From Ruditapes philippinarum (Eukaryota): 64,000 bases of DNA. The notes beneath the pieces were generated by a model, which saw only the letters and a program-made list of their open reading frames with translations, searched no databases and was not told the DNA's origin. Below, in pieces: positions 1 through 64,000 of this stretch (position 1 is the stretch's first letter; every line of letters starts with the position of its first letter). The stretch lies in NCBI RefSeq assembly GCF_026571515.1, contig NW_026866608.1:186001-250000 (forward strand), read 5' to 3'. The translations under genes and the position numbers were made by a program.

Positions 1-3000
1 AACGTTTGAACATTTTTTAATTATTATTTTTTCTCATAAAAAAATAAAAAACAAAATCTTAACAATCGTATCCGCTTTCACCGCTATATTGCATATGTTG
101 CAATTGTCGACTCAGAAATAAAAAAGTATAGTTGTGTACGTTGTTTTCATGTCTTCGTATGTTATTTGGATACCTTAAAATACCAAAACAATGTCTGGTT
201 TATCTCGAAACATTCTCTAGGAGTGTCTTTGGTATGTGTCATTTTTTTAAAGTTGCGTCTAGACTTTAAATTGCTTATTTGACATACATCTTTTAGAAAT
301 ACTAGTAATCAAACAACTGATTTTCTAAAAATATTGTGTACGCATGGGAATAGTTTCTTATTATTTATTGGTCTTTGATATGTTTAGAATATCACAAAAA
401 AAATGTTTACAGCTAAAGTTGTTTCTTATTTGTTTGTACTTTAAAAACATTTCGAGATTGGATTAAGAAGTATTGAATATTCACGGCTTAAACTTATTAA
501 TTATAACGATAAAATTTGTTTTACGTTACCCTTGAACAACTAAATGCTGAAGATTATATTAATTTTATACTACTCATAATCTAATATCTGTTTTAAAAGT
601 TAAACTGCACGCATGTTGTTTTTATATTAGTCATCTTTAGAGCATATAAAGAAATGTGTTATTTCTTATGAAGGAAGCAATAAATTACAAATTGAATAGA
701 AAAAAATGTTTTGAATGTATGAAAGTTTCTGTCAAATCTTTCAAATTTGATCGTTGGTTTATATATTATCATACCTAGTTTTGAATAATTTATCCTATAA
801 AACCATTTTGATTTGTCGATTATTGTTAATATAAGACTCATCTATGGCGTAAACTTGCACTGATTATGTTGTTGCATTTTTATACTTTTTCTTTTTGTTC
901 TGTCGGTCCTGGCCAATAAAAAGTAAAAATAAACAAATAGTGCCTCCCTTAAAGGAGGGGACATGCAATAACCATATTAAGATCTCATTAATTATATTTA
1001 AAATATTTCTGTTGGAACAAAACAGTAAATTTGACAGAAAGTGAATTTCCTTTCAAGGTAAAATATCAAAAGTCATCAGCTATTGGACAAAAAAGAAAAA
1101 CAACCTTTTTGTAACAATGATGTTGTTTAAAGTATTTTTTATCTCAAGAAAATTGTCCAGATAAAGTGTTTACAAATAAATTTGCTGTTATAGGATTGTC
1201 GATAATTAAAGTTACATGACAATATTCAGCGCATTAATAACACCTCTAGATCTTTCTCATGCAACATTTAAGAATAATTATAATAATATTTCTAACAGTC
1301 ACGGCAAAAGAGGTTTTATATATCGTACTTTATTTCCATAATATGTTTAAGTAAAAATGTCTTAGTCAATGTGGCAATATGATGTTATGAGGCGGTACAA
1401 TGTGTGTTATATATTTACAGATTAAAAACTTATGTATATGTTACTGGTGTATATGATACTGGCAAGTACGTCATTAAGTATGAATCTTTGTACCCTTGAT
1501 GCCATAAATCTTCCTTTAAGCAATGTACTTTTCTCTCACTTTCTTATTAAAAACAAGCGTGAAATAGAGGGATTTTTTTAAAAATATTATGTTATATACA
1601 AACTAACTGTTTAAAACTTTAAATTGTTGGGGATGAAGACATGTTCAGTTGCCATTGTCTCACTTGCTTGCATGTACACGAGTATAAGATCAACGTTTTT
1701 ATATAATAGAATTTTATTTTGAGGAGGAACTATTACATGTGTTTCTTACGTGTTGAACAAAAATAATGTTTCGTCTGTCACATTTCCTATATAATTTTGA
1801 AAATGCCTTGTCAACACGTGACAAGTAACGTCTAAACTAATAAAAGAATAGAATATGTTATCAATGCTGATATATTTATGTCTTGGTGTTGTTTCTATTG
1901 TAGTATAATAGAAAACGCTGCGATGCGACCCTTTTATATCACGAACAGATATCAACATTAGACTGCGTCAATAATCGCACACTTATTATAGAAATCATTT
2001 ATGCAGCAACCACGTAGCACGTTTTCGCCGTAACTCACTTAATGCTTAAATAAGATAAGCTTCTATCCATTTTGAAGATTTCATTCTTTTTTCTGAATAA
2101 AAAGAAAAACAATGATGACATTATGTCTCTCATAATTAATTTATCTTTTTCAGATTTAACAGTTATTATAAAGAGCTCTTATAACACAAATTGCATAATT
2201 ATAATGATAAAAACATCTTCTGTAAAAGTAGCTGATGGAAATGTTGAAAACTGCAAATGGTTTTACGCAGTATTTAAGATAAATTAATACGAAAAGTTGC
2301 CCCGTACTTCACTTCAGTGTTGTTATAAATTTCTGTTCCTTCGGGATCTTTGACTCCAGCACTTTTATGTGTTGAGAATTGAGTACCGCTCGAGCCGGTG
2401 CCATGGGGCCCGAGGAATGGTGCACGTTTCATCATCTCTTATGTACAGATTCAATCAAGCCAATTCAGAAATTTTCATGTAATTTTTCTGTCTTAAATGC
2501 TTCCAAGAGATATTTTTTTCAACAAACTTTGATCCAGAAATACCAGGGAAATAGCCATAGATTCAAATTATATTTATTTAATGTTTATAATTATAACAAA
2601 CACCATATAAATGGATAATATATTCTCTATAACATAAACCAATTAAACACATATCTGGCACAAAAATATAGCTTCATTCTACAATCGAGTTAAGACTGAA
2701 ATGAAAAATTAAACTTTGACAAAGAAAATACCAAATCATTTGATACTTATTTATGTTACGAAGAAGTTCTTTTTCGTATCTGTCTACCATTGTTCCAAGT
2801 TATTAACAAGGTTCACAATTTAGACAAATCAAGGCAGCTCAGGTACACCTCCGTATATAAAGTAAATAATTACAATTGACTGTTATAGTTCTACGATTTC
2901 CCTCTAGCATTTTTTGTCTTTCCTTTTGCACGATGTCTAGTAACGGATGCTTTATGCGAGTGTGAAACGCCAAAATAATGAATTTATTGTCTCCGCCAAA

Positions 3001-6000
3001 GTATAAAAGTGCTGATTTGATAATTGTTTTTATCTATTGATAAATTGATTGCCTTTGACATATATTCGCTCACTTTTTTATGGAAGATTTGTTTCCTTTA
3101 ATCAGTCGTGTATACATTACTTCTGTTTCATTACTCCGCTTCAGTCCAACAGAATGATTCTTGGTCAAGCAAGACCAGCATTTAACGAAACCGATATTCA
3201 GTATGTATGTGTCTTTTGGTGTCGAGTAATTTATAGGGAAGCATTTGTTTGTAACTATTAGCAACAGTTTAACATGTGAAAAATGTGATTTATATTTTAC
3301 CAATACATATATTTCAACACATTTCAGAAACATATTCTTTTGGATAACATAAAGTTTGATTCCCTGCGGGAAGATTTGGTAAGTAGCACTTTCTGTGTAG
3401 AAAATAAAAGTGACATTATGTCCATTCAAGTTTAAGTTGTTCGCGCAAAGGGAAAAGTCAAAATATCTTTACATTTTGCCATAATTGTGATCAATTATAT
3501 ATAAAATTTAACTATGCAAAATTATTCAATATCCAAGTGATCCACGCATATTTTTTTATAAAAATCGTTCGGAATGTATAAGAAACGTTCCTATTTTGAA
3601 AAGGGTGGGCAGTCATTTTTTAATTTAGGAAGTGTTTATATCCTACCATTATAACAAGTGAAATTGTCAATCTCTGGAAATATATTACTAACTCAACTCA
3701 GTTTGACAGCAACAAAGAACCTAATGCCACCTTGATATCAACTAGCAAGTTAGTTGGCATTTTCTATTATTTCATTAATTTTGTAATCTAAATTTAGTTG
3801 TTTTTATGAGCGTTTACGTCAGTCGTTTCCTAAAGCGAGTAACTTTTAATAAGATAAATTTACATTCATTGAATGATTGCAAGCAAGTGACATCACCTGA
3901 TCAAAATGGAATTTCGAAATCGCTGCTTTGAATTTTCTGTTGTTTGACGTTAGAAAATAAAATAACCGCTATTGATTGTAAATACAATACTAGAATGTTA
4001 AACCATCTCTTTTTTCTGAATCTTTAAACATACTTAATGACGTATGTACCAAGTAAACATGGGCTAATTTAGCGCTATTATTTTCTAATAGATAGCGCAG
4101 GATTAATCATTTAAATAATTTTGAAGTAAACAGGATTTGAAGCAACATGAGGATGTCAATATGAAAAAAAAAGCAAAAGAAAACAATTAATTTGTTCCTA
4201 GAGAAACAGGATATAAATTATCATTTATTTATTCTTTATTTTGAGTAGGATTGACTAAAGGTGTATAACGGATGTTTATAAGACTAATATTGATGGCATT
4301 TCAATGATACAAAACAACGTGTTATTTCTCAGCCAGCATCCTCGCGATATGTTTATATCAAATATTGATTATTGTATCATAGTTTGGAGACCTTTCTGTT
4401 GAAAATGTTTCAGAGTTAAATCGTATACATATACATGCACAGTGCGTTAACTGGAGTGCAGGTATAAGTTAATCGCACTCCAGAGCATATCCATTGGTTG
4501 GCTAATTTTTGCTGGGGTTTACTTATTGTAACTACAGAGAAAGGGAAAGCGACAGAAATTTCATATTTAGATGCTCGATCATTGGTTACCTTTTTTCTAG
4601 TGTTTCATATTGTGACAACAGGGAACGTGTTTTTATGTTTGACTATGATACAAAAGAGAAAGAACATCAAAATGCTCGGCAATCTGATTTCACTTTGTTT
4701 CCAGAATTTAATACTGGGGAGGGGAAGTGTGGGGGGGGGGGGGGGCTACGCCCCCTCGTACAAATCAGATATCCTCGTGTTTCGATGCTATTTGTAAAAC
4801 TATCTCCTTAACACAAATAAACATATATTTTGTGTAAGAATTATTGCTGTGGGTTTTCTTTAAAAAAAAACAAAACAAAAATGTTTTTGTAACCAACATT
4901 AATTCGAGGTTGGTATATTGGTAACCAATATTAATTTGAGAGTAGTATGCTTGTAACCAATAATAATAATAATAATAATAATGATAATAATAATGAAAAT
5001 TATTATAATAATGATAATAATAGTAATACTTATAATAATAATAATAATTTGTGCGTTGTGATTTGTAACAAACATTGATTTGACTGTGGTAAAACATTTT
5101 GTCCTCAATGTTTACATGTCGTGCCAAAATTCAATTTTTCTCTTTCAACTGAAAATTAGTTCTTATCAGGTTTGTACAAGTTTATTACATTTTTGATCAC
5201 ACAACACCTGACAGATGCCTCCAAGTATCTTCTCTGTTGTAAAATAGTTGTTCTTTTATTATTAAACCTTTGTATGTTTATGCTTGTAACTTAGTCAAGT
5301 CGTTTGTAATAACCTTTCGTGTCTAGCATCAAACAGGGTACACAATTGAATCAATCTTATCTGTATGCAGATAAAATTATTTTTTATCATAGTTTGCATT
5401 TAACATGGCAAATGTAGTTTTATAATGTGTATGTATTGCCCAAAGGACAGACAAAGTCGCATGCAAATACAAATAATGGCAAAATCAGCGCACACGTTCA
5501 TGAAGAGAAAGATTAATGATTACGAGTGTCGTCTGTCGGTTACAAAATAAGCTATTCAGAGTTATTGTTGTCTGGAATAAAGACTTAATTGTATTTTTAT
5601 AATACTGTATCACACTGTCTGTACACTGAACACTTTGATTACAGATAAATTATTTGCACGCACATGTCTGTTTGTCTATCATTCATTTCACGATATAATT
5701 ATTAATTCCGTGATACATGATATCAATTGAAATGAACTGTGTGTTATGGTCATTTTGTGTTATACACACTTAAATATGTAACAGGACAATCAACAAATTT
5801 ATTTTAATCTGAATATCGTAATTTTAATAAAAAATAAATTCTTTTTTTTATAAGAATGCAAACATAACATGTTGTTAATATTCATTTAATATATTAATCC
5901 ATATTGTATTTCAATCTCCGTTTCAAATTATTATAATATTACATGATGCAAGATACAAATAAAATAGATGTTGGTCTTTGCCTTTTTCACGAGTTTTTCA

Positions 6001-6423
6001 AAACTACATGTATATTTACCAACAAGGCCTTTCTAAATTATGTTTCAGATAAACACATAAACGCCTGCCATGTTTTTACATTTGCAAATATTTTTGATTC
6101 AAGGTCTTACAAATGTCGCATTCCCTGCTTTGCCCATATTATTAAGTGAAATTGAAGTTTTGAAATGGTTTTGTCTGTTCGTGTTGTTTTTAAAAATATA
6201 TCTTCCAGACAGAACAGAAGTTTCATAACTGTTACACTAAACTCTGTGAGAATATATTTGCATATTAAGTAACAACCTCTTGATAATTTAAGAGACAATT
6301 TTTAAGAATACAAGAACTTATAGAAAAAATCAATCCCAAAAGAACAATACCATTTTTTTATTAAGTGTGATTCTTATGATTTCTTATCGATAATTACGTA
6401 AGCTAAAAAGATTCATTTTACAA
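1..6423 (-). repeat. Large duplicated unit, copy A (inverted relative to B, C and D)
   Basis: The reverse complement follows copy C from ~44915 back to ~38084, and copy B at 9085-9985 plus 22689-25130. Anchors: TATCGATAATTACGTAAGC (~6385) vs GCTTACGTAATTATCGAT (~9104); CTGTCGGTTACAAAATAAGCTATTCAGAG (~5534) vs CTCTGAATAGCTTATTTTGTAACAGACAG (~40532). Confidence 0.85.
4958..5048. repeat. Imperfect (TAA)n microsatellite
   Basis: Visible directly; produces the poly-Tyr and poly-Ile ORFs at 4765-5127 and 4899-5108. Confidence 0.9.
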
Positions 6424-7079
6424 CGTTTCATGGACAGCAGTGGTAAATGCGTTCTACCATCCACGCATCGCTTCTCTTTTATCGTTTAGATAATCTTATG
6501 CTATGGAACCAATTGATTAAATATTTCAAATATCCCTCTTTAAATCTGCTCATAACACAAAACATCACCTTTTTAAATCACTAATTAAATTAATCGTTTT
6601 TACGGAATTCTACGTTTCAGTCATTTAATGGTAACTTCTCATTTACGGTTTTCACGCATTGGACATACTATTTACCTATACCGCATAATGACCCGTAACA
6701 TAATAAAACGTATTTTCGTCAAAATGTGCGTTTATAATTATCTGAGATTTTTATTTCACAGCTATCTCCATAACGTGAAATGACGGTGTTTTCAATATTA
6801 TACGATGGACAACCATATCGTTGAAATGCGGTATATTCCTCGTTCGCAAGAACCGTATTTATGTGTAAGATTCATCAGAAATTACGCTTTAAAAGACTTT
6901 ACTTACTTCTTTTACGCTGATTTCCGTTGCAGTTTTTAAGACTGTTGAAAAAACACTCGTTTTATAACGTTTCGAGTTTCCTTCATTAATTCAGACCCCG
7001 CTTTTAGGGTTTGGAAAAATGTGCACGTTTTAAAACGTTACGGGTGTCAGTCCGAAAAAGAGGGTCGGTCGTGGAAAGG
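6424..7079. mobile_element. CpG-rich repeat fragment at the truncation point of copy A
   Basis: Abrupt compositional change where A-B and A-C homology ends. Ends in GAAAAAGAGGGTCGGTCGTGGAAAGG with hairpin CAGACCC..GGGTTTG. Only one plausible terminus is visible. Confidence 0.3.
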
Positions 7080-9985
7080 ATATATTCTCAATTCCTAGAA
7101 TACTCACGTAAACTCATAATAAAAAAGAGAATAACAATCTATCATTCTGTCTTATTTGAACATTTTCACTTCTTAAATTCGTATAGATTGATGAAAAATA
7201 CATATTATTGTTATCGAAACAAGCACAAAGAAGCAACTTGTCGTATTGTTTTTCCTATTTATGTATCATTCTGTATGTAAGTGGTCCAGTTGTGATTGAT
7301 ATTCAGCAGAGACATTCTTAAACAATACGTCCTAATTATCTAAAAGGAAAGACCTAGATACCTTTCATTATGCAAAGGGTTAAGATAAATATATCATATT
7401 TTAATCAGAATTTCAAATAGGATCAGAATTACAATTTCAATTTCGAACGGGACTCTGTTTTGACTAGCAAAACAATATTGACACGCTACTTGGGAAAAAA
7501 GTGCAGATTTGAAGGATGTACGGAGCCACGTGTTACAGCTGCTATACAGAAGTTTACACCTGCTGCTTTGAATACAACAATTCTTGAAAGAACAGGTCCC
7601 TCGGAAGCAATAAAATCAATAAAAACACTAAAAAAAAAGATGCCTTAGATAAGGAAGAATCACATGAGTGTGCAGATCAAATTAATGTTATACAAGAACG
7701 TTATTGAATATTGTGATCAATATGTCTAGAAATGATAAAAATAACTGAGTTTAAACAAAATCGCATGCCATTACTGCGGGAGTAAATATATGTCAATCCT
7801 ATATTATTATAAAAACTAAACTATTTTGTTACAAATAACGCCTGTATTCCACATAAATCAACGTTATTTATTGTAGTATGTGCTTTTACAATTATCAAAT
7901 ATTTGACAGTCACTTATTTTGTACAGACCAGGGTCCCAGATGCTGCAATTTATAACCACGATTATGCCAATATCTTAAGACTTAAGAGTGCTATTATCTT
8001 CCATTAGACAATTTTCTTTATTCTTATAATTTAAAGAATTTAAAGAAGTTTCTTTCCGACAACAGAATTCCATTTGTCTCTTTGAGAAGCAGTTGAGTGT
8101 ATTTTAATATCTGGATAAAGATACTTAATTGATCTTGTCTTAGTTAGAGTATAATATTTTGGAATAGAATTAAAGATGGTATGGGATATGATATTGCAGC
8201 ACCTTTAATTTCGAAGATTGAATATCACTTCAGATGGACATATATCGTGTGAGATGTCGCTTCTTTTAACACTACGAGTCTGCAATAGTTGTGTATTTTT
8301 TGTTGTTGTTTTCATTGCTTGCTTCCAAAAGATGAGATAGATCACCCCTTTTTCCCCCAACAATATGAGACAGAATAGAGCAATGGACTTTTCTACTAAC
8401 TTTTCTACTATTATTATGTATTAATTATTAGAAGTGTCAATTCTTAAAGACAAGACAAGTTCGTACAGACATCACGTACTTTGTCAAACATTTAGTTGCA
8501 AGATCAGATGTTACCCGTGAAAGACCTTTGCAAACAGAGATGTTTCGTTTTTTTCACTTTGACCTATATATTCAAGATTAAACTAAAATGATAACATATT
8601 ATCTGTGACAGCACTGTAATATATCAAAACATAAGAGCAAAATGCAAGACGAAAATCATTATCTGATTTGACCATAGGACACACACGTGAAATATTCAAC
8701 GTTCAAACATACGTTTTATTTTGTTTTAAAATCCTTCTGATTCAAATTGGTATTTTTCATTCACTATGAAGATGAATTCGACTTGAACATTCCCTGTAAA
8801 TTGATAATCAATTATAACAGTCATATAACTTTAATTTCAACAACTGACTTTTGTTTATTTTGATAGAAATAAATAGCCATTTGTCATAACATCACATTCA
8901 AAAATATAATTATGCATCTAAAATATTTTATTTAAAATTATTTATTAAATTTAATGAAATGATTTTAATATGATGTTTATATCTTAGTTTAGATTTGTGC
9001 CTAAGCCGGTTTTCATTCACAGTAGAAATAATCAATACATATTACTTTATCTGTACTGTTGGCTCTCAGATATTGTTGAAGCATTGTCTAGAGAATATTT
9101 CGGGCTTACGTAATTATCGATCAGTTATCATCAGAAGCATAGCCATGTTACAAGAAAATGGTATTGTTCTTTTGGATTTGAATCTTTCCCTCCAGTATTT
9201 TTTTTTGTTTTCTTAAAACTAGTCTATGCATTTATTTAGATATTGTGATGTTGTGGCTCAATTATACTCATTATTATAGCGTTAAGAAATTTCTGTTTTG
9301 TCTCGAATAGATATTTTAAAAAACAACACGAACAAACAAAAACATTTTACTTCAATGCCACTTTCAAAAACGGGAAAAGCACAAACTGCCATGTAAGCAT
9401 GACGGTGAATCAAAGATATGTATAACTGTAAAAATAATTCAGCAAGCCCTTGGTGGTAAATTTATATACGTACTTTTGGAAACATCTAGTTTTGGAATTG
9501 TTTCCGATCGTGAAAAATAAGCAAAACAGCAAAATCTATTTAATTTGTAAATTGTATTATGTAAATATGATATGAAACGCATATTGAAATACAATATTGA
9601 TAAATATATTTTATTAACAACATGTTATACATTATGTAAAATCTATCTCATTTTTTATATTATAATATCAGTTTTCTAAGTAAGTTAATACAGTTATTTA
9701 TATATGCAGCCTTATTGCTTATGGTTCTTTTTATGTTCATTGAAGTGATATTTATATCAAATCAATTTCGTTAACCGTCCTGTTAAATTGATAACTCTGT
9801 ATGACACAAAATGATCATAAAACATAATTTATTTCAATTGTCATCATGACTACTCGGAATTGATAATTATATTCAGATGCAATAAATTGGAATCAATGAT
9901 AGACAAGGAGACGGTTGCGTGCACATATTTTATCTTTAATCAACGTGTTCAGTGTATGGACAGTTTGATACAGTATTATAAATAT

Positions 9986-10003
9986 CATCGTCGGATACCC
10001 ACG
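9986..10003 (+). repeat. Left TIR of the AcademH element
   Basis: CATCGTCGGATACCCACG, exact reverse complement of 22671-22688; preceded by TSD TATAAATAT. Confidence 0.95.
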
Positions 10004-10084
10004 GCCGAACCATTATCATTCATCAGCCGTGGGAATTTTTGCCGATATTCAGTCGATTAGAGGTGTGTCAAAGGCAGCTATTTC

Positions 10085-10165
10085 ATTGGCTGCCTCACGA
10101 TTTCATGAGGCGACTAAAACCAATCAAAACGCGCGTTCTGTACGACGTTCGGTGTTACAGACAAT
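10085..10165 (+). promoter_or_regulatory. Putative helicase promoter (opposed CCAAT boxes, CpG-rich)
   Basis: ATTGG (10085-10089) and CCAAT (10120-10124) flank the palindrome GCCTCA..TGAGGC. A CGCGCG and the start context aatATGGCG follow. CpG-rich compared with the flanks. Confidence 0.4.
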
Positions 10166-12573
10166 ATGGCGACGACCATAGACGACACGTTAAAATCAGT
10201 TTGTGAAAAGTTCAACATCGAAAAATTAAACGATTTCCAGCAAGAAAGTAAAGATAATTTACTTTTACAGCGTGATGTTTTCCTTTCTGTTAGAACTGGT
10301 GGTGGCAAAAGCCTTGTTTACGAGGCTTTCCAGTATATTTGTGAATGTCGAGAAAAAGAGCATTGCCAAGTGCTGATTGTAACGCCTCTTATTTCCATTA
10401 TGAAAGAACAATGTGACTTTCTAAATTCATTAGGATTTTGTGCAACATACATTGGCCGGGACAAGAAAGAAGATGATGAAATTTTAGAAGGAATACATGA
10501 CTTTTTGTTTACTTCACCAGAAAGTCTTCTCGGTGTTGCAAAGTGGAGGGACATGCTGTTACAAAATTCCAGGATTCGCTTAATAGTTGTAGATGAGGCC
10601 CACATAGTTCTCCACTGGTATTTACCTTTTTAATCATTTGTTTTGATTTTGTAAATTATTGAATACAAACAAAGAATAAATAGAATCCAAACCCACGGCA
10701 GTGTCCTTCTAGTAACTGTAGTGAAATACTTTTACATGTATAGTTTTATCCTGGTTACTGGTTGGGGACCACCAAAACCGGACAACCACCAAACCAGGAC
10801 GGCCCCGAAAATGCTTAATTTAATATTTTCTTTGTTCACTGGTTGTCAGTCACTTTTTATCAACAATAAGTGCATGTTTCTTTTAAAATTAAGTAAATAA
10901 ATTTATTTCAACCTCCGTAAATGGTAAAATTTTAATGTCTATTTCAAGAATGTTGACTTTGAAATTCGGGGGTCATGAAAGCAATGCCTGACCTCATATA
11001 CCAGCTATAATCATTTGCAGAGTGAATAATAGAATATCCAAAACTTCAGCATTTGTTGCTGACATATTGAATAGCATGTTACAAATCAAAAATCAAAACA
11101 CCCAAGCTTTTATCTGAATTAAATCACATCATGTACATATCTGTCCGGACACATGGTACTGTAGTGTAGACAATGTAGGTAATTTTGATACCCTCCTTGT
11201 CGAGCATATGATATAAGTGTCAATACATTCAGAAATAAATTGTGTCAAATTTTTTTATCTCTAGATTAAAAATTATGAAATTTGTACGGAAAAATGTTCC
11301 AAAAGTGCCCAGTTGATGGTCTCCGACCAGTACATAGTTTGGAGGAAAATGGTCTATATTTTTAACTTTTGAACTATCAACACTGTTTTGATTGACTGAC
11401 TCTCATTTGCAGTAGAGTATTTCCGCCTTCAAAACATTTAGTTACATTTCAATGATTCAACAAGATGTAGGTCAATACTGTAAACACTAAACAATTTTGG
11501 ATGGACAGCACGAAATAACCATTTATACCCAAATACACCCAAATATAATAAATATAAGAAGAAATGCAAGTCAGAATGGAAATAGAATTTCTCAAATTTT
11601 AACAAATAAAGCTAATATGCATAGTCATTGTAAAGTTTCATTTCAAAAATATTTAATTTCATCATTTTCCAGGGGAGAAGTTGATGGTGATCAGCAGTCT
11701 ACACCTTTTAGAGAATGGTTTGGAAAACTTGGGGAAGTGCGATCATTAGTACAGTGTCCATTGTTGCTTATCACAGCAACAGCAAGTAAAGCCTCACGTT
11801 TGAAGATGCAAAAGATTTTCTGCATGAAAAATTGTTTTGAAAAAATTGAAAGCCCAGACAGAACCAATATTAAATTATTTTTGCACAAATTCAAATCTAG
11901 CCAAGATCTTACAAAGATATTTGCATTTATGATCAATGAATTACTAGAAAAAAAAGAAAAATGTGACAGATACCTTGTATTTTGTACTTCTATTAAATCA
12001 TGTAGTGATATTTATACCATGTTACATTTAGAATTGGAAAGTGACATTCAGTTTGTACAGATGTATCACTCAATGACAGTTGAAAATGTTAAGGAAGACA
12101 TTAAGCAAGATCTGGGTAATAAAGATGGCAAAATTAGAGTTTTAGTTGCAACTAGTGCTGCTGGGATGGGTGTGAACTTCAAGGACATTGGCCAGGTGAT
12201 AATCTTTGGAGTGCCCAAAAATATGGACAGTTTTGTGCAACAGTTTGGAAGAGGTGGTAGAGACCGTAGTCATGCAATGGCAATTTTATTGTTCAATGGA
12301 CAGCAGTGTAGAGGTATAGACAATGACATGAGTGAATATATTATCAACAAAGAAACCTGTCGTCGCAAAGTGATTTTAAAAGCATATAACACTACAGTTA
12401 ATGACAGTATATTAGCACATTTATGTTGTGATATTTGTGATAAGAAGTGTACATGTGATCGAGAAGATTGTTCATCTTATACTCATCCTTTTTTTGAGAT
12501 GTGTGACTTACCAGAGTCAGAATCGTCTAATTCTGACTCCGATTGTGAAAGTGATGACATTATGTCTAACTAG
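10166..12573 (+). CDS. RecQ-family SF2 DNA helicase, transposon-encoded, 2 exons, 450 aa, apparently intact
   Basis: Exon 1 is 10166-10617 and exon 2 is 11673-12573. The GT..AG intron 10618-11672 splits codon TG|G and gives VVDEAHIVLHWGEVDGDQQSTPFREWFGKLGEVRS. Motifs seen: I RTGGGKS, Ia PLISIMKEQ, FTSPE, II DEAH, III TATA, IV LVFC, YHS, V VATSAAGMGVN, VI QQFGRGGRD, and an RQC-like zinc region CRR...CCDIC. Confidence 0.92.
10758..11330. mobile_element. TA-flanked MITE (Tc1/mariner-pogo-like) in the helicase intron
   Basis: Ends CTGGTTGGGGACCACCAA and rc CTGGTCGGAGACCATCAA match at 15/18. TA at 10756-10757 and 11331-11332. No ORF. Confidence 0.7.
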
Positions 12574-14057
12574 TGAATAATCAAATGTACACTGGTCTTT
12601 TTTAATTTGTATAAAACTAAATGTACCTGTTTGTTTACCGGTAAATAAATTATAAATTTGAGGTTGTTAATTATTTCGGGTTGTATTTATATATTTGATT
12701 ACAATTAGTTTAACAGAAATTGGCTGCAAGAACTTCAATCAAGATTTGTAAATTTTAGTAATAAAAGTTCATGAGGACTAGTTTATTATGACCAATAATT
12801 AGATAATCATTAAGCTGGCTGATGGAACAGTCCAATTCAAACGCAGCAAATGTGTTATGTGCAGCTGTAGTTATATCAATACAGCTATGACACACACTTT
12901 GAGTGGTGTAAGTTAGCCCTACTTTCACTGCAGGTGATTTTTAAGGAGGAATGTTTTCTTTTTACTACATATCATTTCTTAAATATGTCCATGCTGGACC
13001 ATTTGGTATTTTAAAATTTGATAACACACATTTATGAAATACACAATGTAGTATCAAGCTACAGTTATATGAAACTCTTACTTAAATTTTAAGAAATACG
13101 TTTCTATTATACATGTATAAGTGGACAGTTAATATAAGAAATAACATGTTGTAAAAAGAAAAGCGATTCAACCTGCGATGTTGTCGATAGTGATTGGGAA
13201 AAGCAGATGTTAAGCACATGTTTCACTTTTTGCTGAAAACGCCACCGTTCTAAACTATGTTACAATAGCCCAGTGGCAATAAAAAAGCAAATTTAGCAAA
13301 GTGAAAACACATAAGACTAGTTCTTTTTATAAGTTTATTAGGAAAATCAGTTCCCTTTAATTCATTAAAAGATGCATATATTCAAAATGAAATTGATTAT
13401 ACTATAGATGCTACTCTCCTGACAGCCATGTTCAGACATTATATGCTTAAGATAGAAATATCATATTTTCAAACTGCAAAACAAACTTTTACATATTGGT
13501 GCTACAGTATAATGATATATCCCTTCATATGTGTAAAAGAATTTTATAATTCACAGAAAGTAGCATTGTTGGATACCCACAACTAATCAACATGTTACAT
13601 GGCCTGGTTCATGCATGAGACACTACATCTCAAGGTTATAATTTCATATATCGACCTAAATTACATGTATCACAACTCAATCATTTCATTATTTACATTA
13701 TTTTACATGGTGCCCTGTGTCACGCAAATTAAAAAAAACTTGCAACAACAGCTTTTGCCTCAACATAAGGTTTAATATTTAATATTAAGAATCTGCAGAT
13801 TTTAATTGAAAATACTAGTTTAAACACAAAAGACATCATAGAATGAAAATTATTACCTTATTTTTGTGTTTGTATGGTGAATTCAGCAAGGTTATAAGTC
13901 ATAGTACCTACTATATCTTAGTAGGGTATAAATTATCAATAATTCTGCAAATATGTACTACATGTAGTAACAAATTATACTATATAATATGGTTTTAGAA
14001 CAGCCCCAAACCAAAAACAATTATTTGACAAATCAAATTTACTATAAGAAAATAAAC

Positions 14058-14098
14058 ATATGAGCCGTGTCATGACAAAACCAACATAATGGGTTTGC
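14058..14098 (-). repeat. Orphan copy of the right terminal arm of the 14418-14654 MITE
   Basis: ATATGAGCCGTGTCATGACAAAACCAACATAATGGGTTTGC is the exact reverse complement of 14617-14657. Confidence 0.8.
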
Positions 14099-14417
14099 AA
14101 TTATATTCTAACTTGATAGATAATTACATTCTTAACTTTCAAGGTATTGCAAAAGTAATCTATCTTAAGACAATATTTTAATAATCAAAAGGACATTTTA
14201 TATCATTAAGGTATTCTAACTCGAGATTGAATAGGTTTGCAAAATAAATATTCAGGAAAAAGTGTCGTTTCTAGTGCAACAATTGCCTATGTTAACATGT
14301 AGGCAATGAAATGCATATTTAAGACTTTTCTTGAATAAATGAACATGTATACAACAAATGTCTAATTTTTTTTGGGGGGATAAGGTTGGTAGTGAATTTC
14401 TTTATCACAATATAATA

Positions 14418-14654
14418 TGAGCCGTGTCACGACAAAACCAACATAGTGCGTTTGCGACCAGCATGGATCCAGACCAACCTGCGCATCCGCGCAGTCTGAT
14501 CAGGATCCTTGCTGTTCGCTTACCAACTCTATTACAAGTAGAGAAACTGATAGCGAACAGCATGGATCCTGATCAGACTGCGCGGATGTGCAGGCTGTTC
14601 TGGATCCATGCTGGTCGCAAACCCATTATGTTGGTTTTGTCATGACACGGCTCA
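14418..14654. mobile_element. Palindromic (fold-back) MITE with TA flanks
   Basis: About 100-bp inverted arms TGAGCCGTGTCAYGACAAAACCAACAT...GCTGTTCGCT around a short loop, with TA on both sides. Resembles a high-copy bivalve MITE. ORF 14424-14645 is a by-product. Confidence 0.85.
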
Positions 14655-15419
14655 TATGTTTTCCATTTCCTGAAAACTTTTCAAAATCCAAGTCAGAATA
14701 GTCTTGCATTCAGCCCTTGAAATTCAGTTTTAATGAAAGAAAACATTTGTGGTAAAATATCGCAATAAATGATGACTAAATGGTTCCACACATTTTCATA
14801 TTTTTATATTTTCTTTGACCTCTATATTTGACTTTGTCTGCAGGGACATGAACATTTTCCTGTCAAACATGCATTTAAAAATTAAAACATACATGTATTG
14901 TTTCTGGTGATCATAAATAATAGTAAATTTAACCTTCTAGATTAAAACATGTTCAAGCTTCTAACCTGCACAATATATTAATTACCTTTAAATAATAATT
15001 ACATTTAGTGATTCCTTGAAAAATGAAAAATGTATCTATTACTAAGGTCATGTCAATTAATAAACCTAATGTAACAAATATGACCTAGATTGAAAGTAAA
15101 ACAATACAATTTTATGTTAATACAAGTGCTATAATTTTGATTTCACAAAAACTTTAAATTTGTGGTATCTTGTTTAAGTTTCCACCAGTGGTTGGCAATT
15201 GGTGTATTCATAATGAATTTATAAGTAATTTTTATGGAAGTCAAAATACTATTTGTTAACATTTTCGACACAATAATGTACATTCAGCACTACTTTTTTC
15301 AGCTGTTTAACATCTTGCATACTCTAAATATATTGTTTTTAAACATTATTAATCATATGTTTGACATTTGTAAAGAAATTAATACATATGCATTTCTGCA
15401 TAATGTTCCTGGCACAGAA

Positions 15420-18400
15420 TTACATTAACAAATTTGCTATTTTCTTTTGAGTATTTATCCAATCATGCAAGTCTCCAGCATGTATACAGTCTAAAGGGTT
15501 TCTGAATGTAGAAAAGTTATTCCAACGCAAGTCCTTAACACTTCCTCTTTGTCTCAGGTAGTCAACCATTGCCTTTATGTCCCCATTTTTGTTAACTGGT
15601 GGTCGTTCTCTCTTTGATCTTGCTGTTCGGGTTGTTCTGATTAAGTTTTGTTTAATGTCACTCACTACTTGTGTGGTCATACAGACTTGTTTAGCAGATT
15701 CATAGGATTTGTTTGCTCCTTGGCGATTTAGTTCCTGCTTTATATTGTGAACTTGTATCTCCACGGCATTGTCATTTGGGATGTTGTTACATACCCCACC
15801 ATGCAAATTTACACAAATATTCCATTTGTATTCAAAACTTTATTTTGCCCCAAGAAGAGACATTGAATATGACACCATCCGCCACAACCATATTTTATAT
15901 TTCGAGTGTTTAATCGATGAGTCATACAACCATTCAAAGTGTGCATTTCGAATTGATCTGTCTCCATCACACATTTTATACGAGTCACAAGTGTCCCTGA
16001 ATAACAAGGACATAAACAAGAAATGCTTCACAGCATTACTAACTGGAGCATCCTCATTAACTTTGTGGAAATTCCAATGATGTTTTTTGACAAGATGCTG
16101 TTTAAACCAATTCAATGATGTATATGTTTTACCACAAAGACAACATGTGTATTGATCACCAATTTTCATAGCTTCAAGTTGGCAGTCATCTGAATGAAGA
16201 GCTGTTAAGTCTGTCGTTAGCTTGGAAATACTATCCTTTTCACTTAGTTCAAGACTTTCTACAATACGTTTTGACAACAAATTCACATACTCTATTTTTT
16301 GGCTTTTGTTCATTAAATGTATAGGAGGATGTGGGACAGGTGATGCCATATCCTCCATGTCCAGTATATCTAACCCAGCAGCGACAATGTATGCATCTGT
16401 AACATCTTGTAGAAAATCTTGATGGGGTCTGAAAAACATTAAGGTTTATCTTATAAATAAAGAAGATTTCAATTACTACGAAATTTTAAAAACCAAATTT
16501 TTCAGGCGAACCATTTTTTTTAAATCTCAGCAAGAAACAACCTCCAGGAGCAAGTTTTACAGTCTGATTAAAGCTTACCATATTTCAGAATAAAATATTG
16601 TTATGGTATTTTGTTTGTAATCTGTATAAAATACATAAAAGTGTATTGGTCAAATTATCTCATATAAAGTGTTATTATTATCTTAATAACCATGCTTGAA
16701 AAACAAGACAGCAATAATGCCCTATATTGCTCACCAGGGTACCATTGAAACATTTAATCTATCCAGACATCTATATATTCTAAAAGCTCAAATTAGCACT
16801 ACATGCATAGGTGATGTATATTTAGATAATTGATTATCAACATTGTTTACCTGAACTTCTGCACAACATCTTGCGCACCAGTCACATCTCTGCGGTTAAT
16901 CAGATTACGGAGCTGATATAATGATCCAGGGTCCCGAGCACTACCACTGGTGTAGAAGAGCTGGTAGATTCCCTGCAACACATGTAGTTATTGTTTTTTA
17001 TCATTAATAGGTTCTTTTCATGCTACAGTTATTTGGAATCTTTCACAAATTCAAATTTAAGCTTAAAAATACATGTGCAATATTATACACTTATCATATG
17101 AGATATATATTAACCAACGAGAGCTCAATACTGGCTATGCGTGACCTTGCCCTTAGAGATCCAGATGACATGTGCATATGGAATATTTTAAATTAATAGT
17201 CTTACTATGTTATTAAGTATTATTATTACCAATAAATTATAGATTATCTAATGTTATTTCATGCTTTCCAGTGTTTTATTGTAATATATCAGATGATTAT
17301 ATTCTTTTAAACCACTAGTGAAATTTATAATATATAATTTTCACTGTAGCCGAACTATATCTGAATGCGGATACAAGAATATCAAAACTAAATGGAATAA
17401 CAGGCAAAAATAAATTCCGCCATGCGTAAATTTTGCTTCTTTTGGAAAAGAAAGTCGATGTCACCATACATTAGGTTAAAATGTATCAAAATTAGAGAAA
17501 TTTAACAGAACTATATTTCAAATTTGTTGATGTGACGTCATGATGTGATGACGTCAGTGACATTACACGGCAAAATCAGTAAAAATTACTTAAAATCACT
17601 TAAAACGCATGAAATAAAAAGAAAATTTATTTGTTTTACATATAAGATTGAAATATATTTCATTCGTGAACACCAGCTATTATATTTTCACTAGTGGCTA
17701 CGCCACTAGTGAAAATATTGCATCTGGTGTTCACTCATTGAAATTATATTTCAATCTTACATGCAAAACAAACACATATCCTCTATTTCTTAATCATGTA
17801 GGTACCAATCTTAGTCTAATACCAACAAATTGTGTGTGAAAAATAAGTGAAAGATATGTGAAAAATGTGAAAGTAAACAAGTGTGGAACATCATGACAAA
17901 ACCTGCAATAATGACAAGTTAACTTATTTCACAATAATCTGCAAAAACATGTATGTTTTCAAATACTTCGGAAAGTATAAGCCTTGTATCTTAAAGGCCC
18001 ATTATACATGAACCTAAGAAATGTTTTTAATTTCATTTCTCAAAGCTTTTTAATTTTTTGTTTACTTTTATATAAAATTCATGTTAACCCTTTTTAAAGA
18101 AGTAAAAAACAATATTTCAGAGTCATAATTATGAAAAAATACAATTATTTTAATGCAGGTTTTGTTTCAATGTAAACAAGAAATAAAACTTAATGCAACC
18201 AAGATAACTGAAACCAAACTTACATGAACTAATAATAACAAACAGTCCAAATTTTAACTCCTTATTACTAATAGGAAGTTGAATTCTCTGTGAAGTCCAT
18301 CTGGTCTGTGTACAATTCCAAACAAACAGTGAAACTCTGTATCACCATTCTGCATTGCCTGCTGTGCCGAGAAAGCCCTTTCATTAGTAAGGACATCTCC

Positions 18401-21400
18401 TCCAAATACAAGTTTTTGCACTACTCTGCCATCTGAATGAGGAACAGCCAATTCATGCACCTTTTGCAAAATATTGATCATACCTTGGGATGAATTTTCA
18501 CTTGAGTCAATTAGGTCACAGTTGAATATCACTGATTTCTTTTTTGTTATTTCTGTATAAGGGTGGTCTATATATGCTGGATAAACATCCTTCACTGGTT
18601 GCAGAAATTCAAAGTACTTGAGAAGTACCTTTGAAATATGGAAAATAAAGTTCTGTTCCAGTGCTTCCATATGGTCAACTGAAGGGACCCAAGTATGGGG
18701 AGGTATTTCCAGAATGGGCTGCTGCTGTGGAACAGGTGTTGGCAAGTTTAGATGTTCATATGTCACTCTAATTTGCTTTACCATAGTTAAGAACCAGTGG
18801 AGACTTTTCCGCTGTTTTTCCATAGTCATATGTGATGGTGAAATGGTAATGTCAAAGTTATCTCCTAATATTTCAATGGTTTTTGGTTGACTGTCACACT
18901 CTAGAATTTCATTTTGGTGATTCTCACAATTTTCTCTCAGTGTTGACACTTGTTCTGGAATTGAACATGTATTTGTAGCTTGTTTGACTGCACATTTATC
19001 TTGGAATCCCTGGACAACACTGTTAATATTTTGTTCTTGTTTTTTCACAAGGTCCTTTTTCTTTTTAATTACGCTGGTGTAGGAAACTGCTAACCCAAGA
19101 TCATGAACTATATTTAGACCCTGAAAGAAAAAATATATATATTTTAGCATCATTTTGATTTAACTAATACATGATAGAACACAAGGCTGAAACTAGATCA
19201 GGTTCTTTTCCATGGATTTTAGGAACATGGAAATACAATGTAGGTATTTCAGCAATGTTATGTTAAAAATTGGGAATTGGATGTAAAGAATCACTGTCTA
19301 GGATGGCATCTTCAAACATTTAAGCACCATAAAAGTGAAGAAGCCCTTATTTTCAAAGATTTTAGAATTTGTTATTAATATTATTATTTTGTAACTTTCA
19401 AAATTTGGAAATAAAATTCCTGTGGTTTGAAAATAACATACTATTTTCAATTGGGAATATGAACTAGTATCAGCTATAAAATAACAAAAAACATCCCTGC
19501 AGATTTACTTTCTAGGGTTCATAGATTTAAACTTCAGATTACTTATAATATTATTATTATTTGGGTCTGATAATTAAATATATTAAAGATCCTGTATGTT
19601 TTGTGATTGATATTGATACTGTGTGTATACCAGGCTTGCAAAAACTATATTTGTATTTAATTATGCAAATTAAACAATTTTCAAACATCGAATAAATTCT
19701 AAAATATTTACTGCAAATGTTTGTGCACATTCTATTCAATCAATAAATTACATGCATTCATTTCTTATTGGAAAATTTTACTAAGCATTTATATAAAATA
19801 AATTTCTAATTACCTCCTTTTATTTACATGAAATGTTAATTTGGGTAATATCTTTAGAAATAATGCTTATTGGAACTTACAATATTTACAAATCTTAATT
19901 TGAGCATCATATTTTATATTTATGAAATAAAACCATGAAAAAATTGTGTTACAGGATCTTTAATTTATCTCCAGCCTTATCATTATTATTTATATAACTA
20001 AAATAATGTTGCAACAACCTAATAATCTAAATAAATTTAATTGAAATCTAGTAAAATTAAGTGAATATGTAAATTGAATTACCTCTTTATTTAGCCCACA
20101 GCCATCAAGTACTAAGCCAAGTACATACTGCATGAGGTTAAGAAATTGATTTCGAGTGTATAACAGAACAGAAACTGCCACCACAAAGCGGGCCATGCTT
20201 TTCTGCTTTGTAATAAAACTTGCCAAAACAGATGAGAGAGTCGGCATTTTTAATTTGATGATGTCAAATTGGTCTTTCCAAGAAAAGTTCATGAGTTTAT
20301 TTGTTGTAGACACTTTAAAATCAGTTTCTGGCTTTTTAGTGAGTGCTGAGGTCTCTTTAATAATCTCTGTTGATACACATTTTAAAAGTGCAGATTTATA
20401 TAGTTCTGATTTTAATAGATGTTTATCTACAGCAGCTGGCCCTTTCCTGTTGACAATAGCTTTAATGGCTGATTTCTCTACTTTGTCTGTAATTATTTTG
20501 GACCTTTCCTTCTCATTGTACACCAAAGTTACCTGTTAGAATTCATTTAAAAATTTATGAATATTTATAACAATTCTGATATTTATAACAATATTTAAGT
20601 TTCAGGTTAAACACTATTTGAATTTTATTCAGTAAAATAATAAAGAAAAAGTTTCAATGCCATGTAATATTTTATGACAAATTCAATACTAAACTAGCTC
20701 TACCACTCATGAAAATCAGAAATCAAATGAACACATATAACTGTTATTTGTATTAAGGCCTTGAGTCTGTCTAAGATATTACTTGTGATTGATTAAATGA
20801 CATCAATATATTAAAATTGATCAAATGCAAACCTGGAATTAAAAATCTGAAATTTGAATAAACTCGTGGCTTTTAATTAAAGTTTTTATGGAAATATTTT
20901 ACCAGAATATACATTTCTTAAAACTGATTTTATCCAATTTAATTGGCATTGTTACTTGAAATAGATTTTAACTTTAACAATGATAAATTTATTGCACTGA
21001 CTGTACCTTCACATCAAATGGCTTTCTTGTACATGTAGTCACAGTTTCTGTGCTTGCATCCACCATTTTTGGTCCACAGTGAGTAATGCTAGGTCTCTTT
21101 GGGGTTGTGATCTTCTGTGGTGTTCGAAACAAAGACTTCTTACTTTTTGGTGTAACACCACTTGGTGAAGAAATTGTACGCTTTGTTGAACCTGGTTTTG
21201 ATGCTACAAAATATAGAATTAACCATAATATATATGCAAAACATTGCCCAGTGAATTTATGTTTAAATACTAGATAAATTTGCATGAGATACAACATCCT
21301 GCCAATGGAGGATTTGGTTTAACATTGTATTCAGCAGCTATGGTCATATTTCAATTTCCACCTTTCATATGGAGGAAGACCACCCAGTATTATTCCAGTC

Positions 21401-22510
21401 ACAAGCAGATGTTCATGTTGTACCTGGGTAGAACCACTAACCTTCCATTAGCTACCTGGACAACTACTTGTCTGAGTTAGAAAACTAAAAACAAGTTCTT
21501 ATATATTCATTTCTATAATAAGTACTTGGAACAGTTACAAAGAAACAATGATTACTTATCCCGAACCAGTGATTTTGCAAGCTAATGAATTATCAGACAT
21601 ATAAAAATATTTTCTTTCTAAAGAATCAGGGTCAGCTTGGCACTAAAACATACTCGATCCTATCCCAACTTGGTACAGGGCCGAGTTAACCCTTTACTTT
21701 TTCTAAGTATTAAAAAAAAACAATATACAACGATTTCCCAACAGCTTGTCTATGTTTACAGTTGAGTGACGATTCACCCCTTATTATTTAAAACATTTTT
21801 TTATTTGTTTGGATTGAAAAACATGTATGGTTTGGGAGGGGGGGGGGGGGTAGTTAAAGGTCTTCAGTGTACCCATTTATATAGTATGACATGATGTTAA
21901 CTTAAATGCCACATCAAATGAAAAACAAAAATATTAAAAAGTGGTTTATAAAGTTTGGGAAGCCAGAACTGGAGGGGTGGGGTGGGGTGTTGATGTTCGC
22001 ATCTTTTTGTTATTTGTAACATTATTTTCGTCACTAAACAGCTAAATGAGGGGCTAATCGGGAGACTATTTTTTTCAATATTGATGAATACATTTAAGTG
22101 TCCATTTTGTGTTCCTACAGAAAAATATGGAAACTTTTGAACTTTTTATATCGTTTCTATAAGTTTTAAGAAAGATAGTCAGATGTCGCAAACACATACA
22201 TACCAGTTGGAGTAACATGTCGCGTTGATTGTGCTTTAACAACACCTGGCAATTGCTCAAACTTTTGCAAAAGTTCTCTTTTCTCGGTCGCTAATTTACG
22301 ACCGATTGTCGTTTCATCCTCAGTGCATTTTCGGATTCTATTAAGAATATTTACACACAAGTTACAACAAAATCCAGTAGGTGAAACGTTAATACTTGCA
22401 AAAATATCGTTATATTGATATCTGCTTGCAGATGAACTGACTTGGCGATAGTTTTTGCCGTTAATTTTACCAAGACACGTACAACAGCTTTTAACTGTGG
22501 GCGCTGCCAT
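15420..22510 (-). CDS. Academ-type DDE transposase (DUF6589-like), 6 exons, 978 codons, with one in-frame TAA at 15840-15842 (possibly a recent pseudogene)
   Basis: Exons 22510-22204, 21203-21007, 20532-20083, 19120-18269, 16972-16851 and 16428-15420. All introns are GT..AG with matching phases (1,0,0,0,2). Motifs: GDNFD, GGDVLTNER, DGLHREFN, GSLYQLRNLINRRDV (exon 5, missed by the ORF track), DGDR, KWNICVNLHGGVCNNIPNDNAVE. There is an N-terminal CxxC..CxxC and an internal C2H2 finger. Family assignment is from motif recall, not a database search. Confidence 0.85.
17284..17788. mobile_element. Non-autonomous element with a long terminal hairpin (class uncertain, Crypton-N-like) in transposase intron 4
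   Basis: About 140-bp imperfect palindrome at 17631-17771 with a perfect 17-bp core stem, ATATTTTCACTAGTGGC-tac-GCCACTAGTGAAAATAT. CCACTAGTGAAA recurs at ~17312. Boundaries are approximate. Confidence 0.55.
21312..21470 (-). mobile_element. Degenerate SINE-like fragment in transposase intron 1
   Basis: Minus strand reads GGAAGGTTAGTGGTTCTACCCAGGT...GGTCTTCCTCCA...ATATGACC...TGTTAAACCAAA, which resembles the body and 3' end of a common bivalve SINE (recall only). Confidence 0.4.
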
Positions 22511-22620
22511 TTTGTTTCTTACTGTTTTTTTACCTCCGCAGTTGAAGAATACAGATTTTGTTAAACGCGATGTCATTGGTAGATATTTTACGCACCTGTT
22601 GCTGTATATCGACGCAAATC
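22511..22620 (-). promoter_or_regulatory. Putative transposase promoter
   Basis: Minus-strand CCAAT (22575-22579) followed by CGCG, about 65 bp upstream of aaaATGGCAGCG at 22510. Mirrors the left end. Confidence 0.35.
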
Positions 22621-22670
22621 GATTCATTTTACCCACGGTTGATTGCATGTTATGTGACATGTTTATCAAT

Positions 22671-22688
22671 CGTGGGTATCCGACGATG
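22671..22688 (-). repeat. Right TIR of the AcademH element
   Basis: CGTGGGTATCCGACGATG followed by TSD TATAAATAT at 22689-22697. Confidence 0.95.
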
Positions 22689-25600
22689 TATAAATATACA
22701 ATTAAGCCAACAACAACTCAGAATAGCTTATTTTGTAACATACTGTACAGACGACACTCTTATTCATTATTCTTTCTCTTTATGACCGAGTGCGCTGATT
22801 TTTGTGCCTTTATGTGAATTTACATGCAACTTTGTTAGTCCTTTGGGCAATACATACATTTTAAAAAAAACTATATTTGCCATGTTAAATGCAAAATATG
22901 ATAGAACACACAAGTTGATATCTGCATACACACATATGATTTATTCAATATTGTACACTGTTTGATGCTACACATGAAAGGTTATTGCAAATGACTTGAC
23001 TAAGTTACAAACATAAACTGACCAATGTTAAATAATAAAATACCAATTATTAAACAACAGAGAAGATACTTGGAGACATCTGTCAGATGTTGTGTTAACA
23101 AAAATGTAATAAAATGTACAAAGCTGACAAGAACTTAAGTAGAAAATCTTTTACAACTTTCAAATCAATGTTTGTTACAAATCACTACTCACAAATTATT
23201 GTTGGGCAGAAGCAAACTACTCTTATTGGTTACAAATAAACCAACCTCGAATTAATGTTTGTTACAAAAAAGTAGTTTTTTTAATGAAAACCCCATAGCA
23301 ATAATTCTTGCACACAAATATGTGTTTATTTAGTTTTTGTGTTGAAACTTTATCATCAATATTTGATATAAACATATCACGATAATAAGACAGAGAACAA
23401 CACGTTGTTTTTTATCACTAAACGCTAACAACATTAGTCTTATAAACATCCGTAATCCATCTTTAGTCAATCCTTTTTAAAATAAGGCAAAAATAGGAAC
23501 AGACTAATTGTTTTCTTTAGTTTGTATTTCATATTGACATTCCCAGGTTGCTTCAAATCATGTTTACTTCAATATTATTTAAGATGATTATGTTTTCAGA
23601 CACATCAATCAGTCAAGTCTTGTGTGATCTATTCGAATATAATAGCGCTAAATTATCCCATGTTTACTTAGTACATATGTCAATCTGTCTGTTTAAGATT
23701 CGACAAAAAGGAAGGGTTTATATTTATGTTTGTAAAATTATAAGGAAACATGTGGTAATGTATTTACAATCAATAGCGGTTTTTTATATGCTAACGTCAG
23801 ATGACAGACAAATCAAAGCAGTATTTCGAAATTCCATTTTGGTCACGTGATGTGACTTGATTGCAATCATTCAATGAATGTAAACTTATATAAGGAAAGT
23901 AACATTTAGTATATCTAATAATATTTATTCGCTTTAGGAAACGACTGGCCTGCATCCTAATTGAAACGACTAAATCTGCATGGCAAAATGCATGAACAAG
24001 TAGAAAATGCTAACTTAATTACTAAAGTGACATTATGCTCATTCATTTTTACACTCAGTCTGTCAATCTGAGTTGAGTTAGTAATGTATTTCAACAGATT
24101 GTCTGTTATAATTGTAATTGACCAATAATTGATTTTGAAAAAAATGTTTAGGGTTATATAATTATAAAAACTACATAAATTATAAAAATTGCCCCACCTT
24201 TTTTCTAAAAAATGAACGTTACCAATACATACCGAACGATATTTATAGAAAAATCCATTGATCACGTGGATTATTAAATACATTTGCATTATTATTATAT
24301 ATGATTGAACACTATTATGGCAAAATATAAAGTTATGTTATATTTTCCCTTTGCTTTAACCATTTACAATTAAATGGCCATAATGCCGATTTATTTTTGT
24401 CACAGTAAGTGATAATAACTTCACGTTTAACGTTGGAAATCAAACTTTTTGTTATCGAAAAGACAATCTTTTGAAATTGCTGAAATAATATTTAATGATA
24501 AGATAGAAAAAATCCTTTTCATATGTCAAACTTTGCTAAAAGTTACAAACAAATGCTACGCCATCAAACCTTTGTCACCAAAAGACACGTTTATACATTA
24601 AAATCGGTTTCACTATCATTATGTTGGACCGGAGAGGATTAATGAAATAGAAGTAAAGTATTTATTATACGACTGGTTAAAAGAAAAAAAATCTTCCATA
24701 ACAAGAGTGAAATAATATATATCAAAGGCAGTCAATGTATCAATGGATCAAAATAATTACTAAATCAGCACTTAATATTTAGCCGGAGACAATACGTTCA
24801 TTATTTTAGATTACAAGTAACGTTGTTTTCGCAATCACTAAGCATCCATCACTAGACATTGTGCAAACGGAGAGACAAAACAATGCTAGAGGAAATTGTA
24901 CACCTATAACAGTCAATTGTAATTAGTTTCTTTATACAGAGGTAGATCTGAGCTGCGTTGATTTGCATAAATTGTGAACCTTGTTAATAACTTGGACCAA
25001 TAGTAGACAGACATGAAAGAGAACTTCTGCGTAACATCAATAAGTATCTAATGATTTCGTCTTTTCTTTGTCAATTTATCATTCCAGTATGACCGAAGCT
25101 TTATTGTTGTGTTAAATATGTGTTTAATTGATTTACTTTTCCTTTCTATGTAGAAAGGATATATTAGGAATTGATATAATCTTTGTTAACTTAGCATAAA
25201 GATACAATGTATTATTAAATATATCATTGATTTCCTTAAATACCCACGTAGTACAAGCGTCTCAATATATTGTTCCCAGTTTGTTCCCTTTCTCGCTTTT
25301 GAAAGGTCTTGGGTACGGGTATATTTGTTTAAAGCTACAAGTTCTTTCAGTATAGGAAATAACCAGAAGTCGTTTACATTAATATTCTAAATACAGAATT
25401 ACAAATTCGCTTACATTTTATAATCATATGACAAAAGAAACACCATGCCTGTTTAACACATGGATAACACATGTAACAGTTCATCCTCATTTTGATGTTG
25501 ATATAGTGCTCATGTTCTTGCCAGTCAGTGGAACAATGATGACTGAACATGTCTGTACACCCATTCACGTATGACTTTATTCCTTACAAAAAAAAAATTA

Positions 25601-28600
25601 AAATAAAGTTAGGATGTGTTTCTATTTAACATGATACACTCCTACGAATTTCCAAAACAAAATATAACTCACGCATTTTAAATAACAAAATCACATTTCA
25701 AAAACATCTATTTCGTAAGGGCAGATTTATGTCATCAAAAAAACAACAACAAAAAACAATTATTACTTTATGACAAGAAATAACATATTTCTTTGTATGC
25801 TCTTACGATTTCTGATGTTATACAAAGTCAAAGATTAACTTTTATCACAATTATTACAGTATAAGTAGTAACATTTATAATGATTTCCAGCATAAAATTT
25901 TTCAAGGACATTCTACTTTAAAATGGTCAGAAATCGGAATTAACAGGGTTAAAAAGATGTCAAAAGGTTGCCACATAGTAGTTACAGCATTGTTACTTAG
26001 GTTACTTTCACATTGGAAGTGAAATCAAAATTTCACACATAATTGTTACAAATGTCACTACATTTACAAGCGTTACATAAAAAGTTAGTGTTATGCTTGT
26101 AACAAATGACAAGTGTTTCATTTAAATTGTGCCACATTTATGCCCTATGTGTTCTAATGCAAGTAACTTATGCATACTTTACTAAAATGTTTTTGCATTT
26201 TTTACAATTTGTCATGTTCTCCCTTAAACATGAGTGTGCAATGTTCACTATCTTTATTTACATTCATTGCACTCGAATAAGTTATGATTTTTCATACTTA
26301 ATGTGTCTTGAAGGAATACACATACACATTTTTTAACACTGAATCATCATTTTCTGTTTCTTTACTTACTTTTGGTTTTAGCTTGTCGAAACAGTTGAAA
26401 AGAAAACACCTACCTCGCCTTTACATTTAACTACTTTCAATTGGGCAATTTTTCTGATAAAACTCTAAAGAATGGAGCTCTTCTTAACTGAATGCAATGT
26501 CGTTTTTAACTATGTCAGATGACGCCGCTAAGGAATAGGTGTTAACCAGAAGAAAAAAAAATGTTTCAGTTCTTTCCGCAGTGTACCTTGACCTTCTGAG
26601 TGGGGCGTCTTTATTGACTAAGTGTTAATTCTGTTGACAAACACAATCCCTTTCCAACATGGCAGGACACATAGCAGTAGATCTAGGTAGAATGTAAGAA
26701 GAGATCCGCATGAAACTTTAATCCAGTGCCGTTGTCCTTAAAAATATATTCACAAACACTTTTGCAATGCCTTCCTGGAAATTAAGTATATTCAAAATGT
26801 CTCTGTATCGTCGATTTACAATATAATATTCAAATTAAATTGTCTGCACTAAGATAGAAAGGACTTGCCGGAAACACACGTCATTCTTAAAAAAACATAT
26901 TTTTTATAGCTTCGCTTTATTATTTCATAAAATTACATAGTCTACACCAAAGTTTCTGTCATTGGTTCTGAACTTATAATGAAATCCTCGCCTCAAGACA
27001 TTTCTGGATGTCTGATTAGAACATTATTTGCCCTACCCTAGAGTATCATTTAAATGCAATAGTTCAACACACTAAGTCTTATATTTTGTCTATCACGAAG
27101 GAGGGTTATAGTGTGTCAACATTATTCCGTAATTTGAAATAAAATTTAAATTACATTTTGATATGAATACTTTACTTAAGATATAGTTTGCACTTTTAAA
27201 ATGATTGTAAATAAATATATTGTTAATTTAATGTAATTCCAATTGATAAAAAATAACTAAAGATATTGTACTACTCTAACGGAAAACTGAGTGATGCCAA
27301 AGTAATTTATATAACGCTTAACATATTTTTGCACATATTTATTTTGTTTCTTGAAATGTAATTATAATAATTTTCATTTATGAATTTTATATACATTACA
27401 CGATTAATACTTGTTTGGAAAGGAGTTATGCGATATATCTACGCACTGCCTAATATCCATGCCCAATAACTCCATTTCTTAATGATCTGACCTAATATTA
27501 AACAAGTATTTTTAATTATAGAAATCAGGGCATATGTGTAAGAATATATTTATTAGATCCTTAACTGTTATAATTTGATAGATATTGGATTACATGCATA
27601 ATGTAATCTCGGACCTACCCAAAAGAAAGTTGTCATTTTTGCAAGTGTAAAAAACTGCGTTAAGCGCTTATATTCTCGGACGCTTTATTCAATTATTTAA
27701 ACACCATAAAAAAACCATCGTGATCTCACTTTGCGTAAAACATTTCATGAAATTTTACGTTTTAATTCAGAAAATATTAAAAAATAAAATCGGAAAACTA
27801 AGAACATTGTGTTAAGTTTGTATAATTGTTTGAATGCAAAACATACTTTATATGTTCTAACGGATACAAATATTAACATACAACAAGCACAACTGAAACC
27901 CTTTACACTATACTTGGTTTCTGACTTTGTAAACTCGTAAAGTCTGTACAGGAATAATTGCAACCCTTACGTGACAATGCATTTCCGCTTGTTGAAATAT
28001 CATCAATCACTTTTTTACATTATCAAGTGTGTATTTGTCTCATCAAGACGTATTTATCATTTTGAACTTCTTCCTTTTGTTTCAATTTCCCACAAAAATC
28101 TTTTATCAGATCTGAAAATCTGTCAGATGTCTTTGAACTCTATATATTGTATGAGATTTAGACAATTTGTAAGATTTCCGTATAGAAAGCCTGATCGGAG
28201 CCAGTATTTGCTTTGCTTAATTTTATCAAATAATTAATAAAATGTTTCAATGCATTGGTACGGAAATTAATGGAAAGAAATTCAAACTGTTACCTTTCTT
28301 TGAATGACATAGATACATAGAAATAAAGAATGCAATCGTGTCCATAATTGCGTGTTTAGTATGACCAGACATATACATTGAATCAATTGAGCATTTTCGA
28401 TTCTTTCACGTTATATTAACTATAGTAAACTAATTTTGGTTTCAGCGTCTTTCAATCATTTCCGATTCTTCCCCATTTTGTTAATAAATATTTTTTACAA
28501 TGGCAGTCATGGAATATGTTGTAATTGTCTATTCCGATATTGAAGAAACAGTATAAACTTTGAAACTCAAATCTTAAATGCTAAAACTTATTTTACAAAT

Positions 28601-28623
28601 GGTAAATATTTATGAATAAATAT

Positions 28624-29622
28624 ATCTGTAAATTGTCCTACGTCTTGGCTAACCGACGTCATAATTTATTCCTAATAAGACCAAGCTCTAAAATAAATGT
28701 GTTTAACAAATATATAACACTAATGTCAAATGTCATATCAACAAGTGTTTAAAATGAATATAATGTTTCACTAACAATACTTCACTATCGTCCATTTTAG
28801 ACCGTTAGTGTAATTATATGAATGGGAAGAAAATGGAATCGGATAATAATGTTTTAATGTTGTTTGAACAAAATCCATTAAAGAGCTTATTATCAATCGA
28901 AAAAAGGAAACCTATGTAAATAATAAAAATCTAATTGGTAGAGTAGGTCACAGCATTATATAACCTAAATTACTATAATTACTTTTCATTTAAGTTACAT
29001 TAAATTACTGTTCATTTAAGTTGCATTCATTCTGAATCAATATTAGATGGAATTCTATATACATTTTGTTCTGATCTATTTGCCTTTTTGTAAGTTCTAC
29101 ACCTTCTGTTCTGTAAAAAGTTATACACCTTCTGTTCTGTAAAAGTGCTACACACCCAAGGATATCTAAAAGATTTTTGTCAACATATAGCCACTACCTT
29201 ATTTTGCATATAACTATTCTTATGTATGGCCAAACGACGACAGTTTTTTTCATTCATGAGGTTTAATGTAATCAAATTTTGTTTCCCGTTGTGCATGTTG
29301 ACGAAAATGCATCTGTAAATTGGCCTACGCCTTGGTTAACCGACGGCATAATTTATTCCTAACTAAACCAAGCTTTTCTATAAATGTGTGTAACAAATAT
29401 GTAATATCAATATTACATGTAATGTCAGATCAACAAGTGCGTTAAGGGCTTCATTCTCGTCCATTTTAGACTGTTAATGTAATATGAAAAGAAAGAAAAT
29501 GAAATCGGATAATAATGTTATAATGTTGTTTGTACAAAATACATTAAAGAGCTTTTTATCAATCGGAATAAGGAAACCTATATAAATCATATAAATCTTA
29601 TTGGCAGAGTATGCCTCAACAT
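28624..29622 (+). repeat. Diverged direct duplication of about 320 bp (28624-28958 and 29311-29622)
   Basis: ATCTGTAAATTGKCCTACGYCTTGGYTAACCGACG, CGTCCATTTTAGAC and AATCGGATAATAATGTT each occur twice in the same order. Confidence 0.85.
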
Positions 29623-30586
29623 TGTATGAGATAAGCTAAAGTACATTCGTCACTGATTTGCTTAGCAAATTGTTAAACTAAAACAATTTAGTTAAATCAC
29701 TAAAAGAATAATGAGCTAAAATGGTCCAAAGTTATTCATAAGATAGCATTATATTAAAAATTTTGATCCATTAGGTAAACTAATATATATGGAAAAAACA
29801 AAAACAAAAAAGAAAACCACACATTTAGATGGTCTTGTATCAGAACTGAAATATCATCATCATAAAGAGATCTTCGACAGAAAGTATCAAGACAAATTAA
29901 CAGTAACTCTCTAAGAACAATATACAAATGATTCGCATGTAGTATTTATAGGCTTAAGGCAGGGTTTGGTATTGATAAGCTATTCTACTGAATATATATT
30001 AATAGGCATTTGATCTTGAAGTTTTTCTTTAATCATTGCAGAGTGTTATTTTTATTTTTTAACTCAAACACGTAATACTGCAATTATAGTCTGGGAGACT
30101 GGGTTATTTTATTAACCTTATCAAGTATTTGAAGCTCATAGTAGTTATTGATCAACTTTATGGCATGTTATACGGCCTTTAAAACATTTTATGCCATTTT
30201 AGACAAAGAATTTTCGTGCCCAACAGCAATTTCGTACTAACAATCATATTCGTTTTGGCATCTTACTGGTCTTAACAAATGCTTATTTTAGCCGAGATAT
30301 TGTTCCAGTGATAAGAAGAAAAAACAAACAAAACAAATAATTGTCTGTTAAATGATACGTTTAAAACAACAAATTATTATAACTTTGCCCTAGAGCAGCA
30401 CGTCAATAGATGGGAAAACAATGTTTCTTAAATCCAAATAAAGAAACATTTGTTCATAGTCTAAAATAAAATAAAACATAATTCACGATCAAAGTTAACG
30501 ATAAATTTCTATCGCAAAAATAAATGTAATGTTTAAATTATCGGTGGATTTTGTTGATATTATTTTAAACGAATGACATTTAAATA

Positions 30587-31153
30587 TACACCTGGAAATA
30601 AGTTAAGCACACCCAGCATTTTGCCCGGGCTTTAACATGACAACTGAAATTTTAAATTTTATTTGGGAAACGGTACGAACCACCTGTAGCCAACTTGCAA
30701 CAACTGGAACAAGCTCTGCAACAAGAATGGCAATATTTACCTCACCATCGCATAAGAAGCCGTTCTGGAAGTATAAGGAGAATGGTTGAGGCTATCATCA
30801 GGGGACGTGGCGGTTAAATACGATGTTTACAATTTAGCTACATAATGTCATTTTAGGTTACGCAATCGTCAACATTTATCAAAAATATTCACCAGTAAAT
30901 TTATTGTAAACGCCAACAACATACTTATAAACACTTACGTTTTTTGGTAAAAATCAACACATCTGCTTATGCTTAAATAATTTGGTTAAGAATAAACTAT
31001 ACTCATACATGAACTGGTTTGTGATTACTAAATTGGTATCGCTAGTTATCAAATTACTATGTCTTAGCTCAATTAGGTCGTCATCTCATGACAGTGTTTC
31101 AATCACAACCAATTTTAGATTTCCGTCGTGTGCTTAACTTATTTCCAGGTGAA
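30587..31153. mobile_element. Tc1/mariner-like MITE
   Basis: Perfect 24-bp inverted repeat CACCTGGAAATAAGTTAAGCACAC (30589-30612 and 31128-31151), with TA dinucleotides just outside. No ORF. Confidence 0.8.
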
Positions 31154-34100
31154 TAGACTTCCCCTTCCGTTCTTTCTGTAACCCATTAGTCTTTTCCGGT
31201 TTTGTTCGATTCTCCGTTAGTACCTTAGTGGTAACTGTAGTTCCTGTGTTGCTTTGTTAAATCGGGGGCGTAGCCTTGCTTAGTTGATCTTTGCTCATTT
31301 GTTTGCCTTTTGTAATAAGTATTTTCATAGTGAACTGTGAGATCAGTCCAGATTCAATTAGAAACATTGAATTTTAAAACTTACATTCTGCGTTATTTAT
31401 AAAATATACACATTTATTTTATACACAGCAATGTCCTTATTTGTGTAATTGTTAATTTAAACTTTGTTCACTTGTCTTTGACATTTGTTCTGGACTGCAT
31501 ATATGAACGTCACATTCACTTCTTGAAGTAAAATTTACTTTTATGTCACAAAAATGGACTAAAATCGCTTTGTGAATACTTTTTCTTTCTTAAATAACAA
31601 AAACAAATGAACATTTTGCACACATGTCCATTTGAGCCTTGTCAATTTTCCCGAACAACAAGTTATATAAAAATTCATCTACTTCATTTTACTTTATTTT
31701 TACTTTAAGTTACAAATTAGATTTGAATTTGAGCCACAGGCTCTCGAATTTCCCAACTTACTTACCAATGCGTCATATGTGCGTTTATTACATAACCAGA
31801 AACATTATCAGGAACATTTTTTGTACACTAAATGGACTCTAACTCTATCAGTGACTACAATTATATTTAATTACAGACACTGGGACATTGTTAATGTCAG
31901 CATGTGATTGGCACCAAGAGAAATATTAACAGTTATTACTTCTTAGGACTTTCTTGAGCGTCATCACGAGACTTTACAAAAGTTCTCACGTATAACAGTT
32001 TGTGATAATAACGTTACCTACAATAGTTTAGAATGCGAGTATCTGTTCCTTTATACCCATAGATGATAATAGCAACAGAACAAAACTATTTCTGGAAAGG
32101 TTGTAATTGAATTGGATTATTTTTTGGTTAACTTATTAATTTATTAACTAAAGCAATTATCGTTTATAACTTACCATTTCAACGAAAGAGAATTGCATTT
32201 TTTTTACAATAAAATGATTCTGGTGCCAAGACAGTTTTCATTTTGATTTACAATTGTATTGCCTTAAAATATATTTCAATTGTAGTCAATATTTATTAGG
32301 TTTGTCTGCTAAAGTTTACTTAAGTTAAAACTATTTTTAAGTGCAAAAGAGTGCGAATTTATTTTGTGCTGGTAAAAGCAATGTACGTTTTTTCGAAATT
32401 ACACTACTTACCTGAAACAAATATGTCGTGTGTACCTATGTCATAAATTCATATTGAGTAGTTTAAAATAGGTAATGAAATTGTGCCAACGTATCGCGGG
32501 AATTTCAAAATAATAAATATTTATCTTACCCATACACCTATTATTTCAGGAAAGTTGTTGTGATGTCCTTAAGCTCAGATCATGATTGTCTAAAACTTTT
32601 GAAGTATCACCCCAAGGTGTTGTGGATTATTTGTCTTAAATCTCTATTGACATACGAACCAGGTGTTTCCTCTAACTATCCAACTATGATTGATGGTTTA
32701 TTGAAACGATTCATTGTAAAAATTTACTTTCTCACTTTTTTGTTGTGTTTAAAACCAATCATACTGGTAAAATAACTCATATACAGAACTTTTGAGTATC
32801 TTATCCTAGCTAGATACAGTATAGATGCAGTTTATAATCGATATAAACATTTAAAATGAGCATCAATTTTGGAAATCAATAACATTTACATGGGAAACAA
32901 ATATTACAACTTTGAATCATATAAAGAGAAAATATTTCACATATTGTGCGAATCATATTCTATGTTGATGATAGAATACTTCATTATTGCTGAAAGCCTT
33001 ATTTGAAATTTCAAGTGTAAAGTATCCTTGCTGCTTTCTTCTTTATACGAACAAGTTGTTCACAGTCATTTTTATCAGACAATTATTTAAAATGGATTTG
33101 CCACTTTGGGTATCTCATCCGGATAATTAGCTTATAGCCGTTTCGCGAAATACTTTATAAAAATATAATAATGCAGTATGAAAAGTTAAAAAAAAACTTT
33201 ATATATTTGTTAATTAAGGACACTACAGTTATATCTGATGGGCGAAAATTTTGACATTCGGGTGTTTGTCACATTATATTTCTTAATCAGTCTAAAAGAA
33301 AACATGTTAATACTGAAGTATCTGTAATACCATAAATAATTGTATTGATAGAATTTAGTATTATACCTGACAACAAAGAACAAATGAAATATTTATGTTT
33401 ATTGTTTGAATGTGTGAGAAACATGCTCCGATTTAACATATTTATCTCGATATAAAAGATAATAAATTGCTTTAGAAAACTAGAAAAAAAGATCATATGT
33501 TGACACAAAATCTCCGAAAATTTTCTCAACATTTTCCAACCTAAATATAAAAGGCTATCCAAATGATGCATTTCTATTCTTTTTCTCAATATTTTAAATA
33601 ATTTGCTATTTGTGACCAATCCACACCAAAAGGTATTGCGTGTGTTTATTTACCTACCTCATTTTCCACTGTATTACAATAATGCATGCCTAATGAATTA
33701 AAACATCAAATGCGGATCATGTCACAAAATATCATTGTAATTAATTTGAACCTAGTCAAAATGTTAGTTTATAATTTAAAATATCAAGGAGTATAACTTC
33801 GAGCTTGCTAATTGAAGTAAAAGCAAGAATTATCTAAGTATCTTAGTCTGACAACAAAACTCTACGCAACAGAAAATAATACTAAAATCTTACACTGGCT
33901 GACGGTACAGACCGGAATATCTAGCTCGAAAGTAATGGGGCTCTGCAGAGTTTCCGCTAATAAGCTAGTTCTTACATATTACATATCAATTATTTTCAGA
34001 ACAGAAATTACGAAAAATGATATTCTAATTACGCTTTTTTTCTTATTGTAGCGTATGAACTTATAAATTCATTCATAACGGTAAAATGACACCATCCTTA

Positions 34101-37100
34101 GAACGCAATTCATTTATAGATGACGTTTATTAAAGTAGGCGACTTGTCTTACATGGGGGTGTAAGACAGGTTTTTTTCTGGCACCGGTGTAAACGGTAGA
34201 TACTCTTGTCTGATATGCAAGAAAGCGAAACACTACAGGTGTCATAGTTTACAAATTCACTCAGTTGGACAGATTTTTTTATTTGCATTATTTGTTTTAT
34301 TAAAACTTAAACAAAAGTGTAATAGTTAATGTACGAGTTAAGATGTAATTTAACTCGTGCACCGGTTTCATTAAAGAAAAATTTTGTTCCTAGGAAAGTA
34401 CATGACAAATCCATTGCTCACTCTCAAATGTTATGTTTGCATGCTGTACGTTGCATGTAATAATGTAATTAGGTTACTTCATATGTCCCTGTAAATATTG
34501 TAACTAGGTCAGTACAACCTAAGTCTATGACTTTTATAATTATTTATAGTTAAATATTTAAACGAATATTAAATAGCAAGAAAACCAAAATTGAAAGCAT
34601 GGTTCAATATAACAATTCTCACAGTCAAATAAATAATATAAATATATATATTATATAGTTAATGACACTTCTATGTCATTTCTAGGTTAAAAAGATCATT
34701 CAAGAGAATAGATATTCAAGAGTTAAATGCAAGAAGATTTTTGTGCATGTAGAAAAAATAGAAAAATCTAAATAACATACTTTATCAAACGAGAACTCTT
34801 GAACCATTTTCGTAAACGGTTCTTTGGAAAAGCTGCATTGTACACGGAACAAAAGATGCCAGTACGTAGTGTGTAAAACGATAAAAATATATACTCATGT
34901 ATTTGTGTCATACATTTCTTTGTTGTATTTTTTAAAATATAACTGCAGATATTATAATGAATGAAACAAAGACACGAACCATTGCCGATTATATGTCGCC
35001 CATTTGTATACAATCTTTTGTGCACGTTATCATTTGTTTCTTTTCTGTTTTCCTTTCTTTATTTTCCTTTATGATGTACTTTTTATAAATGCATTTATGT
35101 TTTAATTGTCTTGTTAGAGTTTTACTTGTTTTGTAATTTTTTTAGCCGGGATTACTGCATTATTTTAGCCATTGCCTTTGAATAAAGTTCATGAGCTTTT
35201 AAAGAAATGTCCCCATCTAAATCATGTATGCGTGTTAACTCAATTTTTGTCTCAAGTTGACTTTGAAGTGTCTAGGTGTTTCGTGTTAACGAACCGTCTA
35301 TCATAGTAAACGTCCAGTTCACTTGGTTAAGAAACGTGTATAAAATGTTTTAAAGTGCGATAAGACAACTATAGGCAAAAGTGACTTGTCATTTCTTTGC
35401 GTGTCAAGCTTTAATCAAGTAACAAACTTTTTATATAATAACAGATGTCTCATTGTAATTGTAATGTATGTGAGCGTGAAGAGAAATTGAAATGAACTGA
35501 AGTATGTCTGATTGGTATCTACGTAAAGTGTGTTTATATATCTTTGTTTAATTTCAAAAACGTTTTTTTTTTCTTAACTAAAATAAACCGCTTGCAAAAG
35601 CTAATTTCAATAACATCCACATAGTCAAGATAAAGTTTAATCCATTAAAGAAAATATTTATAAGTTATAAATTCCACTGTTCAGATGAAAGGTAATAAAT
35701 AATGTCAAAGCCACAAGCACACACGCTTTGATATCATTTCTTACAATGTAAAAGTTGTTTATCTTTTAAAGTTGATACACACAAGCGGACAACCTGCAAA
35801 ATGACTTAGTTTTGTATTGTCGCGCTGCAGAAGCTCCGTGTAGTAGTGGTTAATATTTTGTACATTAAATACAGGCAGGTCATATCTAGAACAGAAAATT
35901 ACTTTGTTGTTAACAAGGAACCGGTAAATCCCATCCATGCGTAACACTTGACTTAACATGCGTAAGAAGAAACTTAGCTTGCATTGCAATTGTGCAAATT
36001 TTGAAAAATAATACAAAACGTCTACACTTTTAACATGATAATGCGAAAAGCTGTTTAACTGATCTCATTTTATAAGGACGAAAAACTCAATTTACACATT
36101 AAGTTGCACTTATGGTAAGGGATTAATACATTTAATGGTATATCTAAGTGGCTTTATCTTTTTCTCCTAGACACAAAAATGATAGTTATCTTTAATTTAC
36201 AAATGAATACCTTAACGTGCGTTATCGCTTAGTCAAATTAAAATCTACATATTTAGCACTTATTATATCAACTTAGTTGATACTGAATTTATATTACGTT
36301 AATAGACTTTGAAAGAGAGCTTTTAAATGAACTATATCTGCTTCGAAATCTAGAATGTTATTTTGGCATATATAAGTTTGCTTTTGTCTTATCGTGCTTC
36401 AATTTTTTTCTTTACATATTTTCATTGAAAAGAAATAATATATTGCGGAAGATGAATATAAATTTGCACTCTCTACTGCATGTTGTTTTTAGATAATATA
36501 AATGTACTTAGCAGATGAAAAAGTGTACATTTTGCAACACATTAACCAAATTGCAATAATGCACATCAAATCAATTTGATAAAAGGAATTCGCTTTAAAT
36601 TCATCACAAAGATTCTTGACAGGAGGACCCAATACATTTAACAGTATTAATGACGTACGGAGCCACGTGTTTTAGCTGTATCACAACAGCTTACACCTGC
36701 TTTTTGTGAATATAACAATTCTTGAAAGGACAGGCTCCTTGAAAGCAATAAAATAAAGGAAAAAAAACTGGAAAAATGCCGTAGATAAGTAAGAATCACA
36801 TGATTGTGCAGATCAGATTAATGTTTTACAATAACGTTATCGAATATTATGATCAATATGTCTAGCAATGATAAAAATAACTACGTAAAAACAAAATCGC
36901 AAGCCATTACTGTGGGAGTAAAATAAGTCAGTACTATAATATTATAAATATTTAACTTTTTTGTTACAAATAACGCCTGTATATAACATAGATAAACACT
37001 ATATATTGTACTTTGTAATTTTTACAATTATGAAATGTTGGCAGTCATTTATTATGTATAGACCAGGGTTCCAGTGAGATACTGCAATTTATAACCATGA

Positions 37101-38652
37101 TTATGCCAAACACTTAATTCTTAAGGGTCCGGAGTATTTATCTTCCATTAGACAATAATTATTTTCTTTATTCTTAGAGATTTTTCCGACAGCCGAATTC
37201 CCTTTGTCACTCTGAGAAACAATGAGTGTAATTTTATATCAGGATACATATTGTCTTCGCTAGAGAATTATATTTTTAAATTAAAATTAAAGATGGTCGG
37301 GGATATGCTATTGCAGCAACTTTAGTTTCAAAGACTGAATACTACGTAAGCCGAATCTACAACATGTACAATGTCCTTGTAATTTTGTTGTTCTCATTGT
37401 TTCCGAGAGATGTGATAGATCCGTGACCCCCTTTCAGACTTTTTCCCAACAATACGAGAAAGAACTTTTCTACTATTATTGAATATTATTAATGATTATT
37501 TACTTGTTATAACCAAGACAGTTCGAACGGAAATATCACGTACTTTGTCATACCTTTAGTTGCAAGATCAGACGTTACCCGTGAAAGGCCTTTGCAAATA
37601 AAGTTGTTTCTTTCACCGTGACCTATATCTTCAAGATTAAACTGAAAAAGACAACATACTATTTGTTACAGCACTGTAATATTTCACTACATAAGAACAA
37701 AATGCAAGACGAAAATCATTATCTGATTTGACATACACGTGAAACATTCAACTTCAATATTCCCTGTTAATAACAGTCATATAACATTAAATTTAACAAC
37801 TGACTTTTGTTTAATTTGATTAATTTAAAAATAAATAGCCATTTATCATTACGTTATATATATAATTAAAATATGAGCGTGGATGAAGAACGCATGTATC
37901 ACTGCTATTTATCAAACCGTGCCTATTTGATGAAAATCAGACACTGCCATTTATTAACACGACTTTATCTATTTTTTATTTCTCTAAAGGAAATTGCTTG
38001 TAATTATACTATTATTACTGCAATTTTATTCACAGTGAATAATTTTATTGCAGTTTACTTTCTCTGTAATTCTTACTCTAACATTGTCTAGAAAATCTTT
38101 CAGGCTTACGTCATTATCGATCAGTAATCATAAGAAGCACAGCCATGTTACAAGAAAATGTCATTGTTCTTTTGGGATTAATTTTTTCTTTCAAGTTTTT
38201 GTTTTCTTTAAACTAGTATCTGAAATTATCAAGATGTTGTGTCTCAATATGTCAATATCTTATCATTATTGAGGTATTAAGAAACTTCTGTTCCGTCTCG
38301 AAGATATATTTAAAAAAAAAAACAACACGAACAGACAAAACATTTCACTTCAATTTCACTTGATCAAATGGGAAAAGCAGGAAATGAGACGTTTACATGA
38401 CGTTGTATTAAAGATATTTGCAAATGTAAAATAAATAGCAGACGTTCATGTGTTTATTCGAAATATAATTAAGAAAGGCCTTGTTGGTAAATTGATATTC
38501 ATATAATACGTACATGTAGTTTTGGAAACATCTAGTATTTCAATGTTATCGATTGTGACAATAAGCATAACAGCAAAATCTATTCAATTTATAATTATAT
38601 TGTATCATGTGAATAAAAAATGAAACGGAGACTGAAATACAATATGGATTAA

Positions 38653-40118
38653 GGTAGACCATGGGTTATCTCTTCTTTGAAGAGTATTCAAATAGGCTAG
38701 TATCGCTTGTCAACTGCATTGAATTTAAGGGGCATGGGTTCAAACCCCAGAAGGGGCAACTTTTTTCTCTTTTTTTTTTCTTATGTATCTCTCAAATCCC
38801 TTATTAAAAAGGGCGTTTGATTTTAATTACATAATAATTGTAGGTATTTATTTGCTTAATGATGCCAAATGTAACAGCTAATATGATGACATTTTCAAAG
38901 TTTAATAAAATAATATCGTACATGGTAAACGTATTTTATATTTGAACTTCGCATGATCAACCAATATACTGTTAAGAAAATTAAGACAAACTTTGAAAAC
39001 AACCCTTCATTGTGGTAAATTTCAGTGATATTTAAAATAAGGATTTTTATAAAGTTTAATTGTCAAATAAGTGTTTAAAGTGGGTGTGGAAGGTGACATT
39101 TTTATACATATTGAAAACATTTTGTTTAGAAAAAAATCATTTTTTTTCTGTTTCGTTTTGTCGAAATTATCGCACGGTGCACATACACAAATTGTAAGAA
39201 AATATACTTTAAAAAAAATTCATTAGATTAGTGAAAGTCTGGAGCCCCCCACCCCCTCGCCCCTTAAGTTTTACTAATGTATATGATAAAAGAAAGTAAT
39301 AATATAGCATGTTTCGTTTTTAAAGAAACATGTCAGAAAAGATTAATTGCCTCAAAAATTAAAACATTGCTGATAGGAACATGTATTTGACAATGGGGAA
39401 AAATAAGCCATTTTGGATAGAGAATGACTTCTCACTCAAAAACCCTGTTCACTTTAATATAATAACTTGAGAACCATTTGGCTTATAATCGCAAGGTTGT
39501 CAAGCTCACAAAACCTTAACTAAGATTTCATAAAAAAATTAATAATTCGTCATTATGAATTAATATTACGTAAAAACGAATTATTATTATTTCGTGAAAA
39601 CGAATTAATATTTCGTAACAACGAATTAATATTTCTTAAAAACGAATTAATATTTCATTATTTCAAATTATTATTTCGTAAAAACGAATAAATATTTCGT
39701 AATAATTTATTACAAATTATTATTAAATTTTAGTAATTACGAATTAATATTTCGTAAAAACGAATTAATATTTCGTAAAAACGAATTATTATTTCATAAA
39801 AACGAATTAATATTTAGTAATTACGAATTAATATTTTGTAAAAACGAATTAATTGCTGGGGAAAAAGTGTGGAAAATGTCACCTTAGGGGCTTCGTAAAT
39901 ACGCTACGTCGAGTTACATACCTTGTATACATATTATTTAGTAAACGGGTGCTGGATAGTAATTTGTTTTTGATGATCAAGGGGTGTTTATTTTATGATA
40001 AGTTGACCATAATTAACATGGCAAATGTGCCGTTCACCTGTGTGACCTCTAAGACACATAACTGTCCTTTGTTATCAATTCTACAGTTCCTTGGAGTGTC
40101 CATTCCCCATGGTCTACC
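38653..40118. mobile_element. Non-autonomous Kolobok-like DNA transposon (TTAA TSD)
   Basis: 13-bp TIR GGTAGACCATGGG. TTAA at 38649-38652 and 40119-40122. Copy A (~5894) has the empty site with a single TTAA. GG..CC termini with TTAA fit Kolobok rather than piggyBac. Confidence 0.8.
39545..39853. repeat. 21-bp minisatellite (AAAAACGAATTAATATTTCGT), about 14 copies
   Basis: Tandem array visible directly. It is followed by ATGTCACCTTAGGGGCTTCGTA (~39877-39898), which looks like an element end. Confidence 0.85.
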
Positions 40119-43100
40119 TTAATTTATAATTATATTAACAACATGTTCCACATTATGAAAATTTGTCGCATTTTTTAAATAATTTTTCAGTTTATTAAGT
40201 AAGTAAATACAGGTATTTGTGTTTGCCGTCTTATCATTCTTTTTTATGTTCATAAAAGTTTTGATCATCAAATTAAATTAATTTGTTGATTGTCCTGTTA
40301 AATTGATAAGTCTGTATGACACAAAATGACCATTACACAAAGTTGTTTCGATTGCTATCATGACTAAACGGAATTGATAATTATATTAGATGTATAAAAG
40401 TGGAATAAATGATAGACAAACAGACAGGTGCGTGCAAATAATTTATCTGTAATCAAAATGTTCAGTGTACAGACAGTGTGATACAGTATTATATAAATAT
40501 ACAATTAAGCCTTTATTCCAGACAACAATAACTCTGAATAGCTTATTTTGTAACAGACAGACGAGAGTCTTAATGATAATTCTTTCTCTTAATGACCGAG
40601 TGCGCTGATTTTCGCCTTGCTTTGTATTTGCATGCAATTGTGTCTGTCCTTTGGACAATACATAAAAATTGATAAAACTATATTTGCAATGGTAAATGCA
40701 AAATATCATAAAAACACACAAGTTGTTATCTGCATACAAAGATATGATATATTCAATTTTGTACCCTGTTTGATCCTAGACATGAAAGTTTATAGCAAAT
40801 GACTTGTCTAATTTAGAAGCATAAACAGACCAAGGTTTAATATTTTAAACAAGAGAGGAGCTACCTGGAGATATATGGCAGCTATTATCTTAATAAAATG
40901 AAATACAATTGTACCAAGCGGACAAGAACTAATTTTCAGCTGGAAGAGAAAAATAGAATTTTGACGCGACTTGTTATCATTAAGAAGAAAATGTTTTACC
41001 ACTATCAAATCAATGTTTGTTACAAATCACTACTCGTTATAAGCATACTTCTCTCAAATGATAAAGTTTCCAATATACCAACCTAGATTTAATGTTGATA
41101 ACAAAAAGGTTATTTTTTAAGAAAGCCAATAGCAATATTTAAAAAAAAAATATTTATTTATTTATTGTATTGAGAATTTATCCTCAATATTTTATATAAA
41201 AATATCACAATGATGTTGGCTGAGTAAGAACACGTTGTTTTGATTCATTGAAATGCCAACAACATCAGTCTTATAAACATCCGTTACACACCTTAAGTAA
41301 ATCCTTCTAAAAATAATGATTGAAAGAATTATGATTATTTATATCCTCTTTCTCAGGAAACAGACTAATTATTTTCAATAGCTTTTATTTCATATTGACA
41401 TTCCCATGTTGCTTCAAATCCTATTTACTTCAAAATTATTTAGATGATTATTTTTGCAGACAAATCGATCAGTCAAGTCCTGCACTATCTATTAGAATGT
41501 AATAGCGCTAAATTATCCGATGTTTACTTAGTGAATATGACAATAATTTTGGTATGTTTAAAGATTCGAAAAAAAGGAATGGTTTTTATTTATATTTGAA
41601 AAATTCTTAGGAAACACATGGTAAAGTATTTGCAATTAATAGCGGTTATTTTATATTCAAACGTCAAATGAATCATTTTGAAATTCCATTTTGGTCGATT
41701 GCAATTATTCAATGAATGTAAATATATACAATTAAAAGAACATTTACTCACTTTAAGACACGACACTAAAAGACACATACATAATGAATATCTGTACCAT
41801 TAAATGTTGATCTTGCTTGACAAAGAATCACTCTGATGGACTGAAGCAAACTAATGAAACAGAAGTAGTGTATACACGACTGGCTAAAGGAAACAAATCT
41901 TCCATAGAAAAGTGAACGATTATATGTCAAAGGCCATCAGTGTAGCAAATGATAAACTTATTATCAAATCAGCTCTTCTAATCTTTGCCGGAGACAATAA
42001 ATATATTATTTCAGATTGCAAGTAACGGTGTTTCACAATAGTGTAAAGCATCCGTTACCAGACATCGACAAAAATCGTAGAGAGAAATCGTAGAACTATA
42101 GCTGTCAATTGTTTCTGATATATCTGTACCTTAAAACTGCTTATTTCGGTTAAAAGTTTTTTTTGCTCAACAATTCAACCAGCTACTTTTAAAGAAGATT
42201 ATTTTATCATTATAATATAATTCTGTCATTTGTCTTTTAGAGCTCTTTATTATAACTTAAATCTGACAAAGACAAGTTTCTTATGCAATACAATTTCTCT
42301 TTTAGTTCGGGAAAAGAATCAAAACTTCAAAATGGACAGAAGCTTTTCTCAGTTTCGCATTAATTGAGTAACGGCGGAAACGACTTCCTTTTAACATAAA
42401 TTGTGGTTCTTGCATGAATGGTTTCTATAATAAGCCGGAATGCGATTATTGGCGCAGTCTTTGTAGATGCAACTCGACTTTGTTTTTAAGACAAATTACA
42501 ATTCATTGCAATAACTCGTCTGGAGCGTTCACTTGATGAATGTACAAAGCTCAGTCCCTTCTTTCAATATTAAAAAAAAACATGTAAAATTACCCGTTCA
42601 TCTATGTGATGTTTCTGAAAATATATTACAAAAATGGCACAGATATAAATCTATTATTGATGTGTTAGTAGAAAGACCCATTTGTCTATGAAATAAATGC
42701 TGTTTTAGCACATTTTCTTGTAACCCCACGGTTTACGTTCTTTTAATGCGATTTTAAAATGAGACTCATCCGCGTAAAATATTGCAGTTAAACATCGATT
42801 GTAGAAGCATAGTTCTATGTTTGTCACACGAAGAGACATTATTTACGCTTTCTCTATACATTATGATTGTCTCTATAATACCAAAATGGCGTGCATATGC
42901 GATTGTGCGAATAAAATACATATTCTTATTTTTATATCTGTTCGTGTTATATATAAGTCACATCACTGCGTTTTATATTATAGAAATAACACCAAGATAT
43001 AAATATATCAGCATTGATAAAGTATTCTGTTCTTTTTTTTACTTAAGACGTAATTTATTACGTGTTGAAGTCTTTGACAAGACATTTCCGACATTATAGA

Positions 43101-45027
43101 AAAGTGACCGACCATACATTATCTTTGTTTAACACGTTAAAAACACATGTAATAATTCCTCCTCAAAATTAAATCCGATTATCTAAAAAATTGATCTAGT
43201 ATTCGTGTACATGCAATGGCTACTGAACATGACTGTACACCACTTCACGTATAATATATGACTTCGTTCCCTACAATTTACAGTTTATAACAGTAAGTTT
43301 GTATATAACATAAAAGAAAATCGCTTTATTCCACGCTTTGTTGTCAACAACGAAGTGAGTAAAACGTTTATTTCTTAAAGGCAGAATTATGACATCAAGG
43401 GAACAAAGATTCTTACTTTATGACGTACTTACAAGTAATTAACACGTATTGTACCACTACATAACACCATATTGCCACATTGACCAAATCATTTTCACGC
43501 AAACATATTATGGAAATAAAGTACGATATATACATTTTTGTAAAACATCTTTCGCTGTGACTGTTAGTAACAATTATTCTTAGATACTGGATAAAGTTGT
43601 GTTTTTAAGGCACTTAATATTGTCATGTACGTTAAGTATCATCAATCCTATTACCTATTTAAAACAAACGGATTAATGATTATTTGAAAACACTTTATCT
43701 GGACAATTTCCTTAGATAAAATATATTTTAAATTTTACACTTTAACCAGACAAAATTATCATTACAAACAGGTTGTTTTCTTTATATTTTATTCATCACT
43801 TGGAGCCTTTTTGATATTTAACCTTGAAAGAAAGTGCACTTCCTGTCAAATTTACTGTTTTGTTTTGTTCCGACAGAATTATTTGCAGTTGAAATAATGA
43901 GATTTTAATATGCATGTCCCGGTGTCTGTTTAGAGAGGCAATATTTGTCATTTTCACTTTATATTGGCAGATTATTAAAAGGACAGACAGAACAACAATA
44001 ACAAAAAAAAACAAAAAAACATAAAAGTGCACGGTTTTTGTCAATGCTAGTTTACGCCATAGACAGGTCTTATATTAATATTAATCGACCAATCAATATG
44101 GTCGTATAGAATAAAAATATTCAAAGCTAGTTATTTTAATATTATAAACCAACGATAAAATCTGAAAGACCTGATGGGCATTTTCCTAAATTTCTAACAC
44201 GTTTTTTGTTCATTTCATTTATATTTTGTGCTATCTTCATAAGAAATAACACATTTCTTAATATGCTCTTAATATGACTTATATATCATAAATGCATAGT
44301 TTAACTTTAATCACGGTTATAGCTCTATATAAATATAATTTTCAGCATTTAGTTGTCAAACGGTAAAGTAATTCTGATTTTATCATAATCATTGATATGT
44401 TTAAGTCGCGAATATTTTATATATCTTAGTTTTATCTCGGAATGTTTTTTTTTAAATAATACACAAATTAAAATCAACATTAGCTGTAAACATTTTTGTG
44501 AAATTCTGAACATATCACAGAAAAAGATGATAAGAAACTGTTCCAATGCTTACATAATATTTCAAGGAAATCAGTTGTTAAATTACTAGTATCTCTCTAT
44601 ACGATGTATGCTTAATTGGCAATTACAAGTCTGCACTTTGAACAACATGACACATACAGAACACACTTCCAAAGAAATTGTGTCGGTATGTAAGGTATAA
44701 AACTAACATATAAAGACATGTTCATAACGTACACTACTATAATGATTTAATTTCTGAGTCGAAAATTGCAGCATATCATTATGATTGTATAATGGTAACA
44801 AGTAAAGGGATAAAAAACTCAAATTATGATTATCAAATAAAGCAATGTATCGATGAAAACGTATACGATTGTCTCTTTATGAAAAACTTTAATAATCCAA
44901 AATGTTAAACCGTTTTAGGTTCAAATTGATAAAAACAGATAAAATATATAATAGCAATAATTATGAATTTAAGATAAATCAGAATCAATCCGTTAAGTAA
45001 CGATTTCACAAACACTTTTTAGAGGTA

Positions 45028-45149
45028 CCGTGAACCTTTTTGGCGAGTCAGACCGTTTTACATGCTGTAAAGACGTCAAAAGCGACCTGCTCCTATTGAA
45101 CTTAGCGGGAGAACGTGTAAAACGGTCTGACTCGCCAAAAGGTTCACGG
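45028..45149. repeat. 122-bp TA-flanked hairpin or mini-MITE
   Basis: Arms CCGTGAACCTTTT(T)GGCGAGTCAGACCGTTTTACA (about 35 bp, one indel). TA at 45026-45027 and 45150-45151. Confidence 0.75.
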
Positions 45150-48100
45150 TAATAAAAGATGTTAGTATTGATCATGTTTTGTATCGGAGTCATTCAGAAT
45201 CAGTCGATCGTGAAACTATTTCATTTCATCTCTGGAGGTTTCATCAACTTTCTTTTCATTTTTATACCTTGCAAATTATAATTGTTCAAATCTATGAAGA
45301 ATGATTAAAGTGTAGTGGTAGGAATGTTAAAACCGTTTTTTAATTTCAATTTTCAAAATATATAATAACGCTATTTATTAAAAATTCAGAATTTGCACAT
45401 TTTTGGTAAGGTACAAATAACATTCCAAAATAACTAAATGAGACTGCACCTTAATTGTGACATGAAAATGCTTACGTCTTAGAACACTTGCTTTTTTGTA
45501 CCGAGAGTTTACTTTTTTTGCTGCAAATTGTAGCTATCAGAAATAATATGAGCTCATGTAGTATAACACTCATTGAGTTTATTATATATGACCTCTTTTG
45601 ACAGAGTGCAGTTTTTTTCATCATTATGCATGAGCCATAAAGAGAAGAAGAGGAGTTTAAATTAAAGAATTGATAGAAGGAGGTAAGCAAAAATTCAAAC
45701 AGCATTAAACATTAAATTAGTTATCCCTATTAGCAATGATGGCTGTTTTGCTTGGTAGATTGCTTGGGTTTACAGCGCACTAACACAGTTTTGGTCATAT
45801 GATGCCGAAACAGGAAAGATTTATATTGGCTAACCTTGGGAGCTGCAAAAGCACAGCAAGGGGTCAACAGTTGCATGTATCCGGAATTACAGTTACAATT
45901 TATTGTACCTGTGTACCTATTGATCTGAATAAAGAAAGATAATTGGAATTAAGCAAAACTAAGATAGAAGGAATTGAGGCGAGTGTCAATTGTAGTTACA
46001 CAGCATGTAAAGGGTTATTAACTGTTGCTTACAAGGATATCATTTGACAATGTCGTACATTGTCTGCTGACATAAGAAGTAAAATACAGATATTTACGAC
46101 GGTATAAACAATTAATAACATGCAATGTTTTGTTAAATAACAGATGAAATAAATTTGAAAAAGAAACTCCTTATTTATCTTTGATTTAACTTTTTGTAAT
46201 ATTTTGGCTGACAAATTGAATGATCATTGTTCACCACAACGTATTGTGTTTAAATAATTGCAATTTGCATGTTTATTCTATTCAGATTATATCGTTAGCT
46301 ATATCCGATATGATTATGTTGCCTTAAATTGTCAAAATATAATGACAACTGTGCAATTAATTTGCAATTCTTGTCTCCATGTCTTACCAAATAATCATTT
46401 AAACCACATATAAATGTCTCATAAATGTAAGCACTGTGTTTGATTGGTCTGCGTGATGGCGGGACACTTTGTGATTTGATTTCTATACAGGCATAAACGT
46501 CAAAGGTATGATATGTATATTTTACTAAACATTTCAAAATATTTACAAAAAAAAAATCTTCAAGAGAAATCGTAGTTTTGTTTGTTTTACGTTTTTAATT
46601 CAAAATAATTGTAATGACTTACTATTTGACCCTTATTAGGTAGAACATAACTAAATTTAATAAGAAATAGCATTTTATAAATAAATAAGTAAATCAATCA
46701 ATCAATCAATTAAAACAAATACATATTACATTTATTTGTATCCTACTATCTTTTAAAGTTATTTTTAATATCATTATAATATTATATAATTATAAAATAT
46801 TATTGTGAATGTATAATATTTCGAAAACTATAATTCCATACAAGGTTTTAATCACAATCTTTAATAAAGTTAAGGCAGCATAAAAAAATAGAATAGTTCT
46901 TCAATGATTTCAATGATCATGTTAATCGAAGAACTAATTCAGCCTTTATCCAGTCTACAGATTAAACGAAGCGTTTTTTGTGATATTCAAATTGTGTGAT
47001 AAGCAAAGGAATGCGATTTTATTCATGAATGACAATGCAAATGTTATTACTGTCTCAGACAACTTGTTTATGCAATATCATATTCAAAACAAAACAGAAA
47101 GTGGCCAATACCCAAAAGAATTCGGTTCTTTTTACGGTATTTGAATAAAACATTGTTTTTGTTTGTTAAATGTTTTGGGCTGACTGATAAGTCACTAACG
47201 CTAAAAGGTCCTCTCTGATGTGTACTATAAGTCTTTTTGACTATTAAACACATACAAAGGCTAATTAGTGAATAACATGTAAATACTGATTAGCAATGTA
47301 CTCAAACCTTAACAATTTTAACATTAAGAAGAAAAAATCGTATAAGGGTATAAGGCAAAACGGCTCTCGTGCAGAAATCTTCAGTTGAAAACAAAACAAA
47401 TCAATAATGCAATTCATGTGATCTATATGAATAGTCTGTGCAAATTTACGACAAATTTTCGGAAATGTCGGGAAAAATAACAAGGGTGGCACTCCCATGT
47501 GACCTTTGTATTTTTGTAAAACGGACACGTTGAAAAATTATACAAATATCCATTTTGTAATTATTTTTAAAGGATTAATTCGTTTCTCAGTGTAAAAATC
47601 TCCGCAAAGTAAAGCATCGTACTTGGCTTTTTACCGACTCTGAGTTAAGTCTCCCTTTGAAATAAACCATTCCCAAACTGATTCAATTTATGTTGGCTTT
47701 CGACATATGCACTCGAAAAACTTTTGTTTGTTGTTTGAATGTCGGAAATGACGGAATGTCAGAATGAATGTCAATGTCGGAACATGTCATAATTTGTTTA
47801 TATCTCGTTTGCCTCCATTATGTTTCTCAAAATAGCTTAAAATAGATGTCTTATAGGAGTAAGACATCAAGCCAAGTGGGCTTTTTACATCCACTATGAG
47901 ATAAATATAAACACGGTCTCGAATTTACATACACAGGTACTAAAATCCACAGAAAATTAGGTAAACTGTTTTTAAGATTTAATTTATTTCATCATGCTAC
48001 AAAAGCAGCATAATTCCTATCAATAGCATATGTCTGAAACATATCTTCTCAACACTGTTGAAATAATCAAAATGTTTCTATCTAAAAACGTAACTATGGT

Positions 48101-50309
48101 ATCTTACAAAATTACTGTTTGTCAAAATACCACAAAAGTGTACGTTTTATGCAAGTCTTATCTCCTAAACTAGTAAGAAATTTGTCAAGAAATTTTAAGC
48201 AACATGTCTTAAGAGTCATGCTAGTTTTCAGGACAACTTTAAAAATGTATACAAAAGTTAAATAATAATCAATAGAACAACGAAAGTAATTTTGAGACAC
48301 TTTCAATTCACGTAAACAAACAAACAAGGGCAAAACATGCCAAAATAACCACCACTGCTTTGTCACGGATAAATACTGTGAACACAGTCTTTCACTGCAT
48401 AAATCATGTACATTATTATTTGAATTGGAGATATTTTCACTTTTCTTAAAATCTCAGTACATTTTGCTCTATGTCGATTTGCTTGATTATTTTGAATATC
48501 TATTTATTTTATGTTAATAAAGATTTAACTAACACTATGTTTGATAACAATGCCCTAGAATTTGTTACGAAAGCTTGATATTCTCGATTTTCTTTTAAAT
48601 TATGAAACTCTTTATCGTACTATATTCCTGTCTTGTTTTCTGACGTTATGGAATAAAGAGGAACAGCAATAAATACATTTTGTTATTGACTATAATGTAA
48701 CATACTTAAAAAAGTATTTTTTGCCAAAACCAATCAATGCAGCAATAGATCAAACCCTTTGCCACAAAATTTGCATTTCCCTAAGCCGGGAAGAGGACAA
48801 TAATCTAAATGACACCAATAGGGTTTTAATGATAAACTAGGTACTAGACAAACCAGTAATAAAACAAGGTCCGTAGGGAAATTGTATACCTTTCAATGGC
48901 ATCTCATAAAGATAAGTCGGGCTGTTATGACATCATTTATAGATAAAATGTGTGGGTTTTTTTCGTGTTCGATGTTACAATAATTTCTTTGTTCTAGGGC
49001 CAAAGGAAAATACACAGTTCTCCGTGATGATATTTTTTTACTGAAGTATTAGCTTATTATGTATCAACAACAACATTTCGTGAATTATGTATACTTTATT
49101 TTTAACTTCACCTACACTTTAATATAACAATATCATGGACATAGCCATAGGTCATATGTCTTCAAACTGCCAAAAACTGATCATTTTATGTCGATTATCT
49201 GCTTATTAACGTTGGGTCCTATACGTTAATTCTGTTTTTTTTTAAATTATTATTCGTAATGCTTTGCAATTGTAATACTTTTGTCTAATTTTATTTTTCC
49301 ACACAAAAGTATTAGTAATACTATTAATAGCTTACTTTCAACATATAAAGTTAACATGATATGGCCGAATTTTATAGACAACATATTATTAATTATTTTA
49401 AGAACTGAATAAGATATACTTTTTAAGTATGTTTAATCCAAATATAAAATAAGAAAATAAGAAAAAGATTCATTTAATTAGTCATTCTTTATCAGATTTC
49501 TGAAAAGTGGTTTTACATTAGAATAGATTTCTGTTTCTGTTCAAGTTATAAAATGTGTTGCTTGACAAAACATGTGTTTGATGCGTTAATGTGGATATCA
49601 TTCTCAAAGAGGTAATTTGTGACCAGATGATTTATGCCGACTTGATTTCAGACTCCATTTAAATATTTTGTACTTATATATAAGAAAAATTGTTCTTTAA
49701 AGGAACGTATTGTAATGAAGGCTAATATACATCTATTTCATAACATTTTTTAACCAATCCCGTCTTATATGCATTATTATTTAGCCTTAAATGCTGAATG
49801 TTTATTTTATTTTGCTTTAAATAATTGATGAAACTGTGTCGGAACAAAACAACATTAAGTTGTTGGAACAATTTTTACATCATCAAAACTGATGCCGCTG
49901 CCATAGTTATTTTTTTTTTGATAGCAGACCGAAATTGGAAATAATTGGAAACAGACATTTGTAACTTTTATTCTTTTCTAGATTGTAAAGGATATTCATT
50001 TTTTAAATTGTTACAATTGTTCCATTTATTTATTTATTTATTCTATTGAGCCACACCCAATCCATCTTCTTTTCATAAACAAAATATTATTGATACCTTT
50101 TTTTTAAATAAATGACATTATGTTTTGATTTTATTTTGAGCATTTACGACATTACTAACAAGGTTACTTTTAGTAACAAGTGGTCATGTTCTTTAACATT
50201 TTGTCAGGGCATCTTATAAGATCACAATCAGAAACATCCTCCAGAGTACATAAAACGTTAAAACGTTTAAAAATATAAAACAATTTTCAACTTGTTTAGA
50301 TTTTGATTA

Positions 50310-51309
50310 CGAGGGATGATCAAAAATTAACCGGACTTTGTATATGATTCTTTACTTGTCAAATGAATGTACATGAAAATACACGGAATATCAATCGGAA
50401 TCTATCCCATAAATGATACAAAAAAAACAACAAAAATAATAACAAAGAAAACAGTTATGCTGTAATTTGTATGTACATGTAAAGCAATGCGGCGCACGGT
50501 ATAACTTAAAAATTGACGTTAACAACGTCAAAAGCATAATGTCCTTAATGTAGCAGCATTTACTCATTCATGAAGTAGGCCAATACGTTATGTTATCATT
50601 TTAAAATCATTAGAGTTGACTGCACCGTCCCGTAGCTACTGTCGAACATCATTGACAATGTCCGCGGTCAATCAACTGTCATTTTGAACGTCTCGGCGAT
50701 TGACGTCCACAACGTCCTTAAAATGTATTCTATCCGTCTGTCCCTTGTTTTGTATTTCTCTATTACCCATTTTTAATCCTTTATGCTAATCAAAATCTAT
50801 GCTGTGGCTTCCTGGAACTTTTCTCTTGTTAGCCATAATCTTTTTCTACGTTTTAAAAAGTTTTTCGCCTTACTTTTGACAATCTTTTCTTATTGATCGG
50901 TTTTCAAGACGTTCTGACGACATAGTTTCAATGCGAGTATTTCTTTAACAAATGACATTTGAATTGTGATTGCAAATATAAATATGGTTTAAATGAAGTC
51001 ATTTTTTCTGACAACGTCAACGATATGGTTCATGACGTTTTGGCGTATTTTGAAATCTGAATGGTTCATATTGTAAAATATAAAGCATAAAGCGCCTAAT
51101 GTCAACGCGACTTTACCCACTGCGCCGGGTGTGCGTTACCATGGATTTTGAATTCGCTGTTACGGACAAGCTATTTGCATTATCAGTTTAGAGATAGCAT
51201 CGGGTTACAGTTATTGTTTTCTGATTAAGTGCGATATATAACAATAAGTGTTAGGTTGAAAATTCTTCAATTGACAGTCACAGTCCGGTTTATTTCTGAT
51301 CATCCCTCG
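50310..51309. mobile_element. Non-autonomous mariner-like element, 1000 bp
   Basis: 28-bp TIRs CGAGGGATGATCAAAAATTAACCGGACT and CGAGGGATGATCAGAAATAAACCGGACT (26/28). TA TSD at 50308-50309 and 51310-51311. No transposase ORF. Confidence 0.85.
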
Positions 51310-52088
51310 TACAACAGTATTTTTTATACACACCGAAAATTAAATGCCCAGTGTTTTAAAACTGTACTAAAATGTCATGATTTAATTTATTTCTATTCTA
51401 TAATCACAATCACACATTTTGTTTACATATCTATCATCGTGTATTCGTGATAATATAGTACAAATGTACAGAAATGCTTTTGCAACTTTCTGTCCGATTT
51501 GTGGGTAAATTGACATCATTTCCGCCACTATAATCATGAATTATAATTTTCATGCCAATTATAATTGCCTACAGTTACTTTTCTAGAGTTGCATGCAAAA
51601 CTAAAAAAGAATACACAACAAGAAAGAACAAAAGTCAAAACGGATCATTTATAGTTATGATGCTTATTTTAAAAGACGCATAATATCTTAAGTAAAGAAT
51701 ATGTTGAATACAAGTTGCTAAAATCAATATCAATTTAATTAAGCTAATAATTGTTGGTAGCATGTTGATATCCCAAACCGTTAAGCAATGTACATACAAA
51801 CTAGTAATGGCCTATTTTACAATTATAAAAATCTGGAAACAAAATGATCCCTCGGAAGCATTATTCACTACAAAATTACATAAGAATTGCAGACTCGGTT
51901 TAATCGAGTCTGTACATGATGAATAATGAATAAGTGCAACATCCATCACGACCCACTAGCACCGGCTTGAGCGGTACTCAATACTCAATAGTGCTGGCAA
52001 AAATGATCCCGAAGGACAAAAAAATATAACAACACTGACGTGTAGTTTAAGGGGCAACTTTTTATTTAATCTTTATTATCTTTTATAA

Positions 52089-52551
52089 CTCCAAAAGTAG
52101 GCAAGGCACAGTAACGGTTCGTTTGCCCTGCTCTTTCATCCAAGAGACAGCCGGATGACGGATGAACAAAGCGGCGATTATATGGCAAGTCTTTATATTG
52201 CTTTTAAAGATAAGAAAAAGAAATATAAAATTAAATATATTGATAACGTACGTAAGAATAAAGTTTGACTTCCAGATAGAATCAAAAGCCGGTCGAACAT
52301 GATGATGCTCCCCGAATAGGCTTCGGACACAGAGAAGTAGTTTCTGGTTTATATCTCTTGTAGTTTTATAATAGTTTCTGGTTTATATCTCTTGTAGTTT
52401 TATAGTAATGTCCTAGATAAGGTTAAAGTGTAAAAATGACAAATAAAGAAATTTCTCCAAAAGTAGGCAAGGCACAGTAACGATTCTTTTACCCTGCTCT
52501 TTCACCCAGGAGAGACAGTCGGATGATGGACGAACAAAGCGGCGATAATAT
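52089..52551 (+). repeat. About 95-bp direct repeat (52089-52182 and 52455-52551) with an internal ~34-bp tandem duplication; HINE-like remnants
   Basis: CTCCAAAAGTAGGCAAGGCACAGTAACG...GAACAAAGCGGCGAT occurs twice. TAGTTTCTGGTTTATATCTCTTGTAGTTTTATA occurs twice at ~52338-52404. The HINE assignment is from recall only. Confidence 0.6.
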
Positions 52552-55500
52552 TGTATATCCATAACACTATCCATACTCTATTCACATGAAATTAAATAAT
52601 ATTGGTATTTGATTATTATAGTTACCAATTTATATGTGATACATGTATAAATGCTGCATATATCATATATAAAAAACTACGACCGCATTAAATAACAACT
52701 GTTCTGTATTTGAGTGTGATCCGTAATGACGTACCACACGTAGTATTACATCTTTGATGAATTCGTTTGTTAACTAAAATGGATCGGGTTCGGCGATTTC
52801 GAGGTATGTGTGACTTGGCAAAGCAAATGCCAGTTGCAGATCAAGATCCTTTGGGAGTTATGTCAACAATACTTAAATACTCGGTTTGATGGAGTCTTTT
52901 TATATGATATCATTACAGATGTAGCATCTCTAACATCACTAAGCATCTGTGAAAGTGATACTGATCCCTTAACACATTTGATCCCGGAGGACCTTGGGAT
53001 TATAAAAACAGTGACGTGAAGAACGGGACAATTATGTAAAGCTGTCTTTTTATAACATTTTTTTCACACCTAGGAGATATTTGTTTTTAGAAATTGATTT
53101 CACGTGTCACTAAGCTTTGTATTTTAAAAGATAATTCTTAAAATTATACGCTTTATTTTTATACACCTAATGAATTTACAACAATGACGTGTGCTATTTT
53201 TTAACTAGATAAATGTGCCTGTTACAGTAATACACATAGGACATTTGAAGGGTTTTTTATTACGGGATATAGACTGTAATGTCTCATTTGCTGTAGAATA
53301 ATCTTCGATTAATTGTATACAAACACTCGTACAGGATGGATTATGTCTGCTTTGAACTTCGATATTCTTTGTTAGGTACTTTTCAAATGTTTTGGTGTCA
53401 GATAAAAATGCTGAATTAGATGACAGTGATATTTTTGAAGCCAGATGCCGCCTTGTTGACAACATTATAATATCTTTTATTTTACATTTTTGTATAACCT
53501 TTTAATAGTTACTATATCAAGAACCTAAGAGAAACAAAAAAAAATAAACAAAAACAAATGAAACATGTTGAGTAGTACTTTTAAATGGTGTTGCTAATTG
53601 ATGAGCTTATTTAATTTTTAGTTGAATACTCATAATTATCTAAATTTTTTAATATTTGTAATGAAGGAATTTAGTAAAAAGAGCATAGACCTTAGACATG
53701 TTAGAGTAAAATGTTCAGCAGTTTTTGCAATGAATTGAATATAGTAAGAAGGGTTTGTAAAATTAAGGGGTTAAATTATATGGCTCAAATAAGGTTAATG
53801 CTGTTTCTCTAATAACATTTTCGGCAGTACAGAAATGTAAAACTAATTATTCAAATCTTATTAGCCTATGTTATTGCATAGAATCTGATGCCCTCTAAAG
53901 CACAACAAGCTTTTCAAACTTGAAACAGGCGCTCGAAATGATAATAACAGATTTCTGCCTCAAGGGTGTGCCTAAACCTAAAACTGTCAACAAACAAGAA
54001 ATTCAAGACAATAAAAAAAAAAACTAATTTCAATAAACAACTTTGATCTCATTACTTATTGAAAAGAATACGGTGTAATATTTGTCCTGTTGTTTTCAAA
54101 TGAAAGTAAAAAATATATGTCTTGCCATTATATCATTACTTTTGGTTATTAATGATATAGTGTGTGATTTATCATATTGCTTAACATATTTCATATGCCT
54201 ATCTGTGCAGTGTGACAAGGTGATATCCTTTTGAAAGCATTTATTAATATATTGTTTATTTAAATTATTATTTTATTGCAGAGGGTTAATTTAAGCAGGG
54301 TATTTCCATTATGAAAGGTAGCTTCGTAACTGTTACTATTTCTACTAATCATGTCAGCAAAAGGCTTACAAGTACCTTTTGCCTGAAGTTGAAATTTTAT
54401 TTCTAAAAATAATAATATAATTTCATTAACAATATGAAACATTTTGCAAACGTACATATTATCGAGATATTACTGATAATATTTTCACCTTAATTGAATC
54501 AGCAGTTATTTACTGATATTAACGTCGAGAAATTCATAAAATTTGTTATAATTTATAAATAGATATGCAGTGGAAATTTTCGGGTAATTGTTAAATATAT
54601 CTAAAACTTACAAAAAATATTTTTACAGACAGTTCAGTTGTTTCCTGGAGGAAATGGTGGCATGACATTGAATATATTATCAAATCGTAACCTATATATT
54701 AAATGTGTTCATTTTAAGCACCAGACGGAAAAAATAGAATCCTGTCAAGAGCAGATTATGGCGCTGCTTTTACTACGGACAATAATTAGTAGCATCTGTT
54801 TTACGAAGCTTAGCTGGCAGACCTAATTGGTAAAAAAGCGAAGCTGACAAAGACGAAAACATCTTAAGTTTTCCAAAACACTCGTTATGTTTTTTAATTA
54901 ATGTCAACTTGGTACACATATAATTTATCTTTCTCTAGAATAGTATGTTTCCTTTTTGATTGCCGTCACATACGTACAAAGTGTACATATTCAACGTACG
55001 GTTACCAGTATGAAATGATCAACGTATCGGTAAACCTTTTTTATAATCTATAATCGTTTATGGTTTTTACCTTAATATTTGTTATTTTCTTATCATTTTC
55101 GGAAAACAACTACGGATTGTCGTACCAACTTGTATATAAGAAGTACGATTTTTTCACGTTATCTATTTAAAAACAAATAATTTTAATCGGCCCAAATTCA
55201 AGATAATTTCACGTTCTTTTTATCTTATTTCTCTAACCGTGATTCAAATTGATTAACGGAAACAGTTGCAACATGGCAAATCAAAGAAGCAATAATCTTT
55301 GACAATTATTGAATGTAGATTTAGTGGATAAAAATGAGTAGGCCAAAATTTTCCCCCTTTTTTAATCAGATTTCTAAAAGGGGTTTTTTTATTCATGATT
55401 AACATTAACTTGTGAATTTATATTTACCTTTAAAAATATATATAAAAAATAAAAAAAGGTTTAAACTTATCTGATTACATTCAGATGCCCCTTTATTTGC

Positions 55501-58500
55501 ACTAATGTCGGAACACTTTTTTGCGAAAGCAACCGAAAAATAGGGATCTTTTATGGAGAGACTTTTGGAAATTTACAAAAAATTACTAATTTGCTGTTAA
55601 ACTAAATGACTTTTGACGAAAGGCTAACAAAACCCCCTGCATTAAAATAATCTAATATGCGAAAAATTTTGTTTGAAAGGTGCACAATTTTGTTTTTTTT
55701 GTTAAATTTTCCCTTAAATTTATGCTCGAAAACCTTTTGGCCTTTGGTTCAATCAGGGTTAATGGTAAGACTTTTTGTTTTGGGTAAAAAAGATAGAATT
55801 TCTAAACCCTTTAAAAATGTTTTAAAAAGAGTGAGGGGTAAAAAAAATTTTTTAATTTTATTGAGGGTTAAATAGTATCTTAGCTATCCGTCTATAAAAG
55901 TGGAAAAAAGTGTAACCCCTGGGAAAAGGGATACAACAAATTTAATGAACATTTTTAGCTCGGTTGATTGTTTTTTGTCTGTATATGATAGTTTTAAAAA
56001 AGTGAAGCCCCCCATTACCCCCCTGGCCCCGGCTGGGCGTTACTCTTTTTCATTTAAAAGGGGTTGGAAATTTGCCCCAAATGCCAAAAAAGGTCTAAAA
56101 CAGTCAGGGTGATTTAAAAAAAAAAATAATGCTAACAATGAAAAAAGTTTTAAACTTTTTTTTCACATTAAATTTTTTTTTTTTTAAACATGAAGTAGGA
56201 TGCTTTTGTTCATTTAAAAAAAAAAATTACTGAAACGTGTTAAATTTTCGTCGTACTTTTAATTAGACAAGGCTTTAGTTTATTCTATAAAACCCCCTTT
56301 GTTTGTGCTAGTGATATTTGTCTTTGTGAAGCAAAAAAAATCCGGAAAACGTTTTTAAAAAAAGGTTTTTTTTTGCCAAAGTGAAAAGTAATTTAAAACT
56401 TTTTCTATTTCTTTTTTTTATGTAAACATTTTTTGTGTGGTTTTTTTTAAATGATTAAAATAACCCATGTGATTATTTGCTTTGCAGTGTTCATTTTTAA
56501 AAAAACTAAAAAGTTTTTTTTGTGAAAATTTAAATTTTGTTTCAAAAAAAAGTTTTAATTTACTCTGAAAATAGAAAATGAATTAAATTTTTTTTAGGAA
56601 AAATCTTTTTTAGAAAAAAACAAATTAAAAATTGTTGCATATAGATAAAGCTTTTTGATTTAACCGGAAAAAGGTTGTGATAAAAATTTAAGGTGGGGTT
56701 CTATCTGTTAAAAAAAATTAATGTTTTTTTTGCACTTTTTAAATTTCATAGAAACTTTTTAATATCGATTCGACGGGTTATGTTTCCCCTTTGAAATGTT
56801 TTTAGTTTATTTCTCACCGTTTGAAACGTTGTACGTTTTTTTTTTGTAATTATCGTTTTTTTTTTTATTAAAGTTTTTTTTACGTAAAATGTGTGAAATA
56901 AAATTTCTATCTTGTGTAAATCACAGCGTTTTTATTAATCCTATTAGCCTTTTTTCCGGTAAAACTTTTTCGATTATTTAAAATTTTTTTTTTTTTTTGA
57001 TTGTGTTAAAATTTTCCCCCAAGGTTATTTTTCCCCATTGTAGGAAAAATTTAGAATCAGATGTTTACAGGTTAAAGAACAGATGTAATACAAGAAGTTT
57101 GTTCTCAATATTAGCGCAGATAATCCAAAATTTTGAAAATTAAACTGTTATTTAGTATTCATCGTACATGTTTCAAGCCAGCCAGTGGGACAATGTCGAC
57201 TGAACATGCCTGTACATCATCTTCAATGTGTTATTTATGGATCATTCCTTACATTGTAAATGTTTTAAGAAAAAGATTTTCGAATTTGTTTTTATTCATA
57301 ATTGATAAATCACCTACGGCTTTGCCGAAAAAAGAAAAAGAAAAAAACATTATTATTCTCAATCTTTTTTTTTTTTTCAAATTAAATTATATTTTTTAAA
57401 GGGCTGATTTATGACATTGAGAAGACAAAGATTCTCAGCTTTTGAAACTCCTAACCATTTAACATGTACATACGTTTTATCTTTCTTAATTATTACCACA
57501 AAACTGTTGTAAAACTACATAAAATCATTTGACCACATTGGCTAAAAACCTTTTCTCTTTAAAGTCATATATAAAAACTATATATCTGATGCAAAAATTT
57601 TGTGTTTGAAAACGAAAGCAATGCACAAAAATTCCAAAAAGTATTCATCTTATTAAAAAAACAATTGCTTCTATGTTTCCCCTTTTTCGGAATAACCTAA
57701 ATAATGGAACCCAAAATTAATTTAATGTTGATAAAAAGTATTAAAAAATTTTTTAAAAATTTTATGTTTATCCTTTAAAAAAAATTTGGAAATGATCGAG
57801 TATAAAAAATTTTTCTTCTACTGTTAGAATTCTTGTTCCCTAAGAACCCGGGTTATATGCACAGCATTTGTCTAAACTTTAATTAATTTAAAATTTGCAA
57901 ATTTAACCAGCCCCTTTCGTTTTCAAAAAAATTGTTTTTATTTTTATACACTTGGTTTTTGTATTTACCTTGAAAGGAAATTACCCCCGTACTTTACAGT
58001 TTTGTTTTGTTCCGACAGAAACCTTTTAACTTTGATTAATGAGATTTTAAAATGGTTATTGCATGTCTCCGGGTCCTTTTAGGCAGGCAATATTTGATTA
58101 TCTTCGCTTTGAACCAGCAATGACAGACATAACCAAAAATGCATAGAAGTGCAACAACATTGTCAATGCTAGTTTACGTCATAATTTATACGAGTCTTAT
58201 ATGAACATTTACGAATCAGTCATTATGGTCGTATAGGAGCAAATTTTCAAAACAATTACTTTAATAACTGTACTGTCAATCAAATAAAAAATGTATTTAC
58301 GTCACTGTCATACATTTCGTACACTTTTTTCATTCAATGTAATGTTTTGCTTTTTTTATAAGGGAAAGCACTAATACACTCTTATGATGTCTTATGTAAT
58401 CACTTTTATCACAATTATTACAGTATTATAATTAATTTCTAGCATTTAGTTGTTGTCAGGCGGTAAAGTAAAAATGATCGTACCAATTATAATTAACCAA

Positions 58501-59014
58501 CTCGTACATTTTCAATGTTTCTTAGTCCAAAGTAACAATGCATTTCAAATTAATAAACAAGTGAACAACACGCTGAAAAAAGTACGGAAACAAATCAGGC
58601 GCAATTCGGTTTAATATTTGGTTCGGTGATGTCGTGTTAGAATCGACTCCCTATTGAACATAGCGGGCGGACTTGTTTGGACCTACATTTACTACCATAT
58701 CTGACTGATTCTTATGCTGAAAACGTGTACGTCCTCGTTAATTTTTGTATCAGAGTCATTCAGAATCAATCTATCGAGAAACTATTTTACCCTTAGCTCC
58801 TGGACGTTTCGTCAACCTTCTTTTCATTTTTTATACCTCACAAATTGTTTATTTTCAAATGTATGCTGTGGTAAATCGTGTTGAAACCGTTGTTCAATAT
58901 TAATTATCAAAATATATAATAACGATTTCAAAGATTTTCATTAAAATTTCAGGATTTGCACCTTTTCAATAAAGTATAAATAACTTGCTCAACTAACTTA
59001 ATAAGGCTGCACCT

Positions 59015-61129
59015 GAGAAAAAACGAGAATAAAGATGAACAAGGCAAAGGCAACGTTCGTAGGAAGTAACCCCCCCCCCCCGACACACCAAAGAAGGGCA
59101 CCCAGAAGGGACCAGAGCTAAACCGGGAGTGGACATAAGGGCGGCGAAAGGAGAGGGACACGCAAGTTGTGAAATAATAAAACTAAAACGGCCCCATAAG
59201 GGAATTAAAGGGATAAGGGCTGTAAGAGTAAAAAAGGGGGGCTTGGGTACAAAAATGGGAGTGGGATGAGAAAATACATACCGTCAAAGAAAATCCAACA
59301 AGGCAGACATCATAAAGCATGTAAATATTTCAAACAAGTAACAATAAAGACATAAAAATACATGTGAAGGAACACAGGGTGGTACGGTCAGTGGCCGTTA
59401 CATCACTGGAGAGTTTAAAACGATTATAGGCGCGTCAAACCTCGCTCTTAGTCCCATTATGCTCCTGAATGACACGAACGTGTAAATAAAATTAATCCCT
59501 GCCAAGTGAAATTCTAACAATGGTCATGGTTACATTAGACGAAATAAATAAAACACACATTGATAAGTAATGGTGTAAATACGTACAAAAACGTACAGCC
59601 TGTTGACCATTACCAAAGTAATCGATGTCATAAAGGAAGGCAGAGCACCAAGAAAAACAACAAGGGCCGGACGAAGCAAGACAAAATACGAACATTAAGA
59701 CTATTTAGTCCTAAAGGGCTTGAAGAACTGTCCATCATCGATTCTCTCACTTGTCCGTCAGATGAAATTAAAAGCGTAGCGTCCAACTGTAAAAGGGTTG
59801 AACACCAAGCATGCGGTATGCCTTTAAACAATTGGGTCATAACCTCTTTTAATAAACCGTTGGAAAATTTTAGTGAAGACAGCAAAACACTACTAAGACC
59901 CGTGATCCTACACAGTTTGTAAACCACATCTTTATAGAAATCAGGTTTGCAAATACCTTATCGTAAAAGAGTTTTTAGATAACAATTCAATTTTAAAACT
60001 AAATGTGAATTACGAAGGTAAAACTTAGTAAAGTTTTTACGCAATTTATGATAGCGATAGCCTTGTTTAAGGTATTAGCACCCTAATGCATTACCTCCGC
60101 TTTGAAGAGTATTCAAATAGGCTAGAACTACTGTTAACTACTTTGAAAATGAGGGCCATGGGTTCAATCCTCAGAAGGGTCAACTTTTTTTTTCTTTCTT
60201 TTTTTCTATTTAACATTATTTATGTAATCTCTCATCGTCCATTTGAAAGTAAAAAGTGTTTAAAATTTTGATTTTTTTTAATTTATATAGGTATTTATTG
60301 GCTAAATTATGCTAAATCTAGTAATATAAATATAGGTACTTGATATTTTCAAAGGTAATATAATCAAAAATAGACGGTAAAAGTATTTCATATTTTACAA
60401 GAATCAAACAATATACTTTTTCTAAAAAATTCAGGGAAAATTTTGAAAACAGGCACTCATTTGGGTAAAATTTTTTTAAGATTTTTTTTTAAATTAGGGC
60501 TCCCTAAGCTTAGAAAAAAGGTCCAGAACAGTGGAAAATGGATGGGGCAAGGGTAACATTTTTATATAAATTTCATAAATTTTAAGTAGAAACCATAGTT
60601 TTCGCTTATTTTGGATTGTTAGCTAATGGTACTAATTTTTTTCTTTTTCCAAAAAAGAAAAGGGAAAAACATTTTTTATTAAATGTTTAAATTTCAGATT
60701 ATTTTAAAAAGGGTTCCCCACTTTTTTTAAAAAAGGGGCCCTTTATAACCCTTCCAAATTGGGGTTAAGAAAAGTTGGGGCCCTAACTTGATTTTCAAAT
60801 AAAAAAGGGTTTAAACTTTTTTTTTAAATTTTTCATACAGGGTACTTTAAGGGTATCAACATCTGACTTATGATTCCCAATTTTTTTTTTTCCTAGATTA
60901 GTGACCCAAATTACGGGTCCTAATACCCTTAAGTAGCCCTTGTTAGTTTAATAAATAATTGCCGTTTCATTTAAAATTCATCAACACGGGACCTTCACCG
61001 CCCTTAGCAAATCTATTTTAATGTGGAGAAAATTTACCTAATATGATGTGCATTGGGAGGTACCTTCCCATCCTCAAATGTGGATAATTAACAATATTAA
61101 AATTAAAATCATCTCTTGTATCGTATTTT
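59015..61129 (-). mobile_element. 5'-truncated Penelope-like retroelement (RT C-terminal region plus 3' UTR), decayed and split by a TTAA element
   Basis: Minus-strand translation gives YDTRDDFNFNIVNYPHL (61125-61075). Across the TTAA it reads LLKQGYRYHKLRKNFTKFYLRNSHL...GICKPDFYKDVVYKL, then after a frameshift KRGYDPIV*RHTACLVFNPFTVGRYAF. These are motifs I recognise from animal Penelope-like RTs. The segment is absent at the paralogous site in C (~45451-45498). Confidence 0.75.
60071..60928. mobile_element. Second Kolobok-like non-autonomous element (TTAA TSD) nested in the Penelope-like RT
   Basis: TTAA at 60067-60070 and 60929-60932. Termini are GGTATTAGCACCC and rc GGGTATTAGGACCC. The first ~550 bp are homologous to 38670-39130. 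Removing the element restores the CTA CTT AAA CAA GGC TAT frame. Confidence 0.75.
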
Positions 61130-61384
61130 AGTACCGAGAGTTTACTTTTGTGCTGCAAACTGTAGCTATCAGACATAGAATGAGCTCATCTGGTATAAAA
61201 CTAATTGAGTTCATTATGAATGACCTCTTTTGACAGAGTGCAGGGCTTTGTTAAATCATACTGCATAGAGCATTAAGAAAGGTAGAGCAGTTTGTAGAAT
61301 TGATAGCATGAATTATGCATTTTTTGCAAATAGCGTTAAACATTAAATAAGTATATCATTATCCCTATCAGCAATGCTAGCTTT

Positions 61385-61610
61385 TTGTTTGTTCGATTGT
61401 TGTTACCGCGCACGAACACAGTATAAATCATATGCTGAAGAGAATATATTTTGGCTAAACTTGGGTGTTACAGGCGTCAAATCAACACCAGGGGTCAAAA
61501 CCACTGTTATTCGAACCCATTTAGTCGCCTCTTACGATCACTCAGATAAGCGGTGACTGCAATTCTGATGCCCAAACCCATACAGACAACCCCTCAGACA
61601 CATGGGAATT
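61385..61610 (-). mobile_element. SINE-like fragment with a Meta-domain-like motif; partial paralog at ~45745-45870
   Basis: Plus strand CCATTTAGTCGCCTCTTACGA, i.e. rc TCGTAAGAGGCGACTAAATGG, a motif I recall from mollusc Meta-type SINEs. Confidence 0.4.
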
Positions 61611-64000
61611 TCTTTAAATTCCTATTAAGTTTGAAAATGTATCGTTGAAGAGCATTGTATGCTAATTTAATAAAATATTTATATCGTTGATATAGTGGAT
61701 TCATACGCTATCATTTTCAATGATTGCTCGAGTACTTATGTCTCAAAAGAAAGTCATGGAGTGGCAGATTAATCAAGTGGAAATACGCTAAATATAAAAA
61801 TTAATGTCTTCACAGACATGCAACAACCCTTCCTAAATTTTGATTTTGATTAATTACCTTAAATTTTTTATGAACACGTTTTTTTTAGAAAAAATTTTTT
61901 GATTTTACTTTAAGACAAAGGGGGCCTAGGGGGAATTTAATTTAAATAAAAATTAATTTTGAAAATTTCCAAATTTTAACTCTGGGGGTACCCCAATTTT
62001 TTGGGAAAGGGTTTTTTAAAGAACTTTTGTACTTGCTTTGAAAAACAAAAGACCCCTTTTCTAGGGTTTTAATTTTTTTAAAAAATCCCTTAAATTTGAG
62101 TTTAAATTTAAGGAAACTCTTAAGGAAAGTCCAAAAAAGGGGCCCAAAAATTTAAAATTTTTCAGGCTTTGGTTTGATTAAAAGGGCCCGTTCATAGACG
62201 TACTTTTCAGGATGAAGCTACTATCTAAAGCCCCAGCTCCGGGGTTAAGTAGACCCCCAAAAATTTAAAAAGTGAAATTGGGAAAAAATTTGAATTTAGA
62301 AACACCGCAAAAAGTTTTTAAAAACGACGGTTTTTTGTTTGGAAAAATTTAATGAGACACTTCATAGTCATTCCATAAAAAGCGTCGTATGGAAAGCTTG
62401 TGCACTAAAGGAGAAAATAATGGGTTGAACTGAACAAAATGGAATTTTGAAAGGATATCAGAGGTAATAGAGCCTGCATATCACAGACAAGACATTAAAA
62501 AAACAAAGTTTAAAAGCATATCCTAAGGGTGATTCAACATTATTCAAAGTAGGAATGATTGGAGCCACCAAATCCGAAAGAGCGCCAAATAGTTTGAAAC
62601 TTAAAAAACGTTAATATCAAGGCTAGCCTAAATAGGTGAAAAAAATTATTAAGGTTTTCTACATAATTTATTCATTGATGAACAGTTAGCTTTTCATAAC
62701 AAAAGGGCTTCTTTCAAAGCGATTAATTATAGAAAACCTACATCTCCTGAATTTAACTAAAAAGCTTAAGATATTAGCTGGACACCATTGGCGATTGGCA
62801 AAATATTATTCGGGTAGATCCCGGTTACATATGGTACCGATTCCTTTTTCAACTCTAATTATTGAACAAATAGCAATCGTATTACAAAATAAAACCCTTG
62901 TTTTTTATGCTGTTGCTTTTTTAGATAATATATAAAGGCGAACATTTGCATGTTTTCACAGAACGGAAATAGTTAAAAGTTGTTTACATTGGCAATGTAA
63001 TAGTTGATAGAATATTGGATAAGGCGAACATCATGTAATAAACGAAGTTCGTATATGTTTCCGGAAAATTAAAGAAACCATGTCAACAGTGGCAGCAAAC
63101 TTACTTCCCTGATTGGACCCATGAGATTGACTTGTGGAGTGTCAAACTTGGTAAGTGACCAGCTGTCAAAGGTAAATAAACTGGCCAGAAACGTTGGTAC
63201 CATGTTTAAATTATTTGACAATGTCGTACATTTGTCTGCTGACATAAGTAGTAAAATACAGATTTTCACGACGGTATAAACAATTAATAACATGCAATGT
63301 TTTGTTAGATAACAGATGAAATAAATTTGAAATCACAAATCCTTATTTAACTTTGATTTCCCATTTTTGTAATATTTTGGGTGATAAATTGAATGATAAT
63401 TGTTCACCACAAAGTATATTGTTTGAATAATGGTAATTGCCATGGAAATTCTATTCCGATAAATCTATCTTTTGTTATATCCAATATGATTACAGTGCCT
63501 TAAATTGTAAAACATATAATGACAACTGGGTAATTTTTTTTGCAATTCTTGTCTCTTTATCTTAACAATTATAATTATAATCATTTAAACAACAAGTCAA
63601 TGTCCAATGAATGTAAGCACAGTGTTTGATTGGTTTGCGTGATGGCGGGTCAGACTTTGTGATTTGATTTCTATACAGGAAACGTCAAAGAACGTATTCA
63701 GCCTAGGTGAGAGTAAGAGGCGTCAAAGGAACCTGTACTCCATTGTCTCATCCAAACCCTTTCTCCTCTCAACAGATTAAACGAAGTGTTTGTTGTAAAT
63801 CTCAAATTTTGTGATAAGTGAAAAAATGTGTTTCAATTGTCCTAAATACTTATCGATTAAACATTAGGGCAAGTCATGTTTTATTAAATAACCATATAAT
63901 TTAACCGAGCACAAGAAGAAAAGCAAATTTATTAGTAAATGCAAATGTAATTACTATCTCAGACAACTTGATCATGCAATATCTGATTGAAAACATATCA

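Follow-up and report, generated by a model that had tools for sequence, protein, structure and literature searches.

A probable AcademH-type DNA transposon with a RecQ-like helicase gene and an interrupted transposase gene in the Manila clam Ruditapes philippinarum

Among Academ elements, one animal sublineage carries an XPG nuclease, and we know of no helicase partner in the P element and hAT families. The AcademH lineage of the Academ superfamily was reportedly described by Kojima in Mobile DNA 11:15 in 2020. It is also treated in PMC10045372 and PMC10799480, both of which cite Kojima 2020, and the former gives lengths of target site duplications (TSDs) of 9-10 bp for AcademH and 3-4 bp for AcademX. 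Kolobok elements coding for a RecQ helicase (KolobokH and Kolobok-1_CCri) appear in PMC9587614, together with the TTAA-specific 4-bp TSD and 5'-RR..YY-3' termini of Kolobok. According to Martelossi et al. 2023 (PMC10294476), Academ elements underwent a bivalve-specific expansion, and the assembly examined here (GCA_026571515.1) was among those analysed.

The window, a 64,000-nt stretch of the Ruditapes philippinarum (Manila clam) genome (positions 186,001 to 250,000 of contig NW_026866608.1), contains a 12.7-kb element (9986-22688; Table 1). We consider it likely that this element is a single inserted cut-and-paste DNA transposon of the AcademH type with two genes; its DUF6589 transposase is tied to Academ indirectly, by how long the TSDs are, by the presence of a helicase partner and by being abundant in molluscs and rust fungi. 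The original prediction, made from the sequence before any database search, had proposed perfect 18-bp terminal inverted repeats (TIRs), a 9-bp TSD and two genes placed tail to tail, all of which were found. The TIR reads CATCGTCGGATACCCACG at the left end and as its reverse complement at the right end, and with up to three mismatches it occurs three times in the window (0.00 expected). The 9-mer that flanks the element on both sides is a true duplication because uninterrupted paralogues of the flanks, of which there are two in the window and two more elsewhere in the genome, have it only once. The helicase gene (plus strand) and the transposase gene (minus strand) start about 180 bp inside their respective ends and converge, and alignment of the ends reveals short blocks common to both (CCGTGGG at 10027-10033 and CGATAT at 10043-10048 in left-end coordinates). 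The element had also been called complete, which holds for its structure but not for the transposase reading frame, in which a stop codon intervenes.

Table 1. Features of the element and of its paralogous empty sites (window coordinates)
Feature	Position	Strand	Basis
Left TSD copy, TATAAATAT	9977..9985	.	9-mer single at paralogous empty sites
Left 18-bp TIR	9986..10003	+	TIR shared with 44 non-autonomous copies
Left subterminal region, upstream of helicase ATG	10004..10165	+	Retained in miniature derivatives
Helicase exon 1, carrying the DEAD/DEAH domain with its motifs 0, I, Ia and II	10166..10617	+	Pfam DEAD 3.8e-17; splice donor
Helicase intron, GT..AG, 1055 nt	10618..11672	+	Splice sites; RefSeq model
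Helicase exon 2, carrying Helicase_C, an incomplete RecQ zinc-binding part, an acidic tail and the stop codon	11673..12573	+	
Solitary decayed copy of right-end terminus	13564..13600	+	30/37 identical, inward-pointing like left end
Old unrelated interspersed repeat between the two genes	13700..14053	.	93 candidates, 72-81% identity
Nested palindromic miniature element, ~245 bp	14415..14661	.	4176 candidates, 93-97% identity
Transposase exon 6, C2H2 zinc finger from 16145	15420..16428	-	Homology
Transposase exon 5, 122 nt	16851..16972	-	tblastn of three full-length homologues; splice sites
Transposase exon 4, DUF6589 start	18269..19120	-	Pfam DUF6589 2.1e-9
Transposase exon 3, 5' boundary approximate	20083..20532	-	Homology
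Transposase exon 2	21007..21203	-	Boundaries backed by RefSeq model of the C14907 derivative
Transposase exon 1, ATG at 22510, CxxC...CxxC zinc-finger-like N-terminus	22204..22510	-	Homology
Right subterminal region, upstream of transposase ATG	22511..22670	-	Alignment of two ends
Right 18-bp TIR	22671..22688	-	Inverted match to left end
Right TSD copy, TATAAATAT	22689..22697	.	9-mer single at empty sites
Empty site 1, single TATAAATAT	40492..40500	+	Inside uninterrupted flank paralogue 40129-40874
Empty site 2, single TATAAAAAT	5593..5601	-	Inside flank copy 5214-5817

The expected two-exon structure of the RecQ-like helicase gene agrees with the RefSeq model, and its 450-aa product, of which exon 1 contributes residues 1-150, is 100% identical to XP_060575606.1. 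A Pfam check had been suggested for both proteins, and it returned DEAD and Helicase_C for the helicase and DUF6589 for the transposase; in exon 2 of the helicase, Helicase_C scores 1.9e-18 and RecQ_Zn_bind 5e-4, the latter under the curated cut-off. Sequence comparison places RecQ-family chains as the top relatives of known structure (E 6e-17). Motifs 0-VI, the DEAH box and the zinc-binding cysteines are common to this protein and canonical RecQ helicases (E. coli RecQ, RECQ1, WRN, BLM and RECQ5), from which it differs in its short length, in its identity of only ~30% and in having neither the RQC winged helix nor HRDC (neither domain was detected in a Pfam scan that shows RQC in a canonical fungal RecQ). 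A suggested helicase phylogeny, from which the clam's own RecQ paralogues were left out, separated it from canonical RecQ in a clade of ~17 comparable short helicases whose hosts are bivalves, corals, amphioxus and an annelid (support 96/99). The RefSeq name, 'ATP-dependent DNA helicase RecQ-like', the intact reading frame and the presence of all helicase motifs would also suit a host gene of the RecQ family, either simply situated between two miniature elements or captured a single time, but we regard such an origin as scarcely credible: unlike canonical RecQ, this helicase is coded within a single insertion that has one TSD and is missing at paralogous sites, a second copy of it lies in another TIR-bounded derivative, it stands at least as far from every animal RecQ paralogue as from E. 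coli RecQ, and the clade to which it belongs is multi-copy, spans several phyla and, like the absence of RQC and HRDC, sets it outside canonical RecQ.

The transposase gene is of the DUF6589 DDE type and comprises roughly 978 codons. The predicted number of six exons stood, but these are not the six long open reading frames (ORFs), as two of the ORFs belong to one exon and the 122-nt exon 5, falling between the long ones, is too short to appear as an ORF. All exons were set by homology, and the splice sites of exons 1-3 derive from homology and one RefSeq derivative model. ORFs 15840-16439 and 15420-15806 share one frame, parted only by a TAA (15840-15842), and the stretch is colinear with homologues; they are a single exon with a premature stop. 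This TAA takes away the last 139 codons, including that of the catalytic glutamate (15759-15761), so that, judging from the sequence, this copy would probably be unable to transpose by its own protein. The stop codon could also be polymorphic or stem from a mistake in the assembly. A representative library contains 824 homologues of the transposase. The catalytic residues D, D and E do not vary across the alignment, and all three were found in the exons of the window, the two aspartates lying in exon 4 (GDNFD, codon 18860-18862, and FGGDVL, codon 18395-18397). Pfam gave a weak zf-AD match in transposase homologues; it detected no XPG nuclease in any exon or homologue, and no hAT dimerisation, P element or MULE domain in the exons or full-length homologues.

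Structural comparison used an AlphaFold model of the transposase homologue P0086 (pLDDT 81, pTM 0.80). Its closest match is the P element transposase (Z 10.1 over 358 residues), next comes Hermes (Z 9.2), and ~30 integrase and transposase cores follow. The transposase is modelled as an RNase H-like DDE core with an N-terminal zinc finger; a large insertion, helical and containing the C2H2 finger, separates the second aspartate from the glutamate. The model shares with the P element and Hermes a core that such a large insertion splits ahead of the catalytic glutamate, although 8-12% of the aligned residues are identical and neither family gave a Pfam match. Membership in hAT, P or MuDR was rejected, since the family-specific domains are absent and the likeness is at the fold level only.

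Considering these matches, the element might be a helicase-carrying DDE transposon outside Repbase Academ, from a DUF6589 lineage near hAT, P, MuDR and Kolobok that recruited a helicase independently. Kolobok lineages with RecQ helicases exist, and the link to Academ is indirect. However, we think this unlikely. The 8-9-bp TSDs lack TTAA and the termini are CA..TG, in conflict with the 4-bp TTAA and RR..YY of Kolobok, and no domain of the hAT, P or MULE families was detected; in the literature examined AcademH is the sole animal lineage described with a TSD of ~9 bp and a separate helicase gene, and Academ is the DDE class expanded in bivalves, which fits the mollusc-rich clusters of DUF6589 (also abundant in rust fungi). 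Kolobok and KolobokH themselves were ruled out by the varied 8-9-bp TSDs and the termini; Kolobok-1_CCri, like this element, has its RecQ-type helicase on the strand complementary to that of its transposase. A still less probable view holds that DUF6589 transposases and their RecQ-like partners form a distinct lineage allied to hAT, P and Kolobok rather than catalogued Academ, the inner terminus at 13564 being a trace of the joining of the helicase. DUF6589 transposases and this group agree in their fold, in a [D/E]xxH motif and in having a zinc finger ahead of the catalytic glutamate, and if this view were true, DDE transposons would have recruited a helicase once more than is recognised.

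The AcademH-type reading with two genes is supported by the TIRs, the 9-bp TSD, the DDE transposase, the RecQ-like helicase inside the ends, the absence of XPG and six further loci (C12321, C11008, C13947, C8116, C11761 and C3698) at which homologues of both proteins lie within 10 kb of each other. Described AcademH elements resemble this one in being TIR transposons of animal hosts with a DDE transposase, a separate RecQ-related helicase and a TSD of ~9 bp; of the features of the lineage, TIRs at both ends, a TSD within the range of 9 or 10 bp, a DDE core with an RNase H-like fold and a helicase within the element are present here. AcademX was rejected, as no XPG was found in the exons or homologues and its TSDs are 3-4 bp vs 8-9 bp. 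The Academ elements of Martelossi et al. 2023 come from the same host class and the same R. philippinarum assembly, but their mean consensus is 5.6 kb (PMC10294476) vs 12.7 kb here; no helicase is mentioned in the text of that article, and the TIR of this element was not found in the examined part of its library. Since the transposase is truncated, the kind was described in 2020 and the bivalve expansion was reported in 2023, the element is a new example of the known AcademH kind and not a new principle.

Only this full-length copy was found in the 1.4-Gb assembly. Deletion derivatives, whose internal sequence is contiguous with the ends, lie on three other contigs, and in one of them (C6068) the helicase gene has a left end on one side and the terminal 51 bp of the right end on the other. 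These derivatives and the six paired loci indicate that the helicase and the transposase gene are both part of the mobile unit. Genome candidates for copies of the ends number at least 795 (left) and at least 709 (right), mostly miniature elements of ~560 bp in which 9986-10289 is joined to about 22410-22688 and whose mean pairwise identity is 96.3%. A search for other copies with the same termini and different 9-bp TSDs had been suggested, and 30 of 44 non-autonomous copies have 9-bp TSDs (26 perfect, 4 with one mismatch). Another 10 have 8-bp TSDs and none of the 44 has one of 10 bp, unlike the published 9-10 bp of AcademH; TSD sequences vary among these copies and the termini are CA..TG.

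The decayed terminus within the element (Table 1) matches from terminal base 1 precisely and has the orientation needed for pairing with the right end, and the element might therefore be composite, a transposase-only element (13564-22688) with two right-type ends that later gained the helicase, as a recent passenger, and a new left end. We judge this very improbable, because decay has affected the inner terminus but not the outer TIRs, which are perfect, the inner terminus has no flanking TSD (the TSD and the empty sites go with the outer pair), no other genomic copy uses it, C6068 and the miniature elements carry the outer left end, and both genes are also paired in six diverged families of the genome. 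No other genomic copies of 13370-13699 were found. An extra arm of the ~245-bp palindromic element lies at 14054-14098.

For the AcademH-type element, we propose that the transposase would bind the TIRs and the subterminal blocks common to both ends, excise the element and then integrate it with staggered cuts of 9 bp, sometimes 8, whose repair would generate the TSDs. The helicase would act as an element-encoded accessory motor, most likely unwinding DNA either in gap repair or at the transpososome, there acting on the ends, on the target or as the complex comes apart, and the hundreds of ~560-bp deletion derivatives would have been mobilised in trans. With exact ends, a proven 9-bp TSD with empty sites, an intact helicase gene and hundreds of little-diverged miniatures, the family provides what an assay of excision and integration with and without the helicase would require.

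It had also been expected that annotation pipelines would label the helicase as a host RecQ gene, and this is real, because the protein identical to XP_060575606.1 is named "RecQ-like" by NCBI. The same RefSeq name is given to the gene in one deletion derivative, so that a transposon helicase gene and its broken copies are presented as cellular helicases. Genes of related elements in corals, amphioxus, an annelid, oysters and mussels go by the names RecS, wrn-1-like, BLM, hus2/rqh1-like, Q1 or MED34-like, so that transposon genes inflate the number of DNA-repair helicases counted in these genomes.

The 12.7-kb element at window positions 9986-22688 is genuine, precisely bounded and of the AcademH type, a kind of transposon that is itself already known. 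In the 1.41-Gb Ruditapes philippinarum assembly (15,874 contigs) the window corresponds to C15095:186001-250000; its G+C content varies between 26 and 36%, and all three of its open reading frames of at least 180 aa lie within the element. The 18-bp perfect terminal inverted repeats (TIRs) and the 9-bp target site duplication (TSD) described in the original prediction were both confirmed, the former as exact reverse complements and the latter as TATAAATAT on both sides of the element and in single copy at paralogous empty sites. Allowing up to 3 mismatches, three occurrences of the TIR 18-mer were counted in the window, as against 0.00 expected from shuffled sequences, the third occurrence being an inner relic (a decayed terminus copy). 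Beyond the TIRs the two ends are still alike, CCGTGGG and then CGATAT following in the same order in both. The flanks of the element are members of a small local repeat family, so that other copies of this repeat serve as empty sites. In addition to the two such sites in the window, left-flank and right-flank matches overlap by the same 9 bases in two more copies (on contig C13549 and on C15095 near 390,285). As the empty sites hold a single 9-mer, the 12.7 kb therefore represent one insertion with 9 bp of target duplicated. The flank repeat itself is about 750 bp or longer and was also found outside the window near C15095:389,905-390,993 and on C13549 and C6914 (69-83% identity).

Coordinates of the element's ends, genes and associated features (window positions)
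Feature	Position	Strand	Remarks
Left TIR	9986-10003	+	reads CATCGTCGGATACCCACG
Right TIR	22671-22688	-	exact reverse complement of left TIR CATCGTCGGATACCCACG
TSD	9977-9985 and 22689-22697		TATAAATAT, both sides of element
Flank repeat interrupted by element	9600-9985 and 22689-23080		
Empty site	40492-40500	+	single TATAAATAT; copy 40129-40874 (+) runs from left flank to right flank unbroken
Empty site	5593-5601	-	single TATAAAAAT in copy 5214-5817 (-)
Inner relic	13564-13600		solitary 37-nt copy of right-end terminus, oriented like left end
Old unrelated repeat	13700-14053		
Palindromic miniature element, ~245 bp	14415-14661		extra arm at 14054-14098
Transposase exon 1	22510-22204	-	ATG in AAAATGG context
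Transposase exon 2	21203-21007	-	
Transposase exon 3	20532-20083	-	
Transposase exon 4	19120-18269	-	
Transposase exon 5	16972-16851	-	
Transposase exon 6	16428-15420	-	contains in-frame TAA
D352 equivalent	18860-18862	-	GDNFD
D505 equivalent	18395-18397	-	FGGDVL
E813 equivalent	15759-15761	-	NDNAVE

Homologues of the helicase align to 10190-10618 and 11686-12513, and the intervening intron has its donor (TG/GTATTT) after 10617 and its acceptor (TTTTCCAG) before 11673, joining ...DEAHIVLHW-GEVDG.... The two-exon RecQ helicase that had been proposed is borne out, since the 450-aa splice product is identical at every residue to RefSeq XP_060575606.1 of R. philippinarum; the query in full-length searches was the database protein P0231, identical to this model. 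Both helicase Pfam domains named in the original prediction, DEAD (6e-19) and Helicase_C (4e-20), were detected, together with a match to the latter half of RecQ_Zn_bind that stays under the curated cut-off (7e-4). RQC and HRDC were not found by Pfam in this protein, while a canonical fungal RecQ in the same scan gave RecQ_Zn_bind and RQC. The best solved structures all belong to the RecQ family, E. coli RecQ (5.8e-17) being closely followed by WRN, RECQ1, BLM and RECQ5; none of them stands out, so the helicase is not an orthologue of any single animal paralogue.

Database relatives fall into an upper tier of about 55 proteins (617 down to 150 bits, mostly 430-620 aa) from bivalves, gastropods, the annelid Platynereis, corals and amphioxus, and a lower tier of canonical RecQ proteins at 126 bits and less. 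Upper-tier members are annotated as RecQ-like, RecS, wrn-1-like, blm-1, Q1, hus2/rqh1-like or MED34-like, and the annotations of the element-type helicases suggest one mislabel across phyla. A maximum-likelihood tree built from 30 sequences places the 17 element-type helicases on one side of a branch with support 96/99; several paralogues are present per oyster species, and the annelid sequence falls inside the bivalve group. The phylogeny that the original prediction had proposed was realised for the split from canonical RecQ, in a tree that left out the clam's own RecQ paralogues. Five members of the element-type clade (P0243, P0253 and P0268-P0270), from Platynereis, the corals Stylophora and Oculina, and amphioxus, carry the annotations RecQ, MED34-like, RecS or Q1.

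Six minus-strand segments align with homologues of the transposase, and the exons were defined by homology-guided splice-site searches, for which adjacent exon pairs were joined; in database searches the exons were used singly. Together they amount to 2937 nt (979 codons with the final stop counted), and every exon lies in an open frame of the correct phase; least certain are the limits of exons 2 and 3. The original prediction was right in its overall structure, and its count of six exons is upheld by homology, but its exon assignments were faulty and an in-frame stop codon was overlooked. The ORFs at 15840-16439 and 15420-15806 share one frame and are separated by TAA at 15840-15842. A mini-intron around this TAA was ruled out, as the next 11 codons (SFEYKWN...) keep the frame and line up with conserved residues of homologues (KFEYKWN, EEYKWN). 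The TAA is a premature stop inside one exon rather than part of an intron. Past it, 139 codons have kept both an open frame and their conservation, which makes a recent origin of the stop probable; alternatively, the stop could be an assembly error. Within the 1.3-kb fourth intron, nested imperfect inverted repeats with 46-nt and 41-nt arms (17620-17782) were also found in a deletion derivative of the element on contig C14907 and are hence part of the element.

Full-length homologues of 928-1108 aa, including those of Argopecten and Pinctada, contain a complete DUF6589 domain (E 1e-26 to 1e-44), and some show a weak N-terminal zf-AD match. The ESM Atlas likewise returned DUF6589, mostly from Mollusca, and a profile search with alignment A2 gave at least six proteins. 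An AlphaFold model of the homologue P0086, built from a 92-row alignment, reached a mean pLDDT of 81 (core above 95) and a pTM of 0.80. Nothing significant was found when this 928-residue model was compared with the PDB using Foldseek. The wide VIA-align search placed first the P element transposase strand-transfer complex (6p5a_A, Z 10.1, rmsd 6.4, 358 residues aligned) and second Hermes (8edg_A, Z 9.2, 282 residues), after which came about thirty cores from retroviral integrases, Tn5, mariner, Mu, IS and RAG1 at Z 5-9; with this tool, Z values of 8-10 exceed background only moderately, and the weight lies in the uniformity of the list. All of these matches cover model residues about 345-853. 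No alignment row that covers D352, D505 or E813 of P0086 departs from these residues. The codon for the catalytic glutamate lies past the premature stop, so a protein made from the window copy would be without it.

At least 795 candidate matches to the terminal 180 bp and at least 709 to the terminal 239 bp were found in the genome. The 60 loci retrieved included 44 distinct copies that are non-autonomous and bounded by both TIRs; most are 530-570 bp long. Other copies with 9-bp TSDs, for which the original prediction had proposed searching both termini genome-wide, were indeed recovered: 30 of the 44 have a 9-bp TSD (26 perfect and 4 with one mismatch), 10 a perfect 8-bp TSD and 4 an unclear one, with no 10-bp TSD in any of the 44. 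These miniature elements are plain internal deletions in which 9986-10289 is fused to about 22410-22688, and the 40 of standard length share a mean pairwise identity of 96.3% in a sample biased to the best matches. The element family thus appears to be the source of an abundant miniature element. Coding DNA is almost unique: for helicase exon 2 and for transposase exon 4 the genome yields, besides the window itself, no more than a close copy and a distant relative each. In the derivative on C6068, the part from the left end to 13369 is retained, with a helicase gene that carries a stop and deletions, and is fused to the terminal 51 bp of the right end; that on C14907 joins 38 bp of the left end to 17183-18886, 19862-21383 and 22032-22688; and that on C2612 retains 21194-22689. 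Given that the close copies are all deletion derivatives, no copy in the assembly other than that of the window is full-length. The insertion on C6068, independent of that in the window, is a second case of the helicase gene travelling within the ends, and an R. philippinarum NCBI protein 94% identical to helicase exon 2 derives from it. The RefSeq model of the C14907 derivative has the same exons 1 and 2 as our transposase model. Two derivatives are annotated as protein-coding genes, C14907:116008-119952 as XP_060574819.1 ("uncharacterized protein LOC132732420") and C6068:43531-47963 as XP_060596155.1 ("ATP-dependent DNA helicase RecQ-like").

Helicases also accompany Kolobok transposons, downstream of the transposase in the fungal KolobokH and, as a RecQ helicase, on the opposite strand in Kolobok-1_CCri (PMC9587614). 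However, Kolobok elements have 4-bp TTAA TSDs and RR..YY termini (PMC9587614), whereas the present family has 8-9-bp TSDs and CA..TG termini, which excludes Kolobok. No hAT, P or MULE domains were found in the element's transposase. Academ is reported to have undergone a bivalve-specific expansion, represented by 100 curated consensus sequences from a data set including the present assembly, GCA_026571515.1 (Martelossi et al. 2023, PMC10294476); the text of that paper makes no mention of a helicase, and the element's TIR was not found in the part of the library examined. TSD length, termini, the absent domains and this expansion therefore make AcademH the best-fitting known kind, and we regard the assignment, drawn from these features, as probable.

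The ends, the duplication, the trans-mobilised derivatives, the DDE fold with its triad and the complete RecQ-type motor are directly supported. Transposition would proceed by cut and paste with a target cut staggered by 9 bp (sometimes 8 bp), the ends would be bound via an N-terminal zinc finger and the subterminal blocks, and promoters may lie inside the roughly 180-bp terminal regions. Tentatively, the helicase may be an accessory motor that works at the transpososome or in gap repair. TSDs are 9-10 bp in AcademH and 3-4 bp in AcademX, a difference tied by Kojima to helicase versus nuclease (PMC10045372), which hints that the helicase could act at the target-joining or repair step.

As predicted, the two genes are tail to tail, and three sequences sit between them: the old repeat, the palindromic element and the inner relic. 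The relic starts at terminal base 1 and agrees with the right end at 30 of its 37 positions; its first 18 bases contain three mismatches, all at TIR CpG sites (two C to T and one G to A). Neither a TSD alongside it nor another copy in the genome was found, and it is likeliest a remnant of a nested insertion. The palindromic element has a 106-nt inverted repeat with 93% complementarity, a perfect 45-nt arm copy 320 bp upstream, and more than 4000 candidate genome copies at 93-97% identity. In a whole-genome protein search, six other contigs (C12321, C11008, C13947, C8116, C11761 and C3698) each proved to hold a diverged helicase homologue and a diverged transposase homologue at most 10 kb apart, presumably other families of the same kind. 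Both convergent and divergent orientations occur among them, and the open frames on C11008 extend to 1042 and 381 aa.
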